Source: Patescibacteria group bacterium (GTDB lineage: Bacteria; Patescibacteriota; Patescibacteriia; Patescibacteriales; UBA12075). Taken from it: 64,000 nucleotides of DNA. The notes below the pieces were generated by a model that did no database searches, was not told where the DNA came from, and saw nothing but the letters and a program-made list of their open reading frames with translations. Numbering within the stretch: the first letter of the stretch is position 1; each line of letters opens with the position of its first letter. Below, one piece after another: positions 1 through 64,000 of this stretch. The DNA is taken from contig JAHILH010000005.1 in the NCBI GenBank assembly GCA_018897195.1, positions 745 through 64,744 on the forward strand, given 5' to 3'. The translations under genes and the position numbers were made by a program.

Positions 1-109
1 TAAAGCCGATACAGACAATCCCGGATATAACAAGAATTGCTAGGGTAATCATCGCCCATTTCACAACCTGCTCCGGGAGCGACATAATTTTAGACGTAGC
101 CGTAGTCAT
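1..109 (-). CDS. partial CDS (start only, continues left of window); small membrane protein
   Basis: ATG at 109-107 is preceded by AGGAGG (reverse complement of 112-120). Translation MTTATSKIMSLPEQVVKWAMITLAILVISGIVCIGF contains a hydrophobic helix. Too short for the ORF track. Confidence 0.4.
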   Translation of the reverse strand, partial: MTTATSKIMSLPEQVVKWAMITLAILVISGIVCIGF

Positions 110-119
110 GTTCTCCTCC

Positions 120-1031
120 TTAACTTCGCAAAGCTTTTATAAGCACCTGAAACATCTCAGAAAAGAAATCGATGCTCAAGATTGTCATAAGCAAACTACC
201 TTTTTTTCTGCTCGCATTACTTGCCTCATCGCCAGCCTTAAACGTTTCTTCGGTAACACTCTCCTTGAATCTTTTTACGTTCTCCATAAGGTCTGTAAGA
301 CCATTTGCCACTTCATCATGAAATGAAACAACAAATGATAACGGACAAAGCACCAACAGAAAAACAATAAACGCCTTCCACCAGAACCAGGTTCGATTAG
401 TGCTCTCGAGCCACTTAGAAAAATACGAAGGGGTTGTTATTTTTTTCTTTTCCTTAGCAGCGTCTTTCGCAACAATATTTGATTCTGCCAAAAACATATT
501 CAACTCATCATCAGTTGCAAAACAATCAAAATCAAGATGGTTGTTCAGCTTTTCCACATAAACATTCCAGTCTTCAAGCCCCTTTATTTTCTTGGACTCA
601 CACCTCTTTGATGCCGCCAAGATTGCCTTCATATCGGCAACTTGTTCATCACTTAAGTTTTTGCCACGCATCAATTTTTCATTAACTGCCTGTTGAAGAT
701 TATCATCGTAAACAGCCCGAATTTCATCGCGGACATATCGAGTTGACGTGGCGAAGATTGGCTCCCCCGCGCCAAAATACAAACCGCCGATAAACAACAA
801 GACAGTTGACAAAGCGACTGCGTAAAAAATATTATTGTTATTGTCAACGATCTCGTTTACAGCAACAAAAAATACCATTCGAAACCGTACATTAATAGTT
901 GCTAAAAAAAGAATCGAGCCAATGATTGTAAGCGCAGACACCAAAACAAAAAAAGTATGGTCTGCTGCAAATGCAATCAATAGCAAGCCAATGACAAAAA
1001 ATATCCCGTAAGTCTTAATTCCGGTATTCAT
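120..1031 (-). CDS. multi-pass membrane protein, unknown function
   Basis: ORF track gives 120..1106. I prefer the ATG at 1031 (MNTGIKTYG..): AAGGAG lies about 7 nt upstream and the start overlaps the upstream stop (ATGA). Several hydrophobic helices. Confidence 0.6.
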   Translation of the reverse strand: MNTGIKTYGIFFVIGLLLIAFAADHTFFVLVSALTIIGSILFLATINVRFRMVFFVAVNEIVDNNNNIFYAVALSTVLLFIGGLYFGAGEPIFATSTRYVRDEIRAVYDDNLQQAVNEKLMRGKNLSDEQVADMKAILAASKRCESKKIKGLEDWNVYVEKLNNHLDFDCFATDDELNMFLAESNIVAKDAAKEKKKITTPSYFSKWLESTNRTWFWWKAFIVFLLVLCPLSFVVSFHDEVANGLTDLMENVKRFKESVTEETFKAGDEASNASRKKGSLLMTILSIDFFSEMFQVLIKALRS

Positions 1032-1594
1032 TTCGAATATCTCCTTTTTGATTCTGCCAAGCTCCGGAAATTTGCCAACAAGCCCAAGCTGGGTAGTGGC
1101 CCCCATTCTCTTTTTGGACCATCCAAATAAATCGGATAATCTGTCGTGGTTCCAATAAGCTGAACAACAATCTTTCTTCTTTCTTCCTTAAATCCGTCAG
1201 GATTCAAGGGAATGGACAAAAAACCATTAGCGTCGGTCTTATCGAAATACGTCCGCCCCTTTACGAGAATAGTATTCCATTCTCGCTTCATCTCTTCTGA
1301 AATTCTAACGTCCATGCTTCGCAGTGGTCCATTGTAAACGATTATCTGGACATCAAGATCATATAAACCATCTCGACCAACTAACCGCTCCTCAATTTCA
1401 AACTTTTCAGGCTTCTTCGGCTCTGTTGGCTTTACCGCCACAGGCGTTTCTTTATCACCAGAACCATCAATAGCATCAGAAGCTTCTTTCTTTTTTTTCC
1501 CTTTGCCCTTATAATGCGCATTAAAACATTTTGAGCAATAAGGCTTGCCTTCATAAGCTTCCTTATTACAACCATCCTGTTCGCATGTAGTCAT
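1028..1594 (-). CDS. zinc-ribbon protein with lysine-rich linker and beta-rich C-terminal domain, unknown function
   Basis: N-terminus has C..C..CSKC cysteine pairs (MTTCEQDGCNKEAYEGKPYCSKCF). Translationally coupled to the downstream membrane protein. Confidence 0.55.
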   Translation of the reverse strand: MTTCEQDGCNKEAYEGKPYCSKCFNAHYKGKGKKKKEASDAIDGSGDKETPVAVKPTEPKKPEKFEIEERLVGRDGLYDLDVQIIVYNGPLRSMDVRISEEMKREWNTILVKGRTYFDKTDANGFLSIPLNPDGFKEERRKIVVQLIGTTTDYPIYLDGPKREWGPLPSLGLLANFRSLAESKRRYSK

Positions 1595-1785
1595 ATCCGT
1601 TCTCCTCGGTTATTTTTAGTATAAAATTGTCAAAGAGCTCACCATTGAACTCCTTTTTTTTAAATTAAAAAATTCTAGTCCAACAGATAAATATAGCACA
1701 TTTTGGCAAAAAAGTCAACACTAAATCGCCTAAATCAATAAAATGGCTAATATTAAAATAGAGCTAGCTATAAACTCAATATTCC

Positions 1786-1814
1786 TTGACACAATCAAAA
1801 TAATATGTAATTAT
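1786..1814 (+). promoter_or_regulatory. candidate sigma70 promoter for the helicase gene
   Basis: TTGACA at 1786-1791 with an AT-rich -10-like region (TGtAATTAT) 16-18 nt downstream. This would leave a leader of about 165 nt. Confidence 0.35.
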
Positions 1815-1979
1815 AACACTCATAACTTATTAAAATATATTTTTAGTATTATTAATACTTGGACTCGATTTTATTAATCTTTATAGAACTCACATAAAGA
1901 GTTTTGGGGCGATTCACATCGCAAAACAGAGATTTGATAAAATTGGAGGCGATTGCTTTCCTTTGGAGTTTAATTTCTT

Positions 1980-3869
1980 GTGATACCAAAACAATTTATG
2001 ACAACATTTAAAGACCTGGGGCTTAATAAAGCCATCCAGCAAAGTCTTGACGACTTAGGATTTACAACTCCTTCGCCTATTCAAGCTGAATCTATCCCTT
2101 TTTTACTTAGCTCAACTGAGGACTTGATTGCCTTAGCGCAAACCGGAACCGGTAAGACGGCCGCTTTTAGTATTCCAATCATTCAACAACTTGAGAATAA
2201 TTCCAAGGACTTACAAGCCATCATCTTGTGTCCGACACGTGAATTGGCTTTACAAATCTCGAAAGACATCGTCGCTTTCACTAAGCATTCCAAAGAAGTA
2301 ACTTCATTGGCAGTTTATGGTGGCGAGAGCATTACTAACCAAATCAGCACCTTAAGACGGGGCGTGAATATTGTCGTGGGTACTCCCGGACGTGTGCACG
2401 ATTTGATTCGTCGCAAGGCTTTGAAATTACAAGATATTCGTTGGGTAGTTTTGGACGAAGCAGATGAGATGTTAGACATGGGCTTCAAGGATGACCTTGA
2501 TGCGGTCTTGGCGGAAACACCAGAAACAAAACAAACTCTATTATTCTCCGCAACAATGTCGAGCAGCGTGCGTAGTATTGCTAGCAAATACATGAGTAAG
2601 CCTCATGAGATTAGCATGGGTGAAAAAAATATCGGTGCTGATAACGTTACTCATGAATACTACATCGTGCAAGCGCGCGATCGCTATGAAGCTTTACGTC
2701 GTTTAGTTGATTCCCTACCGGATATTTATGGTATTCTTTTTTGTCGAACCAGACGTGAGACACAGGAAGTAGCGGACAAGTTGAAAGAAAATCATTACAA
2801 CGCTGAACCACTTCATGGTGAGATTACGCAAAATATGCGTACCCAGATCATGGACAGATTTAGAAATAGAAAAATTCAATTACTAGTAGCCACTGACGTG
2901 GCTGCGCGTGGCATTGACGTTAGTGATTTAACTCATGTTATCAACTACAACCTGCCTGATGCCAACGAGACATACGTTCACCGCAGTGGCCGAACTGGTC
3001 GTGCCCAAAAGAGTGGCACCTCAATCACAATTTTGCACCCAAAAGAAAGAAGTCGGATTATGGATATTCAAAGAAAAGTTGGTAAACCGTTTACGCAAAA
3101 ACAAGTGCCCCAAGGTGAAGATATTTGCAAGAGCCAATTATTAGGTTTTGTTGATAAAATCAAAGACGCGGATGTAAATAAAGAACAGATTGCACAATAC
3201 CTACCAGCGGTAAACGAAAAATTAGACGGACTAAGTCGTGAAGACTTGATTAATCATTTCATCTCATACGAATTAAGTCACTTTTTAAAAGACTACGAAG
3301 AGTCACGTGATTTGAATACTAACGCAACTAGCGGACCAGCCAAGGAAAGAATGGCCAGCGAAAACGTCGCTAGCTTCAAAATCAATTTGGGCAACCGTGA
3401 TGGTTTTGATATCAAAGGTTTGTTTGGCTTAATCAATAGCAAGCGCGAATTAAAAGGTTCTGAGATCGGCCGTGTCGATGTCCTACCTGGTCATTCCGTT
3501 TTTGGTATTGATAAAAAATTCCAAGATGCGGTCTTGCAAGCCTTGAACGGCTCAAGCTACCGTGGCAAAACTCTTGAAGTTACTCAAACAACTCAATCCA
3601 ACGAACCACGCCGAAAATCTTTTGGCGGTTCTAGAGGTAGCAGCTTTGGCGGATCACGTGGTGGTCGCAGTGAAGGCGGTCGTGGCGGCTTTAAGGGACG
3701 TAATGAAGGCAGAAGTGAAGGTGGAAGTGGTAGAAGTTTTGGCGGACGCAGTGAAGGTGGACGTGAAGGTGGCTACAAAAAACCCTTCGGTGGTGCTGCT
3801 AAAAAAGGAAAATCAGATGGTTCTGATGTTTTCAAATTTGGCTACACTAAGAAAACTAGAGTTAGTTAA
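1980..3869 (+). CDS. deaD: DEAD-box ATP-dependent RNA helicase (DeaD/CsdA-like) with RGG-rich C-terminal tail
   Basis: Q motif GFTTPSPIQ, AQTGTGKT, PTRELA, DEAD, SAT, HRSGRTGR. C-terminal GGSRG/GRSEGG repeats. Start is uncertain: GTG at 1980 or ATG at 1998. Confidence 0.9.
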   Translation: MIPKQFMTTFKDLGLNKAIQQSLDDLGFTTPSPIQAESIPFLLSSTEDLIALAQTGTGKTAAFSIPIIQQLENNSKDLQAIILCPTRELALQISKDIVAFTKHSKEVTSLAVYGGESITNQISTLRRGVNIVVGTPGRVHDLIRRKALKLQDIRWVVLDEADEMLDMGFKDDLDAVLAETPETKQTLLFSATMSSSVRSIASKYMSKPHEISMGEKNIGADNVTHEYYIVQARDRYEALRRLVDSLPDIYGILFCRTRRETQEVADKLKENHYNAEPLHGEITQNMRTQIMDRFRNRKIQLLVATDVAARGIDVSDLTHVINYNLPDANETYVHRSGRTGRAQKSGTSITILHPKERSRIMDIQRKVGKPFTQKQVPQGEDICKSQLLGFVDKIKDADVNKEQIAQYLPAVNEKLDGLSREDLINHFISYELSHFLKDYEESRDLNTNATSGPAKERMASENVASFKINLGNRDGFDIKGLFGLINSKRELKGSEIGRVDVLPGHSVFGIDKKFQDAVLQALNGSSYRGKTLEVTQTTQSNEPRRKSFGGSRGSSFGGSRGGRSEGGRGGFKGRNEGRSEGGSGRSFGGRSEGGREGGYKKPFGGAAKKGKSDGSDVFKFGYTKKTRVS

Positions 3870-3890
3870 ACAAAACAAATTTAGATATAA

Positions 3891-3922
3891 AAAAAGCTGT
3901 TCTCATTCGAGAACAGCTTTTT
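3891..3922. terminator. bidirectional intrinsic terminator
   Basis: AAAAAGCTGTTCTC / ATTC / GAGAACAGCTTTTT perfect hairpin between convergent genes. Confidence 0.8.
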
Positions 3923-3936
3923 GAATTTATAAAATC

Positions 3937-4158
3937 TTATTTTGCCTTTACGCCCAATTTAGTTAAGATAATAGACATCGGACAATAGCCAGTTAGGGCA
4001 AATAAAACCATCACCGAGCCGACAAAAACCGTTAAATAGAAAAAACTAGACGACACCTGAATTCCTAAAAAAACACTGATAGGCACCAACAAGCCAGCGA
4101 TTAAAAATAATAATCTCTCAAGATACCAATGATCTATTGGTTGTCTGTAAATAGCCAT
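3937..4158 (-). CDS. small two-helix membrane protein, DUF2892 (YgaP C-terminal)-like
   Basis: 73 aa with two hydrophobic helices and a GYCPMSIILTKLG motif typical of DUF2892. Confidence 0.55.
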   Translation of the reverse strand: MAIYRQPIDHWYLERLLFLIAGLLVPISVFLGIQVSSSFFYLTVFVGSVMVLFALTGYCPMSIILTKLGVKAK

Positions 4159-4338
4159 AATTTTATATAATAATTAATTATAAATACATTATACCGCAAG
4201 TAAAGAAAAAAAGCTATCCGAGATGGATAACTTTTTGATTATTTTTTTCATTAACTTGTCCGCATAGGCTGCTAATTTCTTTCAGGATGCCAAATATGCT
4301 ATAATGAACATAGATTCTAATAATTAAAATTTAAATTT

Positions 4339-4782
4339 ATGAAAAAAATTATTCAAGTATTATTGATAATTATTTTAGTTACTTTTTTAATTCTAACCGC
4401 TATCGCAATTTTTAACCCCCTTAATCTTCGCACCAAGTTTATTGGCAGCATTATCAATAGCTATTTGAGTAGTAATATTAAAAATTATTCACCAACTACC
4501 GATAGTCAAAATATTGCCACAAGCTCCACCTCCACCTCCACCTCCACCGAAAGCAGTATCACGGGAACAAGTGCGGATAAACATCCTCTTCTAAATGAGA
4601 ACCAAGAAAAAACCCTTGAGAGTTTTGGCGTTAATGTTTCGCAATTACCGACTAGCATAACAGCTGGCATGCAAACCTGTTTTATTGAAAAACTTGGAAC
4701 AACAAGAGCTTATGAAATAATGAAAGGTGACACACCTAGTGTCGTTGATTTTTTTAAGGCTAAGGATTGTATTGGAAAATAA
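4339..4782 (+). CDS. N-terminally anchored or secreted protein with Ser/Thr-rich linker
   Basis: Signal-anchor helix (IIQVLLIIILVTFLILTAIAIF) and an STSTSTST linker encoded by a hexamer repeat. Confidence 0.6.
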   Translation: MKKIIQVLLIIILVTFLILTAIAIFNPLNLRTKFIGSIINSYLSSNIKNYSPTTDSQNIATSSTSTSTSTESSITGTSADKHPLLNENQEKTLESFGVNVSQLPTSITAGMQTCFIEKLGTTRAYEIMKGDTPSVVDFFKAKDCIGK

Positions 4783-4838
4783 AATACATATTAATCATAA
4801 ATTATCTTGAATAAATACAGTATTTTTTCAAATAAAAA

Positions 4839-4866
4839 AGAGCCGTTCTTTAAAAAGAACGGCTCT
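4839..4866. terminator. bidirectional intrinsic terminator
   Basis: 12-bp stem AGAGCCGTTCTT/AAGAACGGCTCT with a 4-nt loop. Flanked by an A-run and a T-rich tract, between convergent genes. Confidence 0.75.
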
Positions 4867-4880
4867 GTGTTGTTTTAGTC

Positions 4881-5234
4881 TTACTTTTTCTCTGATTCCC
4901 AGTAGCCTTGATTCGGCCCGATGGTTGAGATAGATGATGCAACATTCGCACCTGGGTAAAGTTTTTTTATACACTTACCAACTCTCCTGGCAAGACGCTG
5001 TCTGACCATTTCATTTCTACCAGGCTTTTCAAGCAAGCCTACAATTTCAACGATAATCTCTTCTCCCAAGCCATAGGCCATAAGATCGGGAACAAACAAA
5101 CAGGTCATATCATTTTCATCCTTAAGACCAAGCTCTGAAATTGATACCACTGCCTTAACAATTGCCCTATGAAGACGATTCAATGCTTTTTCACTCTGAC
5201 TGGGCGGAAGACACCATACTCTTATTACCGGCAT
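4881..5234 (-). CDS. small cytoplasmic protein, possibly tautomerase-superfamily (DUF1904-like)
   Basis: 117 aa starting MPVIRV.. (Pro after the initiator Met, with a beta-alpha pattern like 4-OT/DUF1904). The family call is weak. Confidence 0.45.
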   Translation of the reverse strand: MPVIRVWCLPPSQSEKALNRLHRAIVKAVVSISELGLKDENDMTCLFVPDLMAYGLGEEIIVEIVGLLEKPGRNEMVRQRLARRVGKCIKKLYPGANVASSISTIGPNQGYWESEKK

Positions 5235-5359
5235 AAAAAACCTCCTTAAAATGAATTGTTAATCAAGCTGACATTTATAAATTATAATGAGCAATAAATT
5301 ATAATAACATTAAACATAAATAATGTCAACATACAACAAAGCCATGGATATATAAAAAA

Positions 5360-5382
5360 ATAACGCTATTAATTAGCGTTAT
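5360..5382. terminator. hairpin terminator downstream of tRNA-Gln
   Basis: ATAACGCTA / TTAAT / TAGCGTTAT flanked by A7 and T4. Confidence 0.6.
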
Positions 5383-5391
5383 TTTCTCGTG

Positions 5392-5462
5392 CTCGGGAAC
5401 AGGGATTCGAACCCCAATTAACTGGACCAGAACCAGTCGTCCTACCATTAGACGATTCCCGA
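5392..5462 (-). tRNA. tRNA-Gln (anticodon CUG)
   Basis: Manual cloverleaf: acceptor TCGGGAA/TTCCCGA, anticodon arm ACTGG-TTCTGGT-CCAGT, T loop TTCGAAT. CCA is not encoded. Confidence 0.85.
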
Positions 5463-5483
5463 ATGATACTTATATTTTCTATT

Positions 5484-5525
5484 CTCTCCCTCACCCCGAC
5501 CCTCTCCCGGCGGGGCGAGGGAGAA
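5484..5525 (+). repeat. GC-rich hairpin repeat, module A (REP-like)
   Basis: ctccctcaccccgaccctctcccggcggggcgagggag. Related copies at 8391, 37660 and 43023 (inverted). Lies just 3' of the dnaX stop. Confidence 0.8.
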
Positions 5526-5553
5526 TTAATTTCACTCGTTTGTTTTTAACAAA

Positions 5554-7218
5554 CTATCCAACTACTTTCCCACCAAATGTCTTCAACAGACTATCCAACA
5601 TATCGCCACCACCATTGCCACCTTCAACTTTCTCCACTGTCTCGGTGACTTGATTCTCGCGAATAATTTGCTCAGCTACTTCATCGGTCGGATCATTGTC
5701 AAAGCTAACCTCATGTGTTTCACTGATGTTTAGGGCTTCATTGACTATGGACTCGATTACTATCGTAGAACCAAAAATTTGTTTTAGGGCATCACTAACT
5801 ACTGCCTTCACCGCCGGTTCTTCAATACGATCACGGTGGAATTTGAACTTAAAAAATAATTTCAAAACTCCATTCTCAACAGCACCGGGAACACAAGCAC
5901 GTAAGACAAAACTCAAAGAGTGATTGTTTTTTTGCACCACCGCTAAAACATCATTCCATTTGGACATCATTTGTTGACTGCTAAAATTAACATTATCGCC
6001 CTGAGCATTAACCACTTGTACTGAATTTGGTTTCCGGGTTGGCTCTTGCCCCGTTTTTAAACCACTACCTGTGCCACTATTATCCGTAAAAACCGGGGCT
6101 GACATAGTTGGCGTTGAACATAATTCAATAATCGCCACCTCCACTGGTAATTGGATTATAAAACTTTCCTTAATTTCATTGCCAGCTTTAGTGAATTTTT
6201 CGATTGCGTTGATAACGCGACCAACCTCAATTTCCTTCAAAATTTTACTAATTTTCACTTCCACACCTTCGCCTAGCTCCAAACCAAATTTCTCAGACAA
6301 TTTCAAATTAATTTTACCCAACATTATCTTACGCAACAACTCAATCAAGTCTTTTAAAAATCTTTTTAAATCTACACCTTCGTCCATCACTTTATTCACC
6401 AAGGCAATCGCTGAGGCGGCATCTTTCTTGACCAATAGTTCAATCAAAGCAATCGCTTCGCCAATGTCACTACGAGGAATAACTAGGTTTGCGTCTTCTT
6501 GGGAAATACGACGCTTGCCATCTTTTATGTTTTCAGCAATAGCGATGATTTGTCCAAAAACACTTTCCGCATCACGCATATGTCCTTCTGACTGACGAGC
6601 AATATCTTCAAGAACCAAGTTATCGATTTCGATCTTTTCACTATTGGCAATATATTGCAATTTCTTTACCACATCAGTAATGTTAATGCGCTTAAAATCA
6701 AAACGCTGGCAACGAGAGATAATGGTCGCCGGAATCTTGTGCACTTCAGTTGTTGCTAAGATAAAGATAACATTCTTGGGTGGTTCTTCAATAACTTTCA
6801 AAAGGGCGTTAAAAGCCGAAATGGACAGCATGTGAACCTCGTCGATGATAAAGACTTTAAATTTTGCGCCCGAAGTAGAGATTTTTGAGACCGCGATGAT
6901 GTTCTCGCGAACATTGTCAACGCCAGTGTGACTCGCTGCATCAATCTCAATTACATCCACGCTCTTGCCAAGAGTAATTGCCTCACAGCTATCGCAGGTA
7001 TTACAAGGCTCACTTTCGCCCTCCTTGCGATTGACACAGTTAATTGCCTTAGCAAAGACACGCGCAATTGTAGTCTTACCAATACCGCGTGGACCACAAA
7101 AAAGATAAGCATGGGCAATCTTGTCCTGCTCAATTTCATATTTTAAAGTAGTTTTGATGTGATTTTGACCGACTAATTCATCAAAATTCTGCGGTCGGTA
7201 TTCTCTGTATATTGTCAT
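5554..7218 (-). CDS. dnaX: DNA polymerase III subunit gamma/tau
   Basis: GPRGIGKTT Walker A, Zn module CNTCDSCEAI, DEVHML, SRCQRF. Confidence 0.92.
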   Translation of the reverse strand: MTIYREYRPQNFDELVGQNHIKTTLKYEIEQDKIAHAYLFCGPRGIGKTTIARVFAKAINCVNRKEGESEPCNTCDSCEAITLGKSVDVIEIDAASHTGVDNVRENIIAVSKISTSGAKFKVFIIDEVHMLSISAFNALLKVIEEPPKNVIFILATTEVHKIPATIISRCQRFDFKRINITDVVKKLQYIANSEKIEIDNLVLEDIARQSEGHMRDAESVFGQIIAIAENIKDGKRRISQEDANLVIPRSDIGEAIALIELLVKKDAASAIALVNKVMDEGVDLKRFLKDLIELLRKIMLGKINLKLSEKFGLELGEGVEVKISKILKEIEVGRVINAIEKFTKAGNEIKESFIIQLPVEVAIIELCSTPTMSAPVFTDNSGTGSGLKTGQEPTRKPNSVQVVNAQGDNVNFSSQQMMSKWNDVLAVVQKNNHSLSFVLRACVPGAVENGVLKLFFKFKFHRDRIEEPAVKAVVSDALKQIFGSTIVIESIVNEALNISETHEVSFDNDPTDEVAEQIIRENQVTETVEKVEGGNGGGDMLDSLLKTFGGKVVG

Positions 7219-7230
7219 ATAATTTAATAA

Positions 7231-7403
7231 CCGTCATCCCCGCGAAGGCGGGGATCCAGGCGCCACAGATAGTGGATACATTATTATAGAGACTAATCTA
7301 AATATAAATATTGATAATAAATAATGCTTTGTAAATTTTAATCCTCCATATACCAAAAATAATCTATGAGGTACCTGGATCCCCGCCTTCGCGGGGATGA
7401 CGG
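7231..7403. mobile_element. MITE-like element: 30-bp perfect terminal inverted repeats around a 113-bp AT-rich core
   Basis: 7231-7260 (ccgtcatccccgcgaaggcggggatccagg) is the exact reverse complement of 7374-7403. Each arm also contains its own hairpin (ATCCCCGC gaag GCGGGGAT). Confidence 0.6.
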
Positions 7404-7484
7404 GTGAAAAAAAATTGCTACATATTTAAATTGCCTAATAATTCTAATAACACAATTTAAAAATGTAGCAATTTAATAAAGATT

Positions 7485-8141
7485 TTAATTTCGCACAATA
7501 TTATCAACGGCTGCCCATTTACTATCACCCGTCTTTGGCACCAAGACTACCACTTCATCGCCAACAGTACCACGGAAATATGTCACACTAGCAGTTAAAA
7601 CTTTCAATTTAAGACCATCGGCGTTCACAATAAATGAGCCACCGCCACCTTGCTCCAAAGTACCAACCACGCGCTTGCGATCAATCGGACCGATTTGTTT
7701 GTAAACAAAAGTTCCGGTTGGTGTAATAGTTAATTTCAGAATATCACCTTCAACTAATTTTGACTTAGACGCATAATTTGCGGGAATACTGTATTGCTTA
7801 CCGTCTGGGCCAATCATATTTTCACCATCAAAGACACCTTCAACAATTTTTCCTTCACCGTCATGTTCATCCTCGCCACCCTTATTAAAGCTGTCGTCAT
7901 GAATCTGGCTGATTGCAATTTTGTCCAAATCGCCAATACCAGCAACACCGGAAATCAAATTTATCAATCTCTCGTTATTCTCTCTAGCATTTTCCAATAA
8001 TTTTTTAATCAAAACAAATTTTGACTTACTCAAAACAACCACATCCTTATCACTTTTAACATCATCGGAGTTATCACCTTCTTCAAGCTCCAAGTCGTCA
8101 ACATTGAATTCATCATCCATGTTCATGTTTGTTTCTGCCAT
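7485..8141 (-). CDS. hypothetical protein with acidic N-terminus and beta-rich C-terminal domain; last gene of the envelope operon
   Basis: 218-aa ORF with no recognisable motif. Same strand and tight spacing with the upstream genes. Confidence 0.55.
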   Translation of the reverse strand: MAETNMNMDDEFNVDDLELEEGDNSDDVKSDKDVVVLSKSKFVLIKKLLENARENNERLINLISGVAGIGDLDKIAISQIHDDSFNKGGEDEHDGEGKIVEGVFDGENMIGPDGKQYSIPANYASKSKLVEGDILKLTITPTGTFVYKQIGPIDRKRVVGTLEQGGGGSFIVNADGLKLKVLTASVTYFRGTVGDEVVVLVPKTGDSKWAAVDNIVRN

Positions 8142-8390
8142 ATATTTGTGTTTTTGCCCAGCTAATTAAACCCTCCCTTTTTATTTAATAAAACTAGGTA
8201 AATTAACTAATTTTAGTTATTTTGTGGTCACCTGGAATTTAAATATTCCTGACCATACAAAAAACTTATAGTTTTTTTATATTTATTATCTAAGATAATT
8301 TATTTTATTATCTCTAATATATACCATTTATCCAGGTTTGGCAAGAGCAAATAGCAAGGGTTTTTATGTAGTAGTATTCTCATTTCGTTA

Positions 8391-8434
8391 GACTTCCCCT
8401 CACCCCAACCCTCTCCCGCCGGGGCGAGGGAGTC
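8391..8434 (+). repeat. GC-rich hairpin repeat, module A (REP-like)
   Basis: gacttcccctcaccccaaccctctcccgccggggcgagggagtc, immediately 3' of the ATPase gene stop at 8438. Confidence 0.8.
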
Positions 8435-8437
8435 TTA

Positions 8438-10945
8438 TTAAACACTGGTTCGACGACGAATTTCCGCCTCAATAATACTGCGATCTTGGCCAAATTTGAG
8501 ACGGCTCAAAGTCTTTATTTTTTGTGCCATTCCCTCTCGCTCAATACCAGCAATCGGCCAAGGGCAATGCATGGAAAAAGGACGACTGGCCGTATTATCA
8601 ATAAGAAGTTTTGTATAAACAGAATATTTTTCAACATTTAATAAATCATACTGACTAAAGACAGGACTAAATTCTTTTTCCAAAAATTCCGCATCTTCGG
8701 TGCCAATTCTAAAACTCACCATCGAACCGACGTTACCAAAAACGGCGTCCTTAATTGTCGTGTCACCCTTATTGACCATCTGTCCGATATATTGATGAGC
8801 GATGGTTAAATTCAAACTATATTTACGCGCCTCGGACAAAATAGAGCAAATTGAATCGGTGGTAAAATTTTGAAACTCGTCGATATATAAATAAAAATCC
8901 TTACGTTGTGCTTGCGGAATATCCGTACGCGACAAAGCATTCATTAAAATTTTACTAATTATGATCATGCCCAAAAGATAGGCATTCATCTCGCCAATGG
9001 CACCTTTGGACAAATCCACCAAAAGAATTTTTTGTTTATCCATAATATCGCGGAAATTGAACGAACTATTTTGTTGGCCGATAATCGGGCGCATCGTGTC
9101 ATTGGAAATAAACTGTGTCAACTTGGATGTAATATAGGGCACGACATTCGCCAGGGCCGCATCACCACCCGCCTTCTCGGCTTCTTGCTTCCAAAAATCA
9201 ACCACAGTTTGGTCCGCACAGCGCTCTAATTTCATTTTTCGAAAAGCTGGATTAGCCAACACTTTTGGCACTTCCATTAAAGTTGAACCGGATTCTGGAT
9301 CAGACATAATCAAGAGCAAGGCATTGCGCATATATTGTTCAAAGATTGGACCACCGGTCGCCTTTAAATCGTACAACTTATCAAAAATCTTAATCATCTC
9401 ATTAATTACAAAAGTTTTTTGCTCCGGATATTTCGGATCAAACTCAATCAAATTCAAAGCCATCGGCCGTTCAATGTCCGCCGGTCGGAATAAAATAACG
9501 TTTTCTGCTCTCTCGGGCGGAATGCGGGACAAGATATCGCTTACCAAGTCACCATGCGGATCCAAAACGCAAACGCCCTCACCATTAATAATATCTTGGA
9601 CAGCCATATTGGCAATGAATTGTGACTTACCACCACCAGACTTACCAACTACATACATATGACGACGACGATCGTCACGCTTGATGTGCACGTCTTTTTT
9701 AACACCACGATGCACATTATAACCAAGATAAACCCCTTCACTTGGCGTGTCTACCGGTGCCGGGGCATGACGAGCAGTTAACCATAAAATATTCGGCGTC
9801 TCGGTGTCTTTTAGGGGTAGATGAAAAAGACTAGCCATCTCTGTTGTATTTAACAAAAATGATTTACCTTCATTAAAACGACGATAGATAAAATCATGAA
9901 TAATGCGCTTCTTGTTGCCGGTATTAATACGGCTTGCAAAGCTGTTGCCATATTCATAAGAATTATATTGACTAAAAGCACTCGACAAATTTTCTAGATA
10001 GGTTTGCGCTCGTCCCTTATCCCGCGCTGCCACCACGATGCGTAAATTTACATCCATACCCGCACGTGCATTTTTTTCTTCAATACCTTTTAGAGCCTCT
10101 TGCTCCATTACAGTTAACATTTTTTGATTCTCGGACCTATTTGCCAAAGAAGGATCAGCCGAATGAAATACATCACCCAAAAAACCTAAAATTTTATGCA
10201 AGACCCCGGAGCTAAGTGCCTCTGATAAAGATTTTTTTTGATTAGCCTTACGAACCACCTCGCTCGCCTTGTAGTGCCAAGAATTTTTTGCACTACGAAT
10301 AGTATATTGGATCGCCAAACCCTCATCTTCATCCACCTTGGACATAACATTGATCAAAGAATTTGTTGAATCAGTATCTTGCTTTAAATAAGTACGCAAA
10401 GGTAAAACAAAATGTCTTGTTGTTTTTAAAGTGCCGGCCAAAATTTCAGACTTGTGATTAAAAATATTATAATCCTTCACCTCTTCCAATGACGCGTCCG
10501 GATAATGCGCATTGATTTGTTGTTCAATATAGCGCTCTGCTCCGCGTGGGGCCACGATATAGAAATGAATCTTTTTCTTATTCGCCACAATCTCAAAAGA
10601 ATAGCTATCATTACGACCATATAACCAAGCCTTAAAACCCCGCTCCGCCCGCAAGCCACCTATAGAAGAAAAGATTGTCTCACCTTTGGCAATTTCTTCG
10701 TGCAAGGATTGAACCCGATTTGTTTCATTGCCCTGGTTATTTCCTTGTTTGTCTTGAGGTAAACGGACTAAAAAAATAACGTAACGCTGAAAAGTCTTCT
10801 GCAAATATTTTTCCCGAATTATCAAGCGCGCAATATATAAAACCAAAAACAAAACAGCAAAAGCCGCCACATACCAAAACCAGCCACTCAAATCAATAAC
10901 ATAATCGTTGTTTATATTTTGTTGTAGTCCGTAATCCATAGACAA
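8438..10945 (-). CDS. membrane-anchored P-loop ATPase of the TraD/VirD4 (type IV coupling protein)-like family
   Basis: N-terminal TM helix, Walker A VVGKSGGGKS, Walker B YLYIDEFQNF, and AHQYIGQM near the C-terminus as in T4CPs. Confidence 0.75.
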   Translation of the reverse strand: MSMDYGLQQNINNDYVIDLSGWFWYVAAFAVLFLVLYIARLIIREKYLQKTFQRYVIFLVRLPQDKQGNNQGNETNRVQSLHEEIAKGETIFSSIGGLRAERGFKAWLYGRNDSYSFEIVANKKKIHFYIVAPRGAERYIEQQINAHYPDASLEEVKDYNIFNHKSEILAGTLKTTRHFVLPLRTYLKQDTDSTNSLINVMSKVDEDEGLAIQYTIRSAKNSWHYKASEVVRKANQKKSLSEALSSGVLHKILGFLGDVFHSADPSLANRSENQKMLTVMEQEALKGIEEKNARAGMDVNLRIVVAARDKGRAQTYLENLSSAFSQYNSYEYGNSFASRINTGNKKRIIHDFIYRRFNEGKSFLLNTTEMASLFHLPLKDTETPNILWLTARHAPAPVDTPSEGVYLGYNVHRGVKKDVHIKRDDRRRHMYVVGKSGGGKSQFIANMAVQDIINGEGVCVLDPHGDLVSDILSRIPPERAENVILFRPADIERPMALNLIEFDPKYPEQKTFVINEMIKIFDKLYDLKATGGPIFEQYMRNALLLIMSDPESGSTLMEVPKVLANPAFRKMKLERCADQTVVDFWKQEAEKAGGDAALANVVPYITSKLTQFISNDTMRPIIGQQNSSFNFRDIMDKQKILLVDLSKGAIGEMNAYLLGMIIISKILMNALSRTDIPQAQRKDFYLYIDEFQNFTTDSICSILSEARKYSLNLTIAHQYIGQMVNKGDTTIKDAVFGNVGSMVSFRIGTEDAEFLEKEFSPVFSQYDLLNVEKYSVYTKLLIDNTASRPFSMHCPWPIAGIEREGMAQKIKTLSRLKFGQDRSIIEAEIRRRTSV

Positions 10946-10975
10946 TATCTTTAAATTAATTAATCATTGATTGAA

Positions 10976-13039
10976 TTATTCCACAATCCCATCTCCACCT
11001 GCAATATCATCATCCTCTAATTTACTGGTCTCCGCTCTAGTCGTTTGTGATAATGACGACTTAGTCTCATTGTCATTAGCAGTAATTGTGGAACCAGTTA
11101 ACAAAATCATAATTCTATTTTTATCATCATCTGTCGGCTTAATGCTAATGCTAAATTCAGCATTAGACTCCATGGCTAAGGCTGGTAGACGACTTATGGT
11201 CCAAGTTACCTCTCTGGTTGTCTCATTGTAATCAAGCGAGCCAACGGAAAAATTAGCCTTATTAGCAAAAGTTACATAGTCTGGCAATTTTGTTGTCACC
11301 TTAACATCACCAAGCTCGTGTAAGCTATTGCTCAAATTCCAATACACTTTATAGCTTGTTACTTGTCCAGCCTTTGGCGGGTTTGGTCCGGATCCTACGG
11401 GTACATTGTCAGCACTAAAATAACGCACCTGCTCGTTTAATTTCAAGTTACTATTAATCTTGTTAATGATTACATTGCTCTTGTTTTCATTTTTCTTCGC
11501 ATCGGTGTTATTGCTTTGATCACCAACTGCGAACTGAGCATAACTAGTAATGGCGTAACTCTTGTCTGCGGTCATCTTCTCAACATTCAAATCCATCAAA
11601 TTAATCGAAAAGTCAATTGTTCCATCTTTGTCCGGTGCAATTGATGCTAATTCCGGAATTTCATTTTTAGTCCAAATAATCATATTGCCTTTTACTTTGC
11701 CCTTGGCTGCGTCGCCCAAAGTAGTCCAGTTCAAAAAATCACCATCCAACACTGCCATCAAAACCACATCCTTCATTTCCGCATCACCGCCATTCTTATA
11801 CACCAAGGAGTAATTCAAAGTATCGCCAAAATTAATACCTTGGTCGTCGCGCTTACCATTAATTATCATGGTTAAATTTAAGTCACTTTTAATCACTGAC
11901 AGTTTCAATTCTTTAGAGTAAAATTTTACATACTTAGAATCACCAACCAATTTCTCAAAATTCAAAACTATAACCTGCTCCTCGGTGCCTTTCTTGATAA
12001 ATTTAAATTTAATAGGGATTATTTTTTCATTGGCTGTCACCTCATCAACCTGCCAAACACCTGGTCTAATAACTGAATACTTTGCCAAATCATCACCAGC
12101 TGGTGCTGTCTTAGGTTTAACAATTTCCACATTCTCATTCACCTCCTGCGAAATGCGAAAATTATTAATGAAATTATTATCACGCGCACTGAAACGAATT
12201 GTTAAGTCATTTACCTCATCAACCAAGACATTACTAGAATAGTCCAAGTCAATATTCATCCCTATATCCTTGATTTGCGTCATCGCCGAAGTTTCTTTTT
12301 TAAATTCAGATGAAAAATTTTCCGGCATATAATCCATCTTGGCTGCCAAAATTCCTGATTTGCCCTCCTCGCCAATCATAATTCCCTTGATTTTAATTTT
12401 CCCGTTCACGCCAGCCTTAACATCGCCGATATCCCAGCGTGAATTATTCTCATTCGAAGGTGGAAAAGAATCAATAAAAATAAAATTATCAGGATAAGTG
12501 ACGCTCACGACTACATTTTTCAAATTAATTGTATTGCTAGGATTGCCATAATTAATTGTATAAAAAAACTCCTCCCCAACCGTTACTTCATTTTTGGTTT
12601 CAATAGTGAAATCAACCGCGGTTGCATTCAAACCTTGATTAACAATAAATTTGTTATAAGCATAATAGCCACCGCCACCAAAACCACCCACCAAAAAAAC
12701 AAACATAAAAAACCAAAAGAAAAAACCATGCTTCTTTAAAACTTTGAATTTTTTTACATCCACCATCTTGCCATCATCATCTTGATAGATTTCATTCAAG
12801 CTCTCCTCAATCTCCGCCTCATTCGCTTCATTCTCCGGACTAAAATACTCTTCACTTCCTTCTTCACTCTCCGCCTCTTCCTCAATAATGTCTGCGACCT
12901 CCTTAGTTTCTTCCGCCTTGGCATCGCCTGGCAGATTTACTTGCGTGAATTCATTCAAGCTTGATTCGCGAAGATTGATTACAACATCGTCATCATCAAT
13001 CACCTCATCTGCTTGTTTTTTGTTTGACTTGTTAAACAT
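10976..13039 (-). CDS. single-pass membrane protein with large extracytoplasmic region of DUF11/CARDB-like beta domains (adhesin-like)
   Basis: Acidic N-terminus and a TM helix (FFFWFFMFVFLVGGFGGGG). Three repeats of the pattern ...Y.I.Y.N.g...L.dV.v...lPd...F.... Confidence 0.6.
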   Translation of the reverse strand: MFNKSNKKQADEVIDDDDVVINLRESSLNEFTQVNLPGDAKAEETKEVADIIEEEAESEEGSEEYFSPENEANEAEIEESLNEIYQDDDGKMVDVKKFKVLKKHGFFFWFFMFVFLVGGFGGGGYYAYNKFIVNQGLNATAVDFTIETKNEVTVGEEFFYTINYGNPSNTINLKNVVVSVTYPDNFIFIDSFPPSNENNSRWDIGDVKAGVNGKIKIKGIMIGEEGKSGILAAKMDYMPENFSSEFKKETSAMTQIKDIGMNIDLDYSSNVLVDEVNDLTIRFSARDNNFINNFRISQEVNENVEIVKPKTAPAGDDLAKYSVIRPGVWQVDEVTANEKIIPIKFKFIKKGTEEQVIVLNFEKLVGDSKYVKFYSKELKLSVIKSDLNLTMIINGKRDDQGINFGDTLNYSLVYKNGGDAEMKDVVLMAVLDGDFLNWTTLGDAAKGKVKGNMIIWTKNEIPELASIAPDKDGTIDFSINLMDLNVEKMTADKSYAITSYAQFAVGDQSNNTDAKKNENKSNVIINKINSNLKLNEQVRYFSADNVPVGSGPNPPKAGQVTSYKVYWNLSNSLHELGDVKVTTKLPDYVTFANKANFSVGSLDYNETTREVTWTISRLPALAMESNAEFSISIKPTDDDKNRIMILLTGSTITANDNETKSSLSQTTRAETSKLEDDDIAGGDGIVE

Positions 13040-13153
13040 ATATTTAAATTAATTTTGAATTTCCAATTTTGAATTTTGAATGAATTTTGCTGGAAATTAT
13101 AAACTTCTATATTTAATAAAATTAAAAAAACCAAAAAAAACTGAAACTAAAAT

Positions 13154-15718
13154 TTACTTTCCAATACTCAGCAACACCATCCAGTTGCGATCAACATTCA
13201 ACTTATTCCTGTAATTAAAAGATTCATTATTCTGCCATGCGACTTGCATATTAGCTGGCAATGTCAAATTACTCACAAACTCACTACCCTGTGAACCAGG
13301 TTGTTTTTGCACCAACAATTTCAAAGGCACATAACTAGAGTCATCTTCACCATTAACAATTTTTTCCCAAAATGTTTTCGGCTTCACCGGTTCAGTTTTT
13401 TGAACCTTAAAAGGTAGTCGATATCTAATTGTAATTAAAACCTGTTCACCGGGATCAACCATAGACCAGTTCGCGAAAACCGTCTTGCCCAATTCTTTAT
13501 AAATCTTAGTATTACTAATGCCGTCCATGCCAAAGGTGCCTTCACCACGCATCACATCTTCATCTTTTTTCCAAGTCTCCATTGGCTTTTCAAAAAACTT
13601 TCCATCGGGCTGACTAAAACCACTTGCACTAATTAATTCACTACCTTCTGGCACATAGACACGCATCCAATTTACATTGCGCACTCCCACATGATCTTCG
13701 CCACGAATAGCCGTATGCCGTCTTTGAATTGTCAAAGTATTAATAATACTGCCGTCTGTTTGTACTTCCTTTAGGAGGGCGATGTTTTCTTTTATTTTCT
13801 TGTCGGTTTTAAAACCGGCAATATTGGTATTTGCCACCATTAGATAATCACCATCAATATTTTGAATCAGTCCCGCCCAATCGAAATCGCTTACTAACTT
13901 TTCCAAATCCTCATCAACAAAATATGTTAAAATTTGTTTTTCATTTAAGTTTTGATAGGCCGCATTCAGGATGCGCAAAAAATCCTCTCTATTTAATTCG
14001 TTGGATGCCTTCGTTATAATCAAGTTCATCATGTCGCCAATGATTTTCTTTGGCTCATGTTTTTGTGTCTCAACTTTTACCAAAGTTGAAGTCGCCGTCG
14101 TCGTCGCCATTTCCGGCTTTTGCTCAACTATGTCTTGTACTACGTCCCAAAAATTATCACTTGTAATCACAACACCATATTTCTCAGTCAAATCAAGTGG
14201 ACCGATTATTTTCAACAAGTCATCCATTACATTCGGTGTAATTGCAATCACACCATCAACAGTTGGGCCGTTACTCTTTTCATAAAACCACATCAACTTC
14301 TTCGCCGACATCGCCCAATCCGGCCACCAGTTCGCATCCCAAAAATGCCAAAGTGGATTGACCAATTGTAATGGCTCTGGCGCGGCTACGCGCTCGAGGT
14401 AGCCAGCCTCGGTATCATAACTACCACCTTTCGGCACTTCCAAATTAATCATTTCGCCATTATGGAAATCCGCCAAGGCATAAGAACCGATAAAACCGCC
14501 ACTACCCCGCATTTCCGTATTATTCTGAAAAACAATTAAATAACGTCGGTCTTGATCAAAGCCCAAAATCTTACGCGTGCCATCAATCAGCCTCATCGCC
14601 TCATTGAATAAATTGGAAATATCAACTGAGCTCTGCTGAAAGACGCTTACCTTGTCACGATATTCATCAGGTAAATTATTCAAGTTAATTTTTTTCAAAA
14701 TGTCTCCCAACTCCACAATCTCAGCATTAGAACTATTCAAATTTTCATAAACAACATTCAAAACATCTTTCATTTTTAAATTCTGAGACTCAAACAAATC
14801 CAAGGAACCACCGATACGATTGGCAATGCTTGCCGTTAATTCACCAGCACGCAAAAAAAGATCAGCTTGTGCGGCTAACTTAATATTCTTGTTCGGCACC
14901 ACTTTGGCCAAAGCACCAAAAACCAAGCTCACATTTTTGATTTCATTTTGAGCAGTTCTAAAATTATCCGCCGCCTTATTAAAATTTTTCGTCGCTTCGT
15001 CAAAATTTAAACTTGAAACATCGCCAGAGCTATTTTTCATATCATCAACTGCTGATGCTGATACACCCAATACCTCGCCTTTAAATTTCAAAAAGTCGCG
15101 ATAGTGTAAATATGCTTTCAAGGGCAAAATTAAAACCAACAACAAAATCGCGAAAGTTGCCACTTGTCTTACAAAAGAAAAACGCAGTGCCGGAATAACA
15201 TTCCTAATATCAAATTGAAAATGCTCTTTAGCCACCTCAACAGGCACCTCCTTGTGAAGCACTGGTCGCACTGTTTGCAAATATTGATCCTTGGCAATCC
15301 GCGCCTCTCGACGAATACGTGCCCACAGAGCAACATGGTCACGGCTTTTTTTATAAGCAAAAATAAAAGTTAAAAAGAAAAAACGAATACCAAATACAAA
15401 CAGCCAACCCGTGCCATAACTAATCTTGCAAAGAAGATTAAATAAAAAATAGAAAGACAATTTCTTGTATTTCTGATGAAAAAAGAAATAATAATAACTA
15501 GAAAAATTCGGCAAAATATTTTTGAAACCAGCCAAGAATTGCTTAAAACTAAATTTAGGCAAAAGCTTTTTGAGGCTAAATTTATTTTTCTCCTTCTCAA
15601 TCCGTTTCAAAACAATCTCTTCCTCACGCTTAAAATTCGCCGCCAAATCAACCATAAAACGAGAAGCCTTTCCTCCGCCCTGAATATTTAAAGTATGTTT
15701 TTTTTTCTCAAATGTCAT
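13154..15718 (-). CDS. DUF4012 domain-containing membrane protein
   Basis: N-terminal TM helices and the NNTEMRGSGGFIGSYA motif characteristic of DUF4012. Confidence 0.65.
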   Translation of the reverse strand: MTFEKKKHTLNIQGGGKASRFMVDLAANFKREEEIVLKRIEKEKNKFSLKKLLPKFSFKQFLAGFKNILPNFSSYYYFFFHQKYKKLSFYFLFNLLCKISYGTGWLFVFGIRFFFLTFIFAYKKSRDHVALWARIRREARIAKDQYLQTVRPVLHKEVPVEVAKEHFQFDIRNVIPALRFSFVRQVATFAILLLVLILPLKAYLHYRDFLKFKGEVLGVSASAVDDMKNSSGDVSSLNFDEATKNFNKAADNFRTAQNEIKNVSLVFGALAKVVPNKNIKLAAQADLFLRAGELTASIANRIGGSLDLFESQNLKMKDVLNVVYENLNSSNAEIVELGDILKKINLNNLPDEYRDKVSVFQQSSVDISNLFNEAMRLIDGTRKILGFDQDRRYLIVFQNNTEMRGSGGFIGSYALADFHNGEMINLEVPKGGSYDTEAGYLERVAAPEPLQLVNPLWHFWDANWWPDWAMSAKKLMWFYEKSNGPTVDGVIAITPNVMDDLLKIIGPLDLTEKYGVVITSDNFWDVVQDIVEQKPEMATTTATSTLVKVETQKHEPKKIIGDMMNLIITKASNELNREDFLRILNAAYQNLNEKQILTYFVDEDLEKLVSDFDWAGLIQNIDGDYLMVANTNIAGFKTDKKIKENIALLKEVQTDGSIINTLTIQRRHTAIRGEDHVGVRNVNWMRVYVPEGSELISASGFSQPDGKFFEKPMETWKKDEDVMRGEGTFGMDGISNTKIYKELGKTVFANWSMVDPGEQVLITIRYRLPFKVQKTEPVKPKTFWEKIVNGEDDSSYVPLKLLVQKQPGSQGSEFVSNLTLPANMQVAWQNNESFNYRNKLNVDRNWMVLLSIGK

Positions 15719-15730
15719 TTACGATTTAAA

Positions 15731-16243
15731 TTATAAATTTTTAAGCCTTACGATCTCATCAGCCTTAATCTTCGCCTCTTGTTCAATAAAAAACTTATTA
15801 ACACCTGGAATAATTAAAAGCCATTTTTTTAACAGTTCAATAATCTTCCCAACTTCTAACTTCGCCTTATCTAATATGTTATTTATTTCTTTAGCCGTCT
15901 CCTCACCCTTAATTTTGAACTCTTGTTGTTTGTCCGGTGGCATTTGTATATACATATCCCGCACATCCTGTGACATAATGTCCTCAATCTCCTTCTGTCT
16001 CTTGGTATTCTGACTAGCAAAACCGCCAATCGGCTGAATACCGCCGAGCTCTCCCTCGGTTTGAATCGCATTTATCACCTCGCTGGCGGCCTGTTCCATA
16101 TCCTGTCCACCCTCAAAAACTCTCTCCCTTTCAGGCAAGTTAACTCTTTCTAGATTATTTTCTACTTCTAAGCCCCCAACAATTGATTCTTTTCTCTCAA
16201 TGTTGGCAAAATTTTTATCATCGGTCATAAGCAAAATCGACAC
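15731..16243 (-). CDS. hypothetical protein; first gene of the envelope operon
   Basis: 170-aa ORF lying 12 nt upstream of the DUF4012 gene on the same strand. Confidence 0.55.
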   Translation of the reverse strand: MSILLMTDDKNFANIERKESIVGGLEVENNLERVNLPERERVFEGGQDMEQAASEVINAIQTEGELGGIQPIGGFASQNTKRQKEIEDIMSQDVRDMYIQMPPDKQQEFKIKGEETAKEINNILDKAKLEVGKIIELLKKWLLIIPGVNKFFIEQEAKIKADEIVRLKNL

Positions 16244-16410
16244 TTTTTATTTCGTCGAATAAAAGTTATTAACACTGATTATTATAACATATTTTTGGGT
16301 AAAATAAAAAGAGTGTCAGTCAATTCCACTATCACAAAAGTAATTTTAAATTCTTGCAAATTAACCACAATTAACTTAAAATTAAAATATAACAAATTAA
16401 TATTCATACT

Positions 16411-17220
16411 ATGCCCATCGAACAAGAGTTAACGAAAAAAATTGTTAACCGAGAATGTTATAATGCAACCAGGCATAAAGTCGGCGCAATTATGAGAACG
16501 GACCATAATTTAGACCGATTACCTTTATTAAAGGACGCGATAAATTCCCTACTTAGGCTACCAATTATCAGCCTAATTCATATTTTAATTTACACCGATG
16601 AGGACAAAGGACTTTTTCGAAATGAATTAATTAAAGAATTTGGTGCGGAAAGAAAAAGAGTAACATTCGATGAAGTCGGTGTTGGTTGTTTTTATACCGA
16701 CATCTTAAACGATGCAATCAACGAACAAACCAGACAAGGAATTGATTATTCTCTCGTCTTGTCACCCGAAGCTCATCTTTATATCACGAAAGAGAATGTC
16801 GAAAAACTGCTTAATGCCGCCAAGCAAGGATCCTATTTCACAACACTAGCACTAAACGAATACAAACACCTGATTGAAATGGGTTGTCCTGTTACCGCAC
16901 TTACTCTCTATAAAAATACAGCCGTTAATTTTACTAATGTTTGGAAGATTGGTGCTACGGTAAAAGGGACCGACATGGAAGAAAATAGCTACGGCATGAG
17001 CGAAATATATGTTGCTAAAAATCTTTTAAATAATTTTGGGAATGGCAGTATTGTCATTGTTGAACCGAGCGGTGGGCACCTAATTGAATCAGATGACGCC
17101 AAAAGCAAACAATGGCGAGAGCAAGTCATGGCGACCAAGGAGGAAAGGTTTAAAAAAATGTGTGCCTTATTGCAAATTGATATCAACGAATTGAAAATGA
17201 ATATTACATATCTCAAATAA
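16411..17220 (+). CDS. GT-A-fold-like (nucleotide-diphospho-sugar transferase-like) protein, divergent; AT-rich copy
   Basis: Alignable by eye with the 17768 ORF: LNDAINEQTRQGIDYSLVLSPEA versus LNDGLKIAEKHGAKYVLNWSPEM. The fold call is weak. Confidence 0.55.
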   Translation: MPIEQELTKKIVNRECYNATRHKVGAIMRTDHNLDRLPLLKDAINSLLRLPIISLIHILIYTDEDKGLFRNELIKEFGAERKRVTFDEVGVGCFYTDILNDAINEQTRQGIDYSLVLSPEAHLYITKENVEKLLNAAKQGSYFTTLALNEYKHLIEMGCPVTALTLYKNTAVNFTNVWKIGATVKGTDMEENSYGMSEIYVAKNLLNNFGNGSIVIVEPSGGHLIESDDAKSKQWREQVMATKEERFKKMCALLQIDINELKMNITYLK

Positions 17221-17261
17221 GTTTAAAATGGCTAATTTTAAATAAACTATGCCTCGTACTA

Positions 17262-17290
17262 TTGACAAATTTTCTTAAGTATGCTATAAA
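17262..17290 (+). promoter_or_regulatory. sigma70-type promoter
   Basis: TTGACA (17262-17267), a 17-nt spacer, then TATAAA (17285-17290). Confidence 0.6.
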
Positions 17291-17456
17291 TAAGGATTAG
17301 TTGATCTTTTACAATTTCATAAACCTTCACGGCCACTGATGTCGCCATGGAGCATTCGAATGATGCGTAAAGTCACAAATTCTAAAATTTAAACAATAAA
17401 TTGAAAACCGCGTTATCGCTGTTTTTTTGTTGCCAAAATCAAGAAAGGAGATAACC

Positions 17457-17726
17457 ATGAAACAGTATGTGACTCTCAATGTTCGCGGAAAACGTATATT
17501 AAATATACACGGAGACGTGAAATTGCGAGCGGTAGAAGATTTCTCCATGTTTTGTGGAGAAATCGCAACCATGACAAACGGCGAAAAAGAGGTAATCGGC
17601 ACTGGAGAGGGACATTCCGATTTTTCTGGCCTTGAAGTTGTACTTGAACCGAGTGGTGAGCACAAATTAATAAGCTGGCAAAATCTCAATGAGACACGGA
17701 TGGATATTTTTGGACAACCCAATTAG
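17457..17726 (+). CDS. hypothetical 89-aa protein
   Basis: AAGGAG lies 6 nt upstream of the ATG at 17457 (ORF track starts at 17427). Contains VVLEPSGEHKLIS, resembling VIVEPSGGHLIES in the 16411 protein. Confidence 0.5.
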   Translation: MKQYVTLNVRGKRILNIHGDVKLRAVEDFSMFCGEIATMTNGEKEVIGTGEGHSDFSGLEVVLEPSGEHKLISWQNLNETRMDIFGQPN

Positions 17727-17767
17727 CAGTAAACCACAACAACCAATTCAAAGAATGGAGAAGAGTA

Positions 17768-18634
17768 ATGAAAAATGCAAACGAAAGCGTAGCAGTAGTT
17801 GCACGATCATTTCAGAAAGGAAAAACCGCGGAAACGGTTGACATGGTTTCATTTCGGAAACATGTCGACGCCTTCAGGGGCGTTCTCAACTGTTCCAATG
17901 TCGATCGCCTGGTCGTAGTCACCTGCGGCGAAGGGAAATTTTCGGAAATCCCTGACGCCGACGGTCTCTACCCCACCGTCAAACACCTCACGGAAGCTTT
18001 TCCGGAGGAAGTCAAATCCGGTCGTCTGATCGTTCACGTTTGTATGAACTGGGGCAACAACCCCGGCAGCGGCGAAGCGCTCAATGACGGCCTCAAGATT
18101 GCTGAAAAGCACGGCGCGAAATATGTCCTGAATTGGTCCCCGGAGATGGAATGCAGCCAGGATCTGATCAGCGAAGCGATTGCCTATGCCGAAAAGAAAG
18201 GCCTGGTGGTCGTTGGTGGCCTGCGCCAGAACTGGTGGGAAAAACCGCAATGGAAAGTCCCGCAGAACACCCTCGCCCTGTGGCGCGTCGATGTCCTTTG
18301 CAGAATCGGTGGCTTTGCCCCAGAATGCAACGGCACCGGCGAAACGGTCGAAACTGCTGAGTTTGGCGCCGTTCCCTTGGCTGGCATGGAAGACTTCCAC
18401 GCCCTCCTGCGCATCGTACGCGACGAGCCCAATTTCAACTGGGGCATGATCAAGAAAGATCCGCCCCTCAGATGGGACACGAACTTCGAGCCTGGCTCGG
18501 AACGTGAGCAGAACCACCTGAAGAAGGTCGCCCGGCAGTATATCGTCATGAAGCGATACGCTGAAATGGTTTTTCCCAACATTGCCTTTGGCGATGTCAT
18601 GGATAAACTGTTTGCGAAGATGCATCTCGCGTAA
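17768..18634 (+). CDS. GT-A-fold-like protein, GC-rich copy (probable horizontal acquisition)
   Basis: 288-aa ORF with GGAGAAG upstream. G+C is 50-63% in hand-counted lines. Long shadow ORFs on the opposite strand are typical of GC-rich coding DNA. Confidence 0.7.
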   Translation: MKNANESVAVVARSFQKGKTAETVDMVSFRKHVDAFRGVLNCSNVDRLVVVTCGEGKFSEIPDADGLYPTVKHLTEAFPEEVKSGRLIVHVCMNWGNNPGSGEALNDGLKIAEKHGAKYVLNWSPEMECSQDLISEAIAYAEKKGLVVVGGLRQNWWEKPQWKVPQNTLALWRVDVLCRIGGFAPECNGTGETVETAEFGAVPLAGMEDFHALLRIVRDEPNFNWGMIKKDPPLRWDTNFEPGSEREQNHLKKVARQYIVMKRYAEMVFPNIAFGDVMDKLFAKMHLA

Positions 18635-18650
18635 CGAGCAACGAACACCT

Positions 18651-18700
18651 TAAGCCACACTCTATAGCAAAAACTATAAAGTGTGGCTTATTTTATTTTC
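18651..18700 (+). terminator. intrinsic terminator
   Basis: TAAGCCACACT...AGTGTGGCTTA extended hairpin followed by TTTTATTTT. Confidence 0.75.
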
Positions 18701-18757
18701 AATTATTATTAATTTATGTTATAATATAATCAAATAAGTTTTCCACAATTATAAAAA

Positions 18758-19729
18758 ATGTCCAACTATCAAAAGATCTCAAAAAATATACATGAAGTTA
18801 CCATTGATAACCCCAACACTGTTGGTGGTGAATTGACTTGGTTAAATATTACCGATCCAGGCAAAGCTGAGATTCAATTTTTACGCCAAAGTAAAAAACA
18901 CAACTTCTCACTCGCCCATCTTCAAGCTTCCTCCACTAAGGCAACGGCGCAAAGACCTTTGGTGGAAAAAGGTAGCGACTATCTCTTTCTCATTCTCCAT
19001 TTTCCCGTCATGCGCAATGGTTCGATTTTTTCAACTGAGATTGAATTTTTTATTGGCAAAGATTATGTTGTTACCCTTCATGAAAATATCAAAGTTCTAA
19101 ATGATTTTTTCAGCATTTGCAAAAAAGACGGCGAACGCTTACTGTCAACCAAGCACGAATCAACGGCTGTTTTGCTTTACGAAATATTAGAAAGATTAAT
19201 GGTTGATACTTATCAAGTCTTAGACAAGATGAATATCTCCATTAACAACGTTGAGAAATTAATCTTTGAACAAGAAACTAAAAAAGCCGTTTCTGATATT
19301 TTATTTTTACGACGAAATATTATTAGCACCCGTCGCATTATGCAAAGCCACAAGAATATTATCAAAAAATTAACCCAACCAGAAACTGACTTAGTTGAAG
19401 ACGCAGAGGTTCGTAAATATTATTTTACCTTATTAGAATTATCCAAAAGAATTTGGGAATCCCTAGAAAACCAGAAAGAAATGATTGAAGTCTTGAACAG
19501 TACTAATGAGTCGTTAATGAATTACAACATGAATGATATTATGAAAACACTGACAATAATCTCCGTAATTGTCTTTCCGCTCACCCTCTTTGCCGCTATA
19601 TTCAGCATGAAAGTTGAAAACGGCATGCCCTTTCTTACTACACCGTATGGTTTTTGGTTTATCATCGGCTTAATGGTTATTGGAGGCCTATCAATGCTTC
19701 TATTTTTCAAAAAGAAAAAGTGGTTATAA
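18758..19729 (+). CDS. corA: CorA-family divalent cation channel with non-canonical SMK in place of GMN
   Basis: C-terminal two-TM architecture ending FFKKKKWL. FPLTLFAAIFSMKVENGMPF aligns with the canonical PLTFIAGIYGMNFEYMPE. Confidence 0.75.
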   Translation: MSNYQKISKNIHEVTIDNPNTVGGELTWLNITDPGKAEIQFLRQSKKHNFSLAHLQASSTKATAQRPLVEKGSDYLFLILHFPVMRNGSIFSTEIEFFIGKDYVVTLHENIKVLNDFFSICKKDGERLLSTKHESTAVLLYEILERLMVDTYQVLDKMNISINNVEKLIFEQETKKAVSDILFLRRNIISTRRIMQSHKNIIKKLTQPETDLVEDAEVRKYYFTLLELSKRIWESLENQKEMIEVLNSTNESLMNYNMNDIMKTLTIISVIVFPLTLFAAIFSMKVENGMPFLTTPYGFWFIIGLMVIGGLSMLLFFKKKKWL

Positions 19730-19763
19730 GTTAACTACAAAGACAAAATAAAAGAACGTTCAA

Positions 19764-20690
19764 TTATTGAACGTTCTTTTTGATTATATTCCTAATGTCT
19801 TCGATTGTTTCTACGCGCACAAACTCTTCACGTATCTTTCTAGCGCCCGGCAGGCCCTGCACATACCAGCACAAATGTTTCCGCATTTCTAATATCCCAG
19901 TCTTTCCTCTCAACTTAAACGCCGATTCGGCATGTTGTAAAGCAACATCAAAAACACTTGCCGGCAATTCACCACTTTTAATTTCACTAAAAATCCACGG
20001 CTTCCCAAACGCTCCCTGAGCAATCCCCAATCCATCTGCGCCAGACTTTATTAATAAATCTTGCGCACTTTGTAAATCCTTCACACCACCATTAGCAATA
20101 ATAATTCCGCCAAAATGATTCCGCGCTTGTCTAATAATTTCCGCATCCACTTCACCCACATGCATCTGCTTCAAATCCCGCCCATGAATCATTACCGCTT
20201 TCACGTCCAAATCCTTAATATTATCCAAGAATTGTAAAGCGTCCACGTCGCCGGCTTTTTTTCGAATCTTCACAGACACCGGCACGGTCGCCGTCTTCAC
20301 CACCACTTCCACCACCTTGCGTGATTGCACCAAATCCTTCGCCAATTCCGCCCCCGCATTCTGTTTCGCCACCTTTGGCACAGGACAGCCAAAATTAATA
20401 TCAATTCCATCCGGTTTAATTTCTTTTTCAATTATCCGCACCGCCTTTTCAAAATTCCCCTCCTCACTCCCAAACAACTGCACCACATAAGGCCGCTCCG
20501 ATTCCTCAAACCGCAACATCTCCAAAGTTTTCTCCGGCGCAAAACTAAGCGCATTTACCGATGCCATCTCACTATACACCACATCCGCACCATAAGCCTT
20601 GCACATCTGTCGAAAAGCCGAATCAGACACGCCCGCAATAGGAGCGAGACAGTAAAAAGGTTTATTCAGTTTTTGCCAGAAATTATTCAT
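19764..20690 (-). CDS. dus: tRNA-dihydrouridine synthase
   Basis: LAPIAGVSD, DINFGCP and a TIM-barrel Dus motif pattern. Confidence 0.88.
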   Translation of the reverse strand: MNNFWQKLNKPFYCLAPIAGVSDSAFRQMCKAYGADVVYSEMASVNALSFAPEKTLEMLRFEESERPYVVQLFGSEEGNFEKAVRIIEKEIKPDGIDINFGCPVPKVAKQNAGAELAKDLVQSRKVVEVVVKTATVPVSVKIRKKAGDVDALQFLDNIKDLDVKAVMIHGRDLKQMHVGEVDAEIIRQARNHFGGIIIANGGVKDLQSAQDLLIKSGADGLGIAQGAFGKPWIFSEIKSGELPASVFDVALQHAESAFKLRGKTGILEMRKHLCWYVQGLPGARKIREEFVRVETIEDIRNIIKKNVQ

Positions 20691-20693
20691 AAA

Positions 20694-21014
20694 TTATTTT
20701 TTAACAGATACCAAAATCCCAAAATCTTTTTCTAATTCAATCTGGCCAAGCTCACTCACATCTTTTAAAATAATCAGCGCATAATTGTGCCCTGCTTTCA
20801 AGTCCACACTTTGCAACGCCACGCGCACTTTTCTTTTATTCCGATTTCGAATCACCGCCAATTTAGAAATTTTCTTACTAACAATAATAGCGACCTTGGT
20901 GTCGCCATCTGTATTGGGCAAGAATTTTAACAATAAAAAATTACTCTTCCGGCCGCGACCGCGGGCGAAGAGTTCATCAAAGTCTTTCTTTCTTGTTAGT
21001 GATTGATATTTCAT
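20694..21014 (-). CDS. rnpA: ribonuclease P protein component
   Basis: 106 aa and basic. LTRKKDFDELFARGRG...LLKF is the pattern typical of RnpA. Confidence 0.7.
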   Translation of the reverse strand: MKYQSLTRKKDFDELFARGRGRKSNFLLLKFLPNTDGDTKVAIIVSKKISKLAVIRNRNKRKVRVALQSVDLKAGHNYALIILKDVSELGQIELEKDFGILVSVKK

Positions 21015-21604
21015 TATTTTTTATAGTCTTTTAAATTATCCAATATTTCCGGAAAAGCAAAATCGCCCGTCCCTTCACAGAGATGATTGCCTTGTTGCAA
21101 TAAATCGTCCTCTGGACTATCTGTATTTTTAATGACAATTATATCCGCGTTAAATTTTTCTTGCATAACAACCGCGCTCTTCAAAGGAATCAAGGGATCA
21201 TTATCTGATTGATAAATGATAAACTTCACGGCACTTTGTTTTACTTTTTCATAATCAAGCAGTGTATTCGTAAAACTTTCCACCTCAGGAATACCCAGTG
21301 ACTCAGAAAAACCAGCAACTAAAATCGCCACGGCCGCTTTTTGTCCGACTGGCACTTGCTCCAAAAATTTTAAAATCGCAATCACGCCCAAACTATGGCC
21401 GATGAAATAAGTATTTTCATCGACGACACCAACTAATTTATTCAAATACGCAATCCATTCGTCTTTGACTGGATGAGCCGTATTCGGCATCGCCGGCACA
21501 AAAACCTCAAAGCCAAGCTTGCTTGCTTCTAGTTTTAACCAAGGAAACCAATTACTATTTGGATCAGCTTCCCAACCATGGATTATAAATAGTCTTTTTG
21601 ACAT
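21014..21604 (-). CDS. alpha/beta hydrolase (YdeN/RBBP9-like serine hydrolase)
   Basis: IIHGW near the N-terminus and a GHSLG nucleophile elbow. Confidence 0.7.
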   Translation of the reverse strand: MSKRLFIIHGWEADPNSNWFPWLKLEASKLGFEVFVPAMPNTAHPVKDEWIAYLNKLVGVVDENTYFIGHSLGVIAILKFLEQVPVGQKAAVAILVAGFSESLGIPEVESFTNTLLDYEKVKQSAVKFIIYQSDNDPLIPLKSAVVMQEKFNADIIVIKNTDSPEDDLLQQGNHLCEGTGDFAFPEILDNLKDYKK

Positions 21605-21617
21605 AAGTTAATAGAAC

Positions 21618-24491
21618 TTATTTACCGCAGCATTTTTTATATTTCTTCCCTGATCCACAAGGACATAAATCATTGCGACCAACTTTGTTACCATCTTCAT
21701 CTTTTACCTTTTCATGAATCAAGTCAACTGTTTCGCGATGACCGGCACTGTCATCTTTTTTATATTCTGCAAAACTAGCTGAGTTATCGCTCATAGTTTT
21801 CTCGGGAGCGCTGAATTGCTTCGCCTGTTCAAGCAAACTTGGCGCTTTAATTTCTTGCGCTTGACCGCCGTGCATCATGCCAATCTTATAAATACTATAC
21901 ACCACTTCCTTATCAATCAAATTATTAAGTTGGTTATAAAGACCGAAGGCTTCTTTTTTATATTCAATCAAAGGATCACGTTGACCGTAACCACGTAGGC
22001 CGATGCCTTGGCGCACGCTCGCCACTGCTTCCAAATGCTCAATCCACATCATGTCAATCGCGCGAATCAAGATTGATTTCTCGATATCACTCCAATCAAC
22101 GCCCAAATCTTTGAGTCTCATTTGCAATTCATCATAAACATTCTTGGCCATTCCGTATAAATGCTCAATAATCTCTGTACGCGCTTTCGCTCGGTCGAAC
22201 TTATGATCACCTTCCAAAAATTTCTTTTGTAAATCATCTTTTAATCGTTCTCCAATCGGAAAAATTGTGGTCATCGTCTGATAAATCTCGGCCACATTCC
22301 AATCCTTGATTTCATCAGCTGCCGCATGAAAAGCCACCACCTGCTCAATTTCATTCTCCACCATTGTTAAAATAATATCACTCAAAGTCTTCTTTTCGCC
22401 CTCAACTTCCGTAGAGGATTCACTTAATTTATTTATTTCGGACAAAGTCAAAATCTCCAAACGCTTACGATAAATCGCTTCTCGGTGTTTATTAATCACA
22501 TCATCATAATCCACTAAATGCTTACGAATATCAAAGTTATTGCCTTCGACTTTTTTCTGAGCTGATTCAATAGATCTAGAAATTAGCTTATTCTCAATCG
22601 GCATATCTTCCGGCAATTTTAAACTAGTCATAATCGACTTCATTCGATCACCACCAAATATACGCATCAAGTCATCATCCATCGACACAAAGAATTGTGA
22701 TGAACCAGGATCACCTTGACGACCGGCACGACCACGAAGTTGATTATCAATACGACGTGACTCATGACGCTCAGTACCAATCACGTGCAAACCACCCAAT
22801 TCTTTCACCTTGCGGCTACTTTCCTGCCACTCGGCATATTCAGGACTGTCCTTTTCTGGTGCCACACCGCCAAGCATAATATCAACACCACGACCAGCCA
22901 TATTAGTGGCAATCGTAATGGTACCCAGCTTACCGGCATCAGCAATAAAGCGCGCTTCCTTATCATGATTCTTGGCATTCAAAACTTGTGGCCGTAAGCC
23001 CTCGCGCTCCATAAAATTTGCCAAGAGCTCATTCTTTGCAATTGAAATCGTACCCACTAAAACCGGTTGCCCTTTTTTATGCAATTCCTTTACCGCTTGT
23101 GTCACCGCCGCAAACTTACCCATCTCCGTCTTGTAAATTAAATCATTTTGGTCAATTCTCACATTCGGCTTATTCGTTGGAATTGACACCACCTCCAAAT
23201 TATAGATCTTATGAAACTCTTCAGCTTCTGTCGCCGCCGTACCAGTCATACCGGCTAATTTTTCGTATAATCTAAAATAATTTTGAAAGGTCACTGTTGC
23301 CAAAGTTTGCGATTCACGTTGAATCTTCACACTCTCTTTAGCTTCAATCGCTTGGTGCAAGCCCTCACTATAACGACGGCCATGCATCAATCGGCCGGTG
23401 AATTCGTCAACAATAACAACCTCACCATCTTTAACGATATAATCACGTTCGTTCAGGAATAATGCATGTGCTTTCAAAGCTTGTTCAATATGATGCACTT
23501 CACGAATGCCACCAATGGTATAAATATTCTCCACGCCCAACCATTTTTCCATTTTAGTAATACCAGCCTCAGACAATGTCGCCGCTTTCATTTTTTCATC
23601 AACGTTATAGTCTTCATTTTCTATTAATTGTTTTACCAGTTCAGAAAATTTATAATATTTATCAGTTGACTCTTCTGCTGGTGCAGAAATAATCAAAGGA
23701 GTACGCGCCTCATCAATCAAAATAGAATCAATTTCATCGACAATGGTATAATAAAAACCACGTTGCACCATCTGGTCCAAGCTCGATACCATATTATCTT
23801 TCAAGTAATCAAATCCGAATTCATTATTTGTTCCATAGACCACATCGCAGCGATACGCGTCTTGACGTGGCACCCGCTTGAAGTGTTTTAACTTCTCTTC
23901 CGTCTCAGCCTCATTAATATATTCCGGGTCATACTTCAAGGCACTCTCATGAATGATCACACCCGTTGTCATGCCCAAGGCTTCATAAATACGCGCGGTC
24001 AAACCAGCACCAACTTTAGACAAATAATCATTCACGGTAATCAACTGCACACTCTGTCCAGTCAAGGCATTCAAATACAAAGGCAAAGTCGCTACCAAGG
24101 TTTTACCCTCACCAGTCTTCATCTCTGCGATCTGCCCACGGTGCAAAATAATACCACCAACCATCTGCACATCATAATGCCTCTGCCCCACTGTTCGTCG
24201 CGCTGCCTCACGCACAGCTGCAAACGCCTCCGGCAACAATGCATTTAGCTTTTCTTGTAATTCCAGCTTAGACTTTTCATCCTTATTCTTCTCACTGGCT
24301 GCCTGCAATTGATAATTAGTAATTGGTATAATACCTAGTTCCGCGCGTAATTTTGCGGTTATACCCTGAAGCTCTTCAACACTCATAGCCTCATATTTCG
24401 CCTCTAAAGCATTAATTTGATCAACAATCGGTTGCAAGCTCTTAATTATTTTTAAATTTGGGTCTCCAAAAATTTTCGTAATAATAGACAT
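21618..24491 (-). CDS. secA: preprotein translocase ATPase SecA
   Basis: MKTGEGKT Walker A, DEVDSILIDEARTPLIIS, and a C-terminal zinc motif CPCGSGKKYKKCCG. Confidence 0.95.
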   Translation of the reverse strand: MSIITKIFGDPNLKIIKSLQPIVDQINALEAKYEAMSVEELQGITAKLRAELGIIPITNYQLQAASEKNKDEKSKLELQEKLNALLPEAFAAVREAARRTVGQRHYDVQMVGGIILHRGQIAEMKTGEGKTLVATLPLYLNALTGQSVQLITVNDYLSKVGAGLTARIYEALGMTTGVIIHESALKYDPEYINEAETEEKLKHFKRVPRQDAYRCDVVYGTNNEFGFDYLKDNMVSSLDQMVQRGFYYTIVDEIDSILIDEARTPLIISAPAEESTDKYYKFSELVKQLIENEDYNVDEKMKAATLSEAGITKMEKWLGVENIYTIGGIREVHHIEQALKAHALFLNERDYIVKDGEVVIVDEFTGRLMHGRRYSEGLHQAIEAKESVKIQRESQTLATVTFQNYFRLYEKLAGMTGTAATEAEEFHKIYNLEVVSIPTNKPNVRIDQNDLIYKTEMGKFAAVTQAVKELHKKGQPVLVGTISIAKNELLANFMEREGLRPQVLNAKNHDKEARFIADAGKLGTITIATNMAGRGVDIMLGGVAPEKDSPEYAEWQESSRKVKELGGLHVIGTERHESRRIDNQLRGRAGRQGDPGSSQFFVSMDDDLMRIFGGDRMKSIMTSLKLPEDMPIENKLISRSIESAQKKVEGNNFDIRKHLVDYDDVINKHREAIYRKRLEILTLSEINKLSESSTEVEGEKKTLSDIILTMVENEIEQVVAFHAAADEIKDWNVAEIYQTMTTIFPIGERLKDDLQKKFLEGDHKFDRAKARTEIIEHLYGMAKNVYDELQMRLKDLGVDWSDIEKSILIRAIDMMWIEHLEAVASVRQGIGLRGYGQRDPLIEYKKEAFGLYNQLNNLIDKEVVYSIYKIGMMHGGQAQEIKAPSLLEQAKQFSAPEKTMSDNSASFAEYKKDDSAGHRETVDLIHEKVKDEDGNKVGRNDLCPCGSGKKYKKCCGK

Positions 24492-24612
24492 AAATGCTCA
24501 AAAAAAAGCCCATACAATCACAGGACAAGTTTATAATAAATTTATTATTGAATAATATGCTTATTATAATAGCATTAGCTAGAAAAATCAAGATTATGTG
24601 AACCCTTCTCTA

Positions 24613-24641
24613 TTGACACATCGTTTTTTATTATATATATT
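24613..24641 (+). promoter_or_regulatory. sigma70-type promoter
   Basis: TTGACA (24613-24618), a 17-nt spacer, then TATATT (24636-24641). Confidence 0.5.
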
Positions 24642-24780
24642 GATATATTATTATAAGAACAGTAATAACGAATCATTTTTTTATTCCTTCCCCAAGCTTG
24701 GTATAAAAACATTATTTAACCTAATATTAGGAGAAATACGTCAACCAGCCATTTTTTTTATTGCAAAAAAACTTCGAATT

Positions 24781-25932
24781 ATGCTAACTCAAGACCAACA
24801 AATTTTTGAGCAGATCAAAAAATCTCAAAACATATTGATCACTTTCAATAAAACTTGGAGTGGCGACGCTGTTGCCTCTGCTCTTGCCTTTGGTATGGTT
24901 TTGAAAAAAATGGAGAAAAAGTTCGACATCATTGCCGAAAAACTCGAAAGATCAAATACTTTCAAATTCCTGCCTAATTATAATGACATCAAAGAAAATA
25001 TCGAAAATCTACGCAAGTTCATTATCTCCCTTGATACCACTAATTCTCGAATTGAAAAAATTAAATACAAAAAAGAGGAACACTCTATCGAATTCATCGT
25101 CTATCCCAGTGATGGTTTTTTCTCGCACGAAAATATTACTTCCCGCTCTGGTGAATTCAAATATGATTTAATCATCACCCTTGATACTCCAGACCTAGAA
25201 TCGTTGGGCAGAATCTATGACAAGGATACAGAATTTTTTTACCAAACCCCTATCATCAACATTGACCATCATTCCAATAATGAGGGTTATGGTCAAATCA
25301 ATAAAACTGAACTATCAAATATCTCCACTTCAGAAATTGTTTTCAACATCATCAATGACACTTACAAAGATTTAATTGACGAAAACATTGCGACCTGCAT
25401 TTTAGCCGGTATTATTTCTAAGACCAATAATTTTAAGACTCAGAACATCACACCACAGGTTTTAACTATTGCCTCTCAGCTTATTACCCTTGGGGCTAGA
25501 CGCGAGCAAATCGTCAGCAAGCTCTATCGCTCTCGCTCATTAAATATTCTCAAACTTTGGGGCCGAGTTCTGGCTCGATTATCAAGCGCAAACGACAACA
25601 AGTTGGTCTGGTCAGTTTTAACCAAACAAGACTTAATTAAAACCAGTACTAACGAAGATGAAATTCCCGAAGTTATCAATGAACTAATCACCAATATCCC
25701 ACAAGCAATGATTATTGTTATTCTTTACGAATCAGAACAAAATGACCAAGTTGTTACTAAGGCCATTATTCATACTATGAAAAATATTAATAGCCTCGAC
25801 TTAGTTAAAAAATATAGCCCTATCGGCACCAAGAGCTTCTCCAGAATTACTCTTGCGAAAAACCCTAAAGAAGCGGAAACAGAGATAATTGAAACTATTA
25901 AAGAAAATCTAGGCAAGATAATACAACAATAA
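24781..25932 (+). CDS. DHH-family phosphoesterase (NrnA-like)
   Basis: NIDHHSNN DHH motif and a DHHA1-like C-terminus. I prefer the ATG at 24781 because the track start at 24598 overlaps the promoter. Confidence 0.75.
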   Translation: MLTQDQQIFEQIKKSQNILITFNKTWSGDAVASALAFGMVLKKMEKKFDIIAEKLERSNTFKFLPNYNDIKENIENLRKFIISLDTTNSRIEKIKYKKEEHSIEFIVYPSDGFFSHENITSRSGEFKYDLIITLDTPDLESLGRIYDKDTEFFYQTPIINIDHHSNNEGYGQINKTELSNISTSEIVFNIINDTYKDLIDENIATCILAGIISKTNNFKTQNITPQVLTIASQLITLGARREQIVSKLYRSRSLNILKLWGRVLARLSSANDNKLVWSVLTKQDLIKTSTNEDEIPEVINELITNIPQAMIIVILYESEQNDQVVTKAIIHTMKNINSLDLVKKYSPIGTKSFSRITLAKNPKEAETEIIETIKENLGKIIQQ

Positions 25933-26016
25933 ATGTTGTCTTGAAATAAATACTTTTCAATGATATTATAATTAAAGAATGACTAAAAATTAGTCTTTTT
26001 TAATTTTACACAAAAT

Positions 26017-26090
26017 GCTCGCATAGCTCAGTTGGTTAGAGCACGGCTCTTATAAAGCCGGGGTCGACGGTTCAAGTCCATCTGCGAGCA
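26017..26090 (+). tRNA. tRNA-Ile (anticodon UAU)
   Basis: Acceptor GCTCGCA/TGCGAGC, D arm TAGCTCAGTTGGTTAGAGC, anticodon arm CGGCT-CTTATAA-AGCCG, T loop TTCAAGT. One C-A mismatch in the T stem. Confidence 0.8.
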
Positions 26091-26093
26091 CAT

Positions 26094-26124
26094 AAAAAAC
26101 AAAGTTCAGACTTTGTTTTTTTTT
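26094..26124 (+). terminator. intrinsic terminator after tRNA-Ile
   Basis: AAAAAACAAAGT / TCAG / ACTTTGTTTTTT. Confidence 0.7.
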
Positions 26125-26140
26125 ATTATCAATTTTTTCA

Positions 26141-26172
26141 AAAAAAACAGCGCATGGTTTTTCCCATGCGCT
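26141..26172 (-). terminator. intrinsic terminator for the ClpP-fold gene
   Basis: AGCGCATGG/CCATGCGCT hairpin followed by a T-run on the minus strand. Confidence 0.7.
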
Positions 26173-26195
26173 TTAAAACGACTAAAAAGACACTC

Positions 26196-26761
26196 TTAAT
26201 TGCCAAGTTCATCTTCTGACACAATTCGATGAGCCAGGCCATAATGAACCGCTTCACGAGCTGACAAGGTTGCCTCCGCCCGCATCAGACTTAAAAATGT
26301 TGACCGGGATATACCTGATTGTTCCGAAATGAATGCCAGCATCCAATTCTGAGCATTACGCATTCTAATGCGTTCCTCCTCAAGCCACTCGCGACGCAAA
26401 GACCTTAAACGCTCATTCTCCCAATCAATAGCTGCGTCTAAATCACAAATAGTTATTTCATGACCGTCATTGCTAATGGCTCTTACCTCATGAAAGAAAA
26501 AAACGCCATCAGGAAGAACTAAACGCTTTTTTCCCAACAAAAAAAGAATCACCGCCGCCGATCGAACATCACGACAAACTGAGGTAAAGCTGTGTTGCAA
26601 AAGAAATGGAGCCAAGGTTGAGAAAAATTCAAAACTTCCGCCAGGCGAATCAATCCATACCATTTGCCCCCCCCCCCTCTCTTCTTTTGCAACATTTTCA
26701 ATAGGCATTGAACCGAATCCAGGGAAACTTCACTTGAAAAACCAATGTTTTGACCATGCAT
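26196..26761 (-). pseudogene. ClpP-fold serine peptidase-like gene split by a frameshift in a G11 tract (pseudogene, phase-variable gene or homopolymer error)
   Basis: AAGGAGG precedes the ATG at 26761, which opens the ORF 26549..26761. The continuation in the 26196..26708 frame has IDSPGGS, RSAAV and FFHEV, matching ClpP-like motifs. The frames switch inside the C11 run at 26667-26677. Confidence 0.65.
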
Positions 26762-26936
26762 GACATCCTCCTTTTTCTAATGAATCTTACGGGAATTCCC
26801 TCAGTCTTATATTTTATGATAAATACGAATATTAAAGAACTAAAAAATAACATTATAATATTTGTCATATTATGTCAATTATTTTCTAACAACCGACATT
26901 CTTTCAATTTCCAAAAATCTTTGCTAAAATAATAAC

Positions 26937-27827
26937 ATGAAAACTCAACAAAAAATCTTCAAAATTTTATTAGTCACCGCTCTTATTCTCGCACCACTTG
27001 TAAAAGTTTCCGCCAAGGAGGCACGCATTTTTTTATCATCTGGGTATGGAGTTTATCCGGCTGGCAAGGATATAATCACCCGCTTAATTATCAACAGCGG
27101 CGGCAATGCTGGCATCAACGCTGCTGAAGGGATAATCAAATTTGATCCGAAATTTTTAAAAATTAAAAGCATCAATAAAAAACCATCAATTTTTACTCTT
27201 TGGCCTACAGAGCCAAAATTTTCTAACGCCAGTGGCACAATTGAATTTGGTGGCGGCTCCCCGACTAAATACAAAGACACAGCTGGCCAAATTTTTACTA
27301 TCACCTTTACACCTTTAAAATCCGGAAAGACTGATTTGACAATCGCCACCACTACTGCCAAAATTTTAACCGCCGATGGAATTGCTGACAACATTTTAAA
27401 AGAAAAATTTCAAAGTTTTATAACCTTTGGCAATTCCAGTGCCTTGAAATCTGCTGCATCTTTGACAAAAAAAATGTCTGGCAAAATCCTCTTACAAGTG
27501 GAAAAAAACGGTGAGGCTTGGTATGTCTACCCTACCGACAACCGTCGCTACTTCCTCGGACGTCCCGAAGATGCTTTCAATCTCATGCGCAAACTTGGCC
27601 TTGGCGTCAATCACGCCTACATAAAAAACTACAAAACCTTTCCCGCAAAAGTTCTGGGTAAAATTCTCATTGATGTCGAGGATGATGGCCGAGCTTATTA
27701 CATCTACCCAGTAGACAAAAAAGCCTACTACCTTGGTCGTCCCAAGGATGCCTTTCGCATTATGCGCGAAAAAGGCTTAGGTATTAAAAACTCAGAATTA
27801 GACAAAATTGACGATTGGGCAATATAA
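26937..27827 (+). CDS. secreted cohesin-domain-like protein with two C-terminal 45-aa repeats
   Basis: Signal peptide and a cohesin-like pattern (AAEGIIKFDPKFLKIKSI...GTIEFGGG). Duplicated motif GEAWYVYPTDNRRYFLGRPEDAFNLMRKLGLGV / GRAYYIYPVDKKAYYLGRPKDAFRIMREKGLGI. Confidence 0.65.
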   Translation: MKTQQKIFKILLVTALILAPLVKVSAKEARIFLSSGYGVYPAGKDIITRLIINSGGNAGINAAEGIIKFDPKFLKIKSINKKPSIFTLWPTEPKFSNASGTIEFGGGSPTKYKDTAGQIFTITFTPLKSGKTDLTIATTTAKILTADGIADNILKEKFQSFITFGNSSALKSAASLTKKMSGKILLQVEKNGEAWYVYPTDNRRYFLGRPEDAFNLMRKLGLGVNHAYIKNYKTFPAKVLGKILIDVEDDGRAYYIYPVDKKAYYLGRPKDAFRIMREKGLGIKNSELDKIDDWAI

Positions 27828-27881
27828 ATTCAACTATGAATTATCCAGTCCGAGGCGGGTCTGCCTTGAGCGAAAAATAAA

Positions 27882-27909
27882 AAAGCTATTCGTTACAGCG
27901 AATAGCTTT
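27882..27909. terminator. bidirectional intrinsic terminator
   Basis: AAAGCTATTCG / TTACAG / CGAATAGCTTT between convergent genes. Confidence 0.7.
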
Positions 27910-27927
27910 GTTTGTTTTTAAAAGAAA

Positions 27928-28350
27928 TTAATTTGTTATCTCGACATAATCCAACTCTTTCTCCTTTTTATACAGAAGATAAAGCGTACCAAGACAAAAC
28001 GCCAAAAAATCCATGTTGCGCTCAATGTCCTTAATCCTGGTCGTCAGAAAAGTTCGATCAGAACGAATCAAATAACAATGCCGAACATGTTCCCACTTGT
28101 AAGATTGACAACTAGCAAACGCTTTTTCCAACCAACCCTCATCATTGAAATCAATAAAGGGATACAAGGCAAGAACTGCGTCCTTGGGATTAATCTTTTT
28201 ACAATAAGACATTATTGTCGTTACATGTGGCTGCAAAACATCAGCCAAACAAGGACCATTTTTATTTTTTTCAGCTTCCTCATTAACCTTCTTTTTGGCC
28301 TGAAGAATTACGGCATGGCACTCATCTACGAGTCTTAGCATATCGTCCAT
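27928..28350 (-). CDS. hypothetical protein
   Basis: 140-aa ORF with GGGGAG upstream. No recognisable motif. Confidence 0.5.
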   Translation of the reverse strand: MDDMLRLVDECHAVILQAKKKVNEEAEKNKNGPCLADVLQPHVTTIMSYCKKINPKDAVLALYPFIDFNDEGWLEKAFASCQSYKWEHVRHCYLIRSDRTFLTTRIKDIERNMDFLAFCLGTLYLLYKKEKELDYVEITN

Positions 28351-28545
28351 TAGAAATCTCCCCTTTTATAATGAACATTCAGAAAATAACCACAGACGTC
28401 GTCCATGATCACCATTTTTCCAAAGAACAAAAAAACACAATAAAATCAAATTAAGATCTTATTGCATCTAAAATAGATATTACACAATTTTCACAAAAAG
28501 TCAATATTAGCAATTTCCCTCAGTTAATATTGGCAAAAAATATGT

Positions 28546-28622
28546 TGGTGGACGCGGGGGGGCTCGAACCTCCGACCTCTACAATGTCAATGTAGCACTC
28601 TAACCAACTGAGCTACGCGTCC
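28546..28622 (-). tRNA. tRNA-Val (anticodon GAC), CCA encoded
   Basis: GGACGCG acceptor, TAGCTCAGTTGGTTAGAG D arm, anticodon arm CTACA-TTGACAT-TGTAG, GGTTCGAGCCC T arm, ACCA end. Confidence 0.9.
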
Positions 28623-28757
28623 TTATTATATTATAACCTTAAACCACCGCCCTCATCGCCCAAGGCAGGTCATCCTCGTGCTGACAAGCAACAAAGCTAG
28701 TCGTCCGTTTAATTAATTTAACATATTTATTAAAAAAGTAAACACCAAGTCCAGTGC

Positions 28758-28786
28758 TTGATTTATATCTTAAATACTATTATAAT
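28758..28786 (+). promoter_or_regulatory. sigma70-type promoter of hsp20
   Basis: TTGATT (28758-28763), a 17-nt spacer, then TATAAT (28781-28786). Confidence 0.6.
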
Positions 28787-28823
28787 ATTAATAACTTTAT
28801 AAACTATTAACCTAGTAAAAAAT

Positions 28824-29267
28824 ATGAAAAATTTTTTAAAGAAATTCTCAAATAGAAATAATGCACTAGAAGAAATTTACGAAGATGACGATATCGAAAT
28901 GGAGAGTGAAAATGACAATTGGCTCAATGACGCCGAAGAAGGACAACTATCTATTGATGTTTATCAAACTCCAAAAGAAATTATTATCAAATCAACCATC
29001 GCCGGTGTTAAACCAGCTGATATCGATATTGCAATCAATAATGACATGTTAACCATTCGAGGCAAGCGAGAAATGGGCAACGAAGTCAAAGATGGCGATT
29101 ACCTATTCCGTGAATGTTATTGGGGTGCTTTTTCCCGTTCAATTATTTTGCCAGTGGAGATTCAAGCTGAGAAAATCGACGCATCATTGGAAAACGGCGT
29201 TCTAACCGTTGTCCTGCCAAAAGCAAAACCCGCTAAAGAAATTTCAATCAGAGTTAAAGGAAACTAA
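28824..29267 (+). CDS. Hsp20/alpha-crystallin small heat-shock protein
   Basis: LSIDVYQTPKEIIIKSTIAGVKPADIDI...FSRSIILP...ASLENGVLTVVLPK. Confidence 0.88.
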   Translation: MKNFLKKFSNRNNALEEIYEDDDIEMESENDNWLNDAEEGQLSIDVYQTPKEIIIKSTIAGVKPADIDIAINNDMLTIRGKREMGNEVKDGDYLFRECYWGAFSRSIILPVEIQAEKIDASLENGVLTVVLPKAKPAKEISIRVKGN

Positions 29268-29271
29268 TAAT

Positions 29272-29490
29272 ATGGAAGAAAAAATTACAATTGATCGTTT
29301 TGAAGACGACAAGGCTGTACTCAAAACCAGCGATAACAAAACCATAATTTGGCCAACCAAAAAATTACCCGAGAATATCAAAGAGGGCGATGTTTTGTTA
29401 TTTACCATTCAAACTGAAAACGAAAAAACCATCAGAAATAAAGAATTGGCCAAAACTATTTTAAATGAAATTTTAAATCCTACAGAATAA
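29272..29490 (+). CDS. DUF3006-like small protein
   Basis: ITIDRFEDDKAVLK...LPENIKEGDVL pattern. Start moved to the ATG at 29272, after the hsp20 stop. Confidence 0.5.
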   Translation: MEEKITIDRFEDDKAVLKTSDNKTIIWPTKKLPENIKEGDVLLFTIQTENEKTIRNKELAKTILNEILNPTE

Positions 29491-29499
29491 AACGAAATT

Positions 29500-31431
29500 T
29501 TGAAATATTTATTCAAAATTCAATCCGCCGCGGCGGACAAAATTCGCAACATGTTCCTATTTCACGAAAAATATAAACACCACTATAAATGGCTGAGCGT
29601 TCTCTCTGTCATTTTTTTTACAATCATTGTGGCTGTTTTAACAACCTATTCTGTTTTTGAAAAAAAATATCAAAACCGAATTTATCCCGGTGTTTTTTTG
29701 GGCACCACTAATCTTAGCGGCTTATCAAAAAATGATGCTGCGGCTTTAATTAATCAAAAAATTGATCAGATAAATCAAGATGGTATTGTTTTCTATTACC
29801 GTACCGACAACGCCCCGCTTTATCCCCTCATCTCCTCAATAGAGGGCGATTTAGCTTATCAAATTATTTATTTTGACACGGAAAAGACTGTTAACTCGGC
29901 AATTAACTATGGCCGTAACGGGAAATTTTATAACAATCTCTTAGAAAAAATTACCGCCCTGAGTTATAAATACCAAATTGCCATGGACTACACTATTTAT
30001 GAGCAAGAAGTTGAAAAATTCCTAAATGACAATTTCAAAAGATTCGAAACACCGGCTAAGAACGCTGAGCTTATTTATAAATTAAACAAAAATGATAAAA
30101 CCGTTACTTTCGATATCAAGGATGAGACTTATGGGCAAATTATCAACATTGCCCAAGCTAAAACCACTCTACGCGATAGACTAAACACTCTCAACCAAGA
30201 ACCAATTGAGCTTAGTGCTGAAATTAACTACCCGCAAATAAACAAAACTGATGTCCTAAACATTGAGACGATGGCGCAAAAATTTTACAGCAAAGTGCCT
30301 ATTACTTTAAAATACAATATCAAAAAATGGACATTGGACGCAGACGATGTTTTAGCCTGGCTGCAACTAAAACTTGACCAAGAAGCAAAAGAAAAAAAAG
30401 TCTTCATAGGCCTAAACTCCGACAAAATTAAAGATTATCTCAAAACAACCATCGCTTCAAAAATAGACAAAGAAGCAATTGATCCCAAATTCAATATCGA
30501 AAATGGCAAAGTATCTGAATTTCAAACCGGACAAGAAGGTATCGCTCTTGATATTGAGGCAACAGCCAAAAAGATTGAATTCTTTTTAAACAGCGACGAA
30601 GAAAACAAAGAGCTTGAAGTTATCACTGAAATAAAAAAATCCCTATCAGCTGTCGAAATTGAAAATCTTGGCATCAAGGAATTACTCGGCACTGGTCATT
30701 CAAAATTTACCGGTTCACCCAAAAATAGAATTCACAACATCAAGACTGGGGCCAATGCTGTCAACGGCACCATTATCAAACCAGACGAAGAATTCTCCCT
30801 CATTGCCACACTTGGTAAGATAGACAAAGACTCTGGCTATTTACCAGAGTTGGTTATCAAAGACAACAAAACCGTTCCAGAATATGGCGGCGGTCTTTGC
30901 CAAGTCGGCACCACAATCTTTCGAGGCACCGTTGATACTGGGCTACCGGTCACTGCACGCCGTAATCACTCCTATCGTGTCTCCTATTACGAACCAGCCG
31001 GCACTGATGCAACAATCTATGACCCTTGGCCAGATTACCGATTTCAAAACGACACCAATAATCACATCTTAATTTTATCAAGAATGGAAGGCTATGATTT
31101 ATATTTTGATTTCTGGGGCACAAAAGATGGTCGTATCGCTACTTCCACCTACCCCACAATCTACAACATCGTCAAACCGGCACCAACTAAAATAATCGAA
31201 ACGGCCGACCTTGGGCCCGGAGAGAAAAAGTGCACAGAACACGCCCACAATGGCGCTGACGCCTATTTCGACTATAAAGTCACCTATCCCCTCCTAGGCA
31301 CTTCTACTGAGCCAGTGGTCAAGAACACGCGTTTCCGCTCACACTACGTTCCATGGCAGGAAGTTTGCTTAGTTGGCATTGATACCAACAAAAACAAGGC
31401 CACTTCAACTGAAACGACTATAAAAAAATAA
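29500..31431 (+). CDS. VanW-family protein, membrane anchored
   Basis: N-terminal TM helix and the VanW core YGGGLCQVGTTIFRG. The start codon is uncertain (TTG at 29500 or a downstream ATG). Confidence 0.8.
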   Translation: MKYLFKIQSAAADKIRNMFLFHEKYKHHYKWLSVLSVIFFTIIVAVLTTYSVFEKKYQNRIYPGVFLGTTNLSGLSKNDAAALINQKIDQINQDGIVFYYRTDNAPLYPLISSIEGDLAYQIIYFDTEKTVNSAINYGRNGKFYNNLLEKITALSYKYQIAMDYTIYEQEVEKFLNDNFKRFETPAKNAELIYKLNKNDKTVTFDIKDETYGQIINIAQAKTTLRDRLNTLNQEPIELSAEINYPQINKTDVLNIETMAQKFYSKVPITLKYNIKKWTLDADDVLAWLQLKLDQEAKEKKVFIGLNSDKIKDYLKTTIASKIDKEAIDPKFNIENGKVSEFQTGQEGIALDIEATAKKIEFFLNSDEENKELEVITEIKKSLSAVEIENLGIKELLGTGHSKFTGSPKNRIHNIKTGANAVNGTIIKPDEEFSLIATLGKIDKDSGYLPELVIKDNKTVPEYGGGLCQVGTTIFRGTVDTGLPVTARRNHSYRVSYYEPAGTDATIYDPWPDYRFQNDTNNHILILSRMEGYDLYFDFWGTKDGRIATSTYPTIYNIVKPAPTKIIETADLGPGEKKCTEHAHNGADAYFDYKVTYPLLGTSTEPVVKNTRFRSHYVPWQEVCLVGIDTNKNKATSTETTIKK

Positions 31432-31446
31432 AATTTAGCAAAATAA

Positions 31447-31477
31447 AAAACCCAATCACTCTCACTGATTGGGTTTT
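31447..31477. terminator. bidirectional intrinsic terminator
   Basis: AAAACCCAATCA / 7-nt loop / TGATTGGGTTTT. Confidence 0.75.
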
Positions 31478-31488
31478 GCTTTTTTGAA

Positions 31489-31677
31489 TCATGACTGATT
31501 CCTCACGCACTTAATATTCAACGAAACAGTAACTCGTTTTCCATCCGCGGTTTTATGCCTGATATTAATCGCATCGATACTAAATTTATTTTCTTTTTCA
31601 AAGTGTTTAAGAAGCTCAAGAATGTCGCGTTCAAGCTTTCTTGTTTGCTCTCGATGCTCTTCGGAATTTATAGTCAT
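31489..31677 (-). CDS. hypothetical 62-aa protein downstream of the structured RNA
   Basis: GGAGGTG lies 6 nt upstream of the ATG at 31677 (MTINSEEHREQTRKLERD...). The ORF track starts at 31692. Confidence 0.5.
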   Translation of the reverse strand: MTINSEEHREQTRKLERDILELLKHFEKENKFSIDAINIRHKTADGKRVTVSLNIKCVRNQS

Positions 31678-31715
31678 TGCCGACACCTCCAATTTATTAG
31701 TATTAATTCTTAGTT

Positions 31716-31895
31716 AAAAAAAAGACCAACTTAAGTGGGCAGGCAAGAAATTTCTGCTAGGTATTCCCGAGCCAATTGCAGTAAATAATTTTTATCTTAC
31801 TTACTTCAATTGGCCCATAAAACCCTAACATTAAATCCCCATGCTTGTCGTGCCTAACCCACTCAAAATGGCCTTCCATCCTTTTTTTGATTAAT
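31716..31895 (-). ncRNA. candidate rod-like structured RNA (sRNA or terminator-containing leader), unassigned family
   Basis: Long interrupted hairpin with about nine G-U pairs that form only on the minus strand. A promoter lies upstream and a U8 run follows directly after the 3' arm. Confidence 0.5.
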
Positions 31896-31900
31896 AAAGT

Positions 31901-31929
31901 AATATATCACACCCAGAGAAAAATGTCAA
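31901..31929 (-). promoter_or_regulatory. sigma70-type promoter with extended -10
   Basis: On the minus strand: TTGACA (31929-31924), a 17-nt spacer ending in TGa, then TATATT (31906-31901). Confidence 0.6.
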
Positions 31930-31979
31930 TAGCTATCCCACAAAACTGAGTCTTAATTGCTAATATTAAATAAAAAAAT

Positions 31980-32036
31980 ACGACCAGAAAAGGTCGTTTT
32001 TAGCAAATAAAAAAAAGAAATTATTGCTAATTTCTT
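31980..32036 (-). terminator. two tandem intrinsic terminators after the 32050 gene
   Basis: AAGAAATTA/TAATTTCTT (32015-32036) and ACGACC/GGTCGT (31980-31997). Each is followed by a T-run on the minus strand. Confidence 0.65.
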
Positions 32037-32049
32037 TTTTTATTTAAAA

Positions 32050-32538
32050 TTACAATTTTAACAAGCGCGCCAATCCCTCAGACAAGGGCAAATCAGTTCT
32101 TTCTAAATCCTCGTGCAAATATCTTAACAAATATTCGCGTATTGCAATTGGGTCCATTCCGTCTAATTGTACAGAAATTCGATGTTTTATGCCACTTTTG
32201 AACTCAAAATACAGATTTCGCACTTCCTGCTTCGGCTTATAGAGAACTGAAAAATTCTTTAATTCATCATAGTCATAGAATTTTCGCCCCACGATCACGC
32301 CTTCATCGGTCAAAGTTATATTTATCATCATCGGCTCCTGACCATGATTTAAGACATATAGCAAGACTGCAATAATGACAATTACGGCAAAAAGAAAGTC
32401 GTGAGTTAAAAAAGAAAAAACCAGAAAACCTAAAGCCACCAAACCGGCAATGATATACCAATTTTGAGATCGTTCATAGGCAATATATTCAGGCACATGC
32501 CAAGAAATCACCTCCTCTTTTTTTTCATTATTTTCCAT
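32050..32538 (-). CDS. two-TM membrane protein with C-terminal PH-like domain, unknown function
   Basis: 162 aa with two adjacent hydrophobic helices after WHVPEYIAYERSQNWY. Confidence 0.65.
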   Translation of the reverse strand: MENNEKKEEVISWHVPEYIAYERSQNWYIIAGLVALGFLVFSFLTHDFLFAVIVIIAVLLYVLNHGQEPMMINITLTDEGVIVGRKFYDYDELKNFSVLYKPKQEVRNLYFEFKSGIKHRISVQLDGMDPIAIREYLLRYLHEDLERTDLPLSEGLARLLKL

Positions 32539-32695
32539 TTTTTTAAATATTTTTAAATATTTGACTTTTTTCTGAATATTTTATATATTTATTATAGCAA
32601 TATTTATATATCTCGTAAATAGGTGTATAAATAGAAGCAGTCTAGATATGCAATAATCTATATATCTAGTTATTTTTTTTATTGCAAAGTTTTTT

Positions 32696-32785
32696 GGAGA
32701 GATGGCTGAGTGGCTTAAAGCAACGGATTGCTAATCCGTCGTACGGGTTTATCCCGTACCGAGGGTTCAAATCCCTCTTTCTCCG
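32696..32785 (+). tRNA. tRNA-Ser (anticodon GCU)
   Basis: Acceptor GGAGAGA/TTTCTCC, anticodon arm ACGGA-TTGCTAA-TCCGT, long variable arm, T loop TTCAAAT. Confidence 0.88.
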
Positions 32786-32815
32786 CAGAAAAAAATAAAA
32801 ATCAAAATTAATTTC

Positions 32816-32902
32816 GGAGGGGTGCTAGAGCGGTTTAATAGGACAGTCTTGAAAACTGTTGAACCTTCACGGGTTCCGAGAGTTCGAATCTCTCCTCCTC
32901 CG
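32816..32902 (+). tRNA. tRNA-Ser (anticodon UGA)
   Basis: Acceptor GGAGGGG/CTCCTCC, anticodon arm ACAGT-CTTGAAA-ACTGT, long variable arm, T loop TTCGAAT. Confidence 0.88.
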
Positions 32903-32951
32903 CACTTGTAAAAAACTCCGCTACGTTGCGGATTTTTTTACAAAACGAATA

Positions 32952-33023
32952 GCTTTCGTAGTTCAGTGGATAGAACATGGGATTGCGGTTCCCAGGACTT
33001 AGGTTCGATTCCTAACGAAAGCA
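32952..33023 (+). tRNA. tRNA-Arg (anticodon GCG)
   Basis: Acceptor GCTTTCG/CGAAAGC, D arm GTTCAGTGGATAGAAC, anticodon arm TGGGA-TTGCGGT-TCCCA, T arm TTAGG-TTCGATT-CCTAA. Confidence 0.8.
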
Positions 33024-33024
33024 C

Positions 33025-33087
33025 AAAGCACAAAATGCAAAGAGTGAGTCGCTGCTGCGATTCGCTTCTTGCATTTTGTGCTTTTTT
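33025..33087. terminator. long bidirectional terminator hairpin
   Basis: 16-bp stem AAAGCACAAAATGCAA / TTGCATTTTGTGCTTT plus a T-run. Its 3' arm abuts the stop of the convergent HD gene. Confidence 0.7.
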
Positions 33088-33643
33088 ATTTCAACAACAA
33101 CATCATCGCCTCATATTTCGGTTTAATAATTTCCTTACTCTTATCAAAATGCAACTGCTGCCATTTGTTTTCCAATTTAGTTCGCACCGACTCCTTCGCC
33201 TCAGATTGAGTTAAATTTTCGTAAACAAAAGCGGCCTTAAAGATGCCGGCTAGATTTTCAAAACTACTCAAGACATCCGCTTCCGCTATTATCTTTTCCT
33301 CGACACTATCGCAAGTATTATGTTGAGAGCCACGATGATTTAGAATACACTTTTTTATCAATGCTATCTTTTCAGCGGGATATCCTAGCTCGGTTAATTT
33401 TTCTTCAGCAACCTTCGCTCCGGTAATATGGTGGTCATCTCGTCCATAGATAATAGACCCGATATCATGCAACCAAGCAGCAATCAAAATCACCTCCTTA
33501 TCCCCGCCAAGTTCATCAGCCAATCTGCCGGCATACTGAACAACGGGCACAAAGTGGTGCGGGAACGGTTCGTAGCCATATTTACTACTCGGCTTCAAAC
33601 ATTCAGCCTCAACAAAATTTTTAATTTCTGTAATTATATTCAT
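33086..33643 (-). CDS. HD-domain metal-dependent phosphohydrolase
   Basis: AAWLHDIGS HD motif; 185 aa. Confidence 0.75.
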   Translation of the reverse strand: MNIITEIKNFVEAECLKPSSKYGYEPFPHHFVPVVQYAGRLADELGGDKEVILIAAWLHDIGSIIYGRDDHHITGAKVAEEKLTELGYPAEKIALIKKCILNHRGSQHNTCDSVEEKIIAEADVLSSFENLAGIFKAAFVYENLTQSEAKESVRTKLENKWQQLHFDKSKEIIKPKYEAMMLLLK

Positions 33644-33651
33644 AAATAAAT

Positions 33652-34857
33652 TTATAAGTATTTCCGCCCCCTCAATTCATCCGGCAAATACTCTTGCTTC
33701 TCACTATAATTATGATCTGGCGAATATTTATAATCTTTACCATAACCTAGCTCCTGCATTAATTTTGTCGGGGCATTGCGGATGTGCATCGGCACGGGCA
33801 AGGCGCCGTGATTACGAACATCGTCGGCAGCTTTTTTGTAGCCGGTGTAGAGACTATTTGACTTAGCACATTTAGACATATAAACAACCGCTTGGGCGAG
33901 AACGACATTGCACTCAGGCATTCCCATGAAGTGACAAGCGTTGTAAGTGGCAACGGCTTGCTCTAGAGCTCGTGAATTAGCTAATCCGATATCTTCTGAT
34001 GCGAAGCGAACAAGGCGTCGTGCGAGATAGAGCGGCTCTTCACCAGCTTCTAACATTCTTGCCAACCAATAGAGCGCCGCGTTCTCATCGGAACCGCGCA
34101 TAGACTTATGGAGAGCGGAAATAATATTGTAATGTTCTTCCCCGTTCTTATCATACAACAAGTGGGTTTTCTGAAACGCTTGTTTAATCGTTACTAAGCT
34201 AATTTTCTCACTAATCGAACTAGCAAACTCCAAAATATTTAAAGCCGTACGCGCATCACCATTACTCATCTGCGCCAAAGCCTCACGCGCTTCCGGCTCA
34301 ATCTCAATCTTCAATTCACCCAAACCATTTTCCTTGTCACCTATCGCCTTATCAATTATTTTCAAAATCTCATCCTTGTGCAAAGTCTCCAAAACAAAAA
34401 CCCGACAACGGCTCAATAGCGCGTTTCGGATTTCAAAACTAGGATTTTCAGTTGTTGCACCAATCAAAATAATCAAACCATTTTCAATATGTGGCAACAG
34501 TGCATCTTGTTGCGACTTATTCCAACGATGAATCTCGTCCACAAACAGAATTGTCTTTTTTCCCTCAATCTCATTCGACTTCGCCTCCCGCACCACCTCA
34601 CGCAACTCCTTCATACCGCTCGTGACAGCGCTCAAACGTAAAAACTCGGAGTTGGTCTGCTTAGCTACAATAAAAGCCAAGGTGGTCTTCCCAGTCCCAG
34701 GTGGTCCCCAAAAGACAAGAGACGGCAACTTATCCGCCATAATCGCCTGTCGCAAGATGGTCCCTTCACCAATTACCTTAGCTTGGCCAAAAAAATTGTC
34801 CAAAGTTAGTGGTCGCATTCGATCAGCCAGGGGTTTTTTGTTTAATTTATCAGTCAT
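33652..34857 (-). CDS. rarA: replication-associated recombination protein A (AAA ATPase)
   Basis: GPPGTGKTT, LFVDEIHRWNK, and an MgsA C-terminal pattern (HYNIISALHKSMRGSD). Confidence 0.9.
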   Translation of the reverse strand: MTDKLNKKPLADRMRPLTLDNFFGQAKVIGEGTILRQAIMADKLPSLVFWGPPGTGKTTLAFIVAKQTNSEFLRLSAVTSGMKELREVVREAKSNEIEGKKTILFVDEIHRWNKSQQDALLPHIENGLIILIGATTENPSFEIRNALLSRCRVFVLETLHKDEILKIIDKAIGDKENGLGELKIEIEPEAREALAQMSNGDARTALNILEFASSISEKISLVTIKQAFQKTHLLYDKNGEEHYNIISALHKSMRGSDENAALYWLARMLEAGEEPLYLARRLVRFASEDIGLANSRALEQAVATYNACHFMGMPECNVVLAQAVVYMSKCAKSNSLYTGYKKAADDVRNHGALPVPMHIRNAPTKLMQELGYGKDYKYSPDHNYSEKQEYLPDELRGRKYL

Positions 34858-35012
34858 ATAGCTATAATATACGCTCTATGTTTGAAAAATGCAATATACA
34901 CAACTTGGCTAATATTAAAAATATTATTAATAATTTCAAAAATTGACAAAATCAAAAATTATGCTAATCTATATAAAATATCAACCCATAAAATTACACC
35001 AGGAGGAGCACC

Positions 35013-35303
35013 ATGGATATCGATCTTTTAAAAAAACTCATTGCAATTATCAAAGACGGAAACTTTCTCAGGGCAGACAATATCACAGTTGTTAATTGTC
35101 TAAAATTACGTTCGCTGTGCCACGTTCTAGCCTCCGAAATGCAAATTGATATCCATATGGAAAAAAGTATTGGTGCAATTGACTATTACAAAATATGTGA
35201 TAATAAAATTGTTACAGAACATAAAGATAATTTAAAAGAGGCGAAAAAAACTGTGAATGACCTCATGACTGTTGCAAGAATGTATATCAAGGAACTCTCA
35301 TAA
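35013..35303 (+). CDS. hypothetical 96-aa protein
   Basis: AGGAGGAG lies 5 nt upstream of the ATG. It has its own terminator. No recognisable motif. Confidence 0.5.
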   Translation: MDIDLLKKLIAIIKDGNFLRADNITVVNCLKLRSLCHVLASEMQIDIHMEKSIGAIDYYKICDNKIVTEHKDNLKEAKKTVNDLMTVARMYIKELS

Positions 35304-35324
35304 CAATATCCCAATCATTACGAT

Positions 35325-35359
35325 ACCGTTGCACGTCACACTGCAACGGTCTTTTTTTT
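35325..35359 (+). terminator. intrinsic terminator
   Basis: ACCGTTGCA / 8-nt loop / TGCAACGGT followed by CTTTTTTTT. Confidence 0.8.
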
Positions 35360-35399
35360 AAAATCTCGCTTTTTTATTTCAATATGTTAAAATATAAGC

Positions 35400-37553
35400 A
35401 TGCTTACTCTTGATACCAAAATTGAAAACCTTAGCAAGGTTGGCGCAACTACCGCCAAAAGACTTAAAAATATTGGCCTGGAAACAATCCAAGATCTTTT
35501 GTTTTACTTCCCATTTCGTTATGACGATTTTAGTGAGGTCGTTACTATTAAAGATTTGCAACCGAATACGGTCGTTAATATCGTTGGTGAAATTGATTTG
35601 ATTCAAAATAAAAAAAGTCTACGCACCAAGATGAATATTACTGAAGCCTTGGTTAATGACGGGACAGATACGATTAAGGTAATTTGGTTCAATCAACCTT
35701 TTATTGCCAAGACTTTGCATAATGGCGACCGCGTGTCATTGTCTGGCAAAGTAGACGGTGACTTAAATAATCTCACACTCAAATCCCCGAGCTATGAGAA
35801 AATAAATACTCAGCAAACTACGAACACCCAAGGCCTAGTGCCTAACTACCACCTCACCGCCAATATTACCCAGAAACAAATACGCTATTTAATCAAACAA
35901 GCCTTGCCGGCGGTTTATCTTGTTCCCGAGTGGATTCCAATTAATATTATCAAGCGAAACAATTTTATCAGCATTGATGATGCCTTAAAAAATTTACATT
36001 TCCCTAAAACTGAAAAAATGTTAGCAGACGCAAAACGTCGTTTGAGTTTTGATGAATTATTTTTAACCCAATTACAATCACAACTTCTTAAAAAAGAAAT
36101 TACTTTTAATAATGCGCCAGTCATTGAATTTAAAGAGGGGGAAACTAAGGAATTTGTAAAATCACTACCCTTTGAACTAACTGATGCGCAGAAAAAATCC
36201 GCTTGGCAGATCCTTATGGATATGCAAAAAGATAAACCAATGTCACGCTTGCTTGAAGGTGATGTTGGTAGCGGCAAGACAATCACCGCTGTCGTGGCAA
36301 TGTTCAATGTCGCTTTGAATAAATACCAGTCGCTCATTATGGTGCCGACTGAAATTTTGGCTGGACAACATTATAATTCTATTTGCAAAACTTTGAGTAA
36401 TTCCAAGCTGCGCATTGCTCTGTTTACGCGCACCGAGAAGAAAATTAATACAGTCCTGGGTAAGTTGTCTAAGAATAAATTATTGGAAATAATCAAAAAC
36501 GGCGAAGCAGATATTATCATCGGTACCCACGCCTTGATTCAAGAAGATTTCAAGTGTCACAACTTAGGTCTAGCGATTATCGACGAACAACATCGTTTCG
36601 GCGTTGAACAACGCAAAAAATTACTCGCCAAAGCAAACAATAATGCTCCCTCTCCTGGCCAGGAGAGCACCTGTGCTGTGCCTGGCATAAAGGTCGGGGT
36701 GAGGTTGTCACCACAAGCACAATCGCTGTCTCCACATCTACTCTCAATGACAGCAACCCCAATTCCCCGCTCGCTAGCATTGGTTCTATACGGTGAACTC
36801 GATATTTCCATTATCAATGAACTACCAAAAAACCGTAAAAAAATTATCACAAGTCTCGTCTCAGAACAAAATCGCACTGATGCTTATAAATTTATTTACA
36901 AACAAGTCAACGACGGTCGCCAGGTTTTTGTCGTCTGCCCCCTCATTGATCCATCGGATAAAATGGGTGTTAAATCAGTGACCGAAGAATTTAAAAAATT
37001 AAACGAAGTGATATTTCCCGACCTCGAAATCGCGCTCTTGCATGGCAAACTAAAATCTGAAGAAAAAGAGCAAATCATGCAAGATTTTGTCGCCAACAAA
37101 ACCAAAATTCTCGTCTCCACCTCCGTCATTGAAGTCGGTGTCGACGTGCCCAATGCCACCATTATGATGATTGAGGGCGCCGACCGCTTCGGCCTTGCCC
37201 AACTACACCAATTCCGCGGCCGTGTCGGTCGAGGTGCGCACCAATCATATTGCTTCCTATTCAGCGACAGCGACTCGCCAAAGACCAAAGAAAGATTACA
37301 AGCTATGGAGAAGCACCATGACGGTTTTACACTCGCCAAAATCGATCTCAAACAACGCGGTCCTGGTGAAGTATACGGCACTAATCAAAAAGGTTTTCCA
37401 GAATTTAAGATTGCCAATTTATTTGATCACGAATTAATAGAGATTGCCCAGAATGAGGCAGCTAAACTTATAGATGAAAATCCAGAATTAAAAGATTTGC
37501 CAGACTTAAAGGAAAAAATTGAGGACTGGAAAAATAAAATTCATTTGGAATAA
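35400..37553 (+). CDS. recG: ATP-dependent DNA helicase RecG, carrying an in-frame repeat-derived insertion
   Basis: Wedge/OB N-terminus, GDVGSGKT, IIDEQHRFGV, MTATPIPRSL, QLHQFRGRVGRG. About 29 extra residues lie between motif II and TATPIPR. Confidence 0.92.
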   Translation: MLTLDTKIENLSKVGATTAKRLKNIGLETIQDLLFYFPFRYDDFSEVVTIKDLQPNTVVNIVGEIDLIQNKKSLRTKMNITEALVNDGTDTIKVIWFNQPFIAKTLHNGDRVSLSGKVDGDLNNLTLKSPSYEKINTQQTTNTQGLVPNYHLTANITQKQIRYLIKQALPAVYLVPEWIPINIIKRNNFISIDDALKNLHFPKTEKMLADAKRRLSFDELFLTQLQSQLLKKEITFNNAPVIEFKEGETKEFVKSLPFELTDAQKKSAWQILMDMQKDKPMSRLLEGDVGSGKTITAVVAMFNVALNKYQSLIMVPTEILAGQHYNSICKTLSNSKLRIALFTRTEKKINTVLGKLSKNKLLEIIKNGEADIIIGTHALIQEDFKCHNLGLAIIDEQHRFGVEQRKKLLAKANNNAPSPGQESTCAVPGIKVGVRLSPQAQSLSPHLLSMTATPIPRSLALVLYGELDISIINELPKNRKKIITSLVSEQNRTDAYKFIYKQVNDGRQVFVVCPLIDPSDKMGVKSVTEEFKKLNEVIFPDLEIALLHGKLKSEEKEQIMQDFVANKTKILVSTSVIEVGVDVPNATIMMIEGADRFGLAQLHQFRGRVGRGAHQSYCFLFSDSDSPKTKERLQAMEKHHDGFTLAKIDLKQRGPGEVYGTNQKGFPEFKIANLFDHELIEIAQNEAAKLIDENPELKDLPDLKEKIEDWKNKIHLE
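36645..36707 (+). repeat. GC-rich hairpin repeat, module B-like, inside the recG coding sequence
   Basis: gctccctctcctggccaggagag...ggtcggggtgaggttg. Compare the intergenic copy gttccctctccttgccaggagagggtcagggtgaggtag at 37574. Confidence 0.7.
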
Positions 37554-37573
37554 ATAACAAAGAGACCATAACA

Positions 37574-37612
37574 GTTCCCTCTCCTTGCCAGGAGAGGGTC
37601 AGGGTGAGGTAG
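37574..37612 (+). repeat. GC-rich hairpin repeat, module B
   Basis: CCCTCTCC ttgcca GGAGAGGG hairpin plus TCAGGGTGAGGT. An inverted copy is at 43078-43116. Confidence 0.8.
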
Positions 37613-37659
37613 TTTTCTGTGTATAAAACAAAATTATTACATCATACCATCTTCCAACA

Positions 37660-37697
37660 CCCCCTCACCCCGACCCTCTCCCGCTGGGGCGATGGAG
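37660..37697 (+). repeat. GC-rich hairpin repeat, module A (degenerate copy)
   Basis: ccccctcaccccgaccctctcccgctggggcgatggag. Confidence 0.7.
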
Positions 37698-37772
37698 ACA
37701 TAGCACAAACTTCTTGGAATAATAAAAAGAGCAGAATTAAATCTGCTCTTTTTTAAAATCTCAGTTATTATT

Positions 37773-38915
37773 CTATTCTTTCCCCAACTTCTCCTGCAAC
37801 AACTGATACGCTTTTCGCGCTACATCACGATATTGAAAATTATCCATCGTGAATTGACGAGCATTGCGGCCCATTTCTTCGCGCAATTTATCGTCAGTCA
37901 ATAACATTAAAGTATATTTTGCCAACTCATCGATATTAGCACGATAAGCGAAGACTTTTGGCTCATCAAACTTAATCTTGTGATCAACATCAAAACCCAT
38001 GTGTTCCCAGGCCCATTCTTCGGTCAATGTGACTGTCTCGCCGACCTCAGCCAAGAAACCGGTTTTGCCATGAACAACTGTGTCCACTGGTCCACCAACA
38101 TTGATGGAAATAACTGGCTTACCACATGCTTCCGCTTCCATCTGAATCATACCGAAACCTTCCAATCTGGACGGTGCTGCGTAGATATCGCAGGCGGACA
38201 ATAAATATGGAATGAAATCGTGAGAGAAGGCACCGGAAAGATAAACAATTTTATCTCGATCTAGGCCTAATTCCTCGATTAAGGCTTCTTCTTCTTGGCA
38301 ATGCACCTCAGAAGATTCACTCTCCCAGTGTTTAAGCACATATTTCCAGTCCTTAAATTCTTTATCAATTTTAACTAAAGCTCTGAACATTTCTTGTGCG
38401 CCTTTACTTGTTACATCGCCACCGATTGTCAAAATCATCTTCTCGTGTGGTTGTACGCCCAACATCTCACGGATCTTGGCCACTTTTGGATCACCGGCAA
38501 AAGGCTTCACTTCTTCTGGATCAAAACCAATTGGCAAAGTGACAAAATTCTTTGTATCCACGCCGTCACGTTTATAAGTATCAGTCACCCAATTACTAGT
38601 CGTAAAAACCAAAGGCAAATCACTGATAGCCTTGTGATAATTTGCCACCCAGCCATTCGCCACTAACCACGGCACAGGAATTGATCCGTTATTTTGTGGT
38701 GAAAAAATAATATCCTTGGCATAAGTCCAACAACCAATACCGATAGAAACATCAGGTTGATAAGCGTTGAACATCCATTGCTTTTGGAAGCTTGGTGAAT
38801 AATGAGAAGGCATTACATCAACACCATTCTCTTTCATTCCTCTGTATAATAAATTACCCTGGATGCTAAGTCCATCCGGTTCTGGCGGATAAGCATGTAA
38901 AACTGCAACTTTCAT
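37773..38915 (-). CDS. GT-B glycosyltransferase (family 1/4-like)
   Basis: C-terminal EGFGMIQMEAEACGKPVI motif; 380 aa. Confidence 0.8.
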   Translation of the reverse strand: MKVAVLHAYPPEPDGLSIQGNLLYRGMKENGVDVMPSHYSPSFQKQWMFNAYQPDVSIGIGCWTYAKDIIFSPQNNGSIPVPWLVANGWVANYHKAISDLPLVFTTSNWVTDTYKRDGVDTKNFVTLPIGFDPEEVKPFAGDPKVAKIREMLGVQPHEKMILTIGGDVTSKGAQEMFRALVKIDKEFKDWKYVLKHWESESSEVHCQEEEALIEELGLDRDKIVYLSGAFSHDFIPYLLSACDIYAAPSRLEGFGMIQMEAEACGKPVISINVGGPVDTVVHGKTGFLAEVGETVTLTEEWAWEHMGFDVDHKIKFDEPKVFAYRANIDELAKYTLMLLTDDKLREEMGRNARQFTMDNFQYRDVARKAYQLLQEKLGKE

Positions 38916-38991
38916 AGAATTTTTTTTGCTGATAGTTTGTCTTCCCTCCTGTGAATTTACAAATCTATTACAAATTTACGAATAAATATAT

Positions 38992-39603
38992 TTAATTTTT
39001 AACAATAAAGCCTTCTGGATTGGTGCAATAATTAATATCTGGGCCATCCGGCGCAAATCCGTAAATCATGGATACAATATCACGTTTCGCCTGATATTCT
39101 TCATCGGACAATTCAACCACCTTGCCACCTTCCTTGTCTAAAATAATTTCTGAGTAATCTAGCGTCTTGTCCTTCTTTTGATAATTAAAATAAAAAATCT
39201 TTTCTGGCTGTAAAAATCCTTCCTCTAGCAACTTATTTACTGCCCGATGAACTGCAATGTGTCGGCTATGGCCATACTCACCGTTTTCATTATGAGTAAA
39301 GACATATTGAAATTTTTTATTTTTTAATTTCTTGCGCAGTAACTTCTCTGCTTCTTCCGTCGCTTCATCAAGAGTCAACTCGTCAACGTCGTCCAGATCT
39401 GTCATGATACTCTTGGCACCGAGATACTCACACACACGCGCAAACTTTGGTGCGCGGTCCGCATCACTCGCACGACAGAGTGCAAATATGGTCCATCGCA
39501 AAGTCTTGTATCTCGCTATCGTGCCCCCCATCCAAATCGTCTCGTCGTCGGGATGCGCTACAATTACAAGCGCCTTTTTATTTTTTTTCAACAAGTCATT
39601 CAT
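38992..39603 (-). CDS. PIG-L/LmbE-family deacetylase
   Basis: VVAHPDDE motif near the N-terminus, then HRAV. Confidence 0.8.
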   Translation of the reverse strand: MNDLLKKNKKALVIVAHPDDETIWMGGTIARYKTLRWTIFALCRASDADRAPKFARVCEYLGAKSIMTDLDDVDELTLDEATEEAEKLLRKKLKNKKFQYVFTHNENGEYGHSRHIAVHRAVNKLLEEGFLQPEKIFYFNYQKKDKTLDYSEIILDKEGGKVVELSDEEYQAKRDIVSMIYGFAPDGPDINYCTNPEGFIVKN

Positions 39604-39693
39604 ACTCTATATATTCTACCAAAAAACAAATAATAATTCAAATCATCTGTCCACACACAATGCGACACGCGCGCAAAGTCGTAAAGAAATCGT

Positions 39694-42228
39694 CTACCGT
39701 TTCTTGATAATTATTTTTGTCAGAAAAATTGCCAACAAGTACCCGACTAGCACGCCACCCAAAAGTATTATCCATTCATAGATCCCAAGACTGGTAACGT
39801 GAAAAAATGAATTTAGCGGTGTATATAAAATCATCAATTGCAGTAATACAGAAAAAGTTAAAGCGCTCAACAGCCACGGATTAGACATCCAACTTAAACC
39901 CTCAAAGCGCCTAATACTTGCGATTCTCACGAATTCATGCAGAATAAAGCCAGTAAACAAGGCAGCCCTGGCCACATTTTCGCCATGTGGCAAAATTAAC
40001 ACAAAGGTCGCCAACAAAATAATTGTTTTCATTATCCCAATTGAAACAATCATCAAACTCAATTGTTTATTTATAATTGGTTCGCCATTTTTACGAGGCT
40101 TCTTACGCATCACCGCCGGTCCGGCCGGATCAACGCCAAGCGCCAGAGCCGGCAAGCCATCAGTAAGAAGATTGATCCACAAAATCTGCACTGGAAACAA
40201 AATCGGCTCCTCTAAGGTAAACAAAAGTGTCGATAAAAAAATCACCGAGATTTCAGCAAAGTTGGAAACTAATAAATAATTTATAAACTTTCGAATGTTG
40301 TCAAAAATTCTTCTACCCTCACGCACCGCCACAACAATTGTTGAAAAATTATCATCTAACAAGATGATGTCACTCGACTCTTTGGCTACTGCCGAACCTT
40401 TAACACCCATAGCAATACCAACGTCAGCTTTTTTTAAAGCCAAGGAGTCGTTCACGCCGTCACCAGTCATGGCAACACGATATTTTTTTTGCAAAATATC
40501 TAATATTTTTAGCTTATGAAAAGGAGTTGTGCGTGCAAAAACATTAACACCATCGCTAAGTTTTTTTTCCAATGCCCCTGTAGTCATTTTTTCGATCTCC
40601 CAACCTTCGACAACACCCGCACTGTCCAATCCAATCAAATCCGCTACAGCTTTAGCTGTTGTTGCATTATCGCCAGTAATCATAATCACGCGAATGCCCG
40701 CCGTCTTGCAATCACTGATAACTTGCGCTGTCTCCGGGTGAGGCGGATCAGCCATGGCCTGCAAGCCTATCCAAATCAAATCATTTTCATCACTGGTTAT
40801 ATTCTCCAAGTCTTTATAAGCGAACCCCAAGACACGCAAGGCACTCGTTGAAAAAACTTTATTTTGTGCCAAGATATTCTCATGATCTTGTTCATTAATT
40901 TTTTCAACCTTACCGTTAAGCATAATGCGATTGCATTTTGCTAACAGTATTTCTGGCGCCCCCTTGGAGTACATCTTTAAACCATCCGCAACATCCTGAA
41001 CAATCACGCTCATCATTTTTCGCTCAGAACTAAAAGACGCTTCATCAAGTCTTTTGTATTTTTTTTCAATCTCATCTTTTAAAAAACCAAAGCGTTCACC
41101 AATCTTCATTAAGCCAATCTCTGTCTGTTCACCAAGATATTTTTTCTTCCCCTCAGGATGGCCTTCCACTTTTACATTATTACAAATAACACCGCACTCC
41201 AACAAAGGGGCTGTTTCTATTTTTTCATTCTCATCCAACTCCACCGCATCAACGCCAAAAACTTTATTGTTTAAATACAAAAAACTGACCGACATTTCAT
41301 TCTTGGTTATTGTGCCAGTTTTATCTGAACAGATAATATCAATCGCTCCAATTGACTCAACCACACTCAACTTTCTAATGAGGGCATTATTTTTATACAT
41401 TGAATTGGCGCCCACGGCCAAAGCGAGCACGACGACTGCTGGCAATCCCTCTGGAATCGCGGCGACTGCCAAAGAGATTGCCGTTAGCAAAGAAGTATAT
41501 AAATCATATTTTAAATAGGTAAAAATAAAAACAATAACAGTAATTGCCCCAGATGCCCAAAATATTTTTTTACTAAAATTCTCAATCTCTTCTTCAAATA
41601 AACTTTTACGCTCCTCAATTGATTGCAAGGCGTTCGCAATCTGACCGATTTTTGTTTGCATGCCTATTTTCAAAATCTCAATTTTGGCATTTCCCACATG
41701 AATCGAGGTGTCCATGAATATTTCCTCATTATTTTTTCTCTCTACTACTTCAGATTCACCCGTCAGTATCGATTCATCAATCTTTAAATTGTACGACTCC
41801 AAGATAAGCGCGTCGGCTGGCACAATATCACCCGCCTCTAACAAAACAATGTCACCAACCACCAAGTTGATAACTGATACTTCCGCAACATGTCCGTCAC
41901 GAACAACCTGAACATTTGGAATAGAGTAATACTGCAAAGCCTCAATTGACCTTTCAGCCTTATATTCCTGAAAAAAACCGGATAGACCGGTTATTAAAAC
42001 TATTATTAAAATTAAGACCGTATCAAAGAGATTGGAAGTTTGTCCAGGTAGATAACCAATAAAAAAAGAAATGGAGGCCGCCAAGACAAGAAGAATGATT
42101 AATGGCGATGTAAATTGTGATAAAAAAATTTTCCACGTGTTTGCCTTCTTTGTCCGCTTAATTTCATTTTTACCAAATTGTTTTTGCTTTTCCAAAACCG
42201 CCTCAGTGCTTAATCCTTGTGTAATCAT
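39694..42228 (-). CDS. P-type cation-transporting ATPase (type II, Ca2+-ATPase-like)
   Basis: TGES, IPEGLP, CSDKTGTIT, MITGDN, GDGVNDSLALKKADVG. Confidence 0.9.
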   Translation of the reverse strand: MITQGLSTEAVLEKQKQFGKNEIKRTKKANTWKIFLSQFTSPLIILLVLAASISFFIGYLPGQTSNLFDTVLILIIVLITGLSGFFQEYKAERSIEALQYYSIPNVQVVRDGHVAEVSVINLVVGDIVLLEAGDIVPADALILESYNLKIDESILTGESEVVERKNNEEIFMDTSIHVGNAKIEILKIGMQTKIGQIANALQSIEERKSLFEEEIENFSKKIFWASGAITVIVFIFTYLKYDLYTSLLTAISLAVAAIPEGLPAVVVLALAVGANSMYKNNALIRKLSVVESIGAIDIICSDKTGTITKNEMSVSFLYLNNKVFGVDAVELDENEKIETAPLLECGVICNNVKVEGHPEGKKKYLGEQTEIGLMKIGERFGFLKDEIEKKYKRLDEASFSSERKMMSVIVQDVADGLKMYSKGAPEILLAKCNRIMLNGKVEKINEQDHENILAQNKVFSTSALRVLGFAYKDLENITSDENDLIWIGLQAMADPPHPETAQVISDCKTAGIRVIMITGDNATTAKAVADLIGLDSAGVVEGWEIEKMTTGALEKKLSDGVNVFARTTPFHKLKILDILQKKYRVAMTGDGVNDSLALKKADVGIAMGVKGSAVAKESSDIILLDDNFSTIVVAVREGRRIFDNIRKFINYLLVSNFAEISVIFLSTLLFTLEEPILFPVQILWINLLTDGLPALALGVDPAGPAVMRKKPRKNGEPIINKQLSLMIVSIGIMKTIILLATFVLILPHGENVARAALFTGFILHEFVRIASIRRFEGLSWMSNPWLLSALTFSVLLQLMILYTPLNSFFHVTSLGIYEWIILLGGVLVGYLLAIFLTKIIIKKR

Positions 42229-42255
42229 GTAAAATTATCAATTAATAATAAATAT

Positions 42256-43011
42256 TTATGCTAAAGAAAAAAATAAAATACCGCTAGCCACGGCAACGTT
42301 CAACGATTCCATATCTGGAGAAATATTTATTTTAACAAACTCATCAGTCAACACCTGGATAGACGAACTAACTCCATGAGCTTCACTGCCAAGCACTAAA
42401 CAATACTTATTGTAGGCCTTAAAATCGCGTACATCCCGAGCGTCTTCCATTCTAGTTGAGATTATCGGCATCCTCGGTTTTATTTTTTTCAAAATTTCTA
42501 AGTCTTTATCAATATCAATATTCAATTTAAAAATCGCATCCTTGGATGCTTGGATAGTTTTAGGATTATAAAGATCAACGCAATGCTCATCTAAGACAAC
42601 ATTTTTAAAACCAAAGGCTAAGGCTGAACGCAAGATTGTGCCTAAATTACCCGGGTCGCTGATATTATTCAAATAGACAATTTTATCACTAAAATCGAGG
42701 TCGCGCTTTTTTATTTTATACACTGCACAAATACCAGACGGCGTCTCTAGACTAGAAAAAGCTTTATTTATTTGCTCATTGATCACAAAATAATCACCTG
42801 CTCGTTTTAAAATGTCAGGTAATCTTTCCGACTCGCTTTTCAAAAAAGTTTCAGTCACAAATAAAGACTCGAAAACAATCCCCGACTTCAAAGCATCGCT
42901 AATAATTTTCAAATTCTCCACTACAAACTCCCCCGCTTCTTCGCGATGTTTTTTTTGATTAAGTTTTTTCAAGTGCTTAATTTTTTCGTTGTCTTTGCTT
43001 ATAATTTTCAT
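42256..43011 (-). CDS. SpoU/TrmH-family RNA 2'-O-methyltransferase
   Basis: DPGNLGTILRSA, LVLGSEAHGVS, NVAVASGILFF. Confidence 0.8.
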   Translation of the reverse strand: MKIISKDNEKIKHLKKLNQKKHREEAGEFVVENLKIISDALKSGIVFESLFVTETFLKSESERLPDILKRAGDYFVINEQINKAFSSLETPSGICAVYKIKKRDLDFSDKIVYLNNISDPGNLGTILRSALAFGFKNVVLDEHCVDLYNPKTIQASKDAIFKLNIDIDKDLEILKKIKPRMPIISTRMEDARDVRDFKAYNKYCLVLGSEAHGVSSSIQVLTDEFVKINISPDMESLNVAVASGILFFSLA

Positions 43012-43022
43012 ACAATTTTATT

Positions 43023-43062
43023 GACTCCCTCGCCCCGCCGGGAGAGGGTTGGGGTGAGGGAG
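43023..43062 (-). repeat. GC-rich hairpin repeat, module A (inverted orientation)
   Basis: gactccctcgccccgccgggagagggttggggtgagggag is the reverse complement of the 8391 copy, apart from one or two bases. Confidence 0.8.
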
Positions 43063-43077
43063 CCGTCACCGAAAATC

Positions 43078-43116
43078 TACCTCACCCTGCCCCTCTCCTA
43101 TCCAGGAGAGGGAACT
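43078..43116 (-). repeat. GC-rich hairpin repeat, module B (inverted orientation)
   Basis: ctacctcaccctgcccctctcctatccaggagagggaac, the reverse complement of the 37574 copy with a few changes. Confidence 0.8.
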
Positions 43117-43137
43117 ATATTGCTAATTTTTAATTAT

Positions 43138-43692
43138 CTAAAATAAAATTTTCTTAAGCTCTCCTCGTCTCTCATTATAGTCCGGCAAAATACTACCAAC
43201 TAAATCCCAAAATTTTTTCGAATGGTTCATCTCGCGCAAATGGCAAAGCTCGTGCACCACAACGTAATCCGCTAAATCCTTTTCTAAAAAAAGTAATTTA
43301 TAATTAAAATTCAAATTCCGCTTCGAGCTACAACTCCCCCACACCTTTTTTTGATTCTTGATAAAAACTTTTTCATAGGGCAATTTCAATAAACCATTGT
43401 AGTGGGTCAATCTCTCAGTAATAAACCCTCGCGCCTGCTCTTTGTAATCCTGATACTTCTTGTCCTTAAAAAGATTGGCAAACGGATTATTCTTCGCCTT
43501 CTCAATAACCCCCACCACCCACTCGGAATTCTTTAAAAGAAATCCCTCAGCCAGCCAGCGATTGGCAAACCAGGGCACCGTCACGGTCAAACCCGAAGAC
43601 TGACAATAGGAAATCCTCATCCGCCTTGAGCGCTTATTTTTTTTATACAGATAATCAACCAACTGGCCGTTTATTTTAAGTTGTTTTTTCAT
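43138..43692 (-). CDS. YgjP-like (DUF45/M48-related) metallohydrolase
   Basis: HELCHLREMNHSKKFW HExxH motif. Confidence 0.8.
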   Translation of the reverse strand: MKKQLKINGQLVDYLYKKNKRSRRMRISYCQSSGLTVTVPWFANRWLAEGFLLKNSEWVVGVIEKAKNNPFANLFKDKKYQDYKEQARGFITERLTHYNGLLKLPYEKVFIKNQKKVWGSCSSKRNLNFNYKLLFLEKDLADYVVVHELCHLREMNHSKKFWDLVGSILPDYNERRGELKKILF

Positions 43693-44801
43693 CTCAATTT
43701 AAATATAGGAATTTCTGAGTCAGCACTTGTGCGCATTGGTGCGCCCCAAGTACCAGCACCACTTGAAGTGTAAACCTGTAAATCACCAAAAGTATTTAAA
43801 CCATGATCAAAACCTTTAAAAATAAAATCCGTAATCAAGCCAAAGGGAAACAATTGACCACGATGCGTATGTCCTGCCAAGAGCAAGTCGATGCCAGCAT
43901 CAGCAAATTCATTAATCTTATCTGGAACATGGTGCAAGAGAATAGTCGGCTTAGCGCTCGAATAGTTTTGCCAAGTATGAATCTGATCTTGGTAGCTCAT
44001 GCCACCCAACTGAAAAGCATAATTAATCCCTGCTAACTGCACACCATTCAAATCCACAAACCCATTGGACAAAAGATTGATGCCCACTTTTTTCAAGTCT
44101 GTATCAAGTTTTTCTTCGCCGGCATAAAAATCATGATTACCAGTAGTAAAATAAACTCCCATGGGCGCCTTAAGTCGTCCGATATGGCTAATCAATTGGT
44201 CCATGTTGCCGTCCGTACCATCAAATAAATCACCGGTAATCACAATCAGGTCTGGCTTTTCCTGATTAACTAAATCCAATAATCGTTGCACCGACTTCAC
44301 ACCATAGACTTGTCCAAAATGCGTGTCAGAAACCTGCATCACCCGCTTGCCCTGCCACGTCGCTGGCAAGTCCTTGAGGATAACATCAAAATTTTTCACC
44401 TTTACATCCGAGGCATGATATACTCCCCAGGAAGAAAACAAGAAAAAGAAGGCAAAAATAACAATACTAATTATTCTAAAATCAGCCCGACATTTTATCA
44501 AGCGATGCGGCCCTCTCAATACCCACAAAACAACCGAAGCCAAGAGAAAATTGACCAAATAGCCTAACCATAGAGAAGAAGCAATATAAAATAAACGAAT
44601 CAACCAACTACTATCTACCCGCGCTAAAAAAGACGCCAAAATAAAACTAAAAGAAACGGCGATACCTACATAAAAAAGAATCTTAATGCCCCGTCGCTTT
44701 TCAATCGCAAAAAATCTAATTACGGAAAAATAAACAAACCAGTGCGTTCCTAGGATCACGGTCAAAACTACTGTTAGAAATAAAAAATAAGCTAGAAACA
44801 T
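43689..44801 (-). CDS. membrane-anchored calcineurin-like metallophosphoesterase
   Basis: N-terminal TM helices, then SDTHFG, TGDLFDG, GNHD, GHTHRGQ. Confidence 0.8.
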   Translation of the reverse strand: MFLAYFLFLTVVLTVILGTHWFVYFSVIRFFAIEKRRGIKILFYVGIAVSFSFILASFLARVDSSWLIRLFYIASSLWLGYLVNFLLASVVLWVLRGPHRLIKCRADFRIISIVIFAFFFLFSSWGVYHASDVKVKNFDVILKDLPATWQGKRVMQVSDTHFGQVYGVKSVQRLLDLVNQEKPDLIVITGDLFDGTDGNMDQLISHIGRLKAPMGVYFTTGNHDFYAGEEKLDTDLKKVGINLLSNGFVDLNGVQLAGINYAFQLGGMSYQDQIHTWQNYSSAKPTILLHHVPDKINEFADAGIDLLLAGHTHRGQLFPFGLITDFIFKGFDHGLNTFGDLQVYTSSGAGTWGAPMRTSADSEIPIFKLR

Positions 44802-44859
44802 TTACTATAATAAAGATTAATAATACTTATTATACCAAATATCGAGAAAAATATCCAAT

Positions 44860-46200
44860 TTAATCAATCTTTTCATTTTTATGCAACATTCCCAATGCAA
44901 ACCAGAACAAAATGACTCCCATATGCAAACTCCACCACCAATGATCAAACATCATCATGAAAATCAGGGGCAAAAAGATGCCAATTTGATAAAGATCAAC
45001 TTGATTCCTTTTTGCTCGTTCAAAAAGTTCACCAAAGATAAATTGTAATAAAGAGATAAACAAAATAAAACCAAACAAACCAACTTCCGCCCAAACTAAC
45101 AAGAAAGAATTATGCACTGGTTGGTAAAACCAGTTCACCTGATCTGGTATTTTGGCTTTTTCCGCCAAAGTATAATTACCTAGGCCAACGCCGAAAAACC
45201 ATTTTTCTTTAATAATACCAATCGAGTCGCTAATCAAACCACTACGTTCACTTGAAGAAATATTTTCTAACCGCGTATTACCGAACAAGCGATCGTCAAC
45301 CAAGAGACCGAACTGCGAATAGAAAACCGCAAATAAAATTCCAGAAAATAATATAATTTTTAAAACTTGCAAGTAAACTAGTAAATTCTTCTTAACCACG
45401 GCTACAGCCAACATCGTAGCGACACCAAGCGCTAGACCGAGCCAGGCTGTACGCGAAAAAGTAAAAAACAGGGCTAATAGAGACGTAAAATACAAAAAAG
45501 AAAACAACAAAAAGATTTTATTAGCAATATTTTCTTCCTTATTCAAAGTTTTGATATACGCAAAAAGTAAAAATAAAATTCCTACCACCAACAATCCGCC
45601 CAAAATATTCGGATGGTCCTGTCCACCATAAGCTCGTAGCCATCTTTGCCAAATACCATCACCGCCCAAAACCTCCACCACTGAAACGCCCGCATCAGAA
45701 GGATTATGTGAAGCTAAGCCCAGCCACTTATACGCAAAACTCGACTGACTTAAGAATTGCCAAATCGCTAAAGCGGCTTGCGCAAAGATGCCCATAGCCA
45801 ACCAAAAAATTACCCTAACTTTTTCAATTGGAAATTTCACCAACACAAAAAACAAACCAATCGCCAGCAAAAAACGTCCATACAAGAATAAGGCGATATG
45901 GCTATCAAAACCCGCAAAGATAGACATAAAAACAATAAACTCCAGGCCACCCACCAATGACAAAAGTGCATTTTTCATAAAAGGAACTTTCACCGTCTTT
46001 TCTTTCTTAAAACTATAAAACACAAACACCGCCAATAAGACCAAGATTAAAATATCAATGCCATACAAGCTCATCGTTTTATACTCCGAATAACCACCGT
46101 TAATCTCCCCTGCCTTAATAATCCAACGCGTTTGCAAGGGCAAGAAAAAAGCGACCGCGTAAATTAGTTTTTCAATAATTTTATTCATAATTTTTTCCAT
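44860..46200 (-). CDS. O-antigen ligase (Wzy_C)-like polytopic membrane protein
   Basis: More than 10 hydrophobic helices with the central FSRTAWLGLALG motif. Confidence 0.6.
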   Translation of the reverse strand: MEKIMNKIIEKLIYAVAFFLPLQTRWIIKAGEINGGYSEYKTMSLYGIDILILVLLAVFVFYSFKKEKTVKVPFMKNALLSLVGGLEFIVFMSIFAGFDSHIALFLYGRFLLAIGLFFVLVKFPIEKVRVIFWLAMGIFAQAALAIWQFLSQSSFAYKWLGLASHNPSDAGVSVVEVLGGDGIWQRWLRAYGGQDHPNILGGLLVVGILFLLFAYIKTLNKEENIANKIFLLFSFLYFTSLLALFFTFSRTAWLGLALGVATMLAVAVVKKNLLVYLQVLKIILFSGILFAVFYSQFGLLVDDRLFGNTRLENISSSERSGLISDSIGIIKEKWFFGVGLGNYTLAEKAKIPDQVNWFYQPVHNSFLLVWAEVGLFGFILFISLLQFIFGELFERAKRNQVDLYQIGIFLPLIFMMMFDHWWWSLHMGVILFWFALGMLHKNEKID

Positions 46201-47144
46201 TATTTTAGTTGTCCAGCTATCTCGCTGTCTAGTTGTCTAAGTTTTATCAAATATAAATTTTTGTAATATTCTCGTCTATCATTCGAAATCAATTTTAACA
46301 CGCCGTCATTAATCACTACGCGTGTATCTTTATTCATTAACTCCTTCAAAACAGGCGACATTACTTTTAATTGATAATTCTTCAAATTAATATCCAAGCC
46401 ACCAATAAAAAGATCTATCACGTCGCGATAAAAAACAGAACTCTCTCGTCTAATCATTAAATCATTTTCAGTAACCGCCTCCGACCAATTCGGCATCTTA
46501 TCTAAAAACCAGTTATTGGCTTGAATTAATTTATAATAATAGTTGTCACGACAATAAATCGGTAACAAATTCGCCAACCAAAAATAAAAATAAACATCAT
46601 CCGCCATCATCAATTTTTGCAAATTTAAATTTTCCGTGGTCACAAAAAAACTCAAACAAATTTTATCCCTCACATTGTTTAGGGTTGGTCGCAAACCTAA
46701 TAACTTCACCAAAACAACGGCAAAAAAGCGCGTAATCCAAATCCTCTTATGTTCAGTGACTATAAAAAGATCAATATCACTCTCCTCTTTCATATTATCA
46801 GACCCAATCACATTGCTAATCGCAATCATTTTAATCCACGGAATAAAACTAAAAATGCGCGCTATCTTCAAGGCCTTTTTCTGTTTCTTCTTCGCGATAA
46901 TGCCTCGCTCCCTGCGTTGCTCATACAAGCTTTCGCGCCCTGGTAAAAAATAAAATCCGTCTTTCTCTTCTAAAAAATCACCCTCATCATTCAAAAAAGT
47001 CAAAATCTCGTCCAGACCACATTGATAATCACAAAACTTCCAAATTTCCATCACAGTTGGGGGAAATTCAAAGACATCAAAAAAGGCAACCACGCGCGTG
47101 ATAGCCTCCTTTATTTTATTGTTTTTTTCTACTTGATTATCCAT
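46200..47144 (-). CDS. hypothetical protein with Pol-beta-type nucleotidyltransferase motif
   Basis: SNVIGSDNMKEESDIDLFIVT resembles GS..(n)..DxD nucleotidyltransferase motifs. Confidence 0.45.
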   Translation of the reverse strand: MDNQVEKNNKIKEAITRVVAFFDVFEFPPTVMEIWKFCDYQCGLDEILTFLNDEGDFLEEKDGFYFLPGRESLYEQRRERGIIAKKKQKKALKIARIFSFIPWIKMIAISNVIGSDNMKEESDIDLFIVTEHKRIWITRFFAVVLVKLLGLRPTLNNVRDKICLSFFVTTENLNLQKLMMADDVYFYFWLANLLPIYCRDNYYYKLIQANNWFLDKMPNWSEAVTENDLMIRRESSVFYRDVIDLFIGGLDINLKNYQLKVMSPVLKELMNKDTRVVINDGVLKLISNDRREYYKNLYLIKLRQLDSEIAGQLK

Positions 47145-47151
47145 ATTTTAA

Positions 47152-48264
47152 CTAATCACCACTCTTTGGTCCGTCTAATAGCATTGCCTCAATCTCCGAC
47201 TCGCCGCCGACAATCTTAATTACATCTTTATCAATCTTCTTAAATTCTTTATAGGCATTATTATAATGATTCACCGTCGTATTCATACTCGCACCTAATT
47301 TCTTTAAAAAATCATCATAACTATTAATATGCTTGCCCAATTTTTCCACGTTCACCTTAATACTCTTGGCACTCTCTTCAATTTGTAAGGCCCGTAAGCC
47401 CTGTAGGACAGTCTGCAAATAAGCCAAGAAAGATGTTGGCGACACGATAATGACATGCTTATCCTTGAAAGCATAGTCAATCAGGTCGCGTGTATTAATC
47501 TGCACCGTGCCAACTTTATTTACTAGTAAATCATAATAAATCGCCTCTGATGGAATAAACATAAACGCAAAATCCATCGTATTCTCCGCCTGCTTCACGT
47601 ATTTACTCGTTTCATCGATGCGCATCTTCAAATCTTGTTTAAACAACTTCTCAAACTTCTCCCGCGTCTCCTGATCGGTCGCCGTCAAGATTCTTTCGTA
47701 ATTTTCCAAACTGAATTTCGAATCGACGGGAATGATTTTGTCCTTCACAAACACCACAGCATCAACAATCGTGCCGTCCTTGAAAGGATATTGCATTTGG
47801 TAGGAATTTGGTGGTAAAACATTTTTTAAAGTTTCTTCTAAAAAATATTCACCGAGTACGCCACGTTGTTTCGGATTTTTCAAAATGTCTTGCAAGTTTT
47901 TTAATTGCTCAGAAAAATTCACGACTTGTTTATTCGTCTCATCCAACTTGGTTAATTTCTCAGTCACCTCAGAAATAAGTTTAGCCGACTGTCCACTAAT
48001 CCCATGCACTGTCTTCATCGTCTGTCCTAATTGCTCCTGTGTATTGCGATATTGTTCTTGTGTCGTCCGATGTGTTTCTGCCAACTTCCGATCCAAAGTT
48101 TCTCGCAACTCTTTATTCTGATTTCCTAGCCCGGTTAAACGCTCTAACATGGTCGTTATTTTATCATCACTTCCATTACTACTATTTTTTAATAACAAAA
48201 AAATTACTACTCCGATTCCAGCAATTAAAATTATTAACAAAACTGTGATAATGGCTAAATTCAT
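47152..48264 (-). CDS. rmuC: DNA recombination protein RmuC
   Basis: N-terminal TM helix, coiled coil, and an RmuC-like C-terminus (FMFIPSEAIY..., VIIVSPTSFLAYL). Confidence 0.8.
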   Translation of the reverse strand: MNLAIITVLLIILIAGIGVVIFLLLKNSSNGSDDKITTMLERLTGLGNQNKELRETLDRKLAETHRTTQEQYRNTQEQLGQTMKTVHGISGQSAKLISEVTEKLTKLDETNKQVVNFSEQLKNLQDILKNPKQRGVLGEYFLEETLKNVLPPNSYQMQYPFKDGTIVDAVVFVKDKIIPVDSKFSLENYERILTATDQETREKFEKLFKQDLKMRIDETSKYVKQAENTMDFAFMFIPSEAIYYDLLVNKVGTVQINTRDLIDYAFKDKHVIIVSPTSFLAYLQTVLQGLRALQIEESAKSIKVNVEKLGKHINSYDDFLKKLGASMNTTVNHYNNAYKEFKKIDKDVIKIVGGESEIEAMLLDGPKSGD

Positions 48265-48369
48265 ATATTCGTAATTTTTAATTCATAATTCATAATTGAT
48301 TACATTTTACCAATAAAAAAACCTAAGCACAAGACCTAGATTTTATCTATAAAATATCTAATATTAGGA

Positions 48370-49287
48370 TTAAACTGCAATTTCTTTTTTCGATTTCCAA
48401 AAGAAAAAAGCAACTACGCCAATAGTAATCGTTGGCGATATCCAACCAGGCACGTGAATCCCAAAACTATCTACCAACATTATCGTTCCCAAAAACAAAA
48501 CTGAATACATCGCGCCATTTTTCAGATAAACATACTTCTTAATCCTATCAATATTGCCAATCGTTAGTTGTCGCACTACGAAGGCGCCGATACCATTTCC
48601 AAAAAGAATCAAGGGCACCGCCAATGTGAAGGCGAACGCGCCCAAAACTCCATCAATCGAAAAAGTGGTATCAATCACCTCTAAATATAAAATCTTGCTC
48701 CAATCCGACATATTGCCCGCACCACTCAATAATTTCTGCTCACCAGCTTCAGCATTTTGCTTAAAACCATGAGTAATAAAAAAAGCAGTTGAACCAACAA
48801 CGGCACCAAAGGCCATCATAGTGTTCGTTTTAAGCCCATACCACACAATAACGGTTAAAATTATAGACACTACAGCATAAAACCACACTCCTTGTTCATA
48901 AAAAAATTTCTCCCCGCGTAAGCCAAAACTCTTAGTCTCCAAAAACAGCCAATGAAAAAATAAAAACACTAAAAAGATTCCGCCGCCAGCCAAAAGAATC
49001 GGCGCCGAGGCCTCAATTGCCCCCATCACCTTCGGATCACTAGAAAAAGTCGCCGTCAAAGAACCAATCATGCCCAGCTCAGGCATTACCGCCCAGACAA
49101 TCAGCCATGGCAAAAGTCCGCGCACCAAAAAAACCGCAAACAACAGTCCCCAAAAAAGAAACCATTTTCGCGCCTTGGCTGACATCGTCGACAAAACCTC
49201 CGCATTGATAATCGCATTATCAATACTAGAAATAATCTCAAAAAGAGACAAACCAACAACTGTAAAAATCATTGAAAAAATAGGCAT
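48370..49287 (-). CDS. TerC/DUF475-family integral membrane protein
   Basis: SSIDNAIINAEVL motif and multiple TM helices. Confidence 0.6.
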   Translation of the reverse strand: MPIFSMIFTVVGLSLFEIISSIDNAIINAEVLSTMSAKARKWFLFWGLLFAVFLVRGLLPWLIVWAVMPELGMIGSLTATFSSDPKVMGAIEASAPILLAGGGIFLVFLFFHWLFLETKSFGLRGEKFFYEQGVWFYAVVSIILTVIVWYGLKTNTMMAFGAVVGSTAFFITHGFKQNAEAGEQKLLSGAGNMSDWSKILYLEVIDTTFSIDGVLGAFAFTLAVPLILFGNGIGAFVVRQLTIGNIDRIKKYVYLKNGAMYSVLFLGTIMLVDSFGIHVPGWISPTITIGVVAFFFWKSKKEIAV

Positions 49288-49409
49288 ATGCTTTATTATA
49301 TCTCATATATAATATTTTATCAATCTAAGTCAAATTGACTTTAATCTTTAATTGCGCTTTAATAAACAAATAAAAATAAACAGAAAAATAAAAGCCTAAG
49401 GAGGCAATC

Positions 49410-50201
49410 ATGGAAACTTTCTTTTCAGCCAGCGGCCACTTTTTGTTTTTTAATAACTTTTTTCCAACAACCGTCCGTTGCGGCATTGCTACGAATTTTT
49501 TTGGTGACTGTAATTATTATTACGAAGGCAGAACCGAAGACTGCATCAAAAATTTGGGTAAAGTTTTTCACGCTTCCGACATTTTTATTCCATTCCCTAA
49601 AAACGAGACAACGATTATCAAGGCGCAAAAAAATGTAGAGACTGGAATAAGAAACATAAGAAGCCTGCTCAAAAAAAGAAAAGAAACACCCGTAATCCAC
49701 AGGGCTGATGGTGACGGCATTATCTTGCGACACAAAAAATTCCACAAATGTCGTCCGCTACTAATCTTTCCTACCGGTGATTGCCCCATTGTTCTTTTGC
49801 ACAATAAAAAAGTGAGCGCCCTGCTCCATTGCGGTTGGCGCGGTCTGCAAGGAAACATTTTATCACTGGCGGTAGAATCCCTGCTGTCACAAAAATTAAT
49901 TGAGCCGGCAAAAACTAAAGCCATCATCTGGCCGGGCATTTGCCAAATGCATTACCCTGTCAGTGAAAATGTCGCCCAATATTTTCCCGACACCGTCAAT
50001 GATGGTTGTCTGGATTTGGCAGGCACGGCACACAAAGAATTATTGTCCTTGAAATTTTCCCGTAAAAACATTACCATCCCAGATTACTGCTCCTTTCATT
50101 CCCAAGAAAATGAAGAAAATATTTTCTCTTCCCATCGCCGTGGCGACACAACTCGCAACGCCGTCTTTATACTCCCCGACCTCCATAACCTCTCTGAATA
50201 A
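49410..50201 (+). CDS. YfiH/PgeF (DUF152, laccase-domain) family protein
   Basis: LLHCGWRGL, IWPGIC and FSSHRRGD motifs, with AAGGAGG upstream. Confidence 0.7.
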   Translation: METFFSASGHFLFFNNFFPTTVRCGIATNFFGDCNYYYEGRTEDCIKNLGKVFHASDIFIPFPKNETTIIKAQKNVETGIRNIRSLLKKRKETPVIHRADGDGIILRHKKFHKCRPLLIFPTGDCPIVLLHNKKVSALLHCGWRGLQGNILSLAVESLLSQKLIEPAKTKAIIWPGICQMHYPVSENVAQYFPDTVNDGCLDLAGTAHKELLSLKFSRKNITIPDYCSFHSQENEENIFSSHRRGDTTRNAVFILPDLHNLSE

Positions 50202-50214
50202 GAGAGGTTTTTTC
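50187..50214 (+). terminator. intrinsic terminator overlapping the stop codon
   Basis: AACCTCTCT / GAATA / AGAGAGGTT followed by TTTTT. Confidence 0.75.
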
Positions 50215-50344
50215 TTTTAGAAACAATGGCTTGCCAAAAAAGTATTTTTCTGCTATATTAAATACAGGTAAGTGAAAGAAAACATCGGTTAAACAAATTA
50301 ACCGCAAATTTTAGCCAAAAAAAGTTCCAAACGCAAGGAGAAAG

Positions 50345-51025
50345 ATGATGAAAAGATGGATACTTATTTCGAGTCTAGTTTTATGTTCACTGCTTCTTTT
50401 TATGGCCCATAATAGAGAAAAACAGGCGCAAACAGCACCTGCTATCAATGAGCCACCGAAAGAAACAAAATTAAGCCCAAACAACTCAAGCTTAGAACCT
50501 GATTCCGATAAAAACAAATTCCTCAGTCGGGAATATTATCGAATCGACCAATCAAGTGTCTGTGAGGATGAAAACACCCACGACACAGCAGAGCCACTCA
50601 ACTTCGATTTTGATCTCAAAAAGTTCGCCAAAAAAATGCGGGAACATGACAAAATCATCGGACCTGCCTCGCAAAAACACCAAATGCCCAAAAAACTGAT
50701 TGCAGCCGTTATTCGCGTTGAATCAAATTGGGACACTCTCGCCGTATCAAAAAACGGCGCCAAGGGGTTAATGCAATTAAATCCGATAACTCAAGAAGAG
50801 ACCGAAGTCAAAAACCCTTTCAACGCAAAAGAAAACGTTGATGGCGGCACAGAATACCTCGGAAAGATGTGCAAAGAGTTTGGAAGCATTGAGCTTGGTC
50901 TAATTGCCAACAATATTGGACCAACACGGTTAAGAAAAATATTAGCCGGCAAAGAACGCGGTAAAATACCCCCAAGCGCAAAAAAATACGCGCAGAAGGT
51001 TCTGTATTTATACCAAAACGTTTAA
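50345..51025 (+). CDS. secreted lytic transglycosylase (SLT domain)
   Basis: Signal peptide and the motif VESNWDTLAVSKNGAKGLMQL, with AAGGAG upstream. Confidence 0.8.
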   Translation: MMKRWILISSLVLCSLLLFMAHNREKQAQTAPAINEPPKETKLSPNNSSLEPDSDKNKFLSREYYRIDQSSVCEDENTHDTAEPLNFDFDLKKFAKKMREHDKIIGPASQKHQMPKKLIAAVIRVESNWDTLAVSKNGAKGLMQLNPITQEETEVKNPFNAKENVDGGTEYLGKMCKEFGSIELGLIANNIGPTRLRKILAGKERGKIPPSAKKYAQKVLYLYQNV

Positions 51026-51047
51026 ATTCACTTACCTGAAAAAAACC

Positions 51048-51080
51048 AAGGCATAACCCTGAGAAGTTATGCCTTTTTTA
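51048..51080. terminator. bidirectional terminator, copy 1 of an identical 31-nt sequence
   Basis: AAGGCATAAC / CCTGAGAA / GTTATGCCTT followed by TTT. The same string recurs at 52254. Confidence 0.75.
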
Positions 51081-51098
51081 TTTTGCCAAAAAAATAAT

Positions 51099-51416
51099 TT
51101 ATTTCTTCGAATACGGCAAGCTCGCTGCTGTAATCGAAATCAATTCCCGCAACCACCCGCGCTCTTCAATCCGATCACCATCAATCACCATCGAAGGCTT
51201 CGCTCCTTCCCAAGCACAACCCTCTTGATAATAATCGCCAACAAACTTCTTCCCCGCCTCGGTGATTTTCAAAAACAAAGTATCATCGCAAACAAAACCA
51301 ACCACCTTTCCGTCGCAATACAAAGCATACTCACCAAACATTTTTCGCGTTCTGATGTCATCCGCTGGATCTAATTGATCCAGAATAAAATCCATGGTTG
51401 ATTGGCTTGTTGCCAT
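51099..51416 (-). CDS. TfoX N-terminal domain protein
   Basis: RKMFGEYALYCDGKVVGFVCDDTLFLK pattern typical of TfoX_N; 105 aa. Confidence 0.6.
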   Translation of the reverse strand: MATSQSTMDFILDQLDPADDIRTRKMFGEYALYCDGKVVGFVCDDTLFLKITEAGKKFVGDYYQEGCAWEGAKPSMVIDGDRIEERGWLRELISITAASLPYSKK

Positions 51417-51591
51417 ATATTTATTCTTAAATTAAAACTATATACATCATAAAAATATCATAAAATATATAAATAGTCACGACAAATCATTCTTGACATA
51501 TCTTGCGAATTGTGCTAACATTGTATATTCTACAAAAAGTAGACAGCACATTCAACAATCAATACAACTAAACAATATAAGAAGGAAAGAA

Positions 51592-52230
51592 ATGCTTAAA
51601 AAAATCCTAATGATTATAAACGGTGCAAGAAGCAGAGAATCTTTTTTTCTAATCATCGCCTCATTTTTTCCAACGACTGATTGGAGATATAAGCTTATTG
51701 AAAAAGCTTACAATGATGCAAAAGACGCTTTTCGCGGCAGATTTCGGGACAGTGGCGACGAAAGATATTTTGAACACATCCGAGCAGTTACTCTTATCCT
51801 CATTCTTTATCTGAGGGTTACAAATTACAAACTGATTGTCGCTGCCCTTCTGCATGATATCGTCGAAGATATTCCATCTTGGACAATAGCACGCGTAACA
51901 AAAGAATACGGCGAAGAAATTGCAGCATACGTCGACTCACTGACAAAGCCAAGTCATCTCTTTAAAGACAAAGAGAAATGCAACGAAGTTTACCATCGAC
52001 GATTCGAGAATGCCAGACGAGCATTTTTCCTAATCAAGCTCGCTGATCGACTTCATAATTTGCTAACCCTCTGGGCCTGCTCAAAAGAAAAAAGATTACG
52101 AAAGGTAATTGAAACAGAAATTCACTACCTTCCTTATGCCGAAAAGCATTTCATTCTTTATCATGAAATACTAGCGGCTATTGAATCGTTGAAACAAGAA
52201 AAAAAGTCCACCAAAAAGAAAACTGTGTAA
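51592..52230 (+). CDS. HD-domain (p)ppGpp-hydrolase-like (SpoT/Mesh1-type) protein
   Basis: YFEHIRAV..., AALLHDIVEDI, KLADRLHNL. Start moved to the ATG at 51592 (AAGGAA upstream) because the track start at 51493 coincides with a TTGACA box. Confidence 0.7.
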   Translation: MLKKILMIINGARSRESFFLIIASFFPTTDWRYKLIEKAYNDAKDAFRGRFRDSGDERYFEHIRAVTLILILYLRVTNYKLIVAALLHDIVEDIPSWTIARVTKEYGEEIAAYVDSLTKPSHLFKDKEKCNEVYHRRFENARRAFFLIKLADRLHNLLTLWACSKEKRLRKVIETEIHYLPYAEKHFILYHEILAAIESLKQEKKSTKKKTV

Positions 52231-52253
52231 ACAGTAAAGGAGTAAAAATACAA

Positions 52254-52285
52254 AAGGCATAACCCTGAGAAGTTATGCCTTTTTA
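52254..52285. terminator. bidirectional terminator, copy 2 of the identical 31-nt sequence
   Basis: aaggcataaccctgagaagttatgccttttt, identical to 51048-51078. Confidence 0.75.
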
Positions 52286-52299
52286 ATTTACACTAATTA

Positions 52300-52767
52300 T
52301 TAATGATTACTTTTTAATTCTAACAAGCGCTGATACTGCCACTCTCGCTCCTTTATAACCCTTGCCAGAACATCGCCTTTTTTAACATTATCTCTAATCG
52401 CTGTCGCTGCATAAATCGCCGCCACAATTGCATGACCAGGCGCATGCACCGTCGCCACCGCCTGTCCAGCCGCCCGCGCCGCGGAACGTGCCGCACTATA
52501 TTCCTCAGCATCGCGCGCCGCTGCATGTGACGCCAGAGACGCCCCACGAATAACAGCCATCTTAAATACACCCGTCTTCACCCACAAACGCCCCACCGCA
52601 ATCGCCAATCGCGGACGTTTGTCGCCTGTATATTTTTTCTCAAAATAAGGCAACGCCCGCTTCGCGCAATCACACGCCCAAATCACCAAGGTTTTCTTAT
52701 CCGTTTTCCAGGCCAATGCAGCGATTTGTTCATCTAATTCAGTTTTGACCATTATTGGTTTTTTCAT
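52300..52767 (-). CDS. Imm5-like putative immunity protein (Ala-rich helical repeats)
   Basis: LVIWACDCAKRALPYFE...PRLAIAVGRLW...AARDAEEYSAARSAARAAGQAVATVHAPGHA. This matches the family as I remember it, with no search run. The gene is locally GC-rich. Confidence 0.45.
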   Translation of the reverse strand: MKKPIMVKTELDEQIAALAWKTDKKTLVIWACDCAKRALPYFEKKYTGDKRPRLAIAVGRLWVKTGVFKMAVIRGASLASHAAARDAEEYSAARSAARAAGQAVATVHAPGHAIVAAIYAATAIRDNVKKGDVLARVIKEREWQYQRLLELKSNH

Positions 52768-52788
52768 TTTTTTAAATTAATGATTGTG

Positions 52789-53391
52789 CTACAAAAAAGA
52801 AAAAACATGACTATCGTCCGGATGAGAATCTTTTGACAATAACAATACTTCGGAATTGCCAAAATGAAATTGTGTTAAGACATTTTTCCAATCTAGCTTA
52901 TAGTAGGCAGTATAAATCATTTTACCAATATCTCCATGACAAACCAACAATACGCTTTTGCCATGACCATGATTTGAAACTTTTTCAATTATAATCTTTC
53001 CTCGTTCAACAAGATCAGGAAATGTCTCAGCACCTTCCGGATTTAAAAAATAAGTAATTGTGTCGGTCTTAATAATATCGGGAGTACACAATGATTCAAT
53101 ATCTTTGGCCGGCAAACCAGTTAGAACACCAAAATTTCGCTCAATTAATTCCAGCAAAACTTCAGGTTCTTTAACACCAATTGTCGAGGCAATAATTTCT
53201 GCCGTCTTTTTTGCTCTTTGCAATGGCGAACAATATATCGCCTCGAAATTCAAACCAGCCTCCTTAATTTCTTTCGCAAGCGCATTCGCCTGCTCAATTC
53301 CAAGGTCGGTTAATGGCATATCACGATGACCATTTAAAATACCTTTGATATTGTCTTGGTCTTGACCATGTCTGGCTAAATATATTTTCAT
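52789..53391 (-). CDS. histidine phosphatase (phosphoglycerate mutase) family protein
   Basis: IYLARHGQ RHG motif, and VCHGD later in the protein. Confidence 0.8.
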   Translation of the reverse strand: MKIYLARHGQDQDNIKGILNGHRDMPLTDLGIEQANALAKEIKEAGLNFEAIYCSPLQRAKKTAEIIASTIGVKEPEVLLELIERNFGVLTGLPAKDIESLCTPDIIKTDTITYFLNPEGAETFPDLVERGKIIIEKVSNHGHGKSVLLVCHGDIGKMIYTAYYKLDWKNVLTQFHFGNSEVLLLSKDSHPDDSHVFSFL

Positions 53392-53400
53392 AAGTTTTCT

Positions 53401-53423
53401 TGCGGAGAAGGAGGGATTCGAAA
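53401..53423 (-). other. orphan tRNA 3'-end fragment (T loop plus acceptor 3' strand); candidate att remnant
   Basis: The reverse complement reads TTCGAATCCCTCCTTCTCCGCA (T loop, T stem 3' strand, acceptor 3' strand, discriminator). No matching 5' half lies upstream. Confidence 0.5.
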
Positions 53424-53685
53424 ACTACTTTCGTGTTTTCATCAACGTCTTATAAACATTGACTTTGTTTGATATCATTGAGAAGTTAGCGACAAAACAG
53501 CTTTCTCAACTGTTCTCAAATACATTAAAATTCTCTAACCATCCTTACTGCTTTGACACAAAGTTTGCCACAATCTGTGATGAACGCAACATTGGAAGTA
53601 GTAAGGCGGGGGGGGTTAAAATTCGGAATCAAATATAAAAGGCGGGGGTATTTTATAGTGTATATACACGGCTTAGAAATAAGGA

Positions 53686-54570
53686 TTACAAAGTCTCTTC
53701 GTACGACTGCTTGATTATTTCAAAAACGTCATCAACCTCTTTTAATGTTTTTATTTTAATTCTACCCTTATAGCCCCACATGTGGGTGCTTATATCATTT
53801 ACTATTTTTTTTGGATCGTTATATTTAGGACTTCTAACTAAAACATCTAAAACGGTTTTCCCAAATTCAAATCGGATAAAACTTTTGGTTGTTCGATATG
53901 TAATACCAGTTTTCTGATTTGCCACCTCTTCAACCTCTGGCAATGCCTGAATTTTTTCTTGTAATTTATAAAAAATATCTTTTATCTCGTCTGTTGATTT
54001 ATGTCGGTTGAGATGAAAATTAATATCATAAGCTTCTTCTCCTTCAACTTCTATTTGCACAATATCTTCTTTTAATTTTTTAGACTTATTAGGCATGTAA
54101 ACATTTTCCAAGTATAAAATGTCCTGATTATACGGCACATATTTAATCAATTCCACACTATCCACTTGCTGAACTGCAATTATAGTCCGCTTGTCGAAGC
54201 CTTGAGCTACTAAAATTACACGTGGACTTGTCCAGTTAACCTTTATTTCCCTGCCAAGCTTATCGGCAACCAATAGATCAAAATGTCTTTTATTATTTTT
54301 AAGCCAATCAAAATAAAAAAGCCCCTGAACAAAGATGGCATTATCTTGACCCCATTTGTATTCAATAATTACTGGAGAATTAGTTTCATCAAGTGCTAAA
54401 GTATCAATTCGCCCATCGGTTGTTGGGTATTCAATCGACAAAAATCTCATACCCAATAACTGCTCAAGATTATCAGCAAAAAAATCCCTTAATTCGGCCT
54501 CGTTTTTAAAATGGTTGATATTAGAGTAAACTTGATTGGCTTTTTTGTTTTTGATTTGAAAAATTGGCAT
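53686..54570 (-). CDS. PD-(D/E)xK nuclease-like protein (NucS/DUF91-like N-terminus, DUF5655-like C-terminus)
   Basis: GRIDTLALDETNSPVIIEYK gives a D...ExK arrangement; 294 aa. Confidence 0.55.
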   Translation of the reverse strand: MPIFQIKNKKANQVYSNINHFKNEAELRDFFADNLEQLLGMRFLSIEYPTTDGRIDTLALDETNSPVIIEYKWGQDNAIFVQGLFYFDWLKNNKRHFDLLVADKLGREIKVNWTSPRVILVAQGFDKRTIIAVQQVDSVELIKYVPYNQDILYLENVYMPNKSKKLKEDIVQIEVEGEEAYDINFHLNRHKSTDEIKDIFYKLQEKIQALPEVEEVANQKTGITYRTTKSFIRFEFGKTVLDVLVRSPKYNDPKKIVNDISTHMWGYKGRIKIKTLKEVDDVFEIIKQSYEETL

Positions 54571-54772
54571 AATGTTTTGTTATTATTTCATTATATAAAT
54601 GACTATTATTTTATACTTAAATTTACAGCAACTTTTGTTGCAATATTTATAATATTTTTAGCAATCACAAATAGGAGAATTTCTTATCACTCAGTAAAAT
54701 CGCTTAGATTAATAATTAATGGCATAAATGTTTTTATACGTTTATCACTTATTATATTGAATGCCTCCCCCT

Positions 54773-57571
54773 CTACCACTCAAACATGTCAACAATATTC
54801 TCAATCGCGCCCTTGATGCGATCCACAATCCCCTGTCGCTCTAAAATCCTTGGTGCCTTGGGCAGTAAATCAACAATCTCTTGTCCTTGTGGTAATCGTT
54901 GCGTGTATAGATATTCACCAATCAGTTGCTCAATCTTTTCAACGGGAATATTTTCCGCTTGGGCGATATTCTTCAATGAGTTCGAGCGCTCACTAGCCCA
55001 GAAATCACTAAAGGCTTTTTCAACATTGTCAGACTTGTCGATCTTGGGCAGATTTTCTTCGATAAACTTTCTAATTAAATCTTTCTTCATACGCAGTTTA
55101 ACATCGCGGTCGAAGATACGCAAAATCTCTTCGGTCTTTTTCTCGCGCACCGCCTTGGAGCTGATATTTTTTAAGCCCGCAATCAGTTGAATAATGTAAT
55201 CAAAATTAATCACATCGCGCATGGTCAGTTCTAATTCAAAATCAATCTGATCCAAAATCGATTCCACGCTACTGTCGTGGTTTTTTCGTTCCTCGTGAAT
55301 ATCTAAATACTTGCTTTGGTAATCGTAAAATTCCTGCTCGGAGATGCCTAGGTCGGTAAACGAAAACTCAGCGAAGGTTTCGAGTGACGACTTAATGCGC
55401 AATAAGTCGCGGAATGATTTTACAAATTCAGCTTTTTCCTCTTCACTCTTTAGAGTGTCGATCGAATCTAGCGTTGGCACTTTCTCTCGCAACTCTACTA
55501 GTTTATTTTCAAACTCATTTTTTTGTTCTTCGTATGGCTTTTTAAATACTACTTCTTTCGCATTTTCATCACCAAAAAGTGCCAAGGCTTTGTCGGTGGC
55601 TACTTTTAAATTTCTGAATGACACGATATTACCATGTGGCTTATCGGAGTCCAACAATCTGTTCGTTCTGGAATACGCCTGAATCAAGCCATGGTAACGC
55701 AAATTTTTATCGACATACAAAGTGTTAAGCCTTGGACTGTCAAAGCCAGTCAAAAACATATTGACCACCAGAATTAAATCAACCTCCTTGTTCTTGATTC
55801 GCTTTTGTAAATCGCGGTAATAGTCATAAAATCTATCAGTAGTAAAATTGGTTGAAAATGTCTTGTTATAATCTTTGATACAATCTTCCAAGAAATCGCG
55901 TGAGTGTTTATTACCCGCTGTGCCCTCACCTGCGAATACATCCACATCCAGCATGTCAGAGCTGTCATCCTCATTGGCTTGATAGGTAAATATTGTCGCG
56001 ATTTTAAAATCGTCTGCCTTCTTCTTTTTAAATAATGAATAATATCTTTTCAAAACTTCAATATTAGTTACCGCAAATAGTGCATTAAACTTTCCATTCT
56101 TTGTTTTTCGTTTCCAATCCGCCAAGACATAGTCAGCGATCTTATTCAATCGATCATCACTCTCCAAGATTTCTTTTGTATCAATCCCCTCCACCAAGGT
56201 CTCGGCAAAAATATCCGCATCCAAAGTGTCAGGATCTTTTTGTGTGTATTTGCCAACATACTCGACAGCGAAGCCAAGCACATTGTCATCAGAGATGGCA
56301 TGCGTAATAATATAACGATGTAAACACTCGCCAAAAACATCAGCCGTGGTCACTCCACCAACATTATTATCGGCGAATATCGGTGTGCCTGTAAAACCAA
56401 AGAGCTGTGCCTTTTTGAAGAATTTTTTAATTCGTCCGTGCGTCTGTCCGAATTGACTACGATGGCATTCATCGAAGATGATTACCACTTTTTCATCGAC
56501 CAAATAGTCGAATTGCTTTAGATACGCCTCTCGCCCAATGGCAATGTCTAACTTCTGTATAGTAGTCACAATCAATTTTCGATTCTTATCCTTGAGTTGT
56601 TTCACCAAGCTCATCGTGTTATCGGTGCCGTCCACTGAGCCATCAGAAAAAGAATTAAATTCTTTCGTCGTTTGAATGTCTAAATCCTTGCGATCCACCA
56701 CAAATAAAACTTTCTTCACCTCTGGCATCTGTGCCAAAATCTGACTCGCCTTAAACGAGGTCAATGTCTTACCTGATCCAGTCGTATGCCAAATATAGCC
56801 ATTCTTATCTGACTCACGCACGCGTTCCTCAATCTCTTTAACAGCATAATATTGATAAGGTCGCAGTGTCATGGGAATTTGCAACGATTCAGCTAGCACA
56901 ATATACTCCGCAATCATTTCCGACACGGTGCATTTTTCCAAGAACGCATCAGCAAACTCATCCAGCTTGGTAATTTTACAGTTATCCGCATCAGTCCAAT
57001 AAAAAGTCTGCTCGAATGACTGTTTCGGATTGTTAGAAAAATATTTAGTATTTACACCATTAGAAATCACAAAGATCTGCACATACTCAAAAAGCGTTCC
57101 CGTAAACGAGTGCTTATGATACCGCTGAATCTGATTAAAAGCCTCCTTCATCTCCACCCCTCGGCGCTTGAGCTCAATATGCACCAATGGCAAGCCATTA
57201 ACGAGCAAAGTCACATCGTAGCGATTTTCATATCGTCCAACTTGAGTGATTTGATTGGTTACTTGGTATTCATTCTTACACCATTGATCCATATTAAAAA
57301 ACCGCACATAAAAAGTGCTCTCATCGTCACGAGCTAACGCAAATCGGTCTCGCAATATTTTCGCTTTTTGAAAACGATCGCCTTTGTTTAGGTGATTCAA
57401 TATGCGAGTGAACTCGGCATCGGAAAATACTGCTTGATTAAACAACTCTAACTGAGCGCGAAGATTTAGCATCAACGCGTCGTTGTCTTCAATGACAACG
57501 CCAGCAAAGCCTAGACGGTTTAGTTGCTCAATTAATGTTTTTTCTAGTTGTTGTTCGGATTGGTGGGTCAT
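54773..57571 (-). CDS. hsdR: type I restriction enzyme R subunit
   Basis: N-terminal nuclease motif (RYDVTLLVNGLPLVHIELKR), then HTTGSGKTLTS, FDECHRSQ, FTGTP, QAYSRTNR. Confidence 0.93.
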   Translation of the reverse strand: MTHQSEQQLEKTLIEQLNRLGFAGVVIEDNDALMLNLRAQLELFNQAVFSDAEFTRILNHLNKGDRFQKAKILRDRFALARDDESTFYVRFFNMDQWCKNEYQVTNQITQVGRYENRYDVTLLVNGLPLVHIELKRRGVEMKEAFNQIQRYHKHSFTGTLFEYVQIFVISNGVNTKYFSNNPKQSFEQTFYWTDADNCKITKLDEFADAFLEKCTVSEMIAEYIVLAESLQIPMTLRPYQYYAVKEIEERVRESDKNGYIWHTTGSGKTLTSFKASQILAQMPEVKKVLFVVDRKDLDIQTTKEFNSFSDGSVDGTDNTMSLVKQLKDKNRKLIVTTIQKLDIAIGREAYLKQFDYLVDEKVVIIFDECHRSQFGQTHGRIKKFFKKAQLFGFTGTPIFADNNVGGVTTADVFGECLHRYIITHAISDDNVLGFAVEYVGKYTQKDPDTLDADIFAETLVEGIDTKEILESDDRLNKIADYVLADWKRKTKNGKFNALFAVTNIEVLKRYYSLFKKKKADDFKIATIFTYQANEDDSSDMLDVDVFAGEGTAGNKHSRDFLEDCIKDYNKTFSTNFTTDRFYDYYRDLQKRIKNKEVDLILVVNMFLTGFDSPRLNTLYVDKNLRYHGLIQAYSRTNRLLDSDKPHGNIVSFRNLKVATDKALALFGDENAKEVVFKKPYEEQKNEFENKLVELREKVPTLDSIDTLKSEEEKAEFVKSFRDLLRIKSSLETFAEFSFTDLGISEQEFYDYQSKYLDIHEERKNHDSSVESILDQIDFELELTMRDVINFDYIIQLIAGLKNISSKAVREKKTEEILRIFDRDVKLRMKKDLIRKFIEENLPKIDKSDNVEKAFSDFWASERSNSLKNIAQAENIPVEKIEQLIGEYLYTQRLPQGQEIVDLLPKAPRILERQGIVDRIKGAIENIVDMFEW

Positions 57572-58425
57572 AAATTATTGTTAACATATCTCAGTAGCAA
57601 TCCCGTTTGGTATATTAAAAATTCATTTTCAGAATCATTAATTTCACCATCGTTGTGCTTACTATTTTCATTAAAATATGTATCAAGATAATTAAAAATT
57701 GATCCAATTATATTTCGCACTTGTGCATCGCGTCCATCTGTTTTTAATTTTTTTTGTAATTCCAGAATATTGGCATTTAACCCTCTTGTATTTTTCATTA
57801 CATATTTCAAAAACTCTTCCAAAGTCCTACGAAGACTATCTGCTGATTTTATATAATTTTTTGCTTGATAAAATTTTAATGCCTGGACAAAATGATCAGC
57901 GCTATTACTCTTTAAAAATGACAGAGGATGATCAACTAATTTGTCGTCAAGAACTTCTTCACCTTTTGGATATAAAATAACATCATCACCTGCGACCGTA
58001 ATTGATAAATTTATGTCTGAATAATTAACTGCATCTAAAACTTTATCGTAAAGTATACTTCTGCTATATATATCACGACGATCATATCCAGTTCGTGATG
58101 ATATTTCTAATGAAAAGATCAACTCAATTAGACGATAAAATTCTTTTTCACTATTTTCCTGATATAGCCGATTTTCTATGTTTTTACTCCACACACGATC
58201 CCCAAAGGTTTCGCTTTTCCACACTTCTTCAATTCCGTAATACTGGCAAAACAAAGAAACACTTTCTTTGCTCACATAACTATCAATATTCTTAAAAATA
58301 TTTAAAATTCTTGTCTTGAATTTTTTAAATGCCTCCTCGTAAGATTCTGAGGATTCGACACTCCACCTTTTATTAAATTTCTCCATTCGTTCTCTTAGAT
58401 TCATATTATTTATTTCAACAACCAT
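57568..58425 (-). CDS. hypothetical all-alpha protein embedded in the type I R-M operon
   Basis: 285-aa ORF whose stop overlaps the hsdR start (ATGA). GGTGAGGTGG lies upstream. No motif recognised. Confidence 0.6.
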   Translation of the reverse strand: MVVEINNMNLRERMEKFNKRWSVESSESYEEAFKKFKTRILNIFKNIDSYVSKESVSLFCQYYGIEEVWKSETFGDRVWSKNIENRLYQENSEKEFYRLIELIFSLEISSRTGYDRRDIYSRSILYDKVLDAVNYSDINLSITVAGDDVILYPKGEEVLDDKLVDHPLSFLKSNSADHFVQALKFYQAKNYIKSADSLRRTLEEFLKYVMKNTRGLNANILELQKKLKTDGRDAQVRNIIGSIFNYLDTYFNENSKHNDGEINDSENEFLIYQTGLLLRYVNNNL

Positions 58426-58524
58426 CTGACCACCTCACCCACACTCTCTAGATTGAGCGATGCGTTGTTTGTTTTAATTATTATTCCAACCAAATTAAAT
58501 GCAAAATATCGTGAATCTTATATA

Positions 58525-59541
58525 TTAAAATAGTGCCTGTTGGTTATCACAAGCCGTTTCTTGTTTTTTTGCTGGCTTTATTTTATGCACAATTTGATCT
58601 TTGTTATAACTTTTTACCTCTTTTATATAAATACCTCTGTTCTGAAATACATTTCCCTTTAACTCTCCAGAAATATCGAAAACTATCCGCATATTATCCT
58701 TCACGGCAAATGCTCGCTCTTTGTTAGAAATTTGATCTTTAAAATCAGAATCTTGCATATAAAATTCAATATCATCACCATCTCTTAAAACAGATATTTC
58801 ATTATAAAAAATATTATCACCATAGTATGTGCCTCTCCATGGTATCCCCTTACCCTCTTTCTTCTGCCGAACTACTGGCGAAATTAACTCAACAACCCCC
58901 TCTATATTTTCTCTAAAATACTTAGCATCTAGAATTGGTTCAATATATTTAACAAAATCATTTCGCTCAATCATTTTAGAAAAAACTTGCTCACTTTGGG
59001 CATTCTTTAGAATGGTTTCGTTATTTTTTATCATACCATCCCTGTTAAGCGTATTATAAAAATTGTTTTTTCTTTTTTTTAAAATTATGTTTCCACAAAC
59101 CTCTAGAATCTTTTCTTGAGGAATGTTTTCTACTTCATAATTATTGTTTAAATCCTCTAATTGTTTCTGTAATTCTAAACATTTAACAGTATCATCGATA
59201 ACCCACAAGCGACTGTCGTGTATGTGCGTCTCATGCACATCTCTATAATTAAGGTAACCAAGAACCAAACCACCGATAGTCATAACTGTTCCGACGGACA
59301 CTCCTATTTTATTTTTTTTTACAAATTTTACAATGTCCTTATATGACCCTGGCTCAGGAGGTAACAGATAAATATTAAAAACATCGTCTGGAAATAAAAT
59401 TTCTGACATCTCGCGAATCATCACGACAAGATCTTCGGAGCATTTATTTCTAGTATCCGCCTTAATAAAATGCTCAGAAACTCCGAAATGCGTTTCGATT
59501 ATAATAAAATCTTCAATTTTAATCTCATCCAAATTCTTCAT
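58525..59541 (-). CDS. hypothetical protein with one predicted TM helix, embedded in the type I R-M operon
   Basis: 338-aa ORF starting 9 nt after the hsdS stop. Hydrophobic segment IGVSVGTVMTIGGLVLGYL. No motif recognised. Confidence 0.6.
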   Translation of the reverse strand: MKNLDEIKIEDFIIIETHFGVSEHFIKADTRNKCSEDLVVMIREMSEILFPDDVFNIYLLPPEPGSYKDIVKFVKKNKIGVSVGTVMTIGGLVLGYLNYRDVHETHIHDSRLWVIDDTVKCLELQKQLEDLNNNYEVENIPQEKILEVCGNIILKKRKNNFYNTLNRDGMIKNNETILKNAQSEQVFSKMIERNDFVKYIEPILDAKYFRENIEGVVELISPVVRQKKEGKGIPWRGTYYGDNIFYNEISVLRDGDDIEFYMQDSDFKDQISNKERAFAVKDNMRIVFDISGELKGNVFQNRGIYIKEVKSYNKDQIVHKIKPAKKQETACDNQQALF

Positions 59542-59550
59542 ACGCCACTA

Positions 59551-60831
59551 TTACACAAACAATCCCTGCATCAACCCCTTCTTCCACCCCTCAGCCTTTG
59601 CGATCTGTTGTTGCTTAGATTCTATTAAGTTATCGATTGATGTTAAAAAATCAGCTATTTTTTGTTGTTCAAGAATAGATGGAAATGAAAATTTAATTTT
59701 AATCATTTGTGACACCTTAACACTTGGCTGAACACCACCCATTTCAATTCTTTTAAACTGATGATTATTTCTCTTTTCCGTGAGCAAATAAAACATGAAG
59801 TTAGGATTCTCATTTTTAAAACGAAGCCCTACGATATTTTGAGCGACAACAGATTGTTTATCTCCTCTATAACAAGAACATAACGCAGTCGCGCCAACAG
59901 TCGAAAACAAAATATCATTCGGTTGTAAATATTTTCTAAACCAACTACTGAATGTTTTTTCGCTTACATATTTACTAACCCTAGAATAGTCCACAAACTT
60001 TCCCCCTAAAGAATTTACCTCCAATAGGGGTATTCCAGATGATTCAATTGGTGGCGTCTTTCCGCGATTATCAATAACAATATTTAAAACATCGCCAAAT
60101 CTTTTCCTGCTCCACTCACCAAATATCAATCCGTCTTCGCCTATAAACCGAACCTCTTGCGAAAATATCTTCTTAATAATTCCTTTCCTATAACCAGCCA
60201 AAGCCTCTTTTTGCGCACGCAAATTTTCAATCCATCCATCTACTACCAAAAAATAGTTGGCAATTTTTTGTTGCTCTGACAAGGACGGAAATAAAACCCT
60301 CACAGAACCAAGATCATCTTGACCAATAGTTGTCATCGTTGCCGTCTTACCACGCGAAACTAATTGACGACGAATATTATTAATTTTCAGAAGTCTATCT
60401 AAAAACTTTGGAAATATCACACTACTATCAGGTCTCATTCTAATGATGTGTCCGTCAAATGTTATATCATTTTCATCACTGTTTAAAATGTTAGAATAAG
60501 CTATACCCTCCTTAACCAAAGATGACCGAGTAAAGAAAATATCCCCAGCAACAGCCTTGTTTCTATTAAATTCTTCACTACTCAACTCGACTCTTGTTAA
60601 ATTTTTGACATTAATCTCCGTCCCAGAATACATATCTTTAACATTAATAAGTCTATAACCCGATCCAACTTTGCCAGGATCATTAAATACACCATTACTA
60701 AAACCACCCAGTTTGAGATCTTTCAATCTCCTCTCATCCCATGCACCAAAAAAACCCGAAAATCTCAACTTCGGAATTCTTTGCGCTTCTGATTGTTTAG
60801 TTTTTATTGGCATATTATTTTTAGTTACCAA
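59551..60831 (-). CDS. hsdS: type I restriction-modification specificity subunit
   Basis: Two target-recognition halves, each followed by a conserved helix (FPSLSEQQKIANYF and FPSILEQQKIADFL). Confidence 0.88.
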   Translation of the reverse strand: MVTKNNMPIKTKQSEAQRIPKLRFSGFFGAWDERRLKDLKLGGFSNGVFNDPGKVGSGYRLINVKDMYSGTEINVKNLTRVELSSEEFNRNKAVAGDIFFTRSSLVKEGIAYSNILNSDENDITFDGHIIRMRPDSSVIFPKFLDRLLKINNIRRQLVSRGKTATMTTIGQDDLGSVRVLFPSLSEQQKIANYFLVVDGWIENLRAQKEALAGYRKGIIKKIFSQEVRFIGEDGLIFGEWSRKRFGDVLNIVIDNRGKTPPIESSGIPLLEVNSLGGKFVDYSRVSKYVSEKTFSSWFRKYLQPNDILFSTVGATALCSCYRGDKQSVVAQNIVGLRFKNENPNFMFYLLTEKRNNHQFKRIEMGGVQPSVKVSQMIKIKFSFPSILEQQKIADFLTSIDNLIESKQQQIAKAEGWKKGLMQGLFV

Positions 60832-61451
60832 AGCTTGTTCTTCTCGTCTTTCAACGATCTCAATCGCTCTACGAGCTTATACACCAATGTTGACGGATCT
60901 CTTTTTATATAAGAAGAGACTCCTTGATCATTAAAATCTTTTTCCAGTCTTTTCGCATTTTTAATAGCCACCTGCTCCTTGTCTTTTACAAGTTCATAAA
61001 CATCGAAACTACTTTTCTTGTTATATTTTTTACCGAGTAGCTCTGACAACTTTTTCTCATACTGTCTTCGACCAATGGCAGTGTTTAAAAATTCAAAGTG
61101 AAGAATAAACCACAGCTCAAAACATTCATTGGAATAAGCCACATTTATACCATTATCTATAGCTAATTTTATAGATTTATCAAAATGCTCATGATCGTCC
61201 CTGTCAAAAACAACCCACCACTCAGTTGCAACATCTTCATCACTACCTTCCTCCTGTTTCATTTTAAGCACCGACTCTACCAATGGCAAAGTATGATCAC
61301 CAAGACCCCAAACAACTATATCAATCTCGCTCATTCGCAATTCATCCCTGATTGAATTAAAATATTTCGGCTCCGTGTTTATGCCCTCAGTAAAAATCTT
61401 AATAACTGTATGCGGTTTGCGAATATTTATTTTTCTTGGAAATTTAGACAT
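60825..61451 (-). CDS. RloB-like protein
   Basis: N-terminal IKIFTEGINTEPKYF resembles the RloB signature (..CEGe.TEp.YF). Its stop overlaps the hsdS start. Confidence 0.6.
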   Translation of the reverse strand: MSKFPRKINIRKPHTVIKIFTEGINTEPKYFNSIRDELRMSEIDIVVWGLGDHTLPLVESVLKMKQEEGSDEDVATEWWVVFDRDDHEHFDKSIKLAIDNGINVAYSNECFELWFILHFEFLNTAIGRRQYEKKLSELLGKKYNKKSSFDVYELVKDKEQVAIKNAKRLEKDFNDQGVSSYIKRDPSTLVYKLVERLRSLKDEKNKLW

Positions 61452-61454
61452 AAT

Positions 61455-62705
61455 CTATTTCTTAGTGCTATGAATAAAAGGCAATGCGCCAAATCGCCCT
61501 TCGAGATATTTCTTTGAAAATTCCGTATCATTTCTAATATCAAACTCAGCCAAAGAAAATAATTTAGCGGAACCGAATTCATCTTTCTCGGTAAACCAAA
61601 ACTGATCCTTAATAAACTCCCCTTTGTTTGCGAGCAGGCTGGTGTCATGTGTTGTAACGATAAGTTGGGCGTTGTTCTTGTTTATATCTTTTGACTCAAA
61701 GAGATTAACAATAAACTTGGTAAGTATCGGATGAAGACTATTGTCAAACTCATCAATAAACAAAACCTTGCCACCATCAAGCGTATCAATTATCGGACCA
61801 AGCGCGGAAAGAAACTTCTTTGTGCCTTCTGACTCTGCATCAATTAAAATCTCGAACGATCCTGATCTATTATTTTTGGCGTCATAAACTGGATGCTCAA
61901 AAAATAAAGCATTGCCCTTTTCTACTCGCTTCGTTGCAGAAAACCCCTCTTGACCATCTTTGATGTCAACAGCGCTAACATCAACCTCCTCCACTCTCCC
62001 ATTGGAAATGCAAAAATCAGCAGTCCTTAAATATTCAAGAATCTTTTCTTTGTAAACCGCATCCTCTTTAAACTTTTTCACGGTAAAGTTTTGATAATTT
62101 CCAGGTATAATTCCAGAGATAATATTTATACTCTTTAGAGCCTCTAAAAAATTTAAAGCGAGCGTGCTATTAAACTGAGCCGCCATTGATAAGAACAAAG
62201 TGTCCTTACGAGTTCTGTCGCGAATCATTTCAACATCTTTAAATTCTTTTCCAATTTTTATTTCTTGTTCGTTTCGCGAAATATACATTTTTACCGACCC
62301 AGACGACGATATCTTAACTAAATCCTCTGAGACAACACGATCATGCATGATTGAGAAATTATATCGATACGCCCCTTCATTAATTCCATCAATAGAAAAA
62401 ACTAACTCAAAAAAAATCGGACTTTCTCTGTTTTCCTTATTTCCCATAAAAGGAGAATAAGGAAGCATGGAATTCTCTTGTATATTTGCAGAAAATGATA
62501 CAATACTCTTAAAAAAAATAAGCGCCTCTAACAGTGTGCTTTTACCAGAAGCGTTTGGTCCATAAATAAACGATGTTTTAAGAAGATTCTCACCGTTATC
62601 TTTAAAGGTGTGCTTATCATTTTTCTGCGCAACTGTAGAAAAAGTAACCTTATTTTTAAAGGTTTTAAAATTTTGCACCGAAAACTCAATAATTGAAATT
62701 TGCAT
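61455..62705 (-). CDS. AAA/ABC-type ATPase (AAA_15/AAA_21, RloA-like)
   Basis: IYGPNASGKSTLLEAL Walker A, VLFIDEFDNSLHP Walker B, VTTHDT. Confidence 0.8.
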   Translation of the reverse strand: MQISIIEFSVQNFKTFKNKVTFSTVAQKNDKHTFKDNGENLLKTSFIYGPNASGKSTLLEALIFFKSIVSFSANIQENSMLPYSPFMGNKENRESPIFFELVFSIDGINEGAYRYNFSIMHDRVVSEDLVKISSSGSVKMYISRNEQEIKIGKEFKDVEMIRDRTRKDTLFLSMAAQFNSTLALNFLEALKSINIISGIIPGNYQNFTVKKFKEDAVYKEKILEYLRTADFCISNGRVEEVDVSAVDIKDGQEGFSATKRVEKGNALFFEHPVYDAKNNRSGSFEILIDAESEGTKKFLSALGPIIDTLDGGKVLFIDEFDNSLHPILTKFIVNLFESKDINKNNAQLIVTTHDTSLLANKGEFIKDQFWFTEKDEFGSAKLFSLAEFDIRNDTEFSKKYLEGRFGALPFIHSTKK

Positions 62706-62739
62706 ATATTTTACATAATATTAATAATTACATATAAAC

Positions 62740-62767
62740 ATTATACATAAATTAATAAAAATTGCAA
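62740..62767 (-). promoter_or_regulatory. candidate internal sigma70 promoter for the ATPase-RloB-hsdS genes
   Basis: On the minus strand: TTGCAA (62767-62762), a 16-nt spacer, then TATAAT (62745-62740). Confidence 0.45.
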
Positions 62768-62895
62768 GTTTTTTACATTTTCTGTTATTTTAATCCATTT
62801 CTTTACCCTTGACTGATTATCTGAATAATATATAATATAAATATCAATACCTGTCACGCCTCTTAACAATGCGAAACCGACAGGTTTTTTTGCGT

Positions 62896-64000
62896 TTAGA
62901 ACGGCTTGCCAATTCCCAGCTCATCGCAAAACTCCGCAATCTTATTTTGCAAACCAATCTCATTAGCATTCAATTTCCTCAGGCTCTCTGCCACCGCTTC
63001 AATATCAATTACCTCCTCCTCTTCAAAAGTATCCACATAGCGTGGAATATTCAAATTGTATTCATTCTCACGAATCTCCTCCATTGTTGCCCGATGGGAG
63101 TATTTCTCGATCTCTTTGCGCTCTTTGTAGGTCACAAAAATCTTCGCAATGTTATCATCAGTCAATTTGTTTTGATTCTTTTCTTTTACAAAATCTTTAG
63201 ACGCATCAATAAACAGAATACCCTCGTCATCACGACGGCATTTCTTAAACACCAACACAGTAGCAGGGATTGAAGTGCCATAAAAAAGATTAGCGGGCAA
63301 ACCAATTACGGCATCGAGGTAGTTTTGTTTTTCAATGATATGCTTGCGAATATGCCCCTCAGCTCCAGAGCGAAACAAGGCGCCATGTGGTAACACAACA
63401 GCCATAGTGCCATTATCCGCCAAGTGGTAAAGCATGTGCGTCACAAAAGCGTAATCAGCCGCACTTTTTGGCGCTAGTCGTCCGTATTGTGAGAATCTGT
63501 CGTCATGAGCTAGTTGCGGATCAGTGTCGCCCTTCCATTGAGCCGAGAACGGTGGATTGGCTACTATTGCCTCAGCTTTAAGATCGGCGTGCATATCCTC
63601 TTTGAGCGTATCACCGTGGCGAATATCGAAATGGTCGAAGTGAACGCCATGCAAGATCATGTTCATGCGAGCCAAATTGTAAGTCGTTGGGTTTTGTTCT
63701 TGACCGAAATAACTAACCACATCAGTGTAGTCACCGATACGAAGCAAGAGTGAGCCAGAGCCACAAGTCGGATCATAGACAGACTTAATTCGTTTCTTGT
63801 CTTGAGACACAATCTGAGCCAACAGCCGAGAGATTTGGGCAGGGGTATAAAACTCACCGCCTTTCTTGCCAGCACCAGCAGCGAATTCGCCGATCAGGTA
63901 TTCATAGGCATCACCAAGTAAGTCACTCTTAGTGTCTTCCAGCTTGAAATCTATACCACTGAGCAAAGACAACACCTCAACTACCACTTCATTCTTTTGA
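62896..64000 (-). CDS. hsdM: type I restriction-modification methyltransferase subunit (partial; N-terminus beyond window)
   Basis: DPTCGSGSLL AdoMet motif and the catalytic motif IVANPPFS. The reading frame stays open to position 64000. Confidence 0.92.
   Translation of the reverse strand, partial: QKNEVVVEVLSLLSGIDFKLEDTKSDLLGDAYEYLIGEFAAGAGKKGGEFYTPAQISRLLAQIVSQDKKRIKSVYDPTCGSGSLLLRIGDYTDVVSYFGQEQNPTTYNLARMNMILHGVHFDHFDIRHGDTLKEDMHADLKAEAIVANPPFSAQWKGDTDPQLAHDDRFSQYGRLAPKSAADYAFVTHMLYHLADNGTMAVVLPHGALFRSGAEGHIRKHIIEKQNYLDAVIGLPANLFYGTSIPATVLVFKKCRRDDEGILFIDASKDFVKEKNQNKLTDDNIAKIFVTYKERKEIEKYSHRATMEEIRENEYNLNIPRYVDTFEEEEVIDIEAVAESLRKLNANEIGLQNKIAEFCDELGIGKPF

Follow-up and report, generated by a model that had tools for sequence, protein, structure and literature searches.

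Type IV coupling proteins (T4CPs) such as TrwB of R388, VirD4, TraD/TraG, DotL and Cag-beta share a RecA-like nucleotide-binding domain (NBD) with Walker A and Walker B motifs, an all-alpha domain inserted between these motifs and a TraG-D_C region; they are anchored in the membrane at the N-terminus, usually by two transmembrane (TM) helices. Coupling proteins usually evolve fast. Cag-beta (with CagZ) and DotL (with IcmSW, DotN, DotY and DotZ) are encoded with small acidic or helical partners. For Patescibacteria, Quinonero-Coronel et al. (2025; PMC12102498) report VirB4 in 2417 of 3035 assemblies (80%) and 5713 T4CP homologues in 2918 genomes (96%), about two copies per genome. Just 148 of these homologues are near virB4, most being far from it, and exaptation was suggested by that study. 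According to the same source, the T4CP homologue of S. epibionticum, which may be another paralogue than the ATPase studied here, is non-essential and the T4SS genes of that organism are essential. A TrwB_AAD_bind family (fam06764, K06915) is listed by Meheust et al. (2019; PMC6744442, Supplementary Data 1) as CPR-enriched, with 2083 CPR genomes and 30 other bacterial genomes; the comparison counts given there are 2026 CPR genomes for FtsK and 1985 for GyrB.

Here we analyze a window of 64 kb (64,000 nt of contig JAHILH010000005.1 from a Patescibacteria group bacterium, a CPR/Parcubacteria MAG) that encodes a T4CP-family ATPase. We propose, with a probability of about 0.5, that it belongs to a deeply conserved Patescibacteria core module into which two envelope genes were inserted, and that this T4CP-derived ATPase most plausibly serves a distal T4SS. 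In the searched text of PMC12102498 and PMC6744442, we found no description of its DUF8128 domain, its p170 partner, its OB-fold/dnaX neighborhood or a conservation exceeding that of DnaX.

Gene content of the locus

Five ORFs were found on the minus strand between positions 7485 and 16243, separated by gaps of 12, 114, 36 and 296 nt in gene order, in agreement with an earlier sequence-only reading of five same-strand genes of these sizes with gaps of 12-300 nt. The third gap shrinks to 30 nt if the ATPase is counted from its TTG start, and the last gene is separated from dnaX by 266 nt. Each ORF has hundreds to thousands of homologues, which indicates that all five are real genes. The first gene, p170 (15731..16243), encodes a small soluble protein of 170 aa if translation starts at a GTG; the database annotation uses the ATG at 16228 and yields 165 aa. 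Its N-terminal half is acidic and poorly conserved, and its C-terminal ~70 aa are conserved and probably helical (consensus FK..GE.TA.KIN.LL.KAK...KII.LIK.WL..IPGVNKFFLEQEAKIKADEI). No Pfam, NCBIfam or PHROG match was found for p170, and every one of its 471 homologues is named hypothetical.

The second gene (13154..15718) encodes, as had been read from the sequence, an 854-aa DUF4012 membrane protein (PF13196, 91.8 bits, E = 8e-26) with two hydrophobic segments at residues 103-121 and 186-204. Its cytoplasmic N-terminus is basic and carries a conserved SRF.V.L motif. A large domain, which probably lies outside the cytoplasm, has many invariant polar and aromatic residues, including the stretches FQNNTEMR.SGGFIGSY and WHFWDANWWPDW; no sequence match was found in the PDB. 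The third gene (10976..13039) encodes a lineage-specific surface protein of 687 aa. Its reading as a single-pass protein holds: one TM segment (105-123) separates an acidic cytoplasmic N-terminus from a beta-rich extracellular region. The three DUF11/CARDB-like domains assigned to it are unconfirmed, since only one DUF11 domain is significant (residues 148-221, 36.1 bits), the second beta domain is a weak DUF7619 match below cutoff (18.6 bits) and self-BLAST detected no internal repeats.

We scanned 48 window ORFs with Pfam, a set that left out the ORFs at 60825-61451 and 62896-63987 (both at least 110 aa). No VirB4, VirB6/8, relaxase, pilin, secretin or integrase was found among these 48 ORFs, and the GC content of the region presents no anomaly. 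The view that the T4CP-like motor is an orphan is thus borne out within the window.

A T4CP-family ATPase with an additional domain

The fourth gene (8438..10939) encodes a protein of 833 aa from the ATG at 10939, as in the database, or 835 aa from the TTG at 10945. Four Pfam families of the T4CP/HerA type exceed their gathering cutoffs (T4SS-DNA_transf, TrwB_AAD_bind, TraG-D_C and DUF87), and we located the Walker A motif GKSGGGKS at residue 432, the Walker B motif DEFQ at 687 and AHQY at 714. Hydropathy indicates a single TM segment (residues 23-41), so that the earlier description as a membrane-anchored ATPase with TraD/VirD4-type motifs is upheld. The anchor is followed by an alpha/beta domain of ~350 aa, annotated as DUF8128 in precomputed data (PF26449), and by a TrwB-like NBD with an all-alpha insertion at residues ~505-612. 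The AlphaFold2 model is of moderate confidence overall (pLDDT 62.7) and reaches 75-90 in the NBD. In Foldseek, it best matches TrwB (E = 3e-7, TMt 0.52), DotL and Cag-beta, with HerA and VirB4 next; no structural relative was found for the DUF8128 domain. FtsK is absent among the 50 Foldseek matches listed and its Pfam family has no match in the protein, in line with the assignment of the ATPase to the T4CP family. Taken together, domain matches and the predicted structure identify the ATPase as a T4CP-family motor in which a cytoplasmic DUF8128 domain joins a single TM anchor to a TrwB-like NBD. It shares with known T4CPs all of the features listed above but differs in having one TM helix rather than two, in the DUF8128 domain between anchor and motor, and in the lack of linked relaxase, VirB4 or MPF genes. 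It also falls far short of the NCBIfam equivalog cutoffs for TraD and VirD4.

This protein is chromosomal, near-universal in the phylum and conserved to a far higher degree than typical T4CPs. Across 80 related loci, its identity is 61-72%, and its median identity in the same loci is 64%, against 52% for DnaX, 53% for CorA and 55% for Dus. Its identity exceeded that of DnaX in all 62 paired loci. The shared TrwB_AAD_bind domain, length and lineage suggest that it probably belongs to fam06764 and to the T4CP homologues counted in PMC12102498. As judged from these sequence comparisons, the ATPase is a near-universal and unusually conserved orphan motor of CPR bacteria.

Homologues are also found in large Bacillus phages. 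The match to phrog_5156 is strong (E = 2e-85), and gp156 of phage G, which belongs to this group together with proteins of phages CP-51, JL, Shanette and D6E, aligns with the two-part architecture over ~90% of the length (25.6% identity, E = 1e-55). Unlike the window copy, gp156 is clustered with T4SS-like genes: counting genes in the downstream direction, it comes one after the VirB4-like ATPase gp155 and three after the TrbL/VirB6-like gp153. Together with the T4CP membership of the ATPase and the REP-like and MITE-like repeats in its flanking gaps (see below), this could evoke a decayed mobile T4SS island, conjugative or phage-derived, of which only the coupling protein is left. We regard such an origin as very improbable. 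The ATPase family is near-universal in CPR and extremely conserved, which is consistent with vertical inheritance, and across loci it is flanked by the conserved housekeeping genes Dus, CorA and dnaX. In addition, the scanned ORFs include neither an integrase nor a relaxase, GC content is unremarkable and no relative was found among 2.9 million viral contigs.

Gene order in related Patescibacteria

Gene order was compared across the 80 related loci, of which 70 had upstream sequence and 63 served for downstream counts. The five-gene order was found in none of the 80. In 54 of the 70 loci, an HMM detected p170 ahead of the ATPase gene, at a median gap of 4 nt and often overlapping, and all 54 are without DUF4012 within 10 kb; p170 and the ATPase lie within 150 nt of each other in 47 of them. 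The pairing is even kept beside ATPases whose N-domain is 38-43% identical to that of the window (L088 and L090). Judged by gene order, the ATPase of relatives has p170 as its conserved partner on the upstream side.

In 13 of 70 loci, mostly from one clade, DUF4012 is directly upstream of the ATPase without p170. The gap is 4-81 nt in ten of these and 216 and 1752 nt in two others, and DUF4012 is preceded by the glycan genes GT4, PMT_2 or GH130. The DUF11 gene was found beside the ATPase only in the window's own genome (L001-L003) and in a relative with 85% ATPase identity (L095); none of the 80 other loci has it at this position, nor does L094. Both DUF4012 and DUF11 are already missing in a relative with 76% identity, and in other relatives the ATPase has other neighbors inserted beside it, either different Ig/CARDB surface proteins or housekeeping genes.

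The sequence-only reading had combined the five proteins into a single dedicated machine for translocation or surface assembly at the envelope. On this model, the T4CP-like motor would energize export or assembly via DUF4012 and the DUF11 surface protein; in a narrower variant, the ATPase would power a DUF4012-dependent envelope-glycan step. The single strand, the short gaps among the first four genes and the proximity of DUF4012 to the ATPase in ten loci agree with this model. The sizeable charged cytoplasmic N-termini of the DUF4012 and DUF11 proteins could touch a cytoplasmic motor, and glycan genes (PMT/PMT_2, GT4, GtrA, LCP) are repeatedly found close to the ATPase, distant lineages included. 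We nevertheless consider a single five-gene machine unlikely because synteny breaks down in relatives: the order is never conserved, p170 mostly occurs without DUF4012, the DUF11 gene is not seen below 85% ATPase identity and unrelated genes are inserted at the same spots. We also know of no precedent for a T4CP energizing glycan or adhesin export. Only the ATPase and p170 stay together across CPR relatives, which suggests an orphan motor with unrelated envelope genes inserted alongside.

DUF4012 itself travels with glycosyltransferase genes and is catalogued as CPR-enriched in PMC6744442, which counts it in 1300 CPR genomes and the ATPase family in 2083. That source, citing PMC5412050, places this Pfam domain in an EPS cluster of Bifidobacterium longum 105-A. 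The DUF4012 proteins of Gram-positive EPS/CPS clusters thus resemble the window protein by their domain and by the glycosyltransferase association seen in its relatives, but the window gene stands between p170 and the ATPase. The DUF4012 protein is most likely an envelope-glycan factor inserted between these two genes.

p218 and the linkage to dnaX

The fifth gene, p218 (7485..8141), was identified by ORF scan and encodes 218 aa with, as had been noted, an acidic N-terminus (14 D/E within the first 35 residues). It has at least 7953 homologues and no Pfam domain. The AlphaFold2 model (pLDDT 69 overall, 74-88 in the barrels) predicts a disordered acidic segment (1-33), a long helix (39-77) and two five-stranded beta-barrels of OB-fold topology (98-151 and 155-216), with invariant aromatic and basic barrel residues (F104, Y117, Y123, K126, K128, K136, F145, K148 and R155). 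Nearly all top Foldseek matches are S1, cold-shock or OB domains, including those of RNase R, RNase II, bS1, Unr, the Rho N-terminal domain and aIF1A, at marginal E-values (1e-3 to 1e-1). A match to DotY (E = 0.35) was dismissed as noise. The model suggests that p218 is a probable single-stranded nucleic-acid-binding protein.

A GC-rich REP-like hairpin of 37 nt (8396..8432, minus strand), predicted by RNA folding, stands between the ATPase and p218, directly 3' of the ATPase stop codon, and is probably a transcript-end or stabilizer element. The window contains four copies against 0 expected; three are just 3' of a stop codon on the strand of the gene, and the fourth (43025-43061, plus strand) is located between two minus-strand genes. 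After p218, an intrinsic-terminator-like element (7404..7474, minus strand; inverted repeat I2) consists of a 22-bp AU-rich stem and U8. It is followed by a MITE-like element (7231..7403) with 37-nt GC-rich inverted arms, one of which translates to GIPAFAGMT; its RNA fold z-score is -13.6 and Rfam yielded only sub-threshold matches reflecting just the long hairpin. This element is directly upstream of dnaX, the DNA polymerase III gamma/tau gene (5554..7218, minus strand; TIGR02397, 401 bits).

Of the 63 loci, 58 have dnaX downstream of the ATPase, and in 46 p218 lies between the two. In 14 loci without p218, the stop-to-stop frames of the ATPase and dnaX overlap (eight loci, by 1-30 nt) or are at most ~100 nt apart. 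The linkage is kept where the ATPase N-domain is just 33-43% identical to that of the window, including the distant L088 and L091, and adjacency is lost in relatives with 76% and 85% identity. In L092, a distant relative, p218 sits with GtrA-dnaX away from the ATPase, and overall the linkage of p218 to dnaX is no weaker than that to the ATPase.

This neighborhood raises the possibility of a T4SS-independent, exapted motor: a membrane-anchored T4CP-derived ring would act with p218 on single-stranded DNA or RNA without VirB4-type machinery, possibly to draw imported DNA or RNA of the host into the cytoplasm, or to handle DNA at the membrane in the course of replication or division. Besides the predicted tandem OB fold and the dnaX linkage, it would accommodate a conservation above that of DnaX and the presence of T4CP homologues in more genomes than VirB4, and exaptation was raised in PMC12102498. 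A cultivated Patescibacterium takes up host RNA, the route being unresolved (bioRxiv 10.64898/2026.06.21.733656). We consider this alternative less likely than our main proposal, although more likely than a five-gene machine. The bracketing of p218 by hairpins and its position in L092 leave room for a protein of the replisome side that has no relation to the ATPase, its structural matches are marginal and dnaX adjacency is missing in the relatives with 76% and 85% identity. Moreover, CPR keep canonical FtsK in the counts of PMC6744442, which makes a replacement of FtsK by the ATPase unlikely, and the viability of S. epibionticum is unaffected by comEC deletion (PMC12857230).

A possible link to type IV secretion

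Our preferred reading remains a conserved module serving a distal T4SS. Its core is the ATPase, with p170 upstream and usually p218 and dnaX downstream, as supported by the retention of p170 in most loci and beside divergent ATPases. The core status of the ATPase is supported by its identity relative to DnaX and by the breadth of fam06764. The DUF4012 and DUF11 genes between p170 and the ATPase look like a secondary insertion or rearrangement in the window lineage, consistent with the scattered occurrence of DUF4012 behind glycosyltransferase genes, the restriction of DUF11 to the closest relatives and the other insertions found elsewhere. The ATPase would assemble as an NTP-driven ring at the cytoplasmic face of the membrane and recruit or translocate a polymeric substrate, nucleic acid being the likeliest candidate. 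It would most plausibly act as substrate receptor and energizer for the monoderm-type T4SS that is encoded elsewhere on the chromosome in most Patescibacteria, with p170 as a dedicated adaptor or regulator. We propose by analogy that p170, and possibly p218, correspond to T4CP adaptors such as CagZ and IcmSW; no sequence homology to such adaptors was found.

The link to a T4SS is supported by the position of gp156 near gp155 and gp153 in phage G, by a distant DUF8128 paralogue with a downstream neighbor that contains a T4SS_pilin-like segment, and by VirB4 in most assemblies. Several observations argue against a coupling role: conservation above DnaX is atypical for coupling proteins, neither the window nor the flanks sampled in relatives contain a T4SS component, the scores stay far below the equivalog cutoffs, and the model combines a modest overall pLDDT with a DUF8128 domain lacking detected structural relatives. 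The excess of T4CP homologues over VirB4 (96% against 80% of genomes) and the non-essential homologue of S. epibionticum, both from PMC12102498, point in the same direction, and the tight dnaX linkage would instead suggest a role in chromosome or nucleic-acid housekeeping. Overall, the ATPase may be a core T4CP-derived translocase of Patescibacteria with p170 as its dedicated small partner, working either for a distal T4SS or in an exapted form of nucleic-acid handling.

The ATPase Is a Divergent Relative of Type IV Coupling Proteins

Five open reading frames (ORFs) lie on the minus strand as proposed by the sequence-only reading: p170 (15731–16243), the DUF4012 protein (854 aa; 13154–15718), the DUF11 protein (687 aa; 10976–13039), the ATPase (8438–10945) and p218 (7485–8141). 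The start codons used in databases are ATGs located slightly inside these mechanical ORFs, giving 165 aa rather than 170 aa for p170 and 833 aa rather than 835 aa for the ATPase. We identified the Walker A motif GKSGGGKS at residue 432 of the ATPase and the Walker B motif DEFQ at residue 687, both invariant in our alignment of this protein (A1), as well as an AHQY motif. Pfam scores were low but above cutoff for T4SS-DNA_transf (31.1 bits, cutoff 20.1), TrwB_AAD_bind (22.9, cutoff 20.5) and TraG-D_C (22.4, cutoff 22), and a match to DUF87 (28.2 bits against a cutoff of 23.2) overlapped these coupling protein (T4CP) matches. The ATPase reached 34–45 bits with the NCBIfam TraD/VirD4 models, whose cutoffs range from 250 to 650. 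Because these equivalog cutoffs are far from being reached, the ATPase represents a divergent branch and not a TraD/VirD4 orthologue. Its membrane anchor consists of a single hydrophobic helix (residues 23–41) in both a hydropathy scan and an AF2 model. Canonical T4CPs usually possess two transmembrane (TM) helices.

The AF2 model was built from a 20-sequence alignment and is of moderate confidence (pLDDT 62.7 overall and 75–90 in the motor). It presents a long N-terminal helix, an alpha/beta domain (~50–335), a poorly modelled linker and a RecA-like domain, with a helical insertion (~505–612) between Walker A and Walker B that forms an all-alpha domain. When this model was compared to the PDB with Foldseek, the top 14 matches were all TrwB or DotL; TrwB came first (E = 3e-7, TMt ~0.52), followed by DotL, Cag-beta, and then HerA and VirB4. 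The modelled ATPase therefore presents a predicted TrwB-like fold composed of an NBD and an all-alpha domain, and the T4CP assignment initially made from motifs is supported by structure comparison.

Other ATPase families were considered. No FtsK Pfam match was detected at E <= 0.01 and no FtsK structure appeared among the 50 Foldseek matches listed; a role as a substitute for FtsK is also unlikely since CPR genomes retain a separate FtsK family. HerA structures matched the model (E = 5.5e-6 and 7e-3) and ranked under the T4CPs, the NCBIfam HerA model scored 15.8 bits against a cutoff of 970, and we found no NurA-like neighbour. C-terminal-domain structures of VirB4 matched only at E ~1e-4, again under the T4CPs. 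Finally, we rejected the possibility that DUF8128 corresponds to the N-terminal domain of VirB4: an hhalign comparison with the VirB4-like gp155 of phage G covered the P-loop region alone and not the N-domain.

More than 3800 homologues of the ATPase were detected. The best 120 share 64–100% identity, and the names given by their sources are all Patescibacteria except for one generic VirD4 COG label. All 120 carry the precomputed N-terminal domain PF26449 (DUF8128). Searching this N-domain alone with phmmer against 1.84 billion cluster representatives yielded 1578 clusters in which the domain always starts around residues 40–90 and, in full-length proteins (~800–860 aa), precedes the motor. 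Homology suggests that the motor most likely works on a polymer as an NTP-driven ring anchored in the membrane.

The same architecture was found in PHROG 5156 (E = 2e-85) and likewise in Bacillus phages. In phage G (record 84913–99159), gp156 is a DUF8128 T4CP homologue with the VirB4-like gp155 directly upstream and the TrbL/VirB6-like gp153 three genes upstream, such that the three genes form a T4SS-like trio. Homologues of gp156 were also observed in CP-51, JL, Shanette, D6E and other Bacillus and related phages. In addition, downstream of a distant DUF8128 ATPase representing a different paralogue (L087, 8001–12579) comes a 673-aa protein, one segment of which is T4SS_pilin-like (E = 1.2e-5, slightly below the Pfam cutoff). 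This paralogue may correspond to the second T4CP-like copy that the literature reports per genome.

Gene Order in Related Genomes

A single scan of 185,579 species genomes identified 486 relatives, and we analyzed the best 80 loci (ATPase identity of 61–72%). The dominant order across these 80 loci was Dus, CorA (on the opposite strand), p170, ATPase, p218 and dnaX. Among the 70 loci with at least 700 nt of upstream sequence, p170 was found in 54 (the median gap to the ATPase was 4 nt and overlaps were common), while the DUF4012 gene was found directly upstream of the ATPase in 13, all lacking p170 within 10 kb. The two genes are thus mutually exclusive immediately upstream of the ATPase. They were never found together in the surveyed loci, and the genome of the window is the only one with both. 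The 687-aa DUF11 gene was found at this position in none of the 80 loci. Downstream, p218 was present in 46 and dnaX in 58 of the 63 loci with enough sequence. These results leave the five-gene envelope machine that was proposed from the sequence unsupported: the five genes are not syntenic in the 80 loci surveyed and their order is not conserved in relatives.

A neighbor-joining tree placed most of the loci with an adjacent DUF4012 gene in one clade. The window was sister to L006, a locus with p170 directly upstream of the ATPase and without DUF4012. The flanks vary even among close relatives: one with 85% ATPase identity retains the DUF11 gene upstream and has lost both p218 and dnaX; a relative with 76% ATPase identity presents p170, a 134-aa gene and the ATPase without DUF4012, DUF11, p218 or dnaX. 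Fourteen loci without p218 (L042, L044, L046, L050, L056, L057, L062, L063, L074, L076, L079, L081, L083 and L084) form a single clade where the ATPase and dnaX have stop-to-stop frames that either overlap, by 1–30 nt (8 of the 14), or are separated by no more than ~100 nt. This suggests that the ATPase and the clamp-loader gene are co-transcribed in this clade and perhaps translationally coupled. A DUF11-like ORF was also observed ~5 kb downstream in the loci of this clade.

The gaps flanking the ATPase in relatives contain inserts such as a 963-aa Ig/CARDB/metallopeptidase surface protein, an HD hydrolase and a methyltransferase, and the ATPase locus resembles a hot spot at which genes for variable and often surface-exposed proteins insert. 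Unrelated inserts were observed in these gaps at L068 (12481–17635), L061 (6842–8693) and L014 (12535–15160).

We then considered distant ATPases (N-domain identity of 31–43%). The p170 gene is kept in L088 and L090, and p218 and dnaX are kept downstream of the ATPase in L088 and L091. In L092, p218 is grouped with GtrA and dnaX on the opposite strand, at a distance of ~5 kb from the ATPase. The small proteins flanking the very distant ATPases of L091, L092 and L090 showed no homology to p170 or p218 with hhalign. Overall, the evidence supports an ancient core pair, near-universal in the phylum, composed of p170 and the DUF8128 T4CP-family ATPase, with p218 and dnaX as frequent but separable neighbours. 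It also supports DUF4012 as a clade-specific neighbour that is part of a glycan cluster and the DUF11 protein as a recent insertion.

Transcription Signals and Repeats

The first four genes are tightly spaced in the window, and three elements break the string beyond them. The first is a GC-rich, REP-like hairpin of 37 nt (CTCCCTCGCCCCGGCGGGAGAGGGTTGGGGTGAGGGG, with at most three mismatches), found on the minus strand at 5487–5523, 8396–8432 and 37661–37697 and on the plus strand at 43025–43061, where the fourth copy lies between two minus-strand genes. No copy is expected in this 38%-GC window, and four were found. Three copies are located just 3' of a stop codon on the same strand as the gene, including the 8396–8432 copy that follows the ATPase, and this hairpin looks like a family of REP-like terminators or stabilisers. 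The second element is a 22-bp stem followed by U8 after p218 (7404–7474, minus strand). The third is a MITE-like element of 173 nt (7231–7403) directly upstream of dnaX (5554–7218), with 37-nt inverted arms that are 92% complementary. Because of these three elements, p218 is probably a transcription unit of its own. The five genes are co-directional, but the hairpin after the ATPase, the stem and U8 after p218 and the unconserved gene order argue against the single operon proposed previously.

A consensus scan for promoters and terminators returned counts no higher than in shuffled sequence. No SRP or other known RNA reached the Rfam gathering score in the gaps upstream of dnaX, and the sub-threshold matches corresponded to the MITE-like hairpin. 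One arm of the MITE-like element translates to GIPAFAGMT, and the similar peptide IPAFAGMT was observed within the long N-terminus of a DUF4012 ORF in L054, which suggests that this repeat also inserts into coding regions.

Proteins Encoded Next to the ATPase

We detected 471 homologues of p170, with conservation confined to the C-terminal ~70 residues. This protein matched no Pfam family, and its search against the PDB gave no match beyond an OmpH-like one at E = 0.5. Since p170 and DUF4012 exclude each other upstream of the ATPase, we examined whether p170 is a detached piece of DUF4012; an HMM search of DUF4012 N-termini found nothing.

At least 7953 homologues were found for p218, which had no Pfam or PDB sequence match; a PDB profile match that would have suggested a DotY-like adaptor (E = 0.35) was noise. 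Its AF2 model (pLDDT 69 overall and 74–88 in the folded part) begins with a disordered, acidic N-terminal segment, which is followed by a long helix and by a pair of five-stranded barrels of OB topology; in each barrel a helix separates strand 3 from strand 4. Nearly all Foldseek matches were S1, cold-shock (CSD), Rho-N or aIF1A domains with marginal E values (1e-3 to 1e-1), and the invariant aromatic and basic residues of p218 fit a predicted nucleic-acid-binding surface.

The DUF4012 assignment was confirmed (PF13196, residues 388–528, 91.8 bits against a cutoff of 28). This protein has two hydrophobic segments in a hydropathy scan, and comparison with the PDB returned coiled-coil noise alone. 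In the DUF4012 clade, its gene comes after GT4, PMT_2 or GH130 genes, in agreement with the tie to exopolysaccharide clusters described for DUF4012 in the literature (PMC6744442). The 687-aa protein had been described with three DUF11/CARDB-like domains. We recovered one DUF11 domain (36.1 bits, cutoff 24.6) and one TM segment by hydropathy; sequence searches did not bear out three domains, as DUF7619 was under its cutoff, the TIGR01451 repeat scored 23 against 24 and BLAST revealed no internal repeats.

Other Genes of the Window

We scanned 48 ORFs of the window, all except two near the 3' end (60825–61451 and 62896–63987), and found housekeeping genes and a type I restriction-modification (R-M) locus. 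None was a T4SS gene, as anticipated from the sequence, and no MPF gene (VirB4, VirB6) or relaxase was found in these ORFs or in the sampled surroundings of the ATPase in relatives. The T4CP is a genuine orphan within the window.

A defence-type neighbourhood was observed at 52300–63987. It comprises an Imm5-like immunity protein (52300–52767), a NucS/DUF5655 protein, type I R-M hsdR (54773–57571) and hsdS (59551–60831), an AAA_21 AbiEii-like ATPase (61455–62705) and an abiF RNA motif (62850–62885, 45 bits). The window also contains a three-tRNA cluster (32696–33023), a cohesin-domain protein (26937–27827) and a VanW/PG_binding_4 protein (29500–31431). The VanW-type family is a CPR-enriched envelope family that is discussed together with DUF4012 (PMC6744442).

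Conservation, Distribution and Possible Roles

Median identity to the window protein, computed on the same loci, was 64% for the ATPase, 59% for p218, 55% for Dus, 53% for CorA, 52% for DnaX and 44% for p170. The ATPase was more conserved than DnaX in 62 of 62 loci, than CorA in 29 of 29 and than Dus in 31 of 31.

The family is already catalogued as Pfam DUF8128, and apparently also as fam06764 and among the "T4CP homologues" of a 2025 survey. In Supplementary Data 1 of Meheust et al. 2019 (PMC6744442), fam06764 (TrwB_AAD_bind) is marked as enriched, with 4095 proteins from 2083 CPR genomes and 30 other bacterial genomes; in the same table, FtsK is found in 2026 CPR genomes, GyrB in 1985 and DUF4012 in 1300. 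We provisionally equate fam06764 with the family of the ATPase because the TrwB_AAD_bind domain and the CPR distribution are common to both. Quinonero-Coronel et al. 2025 counted 5713 VirD4-type homologues, spread over 2918 of the 3035 Patescibacteria genomes, and just 148 of these homologues were located near virB4; VirB4 was present in 2417 of the 3035 genomes, and the homologue of S. epibionticum was non-essential (PMC12102498). Compared to the text of PMC6744442 and PMC12102498, the following appear to be new: the conserved partner p170, a neighbourhood made up of dnaX and a predicted OB-fold protein, the exceptionally high conservation of the ATPase, and the finding that DUF4012 and DUF11 are bystanders.

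The ATPase may feed a distal Patescibacteria T4SS, a reading favoured by the family to which it belongs, by the gene cluster of phage G and by the paralogue linked to a pilin-like protein. Alternatively, the ATPase may have been exapted for nucleic-acid handling without a T4SS, as favoured by the dnaX and OB-fold neighbourhood, by conservation above that of DnaX and by its presence in more genomes than VirB4. Exaptation of T4CP homologues was considered possible by Quinonero-Coronel et al. 2025 (PMC12102498). It is very unlikely that the ATPase block is a mobile-element remnant: no relatives were found in IMG/VR contigs, which argues against a mobile or viral origin.

A 2026 preprint in which host RNA was shown to be taken up, by a route left unresolved there (bioRxiv 10.64898/2026.06.21.733656), prompted a more speculative scenario. 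The DUF8128 ring could be the cytoplasmic import engine of Patescibacteria, reeling in host ssRNA or ssDNA at the expense of ATP together with its small partner and possibly also with the tandem-OB protein, an idea that we consider improbable. In this scenario, entry would take place through a T4SS-like or pilus conduit, with the coupling protein working in reverse. Import would account for three observations: the frequency of the ATPase in CPR genomes is close to that at which GyrB is detected, its conservation surpasses that of DnaX, and its gene usually lies apart from virB4.

Patescibacteria (CPR) are unable to synthesize nucleotides, lipids or most amino acids and must therefore exchange macromolecules with their host. 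The family of the ATPase appears to rank among the most widespread of the CPR-enriched ones; the ATPase is more constrained than a replisome subunit and is usually encoded away from the T4SS expected to be its partner. Our analysis corrects the view, attractive but unsupported, that five proteins form an envelope machine. It offers concrete starting points for structural work and for genetic studies of the few Saccharibacteria that can be cultivated: p170 and the ATPase as a conserved unit, the predicted OB-fold protein and dnaX as usual downstream neighbours, and DUF4012 and DUF11 as bystanders.

Follow-up and report, generated by a model that had tools for sequence, protein, structure and literature searches.

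6S RNA is a rod of ~150–200 nt in which the 5′ and 3′ ends form a closing stem and an apical stem-loop caps the opposite end (PMC8876501). The 3′ strand of its central bubble holds a −10-like recognition element, while the template lies on the 5′ strand (PMC8876501). In the Rfam consensus of 6S, the loops measure 16/13 and 12/13 nt, and ~50% of the nucleotides are paired. Among short regulatory hairpins, the HMP-PP/thiS, NMT1/xanthine and nhaA-I motifs have an aptamer stem that doubles as a terminator.

Regulatory RNAs of candidate-phyla-radiation (CPR) bacteria appear poorly documented, and our literature searches returned no description of a 6S RNA or a comparable sRNA in Patescibacteria. 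Ultra-small, host-dependent bacteria are thought to possess very few regulators. Here we describe a cleanly delimited, covariation-supported sRNA gene, predicted on the minus strand of a Patescibacteria contig, in a roughly megabase-scale genome with little room for non-essential sequence. The whole stretch of DNA analysed, 64,000 nt, is called the window below.

Results

The minus strand encodes a predicted long, unbranched RNA rod

The elements of the locus are listed here from upstream to downstream; helices are given as 5′ arm/3′ arm.

31972–32035, minus strand: two terminator hairpins of the upstream 162-aa gene, AGAAATTAGCAATAATTTCT followed by a T run and ACGACC..GGTCGT followed by a T run
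31960–31970, minus strand: upstream motif TTTAATATTAG, conserved, 30 nt 5′ of the −35 hexamer
31924–31929, minus strand: −35 hexamer TTGACA, present as TTGACA or TTGACT in 7/7 lineages
31901–31909, minus strand: extended −10 element, TGa TATATT (hexamer 31906–31901), present as TGn TA(T/A)ATT in every lineage
31877–31895, minus strand: predicted transcription start (~31895–31892) and A-rich leader AUUAAUCAAAAAAAGGAUG, the leader semi-conserved
31876–31851/31745–31721, minus strand: closing stem P1, 24 pairs, 100% of alignment cells paired, 2 compensatory pairs
31850–31841, minus strand: one-sided 10-nt bulge CGACAAGCAU, invariant in 7/7 lineages and unpaired in every minimum-free-energy (MFE) and consensus fold
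31840–31833/31753–31746, minus strand: P2, GGGGAUUU/AAAUUUCU, invariant, the weakest helix, with 3 G-U pairs
31830–31824/31761–31755, minus strand: P3, 5′ arm UGUUAGG, one compensatory G-C to U-A change, in lineage L087
31818–31823 (5′ side, GUUUUA, three weak U-A/U-G pairs) and 31762–31767 (3′ side), minus strand: internal loop, conserved
31817–31807/31778–31768, minus strand: P4, 3 compensatory pairs (alignment columns 70/110, 73/107 and 75/105)
31805–31780, minus strand: apical stem P5 with an 8-nt loop, variable, holding most of the compensatory pairs; the loops differ among lineages
31721–31778, minus strand: 3′ arm of the rod (partners of P4, P3, P2 and P1), from the fold and the consensus
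31723–31716, minus strand: U8 tract, intrinsic terminator together with P1, marking the predicted 3′ end of the sRNA
31690–31684 and 31677–31489, minus strand: Shine-Dalgarno (SD) sequence GGAGGTG and 62-aa ORF, its ATG 38 nt past the U run
31447–31477, minus strand: bidirectional terminator hairpin 3′ of the small ORF, closing the unit, with equivalents in L165 and L087

The minus-strand RNA from 31895 to 31710 folds into a single unbranched hairpin with an MFE of −78.1 kcal/mol. Dinucleotide shuffles of the same segment reach −39.8 ± 4.0 kcal/mol (z = −9.7), none of 200 being as stable, and the plus-strand RNA reaches only −43.7 kcal/mol. With DNA parameters the two strands become nearly equal (−29.5 versus −24.0), indicating that the asymmetry is specific to RNA and is caused by G-U pairs. 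The rod itself (31876–31721) contains 62 consensus pairs, 12 of which are G-U, and ~72% of its nucleotides are paired.

These folds bear out the initial annotation, which had proposed five helices of a strand-specific RNA rather than a DNA palindrome: all five were recovered within 1–3 nt, and only its count of about nine G-U pairs was too low. The centroid structure equals the MFE structure except for terminal G-U and U-tail pairs, and the mean pair probability is 0.78–1.00 for every helix, the exception being the variable apical stem of L083 (0.63). Specifically, P2 pairs with a probability of 0.90–0.94, its opening would cost 6–7 kcal/mol, and a melted P2 would leave an asymmetric loop of 20 and 9 nt. 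In the closed structure, predicted and consensus alike, the bulge CGACAAGCAU faces 0 nt on the opposite strand. In addition, the 5′ leader is able to pair with the 3′ U run; the MFE structure pairs GGA.UGGAA with the U tail, giving a nearly blunt rod.

Conserved promoter and terminator signals delimit the RNA gene

The predicted promoter of the RNA gene (31929–31901, minus strand) consists of TTGACA, a 17-nt spacer ending in TGa, and TATATT. It scores 11/12 in our promoter scan and ranks first among the promoter-like sites in 31000–32700, in agreement with its earlier description as near-consensus. The −35 and extended −10 hexamers are kept among lineages, whereas the 17-nt spacer between them diverges. 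The transcription start listed above follows from the position of the −10 element. At the other end, a run of U5–U8 follows the rod in every complete homologue. The proposal that the 3′ arm and U8 act as an intrinsic terminator is supported.

The motif TTTAATATTAG is identical in six of the seven lineages and reads TTCAATATTAG in L162. Three exact copies occur in the window, each followed on its own strand by a strong promoter, and at ≤1 mismatch the window contains 12 matches versus 4.5 expected. The motif is a candidate UP element or regulator site. We also considered operator mimicry, with the RNA segment UUUAAUGUUAG serving as a copy of the DNA motif, and rejected it; the segment varies in L085 and L087. 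Further upstream, the first terminator hairpin of the 162-aa gene is nearly invariant in five aligned lineages and has diverged in L162 and L163. The two predicted terminators insulate the RNA promoter from that gene.

Homologues in related genomes show covariation and a near-invariant core

Relatives were located through contigs that encode the closest homologues of the upstream 162-aa protein, which is a member of a well-populated Patescibacteria family. This search of related genomes, proposed in the initial annotation, yielded seven distinct RNA sequences including that of the window, all directly 3′ of the conserved 162-aa membrane-protein gene and all in close Parcubacteria relatives. 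Contigs with the RNA occur in the samples ERZ27247113, ERZ27248239, JGI 3300027958, 3300002172 and 3300042874, SRR34292217/8, SRR22388218 and SRR22388313. The loci other than the window are listed with the identity of the neighbouring protein to that of the window.

L083/L084 (protein P0003): 92%
L163 (protein P0106): 85% over 57% of the query, the protein being partial
L085, with L165 of the same lineage (protein P0004): 84%
L086 (protein P0005): 78%
L162 (protein P0006): 78%
L087 (protein P0007): 72%

In relatives whose neighbouring protein is 63–65% identical (L088, L166–L168), the RNA is absent at the syntenic site; at three loci of this identity range, the best score of the covariance model with filters off was an 18-bit generic hairpin. 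Likewise, 80 genome loci around 162-aa homologues of 40–62% identity gave no nhmmer, blastn or covariance-model match. Long hairpins do occur 3′ of the 162-aa gene in other lineages, and we rejected them as unrelated (terminators, tRNAs and, in L034, a 28-nt tandem array). A loop-based pattern scan of metagenome contigs returned 70 matches, two of them real and both identical to L083, and nothing real was obtained from viral contigs with the same loop pattern or from phage and plasmid collections with blastn. As far as sampled, with more distant genomes represented by their syntenic loci only, the family is confined to one narrow Parcubacteria clade in which the neighbouring protein is at least 72% identical.

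The consensus fold of four sequences already contained 11 pairs with compensatory changes. The seven-sequence alignment (A7) has 422 pair cells, of which 99.1% hold standard pairs, and both partners have changed in 12 pairs. Its covariation score reaches 0.190, versus 0.105 ± 0.010 in shuffles, with 0/500 shuffles reaching the real value, and controls slid out of register show 40–61% pairing and 0–4 double changes. The existence of homologues with compensatory changes rules out a chance palindrome. Furthermore, the covariance model built from the family (R1) scores 155–195 bits on the sense strand and 38–60 bits on the antisense strand.

The ~108-nt core of the RNA is 91–99% identical to the window across lineages. 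In the adjacent 162-aa gene, third codon positions are 51–59% and second positions 90–97% identical to the window, and the apical 33 nt of the rod are 30–79% identical. Apart from the single L087 change in P3 listed above, the 10-nt bulge, P2 and P3 do not vary, nor does the greater part of the internal loop and of P4; the internal loop varies slightly in L162 and L163. P2 and most of the core pairs never vary, and covariation therefore neither supports nor refutes them. The limited divergence of such close sequences could account for part of the conservation, although third codon positions are near saturation. At the level of sequence comparison, the RNA core is shown to be under purifying selection, and its conservation, which exceeds that of second codon positions in the adjacent gene, implies a specific partner.

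A small ORF follows the RNA in most lineages

Collinear ORFs of 58–62 aa with an SD sequence lie behind the RNA in four of the five testable lineages (the window, L085/L165, L087 and L163). They begin ~25–50 nt past the U run, and the SD sequence is conserved among these four. Their products are only 18–25% identical between lineages, which is not significant by pairwise BLASTP. For the 62-aa product, a search of 5.8 billion proteins, phmmer against 1.8 billion representatives, Pfam and NCBIfam returned only its own cluster; the sole identical database protein is annotated from Candidatus Parcubacteria bacterium. A profile of the positional orthologues added one sequence only, from the L085 lineage. 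The AF2 model of the 62-aa product shows a helix and a beta hairpin (pLDDT 79.5), and it has no PDB fold match with E<1.

Scans of the window, L165 and L087 found nothing promoter-like in the interval that separates the RNA from the small ORF, in line with the initial annotation, which had noted that the 38 nt before the ATG leave no room for a separate promoter. Readthrough of the RNA terminator is therefore the probable route to expression of the small ORF. In L083/L084 the small ORF is absent, and ~170 nt further on stands a lipoprotein-like 111-aa gene that has a promoter-like site of its own. The RNA and its promoter are kept there, with a core 98% identical to the window, indicating that the RNA is maintained independently of the ORF.

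Upstream of the RNA lie the 162-aa DUF5673-like membrane protein, three tRNAs, an HD protein, MgsA and RecG, with SecA and a DHH protein further out; downstream, in convergent orientation, lie a VanW-like protein and then DUF3006 and HSP20. No reverse transcriptase, Cas protein, transposase, integrase or Rep was found among the neighbours. A retron ncRNA was considered and rejected, with no RT domain in the genes scanned ~8 kb either side.

The RNA matches no Rfam family

Rfam 15, including its 6S and SRP models, gave no family match, either at gathering thresholds over the whole window or at E≤10 on segments of 701 and 196 nt. On either strand, these searches returned nothing beyond noise from generic microRNA-precursor hairpins. 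In particular, neither the 6S model (RF00013, threshold 46.4 bits) nor a 6S-like model matched the 701- and 196-nt segments at E≤10, while Escherichia coli ssrS, used as a positive control, scored 139.8 bits. The SRP models were equally without a match at E≤10 on the two segments. The initial annotation, which had not recognised the RNA as a known riboswitch or sRNA family, is borne out as far as Rfam reaches.

Discussion

Seen from its sequence, this RNA is a new family within a known kind, the stand-alone structured bacterial sRNA. It has the features of that kind that sequence can display: a promoter, a covarying structure, an intrinsic terminator and no coding capacity. The reading that we favour, with somewhat better than even confidence, is that the locus is a stand-alone sRNA gene whose product is a self-terminating rod with a partner-binding core acting in trans, and whose leaky terminator feeds the small ORF.

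In this model, a strong σ70-type promoter with an extended −10 element would initiate transcription near 31895, and the transcript would fold co-transcriptionally into the 62-pair rod. The basal helix and U8 would then act as an intrinsic terminator and release an RNA of ~165–180 nt, whose 5′ A-run may pair with the 3′ U-tail. Whereas the apex and the outermost base accumulate compensated changes, the ~108-nt core, comprising the bulge CGACAAGCAU, P2–P4 and the internal loop, would be held as a platform that a cellular partner, most likely a protein, recognises in a sequence-specific manner. We infer such a partner because ~108 nt of near-invariant, mostly double-stranded RNA, including its G-U pairs, exceed the needs of a terminator or of an antisense seed. 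The terminator is probably leaky, and in most lineages readthrough would be the sole apparent way for the small ORF to be transcribed.

A different role for the same elements would be that of a cis-acting leader or conditional terminator, in which a factor bound to the core sets termination at the U tract and so gates the small ORF. The locus does resemble an attenuator leader in placing a terminator hairpin and U tract 5′ of an ORF that has a conserved SD sequence and, in the three loci scanned, no promoter-like site of its own; a second terminator closes the unit after the ORF, and the U run of just 5–6 nt in some lineages suggests incomplete termination. Close linkage of the RNA and the small ORF in four of five testable lineages may leave room for such a cis-acting role. 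Against it, the link to the downstream gene is not constant, L083/L084 having the RNA without the ORF behind it. The ORF product, at 18–25% identity, has no recognisable function and evolves far faster than the 91–99% identical core, a misfit with a co-adapted RNA-protein pair or with a dedicated regulator. Moreover, our search for an alternative, antiterminator fold found none, the rod dominating the ensemble at ~−77 kcal/mol. We therefore regard the leader reading as unlikely. The initial annotation had left a discrete sRNA and a leader side by side; the discrete sRNA fits better, and the leader keeps in its favour the lack of a promoter-like site before the ORF but lacks a competing fold.

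Decidedly unlikely, in our estimate, is a 6S-like decoy, in which the bulge together with a melted P2 would serve as template strand, the RNA would sequester σ70 holoenzyme and synthesis of a product RNA would release it. The rod does share the overall shape of 6S, with a length of ~175 nt, a closing stem formed by both ends and an apical stem-loop; its centre is conserved, its apex variable and its predicted promoter strong. The bulge shares its location on the 5′ strand with the 6S template (PMC8876501), and opening P2 at the cost given above would create a 20/9 bubble, near the 16/13 loop of the Rfam consensus. In the predicted ground state, however, the bulge stands opposite a continuous helix, so that the large two-sided central bubble is missing, and with it the 3′ bubble strand that would hold the −10-like element (PMC8876501). 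The rod is also far more fully paired than the 6S consensus (~72% against ~50%), it escaped a search that readily recognised the E. coli RNA, and its restriction to a narrow clade, among the syntenic loci searched, would be unusual for a housekeeping regulator. The 6S-like architecture suggested by the initial annotation is consequently not supported by these comparisons, and we do not assign the RNA to the 6S family.

A base-pairing antisense sRNA, with the invariant bulge or another exposed segment as the seed for an mRNA, is very improbable. The 10-nt bulge is unpaired as well as invariant, and its complement, AUGCUUGUCG, contains a start codon. Nevertheless, this complement is not enriched in the 64-kb window, with five matches at ≤1 mismatch versus 3.8 expected, and the only exact match in the window is the RNA gene itself. 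The best duplex with 51 translation-initiation regions reaches −16.2 kcal/mol, while shuffled seeds average −17.5 kcal/mol and 69% of them do as well. Conservation over ~108 nt that are mostly double-stranded also goes far beyond what a seed needs.

The long imperfect inverted repeat might also suggest a DNA-level element (a palindromic repeat or MITE, or an ssDNA hairpin such as an origin, an attC-like site or an IS200-like end) or a chance palindrome, and an ATG-started 40-aa ORF (31757–31879) overlaps the rod, but the sequence is present once in the window and once at each related locus searched (as the initial annotation required of anything other than a MITE), has no match in viral, phage or plasmid collections, sits among SecA, RecG, MgsA, HD, HSP20 and VanW genes without a transposase, integrase, Rep or RT, is asymmetric between strands under RNA parameters only and keeps its promoter and U tract, and the ATG of the 40-aa ORF is ACG in L083, so that copy number, covariation pattern and start-codon loss together refute these explanations as far as sequence allows.

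Structure and selection are supported by unusually clean evidence, but nothing yet shows an unusual mechanism. If the partner is RNA polymerase or another core machine, the RNA would show how reduced organisms regulate themselves; otherwise, it provides a well-defined new RNA family and a working model, R1, for annotating Parcubacteria genomes. It is a long shot that the rod represents a global regulator RNA peculiar to the CPR, with a core housekeeping machine as its binding partner. One form of this global-regulator reading may be a structurally re-invented 6S analogue, in which a one-sided bulge as template and a G-U-rich helix that can melt would replace a permanent bubble. If true, it would reveal a previously undescribed class of riboregulator in ultra-small, host-dependent bacteria.

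Comparison with known systems

The rod can be set beside four kinds of described RNA. Like 6S (SsrS, RF00013) and Ms1, it is a predicted RNA of ~175–185 nt with its own strong promoter, paired ends, a conserved middle, a variable apex and an unpaired stretch on the 5′ strand. Unlike them, it has no model match and carries a one-sided 10-nt bulge in place of a two-sided 16/13 bubble and a 12/13 loop; a much larger share of it is paired, its primary sequence varies unusually little, and its known occurrence is limited to one narrow Parcubacteria clade.

Bacterial small SRP RNA (4.5S) is likewise a single long hairpin with conserved internal loops, which in SRP RNA form a protein-binding platform, and the two have in common the organisation of a housekeeping-type, stand-alone RNA gene. 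SRP RNA conserves its apex (domain IV, with a GNRA tetraloop), whereas the apex of the rod is its most variable part and the loops differ.

Hairpin-type riboswitches and leaders share with the rod a single hairpin whose internal loops are conserved and whose 3′ arm is followed at once by a U tract, 5′ of an ORF. The rod differs from hairpin-type riboswitches in being four to five times longer, in having no alternative fold and no Rfam match, and in preceding a fast-evolving orphan gene that is missing in one lineage. In its overall layout, the locus is also reminiscent of dual-output sRNA-mRNA units, in which an sRNA ends at a leaky terminator and readthrough extends into a downstream gene. 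It offers a promoter, a predicted stable RNA, a terminator, an ORF with an SD sequence and no promoter, and a second terminator; the leaky readthrough that belongs to such units is suggested here solely by the absence of promoter-like sites.

An 11-mer upstream of promoters

The 11-mer TTTAATATTAG, which has the palindromic core TAATATTA, occurs in three exact copies in the window, one of them ahead of the rod RNA, the ~175-nt hairpin-forming sRNA of the minus strand:

1747-1757, minus strand, exact copy
31960-31970, minus strand, exact copy, upstream of the rod RNA
34909-34919, minus strand, exact copy

Each exact copy in the window (3/3) is positioned 14-30 nt 5′ of a strong σ70-like promoter on the same strand. 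Furthermore, when up to one mismatch is allowed, 12 occurrences are observed in the window versus 4.5 expected (0 of 100 shuffles). The 11-mer is also present at three loci of relatives (L063:3318, L064:1307 and L066:1581), all collected around homologues of the 162-aa membrane-protein gene that lies directly upstream of the rod RNA. Relatives at 51-53% identity retain the motif 3′ of the 162-aa gene, ahead of the promoters of other genes. TTTAATATTAG may act as an UP element or as a binding site for a regulator.

Terminator hairpins

Of the terminator hairpins 3′ of the 162-aa gene, the first is the following:

32009-32035, minus strand, AGAAATTAGCAATAATTTCT followed by a T run

The hairpin, including its loop, is nearly invariant across five aligned lineages; its flanks diverge, and the close relatives L162 and L163 carry diverged versions of it. 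Its conservation exceeds the normal need of a terminator. A separate terminator-like hairpin element, AAGGCATAACCCTGAGAAGTTATGCCTTTTT, is present in two 60-nt copies, 80% identical, on either side of gene 51493-52230:

51039-51098, first copy
52245-52304, second copy

Region 3′ of the 162-aa gene in distant relatives

In many of the more distant relatives (L003-L082), tRNA-like folds with a cloverleaf pattern lie immediately 3′ of the 162-aa gene homologue, occupying the site held by the rod RNA in the window's clade; direct reading of the sequence places a tRNA-like sequence there in L088 as well. In the window, three tRNA genes (32696-33024) lie on the opposite side of the 162-aa gene from the rod RNA. 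In L034 (Falkowbacteria MAG VMTK01000016.1), the homologue is directly followed by a tandem array (~950-1200) of at least eight copies of a 28-nt unit, GTGTTTTGAGGCRAAGCCGAGTGTTTTT, without spacers, which is unrelated to the rod RNA.

Other elements in the window

The Rfam abiF RNA motif matches at 62850-62885 on the plus strand (45.3 bits versus a gathering threshold of 37), overlapping the 5′ start of a 134-aa plus-strand ORF (62869-63273). Upstream of the minus-strand gene 5554-7218, the intergenic DNA holds two GC-rich inverted repeats of 37 nt each, which are 92% complementary and 99 nt apart:

7231-7267, first repeat
7367-7403, second repeat

In addition, several intergenic sites of the window carry members of a GC-rich, palindromic repeat family that stands out from the otherwise AT-rich genome and is exemplified by CCCTCACCCCGACCCTCTCCCGSCGGGGCGAGGGAG and CTCTCCTGGCCAGGAGAGGG:

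5486-5544, GC-rich palindromic repeat
8396-8453, GC-rich palindromic repeat
36638-36667, GC-rich palindromic repeat
37573-37616, GC-rich palindromic repeat
37661-37718, GC-rich palindromic repeat
43023-43122, GC-rich palindromic repeat

Similar GC-rich elements are found 3′ of the 162-aa gene in two relatives (L162:560-600 and L163:350-480). The palindromic intergenic repeats look REP- or MITE-like.

Follow-up and report, generated by a model that had tools for sequence, protein, structure and literature searches.

The window analysed here is a stretch of 64,000 nucleotides from contig JAHILH010000005.1 of a Patescibacteria group bacterium (assembly GCA_018897195.1). Its recG gene (35400..37553, + strand) encodes an intact helicase of 717 residues with all helicase motifs present. 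The protein carries the Pfam domains RecG_wedge, DEAD, Helicase_C and RecG_dom3_C, and its sequence matches T. maritima RecG (1GM5) at E 1.6e-151. The codons for helicase motif II (DEQH, residues 395-398, with D395, E396, Q397 and H398 invariant) lie at 36582..36593 and those for motif III (TAT, residues 451-453) at 36750..36758, both on the + strand. Between the two motifs, alignment with orthologues, which had been proposed as a check, delimits 25 codons (36648..36722, + strand, residues 417-441) that are missing in the closest orthologue, L001/P0002. That protein is 92.9% identical in amino acid sequence outside the gap and has an empty site, the window gene being longer by 75 nt, or 25 codons.

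Translation of the ORF confirms the reading of the RecG protein given in the original prediction: across the insertion region it reads DEQHRFGVEQRKKLLAKANNNAPSPGQESTCAVPGIKVGVRLSPQAQSLSPHLLSMTATPIPR. The insert lies, as that prediction held, in frame between motifs II and III, with no stop codon in its 25 residues and the reading frame kept, and its DNA is indeed GC-rich (0.64 in 36646-36704 vs 0.40 in the remaining gene). The size of the excess depends on the comparison. The motif II-III segment is 63 residues long in the window vs the 35-38 usual in CPR, an excess of about 26, and when aligned to 1GM5, query residues 413-447 lie opposite a five-residue linker (residues 515-519), an excess of about 30. 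The earlier estimate of about 29 extra residues is thus roughly right against distant RecGs (about 30), but too high against the nearest relative, where the difference is only 25. Because the nearest orthologue lacks the extra segment, neither of two outcomes that had been named as telling against the prediction was found, namely a segment of the same length but unrelated sequence throughout the clade, or a likeness to intergenic copies too slight to be significant. The insertion and its boundaries are real.

Repeats are a classic cause of misassembly in metagenomes, and the insert might in principle be an assembly or chimera artefact, with a repeat mis-joined into recG. The probability of this is negligible. 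An identical 717-residue protein is encoded on at least seven contigs, with ENA/NCBI and Logan assemblies among the matches listed, and a homologous insert is found in another sample and lineage, in an 83%-identical homologue (L003) from an unrelated metagenome; these two observations rule misassembly out, and the intact frame across the insert also speaks against it. An intein or programmed bypass is likewise ruled out, since there is no stop, 25 residues are too few and no Cys/Ser/Thr...His-Asn junction pattern is present.

The dispersed repeat and its family

Six further copies of the repeat occur in the window, and all six lie between ORFs. Two are single: a copy of type 'A mm' (CTCCCTCGCCCCGCCGGGAGAGGGTCGGGGTGAGGGAG) at 5486..5523 (- strand), downstream of a dnaX-like ORF (5554..7218), and a type-A copy at 8396..8434 (- strand), 3 nt past the stop of the ORF at 8438..10945. 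The other four form two inverted A/B pairs. The first (37576-37698) begins 22 nt past the recG stop and consists of a type-B copy at 37576..37610 (+ strand) on the left and a type-A copy at 37661..37698 (- strand) on the right, while the second (43025-43114) has its type-A copy on the left (43025..43062, + strand) and its type-B copy on the right (43080..43114, - strand). The intergenic copies named in the original prediction, at 37574-37612 and, inverted, at 43078-43116, are thus real in the repeat-pair analysis.

BoxC, PIT and TM elements have been known since the 1990s, and to our knowledge no transposase has been described for TM elements. A TM is a GC-rich element of about 36 nt in three blocks: the first consists of pyrimidines, the second of purines complementary to it, and the third is a G/T mirror of the second. 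All six intergenic copies have these three blocks and align to CTCCCTCGCCCC-gcc-GGGAGAGGG-tY-GGGGTGAGGG. In Holder et al. 2015 (PMC4666352), BoxC/PIT/TMECO is a G/C-rich intrastrand triplex motif, and the E. coli elements are found singly or as A+B inverted pairs. The window copies share this intergenic arrangement and are almost the same in sequence as the E. coli type A mm (CCCTCGCCCC-loop-GGGAGAGGG-TT-GGGGTGAGGG) and type B (CCCTCTCC-loop-GGAGAGGG-TC-GGGTGAGG), as given in Table 1 and section 18 there. A 19-mer core with the full three-block module turns up in over 120 contigs spread across many phyla, and an HMM built from the non-CPR cross-phylum copies matches the window copies at E~1e-8. 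The family is therefore the already known BoxC/PIT/TMECO motif, an identity that the original prediction did not recognise. According to the same paper, triplex or G-quadruplex formation by the E. coli motif has been seen in vitro on single strands only; elsewhere the motif is described as a G-quadruplex-hairpin-duplex switch (bioRxiv 10.1101/032615).

The extra segment of recG is itself a copy of this repeat, as had been proposed. A profile of the six intergenic copies only gives an nhmmer match at 36639-36707 (E=1.1e-7, 27.6 bits). The sequence TCCCTCTCCTNGCCAGGAGAG occurs exactly at 36647 and 37576, and allowing two mismatches or fewer gives five matches vs none in 100 shuffles, while GGTNGGGGTGAGG with at most one mismatch gives six matches vs 0.09 expected. 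The insert and the neighbouring intergenic copy at 37576 have a 20/21-mer exactly in common, and its block 3 has exactly the sequence of the third blocks at 5489 and 37663. The similarity between the insert and the intergenic copies thus goes beyond chance. Searches of Rfam, with the whole window at the gathering threshold and with 36500-37800 by E-value, returned no curated RNA family for the module. Below threshold there were only chance matches, for example to miRNA families and to whalefall-1 at 18 bits.

A lineage-specific expansion of the loop, by slippage or duplication and with a chance likeness to the repeat, is very improbable. Loop length does vary across CPR RecGs, and the 3' tail of the insert resembles a local tandem duplication. 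However, the chance component is already contradicted by the exact matches and the nhmmer profile; in the 20/21-nt match to the neighbouring copy the blocks are correctly ordered and oriented, GC content is 0.64 vs 0.40, and intact TM copies are present at the same site in other lineages.

State of the recG copy and its peptide

Blocks 1 and 2 of the repeat (CTCCCTCTCC-TGGCC-AGGAGAG) lie at 36646..36667 (+ strand) and agree in all but one loop base with the B-type copy at 37576-37596. They contain a perfect 18-nt palindrome, CTCTCCTGGCCAGGAGAG, at 36650-36667, which bears out the perfect hairpin described earlier. A 24-nt spacer (CACCTGTGCTGTGCCTGGCATAAA, 36668..36691, + strand) then splits the module; it forms the hypervariable centre in the comparison with L003, and a search of the window for other copies of it found none. 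Block 3, which is the G/T-rich third strand of the triplex motif, follows together with its short linker (GGTCGGGGTGAGG) at 36692..36704 (+ strand). Beyond it is a tail (TTGTCACCACAAGCACAATCG, encoding LSPQAQS, 36705..36725, + strand) that lies outside the repeat consensus, is common to L003 and, counted by eye, imperfectly duplicates in tandem (13/21 over 21 nt) the target codons that follow it at 36726-36746 (LSPHLLS).

The recG segment resembles BoxC/PIT/TMECO in that block 1, the greater part of block 2 and the whole of block 3 survive and follow one another as in the family. It differs in lying in frame within a coding sequence, whereas the E. coli elements have been reported only between genes, and in its spacer of 24 nt vs a second loop of 2-3 nt. 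The host also differs, being a low-GC CPR bacterium, a group that does not appear in the sections of the 2015 survey consulted. Block 2 is truncated to AGGAGAG, a single run of at least three G is left, and the 24 nt at 36668-36691 plus 2 nt come between block 2 and block 3. This distance exceeds the loops of 1-6 nt that the ITxF rule allows between the blocks of an intrastrand triplex, and the four G-tracts of a G4 are lacking. DNA folding gives z=-0.57 relative to shuffled sequence, vs z=-3.5 to -4.9 for the intergenic copies. Because 24 unrelated nt part the palindrome from block 3, the triplex or G-quadruplex architecture is lost, and because of this spacer and the truncated block 2, the copy fails the structural definition and can be called a relic. 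What had been described as the same module as the intergenic copies is instead a split, degenerate derivative, a decayed copy of the BoxC/triplex-motif repeat. A promoter and terminator scan found nothing at the insert.

The AlphaFold2 model of the protein has a mean pLDDT of 83 and an overall RecG fold (Foldseek to 1gm5_A, E 2.9e-49). Residues 414-432 score below 50 and sit between a helix (402-412) and a strand (446-451), with pLDDT of 34-47 in the insert. In the structural check suggested at the outset, the insert is thus predicted to be a disordered loop between motifs II and III. Its low pLDDT and its position in a loop suggest that it would be exposed at the surface. Across the whole gene, dN/dS is 0.024 (vs L001) and 0.058 with dS~2, while within the insert dN is 0.37 and dS 0.38. 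RecG is under strong purifying selection and the insert evolves neutrally. The insert is tolerated by RecG as a passenger, with no sign of a gained function.

The original prediction had called the module domesticated. Under that proposal the peptide, or a hairpin in recG mRNA or DNA, has gained a function, for example as a regulatory or interaction loop of RecG, a translational pause site or a structure on which RecG itself acts. RecG does act on branched or unusual DNA, and the same loop holds inserts in about one third of 120 CPR RecGs. Blocks 1 and 3 and the tail are also near-identical at synonymous sites between the window and L003, despite a dS of about 2.2 elsewhere. Domestication is nevertheless quite improbable and is not borne out: pLDDT is 34-47, dN≈dS (0.37/0.38) compared with a dN/dS of 0.02-0.06 in the rest of RecG, and folding is no better than that of shuffles (z=-0.57), the triplex/G4 architecture having been destroyed. 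The middle part of the insert shows no sequence conservation, the nearest relative has no insert at all, inserts at the same loop elsewhere are unrelated in sequence, orientation and frame, and SecA and MPG have the same kinds of insert.

Parallels with other palindromic repeats

Rickettsia palindromic elements (RPEs) are short palindromic repeats of 100-150 bp (Ogata et al. 2000, cited in PMC3184786). The insert resembles them in being a selfish palindromic repeat that occurs both between genes and in frame in a conserved gene, with a peptide that would be compatible with function. The parallel drawn in the original prediction holds as an analogy, since intergenic copies, an unbroken conserved ORF and an orthologue without the insert are all present. 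It differs from RPEs in its unrelated sequence, its length (about 36-60 nt vs 100-150 nt) and its host phylum (CPR), and the TM family is spread over bacterial phyla whereas RPEs are genus-specific. In family sequence, length and Rickettsia host it falls outside RPEs proper, its sequence being BoxC/TM, and the resemblance is functional only. The repeat is not new; the case joins the RPE-like in-frame selfish repeats. A search of the literature on CPR and intragenic palindromic repeats found no description of in-frame repeat insertion.

Other small repeats, including REP/REPIN, BRE, RUP and ERIC/YPAL, are also in some cases fused to ORFs (PMC3184786; REP classes in PMC3733652). Like REP/REPIN and similar elements, the window repeats are GC-rich hairpins, often in inverted doublets beside gene ends and occasionally in or fused to ORFs. 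REPs have no counterpart to the third, non-palindromic block of the TM, and no GTAG/CGTC tag is visible at the ends of the aligned repeat copies in the window.

Inserts in relatives and in other CPR proteins

Close relatives are polymorphic for the insert: the window and the more distant L003 carry it and the nearer L001 does not, so that a loss, a transfer or two gains are needed. Over some 110 nt around the insert the sequence conflicts with the gene tree, suggesting short-patch recombination. In a test chosen post hoc, 21/24 codons are identical between the window and L003 in the two end parts of the insert plus about 30 nt of flank on the left, vs 52% gene-wide; this is far more than neutral descent allows and could mean constraint at the nucleotide level, i.e. 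function. A metagenome scan for the 3' junction GGGGTGAGGTTGTCNCCNCARGC returned the L003 contig again and one chance match in a high-GC organism, with no further alleles. No source was found for the central 24-29 nt, and no target-site duplication (TSD) or clean empty/filled junction is definable for the insert. Comparing empty with filled intergenic sites between the window and L001 yielded neither TM boundaries nor a TSD, as the spacers have diverged too far.

Similar inserts occur well beyond this gene. At the same RecG site, L124 has an intact forward TM and L127 a reverse TM, with L127 carrying a reverse TM at a second site as well; L125 and L126 have degenerate reverse TMs in RecG. Repeat-derived inserts are found at three loops of CPR RecGs and in CPR SecA loops, and TM-like hairpins are found in CPR MPG glycosylase genes. 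Because such in-frame inserts recur in RecG, MPG and SecA loops, the phenomenon is not specific to RecG, a point the original prediction missed. Among 120 homologues, at least ten insert types occur at exactly the motif II-III position. TMs are found there in either orientation, as are other hairpins, heptamer repeats and an entire GxxExxY PD-(D/E)XK nuclease-family domain. Imperfect tandem duplications of the SPH target codons adjoin inserts in RecG homologues.

The recurrence of so many types at one position, with a nuclease-family domain among them, the duplicated SPH codons and the resemblance of the incongruent 110-nt patch to co-conversion would all fit a targeted hotspot, in which integration or repair would favour the linker between motifs II and III in CPR recG, with targeting at the DNA level beyond mere tolerance of the loop. 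A nuclease might, for instance, cut beside the highly conserved coding DNA PHLLSMTATPIPR and repair might then copy repeats in, or homing might occur with co-conversion. We regard this as unlikely. Two other RecG loops and several SecA and MPG loops hold the same kind of insert, random insertion with survival only in permissive loops accounts for the pattern with no need of targeting, neither a nuclease site nor a TSD was found, and only intact ORFs were retrieved, an ascertainment bias.

It is highly probable instead that a TM copy entered recG at the motif II-III loop and then decayed to a disordered passenger loop. A BoxC/PIT/TM copy would have entered recG of a Patescibacteria (CPR) lineage in the loop linking motif II (DEQH) to motif III (TAT). 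It lies there in the orientation and frame free of the TGA stop, so that recG stays open and about 25 additional residues would be translated as a loop. The copy would then have decayed until a 7-9 bp hairpin and block 3 remained with 24 unrelated nt between them, and because only the split hairpin and block 3 remain, it could no longer form a triplex or G-quadruplex. Its peptide would be a disordered surface loop that RecG tolerates as a passenger. Short-patch homologous recombination may finally have moved the insert between RecG alleles or removed it from one. The translation of the insert, the surface exposure of its loop, the entry route and the recombination scenario are what we infer.

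More tentatively, and with the odds somewhat against it, it may be that permissive loops of essential conserved CPR proteins (RecG at three loops, SecA, MPG) have time and again acquired in-frame insertions of short structured genomic repeats from several families, with quick turnover and a possible spread by short-patch recombination or a homing-like process. Forward and reverse copies of the pan-bacterial BoxC/triplex motif would be among them, along with further GC hairpins, heptamer repeats and AT palindromes, and at the RecG linker even the whole GxxExxY PD-(D/E)XK domain. If so, such colonisation could contribute significantly to the lineage-specific insertions of CPR proteins and would offer a natural system in which to study how BoxC/TM elements move. 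In-frame copies in a helicase gene that are present or absent in close relatives and recur at one loop in both orientations provide dated, polarised insertion events, from which the target preference, turnover and mechanism of TM elements could be inferred. The inserts also suggest that some of the length variation among conserved CPR proteins comes from repeats carried as passengers and not from the adaptive gain of domains, which bears on annotation, alignment and phylogenomics, and they single out the linker between motifs II and III of RecG as highly permissive.

A minor observation concerns the sequence GGAGAG, which in L001 belongs to ancestral Gly-Asp/Glu codons and may be compared with block 2 of the TM; microhomology of this kind as an entry route is speculation.

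An in-frame insertion in the RecG helicase core

The recG gene (35400-37553, + strand) lies in a low-GC (38%) genome, assigned through the source annotations of its homologues to the Parcubacteria / Patescibacteria in the Candidate Phyla Radiation (CPR). It encodes a 717-residue protein whose domains are wedge, DEAD, Helicase_C and RecG_dom3_C, and which aligns with T. maritima RecG (1GM5, E=1.6e-151). The sequence between helicase motif II (DEQH, 36582-36593, +) and motif III (TAT, 36750-36758, +) is QRKKLLAKANNNAPSPGQESTCAVPGIKVGVRLSPQAQSLSPHLLSM, in agreement with the original prediction. The DEQH...IPR spacing is 63 residues, versus usually 35-38 in the 120 best homologues, all of them CPR, and in the alignment residues 413-447 face a five-residue linker in 1GM5. 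The closest orthologue (P0002, locus L001), 92.9% identical with the gap left out, has AKVGENTSLSPHLL at the corresponding stretch, and the nucleotide comparison places the missing 75 nt, or 25 codons, at window 36648-36722. Orthologues thus do not carry a segment of the same length and unrelated sequence, the reading against which a repeat had to be weighed. The other concern, assembly error, is ruled out by an identical insert-bearing protein encoded by at least seven contigs (those listed include ENA/NCBI and Logan assemblies).

A triplex-motif repeat within and outside recG

The window contains six clean copies of a GC-rich module of about 36-38 nt, all intergenic: 5486-5523 (-), 8396-8434 (-), 37576-37610 (+), 37661-37698 (-), 43025-43062 (+) and 43080-43114 (-). 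A text search on the core of the module identified it, through Holder et al. 2015 (PMC4666352), as the Escherichia coli BoxC repeat. BoxC was subsequently renamed the PIT (potential intrastrand triplex) element and, after that, TMECO; here it is called the triplex motif (TM), consisting of a pyrimidine block 1, a complementary purine block 2 and a mirror G/T block 3. The A (CTCCCTCGCCCC-gcc-GGGAGAGGG-tY-GGGGTGAGGG) and B (TCCCTCTCC-ttgcc-AGGAGAGGG-tc-aGGGTGAGG) variants in the window are essentially types 'A mm' (CCCTCGCCCCTTTGGGGAGAGGGTTAGGGTGAGGGG) and B (CCCTCTCCCTGTGGGAGAGGGCCGGGGTGAGGGC) in Table 1 of that paper for E. coli K-12. The paper describes the E. coli motif as 'always located intergenically', with inverted pairs that are always A plus B, reports that no transposon link was found, and notes unusual instability of TMECO-bearing loci. 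In addition, the G-rich half fits the textbook G-quadruplex motif (bioRxiv 10.1101/032615). A/B inverted pairs occur at two window loci (37576-37698 and 43025-43114), where the single-strand fold is much more stable than that of shuffled sequence (z=-3.6 and -4.9).

A single search for GGAGAGGGTNGGGGTGAGG in 185,579 species genomes provides a lower bound on its distribution: the matches listed include Proteobacteria, Bacteroidota, Planctomycetota, Chloroflexota, Cyanobacteria, Myxococcota, Omnitrophota and others. Among these listed matches, nearly every one has a complementary C-block and a 4-6-nt loop on its 5' side, and an HMM built from 128 of these non-CPR copies finds the intergenic window copies (E~1e-8). 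Together with the E. coli identity, this shows that the TM family is already known and spans many bacterial phyla; the module is not represented in Rfam.

Five TM copies (5486-5523, 8396-8434, 37576-37610, 37661-37698 and 43080-43114) lie just 3' of stop codons, often at 3-30 nt, and in all five the C-block comes first when read in the direction of the upstream gene. This could reflect a hairpin role at 3' ends or an orientation bias of insertion in a small sample (n=5).

A profile from the six intergenic copies alone matches recG at 36639-36707 (E=1.1e-7), and GC is 0.64 in the repeat segment versus 0.40 in the remaining gene. The similarity is therefore significant, and with the block identities it upholds the proposal that the extra DNA is a repeat similar to the intergenic copies. 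Positions 36646-36667 read CTCCCTCTCC-TGGCC-AGGAGAG, include a perfect 18-nt palindrome and match the copy at 37576 except for one loop base, and 36692-36704 (GGTCGGGGTGAGG) is the same as block 3 at 5489 and 37663. The central 24 nt (36668-36691) have no other copy in the window. By eye, the 21-nt tail (36705-36725), encoding LSPQAQS, and the 21 nt that follow it, encoding LSPHLLS, look like an imperfect tandem duplication (13/21). The structural definition of intrastrand triplex motifs calls for three blocks with loops of 1-6 nt; the RecG copy fails it, having a truncated block 2, 26 nt between blocks 2 and 3, and only one remaining run of three or more G. Its single-strand fold (36640-36735) is no more stable than that of shuffled sequence (z=-0.57). 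The RecG copy is a relic retaining a 7-bp hairpin.

Constraint on the insert and its history

An AlphaFold2 model of the window RecG, run on a 79-sequence alignment, has a mean pLDDT of 83.2 and RecG 1GM5 as its best structural match (E=2.9e-49, TM-score 0.67). Residues 414-432, between the helix at 402-412 and the motif III strand at 446-451, form its one long stretch with pLDDT under 50; ten-residue block means over 411-440 are 43, 34 and 47. All invariant helicase residues are kept, and the gene is under strong purifying selection, with dN/dS of 0.024 against L001 (dS 1.9) and 0.058 against L003, the locus of a more distant homologue (dS 2.2). Between the window and L003, the insert by itself has a dN/dS of about 1 (dN 0.37, dS 0.38), which shows no constraint on the inserted peptide at the protein level. 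The observation behind the original prediction is solidly real and its interpretation partly correct, but a 'domesticated' insertion does not fit this ratio or a pLDDT below 50; a 'tolerated passenger loop' fits the data.

By whole-gene identity, the L003 protein (P0003, 82.7% identical) is an outgroup to the window and L001. Its gene carries a homologous 69-nt insert with ends nearly identical to those in the window (5' GCTCCCTCTCCT.GCCAG, 3' GGTCGGGGTGAGGTTGTC.CCACAAGCA) and a very different central 29 nt; each allele exceeds an intact B-type module by 24 nt. In a post hoc test around the insert (codon columns 403-438 without the centre), the window and L003 use the same codon for 21 of 24 conserved residues, versus 52% gene-wide. 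The window groups with L003 in this patch (AKAN...) and not with L001, where AKVGEN resembles the CPR consensus KSGDKNT. This local incongruence with the gene tree suggests either that short-patch recombination swapped the insert, together with about 30 nt on its left side, between lineages, or that an insert-free allele converted L001 back. It is also possible that constraint at the nucleotide level has kept the blocks near-identical.

L001 has no TM copies in 20.6 kb, and where the window has TM pairs (37554-37772 and 43012-43137), its syntenic spacers (12071-12231 and 17489-17585) contain AT-rich heptamer repeats (CAAAATT/AATTTTG type). The repeat complement therefore turns over quickly: between two genomes with RecG proteins about 93% identical, entire intergenic repeat families have been exchanged for others.

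Recurrent inserts in CPR proteins

Across the 120 RecG homologues, insertions of at least six residues cluster at three loops (window numbering): site 136, after SPxYEKI (31 sequences), near residue 356 (38), and site 412, the motif II-III linker (39). A neighbouring gap run at site 412 adds ten sequences. At sites 136 and 356 the window RecG itself shows the basal state. Of four further homologues compared at the DNA level, L124 has an intact forward TM at site 412 (TCTCCCCTCTCCTTGACTAGGAGAGGGGCCGGGGGTGAGG), L127 has reverse TMs there (CCTCACCCCAGCCCTCTCCTTGCCAAGGAGAGGG) and at site 136, and L125 and L126 have degenerate reverse copies at site 412. Further site 412 inserts are unrelated hairpins (ATRCLARHRVA) or heptamer repeats (NRKSKIENRKS). 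Peptides at site 136 are TM-like or of other GC-hairpin types (e.g. YIPPSPLEGEGSGVRS, LPHPIPPLIRGGNKREGY, YLTPTLSLVRRGGE), and those at site 356 are of an AT-rich palindrome type (NYELGIMN...IHNSLFI).

Nine of the ten gap-run sequences (P0017, P0024, P0028, P0029, P0056, P0069, P0078, P0082 and P0089) carry a complete GxxExxY PD-(D/E)XK domain of about 115 residues (PF13366, E 1e-28 to 1e-29) in frame between motifs II and III, at the site corresponding to window 36640-36735. It is flanked by repeated SPHxSA... and RTNAD/GLTRT-like peptides. Lying at an insertion hotspot in the helicase core, this nuclease-family domain may be either a selfish element inserted in frame or a genuine gain of a domain.

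The pattern reaches beyond RecG. The methylpurine-DNA glycosylase genes of L124 (12804-13436, -) and L126 (13119-13733, -) contain in-frame TM-like hairpins near residue 27 (in L124 CCCCACCCCTAACCCCTCCCCTAATTAGGGGAGGGGAATTAAAGGGGAGGGG, translated TPPLTPPLIRGGELKGRG) and a second repeat-derived insert (NQKSKILSAQAGKNQKF and GHCEEDSLLADVAIP, respectively). In a search with the window SecA (21621-24491, -), which itself has no TM-type inserts, CPR homologues (P0121-P0240) showed repeat-derived in-frame inserts at several loops, for example TPPQPSPSQGEGE in P0238, KSPQPPFVKGG... in P0202, P0213 and P0220, GLLRRSAPRND in P0166 and NRKSKIENR in P0138. On the simplest reading, short repeats would insert often, with survivors limited to permissive loops and open frames. 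Of the three forward TM frames, one contains TGA. Targeting of the recG site at the DNA level is possible, but the insert pattern is explained without it.

In-frame small palindromic repeats in conserved genes are established (RPE in Rickettsia, BRE, RUP and ERIC-type; PMC3184786), and the RecG case resembles RPE. Both the phenomenon and the BoxC/PIT/TM family are thus already established; no description was found in the literature of BoxC/TM copies inside coding sequences, in CPR, or recurring at the same protein loops. The RecG insert points to a CPR phenomenon that is possibly proteome-wide, which outweighs the moderate interest of the single case.

Other features of the window include a different GC-rich hairpin repeat, CCGTCATCCCCGCGAAGGCGGGGATCCAGG, which is a second family. 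It forms an inverted pair (7228-7275 and 7368-7406; 92% complementary over 37 nt, with 99 nt in between) in the spacer separating ORFs 5554..7218 and 7485..8141. An abiF RNA (RF03085) match at the Rfam gathering level (62850-62885, +; 45.3 bits, E 4e-5) adjoins ORF 62896..63987 (-). The GC peak of the window (52429-52550, reaching 0.86 over 36 nt) does not represent a TM copy; it lies inside ORF 52300..52767 (-), which encodes an alanine-rich protein of 155 residues (…ASHAAARDAEEYSAARSAARAAGQAVATVHAPGHA…). Three tandem repeats of about 45-48 nt (3634-3772), 61-72% identical to a reference copy, are located in the 3' part of a DEAD-box/DbpA-type helicase gene (ORF 1980..3869, +).
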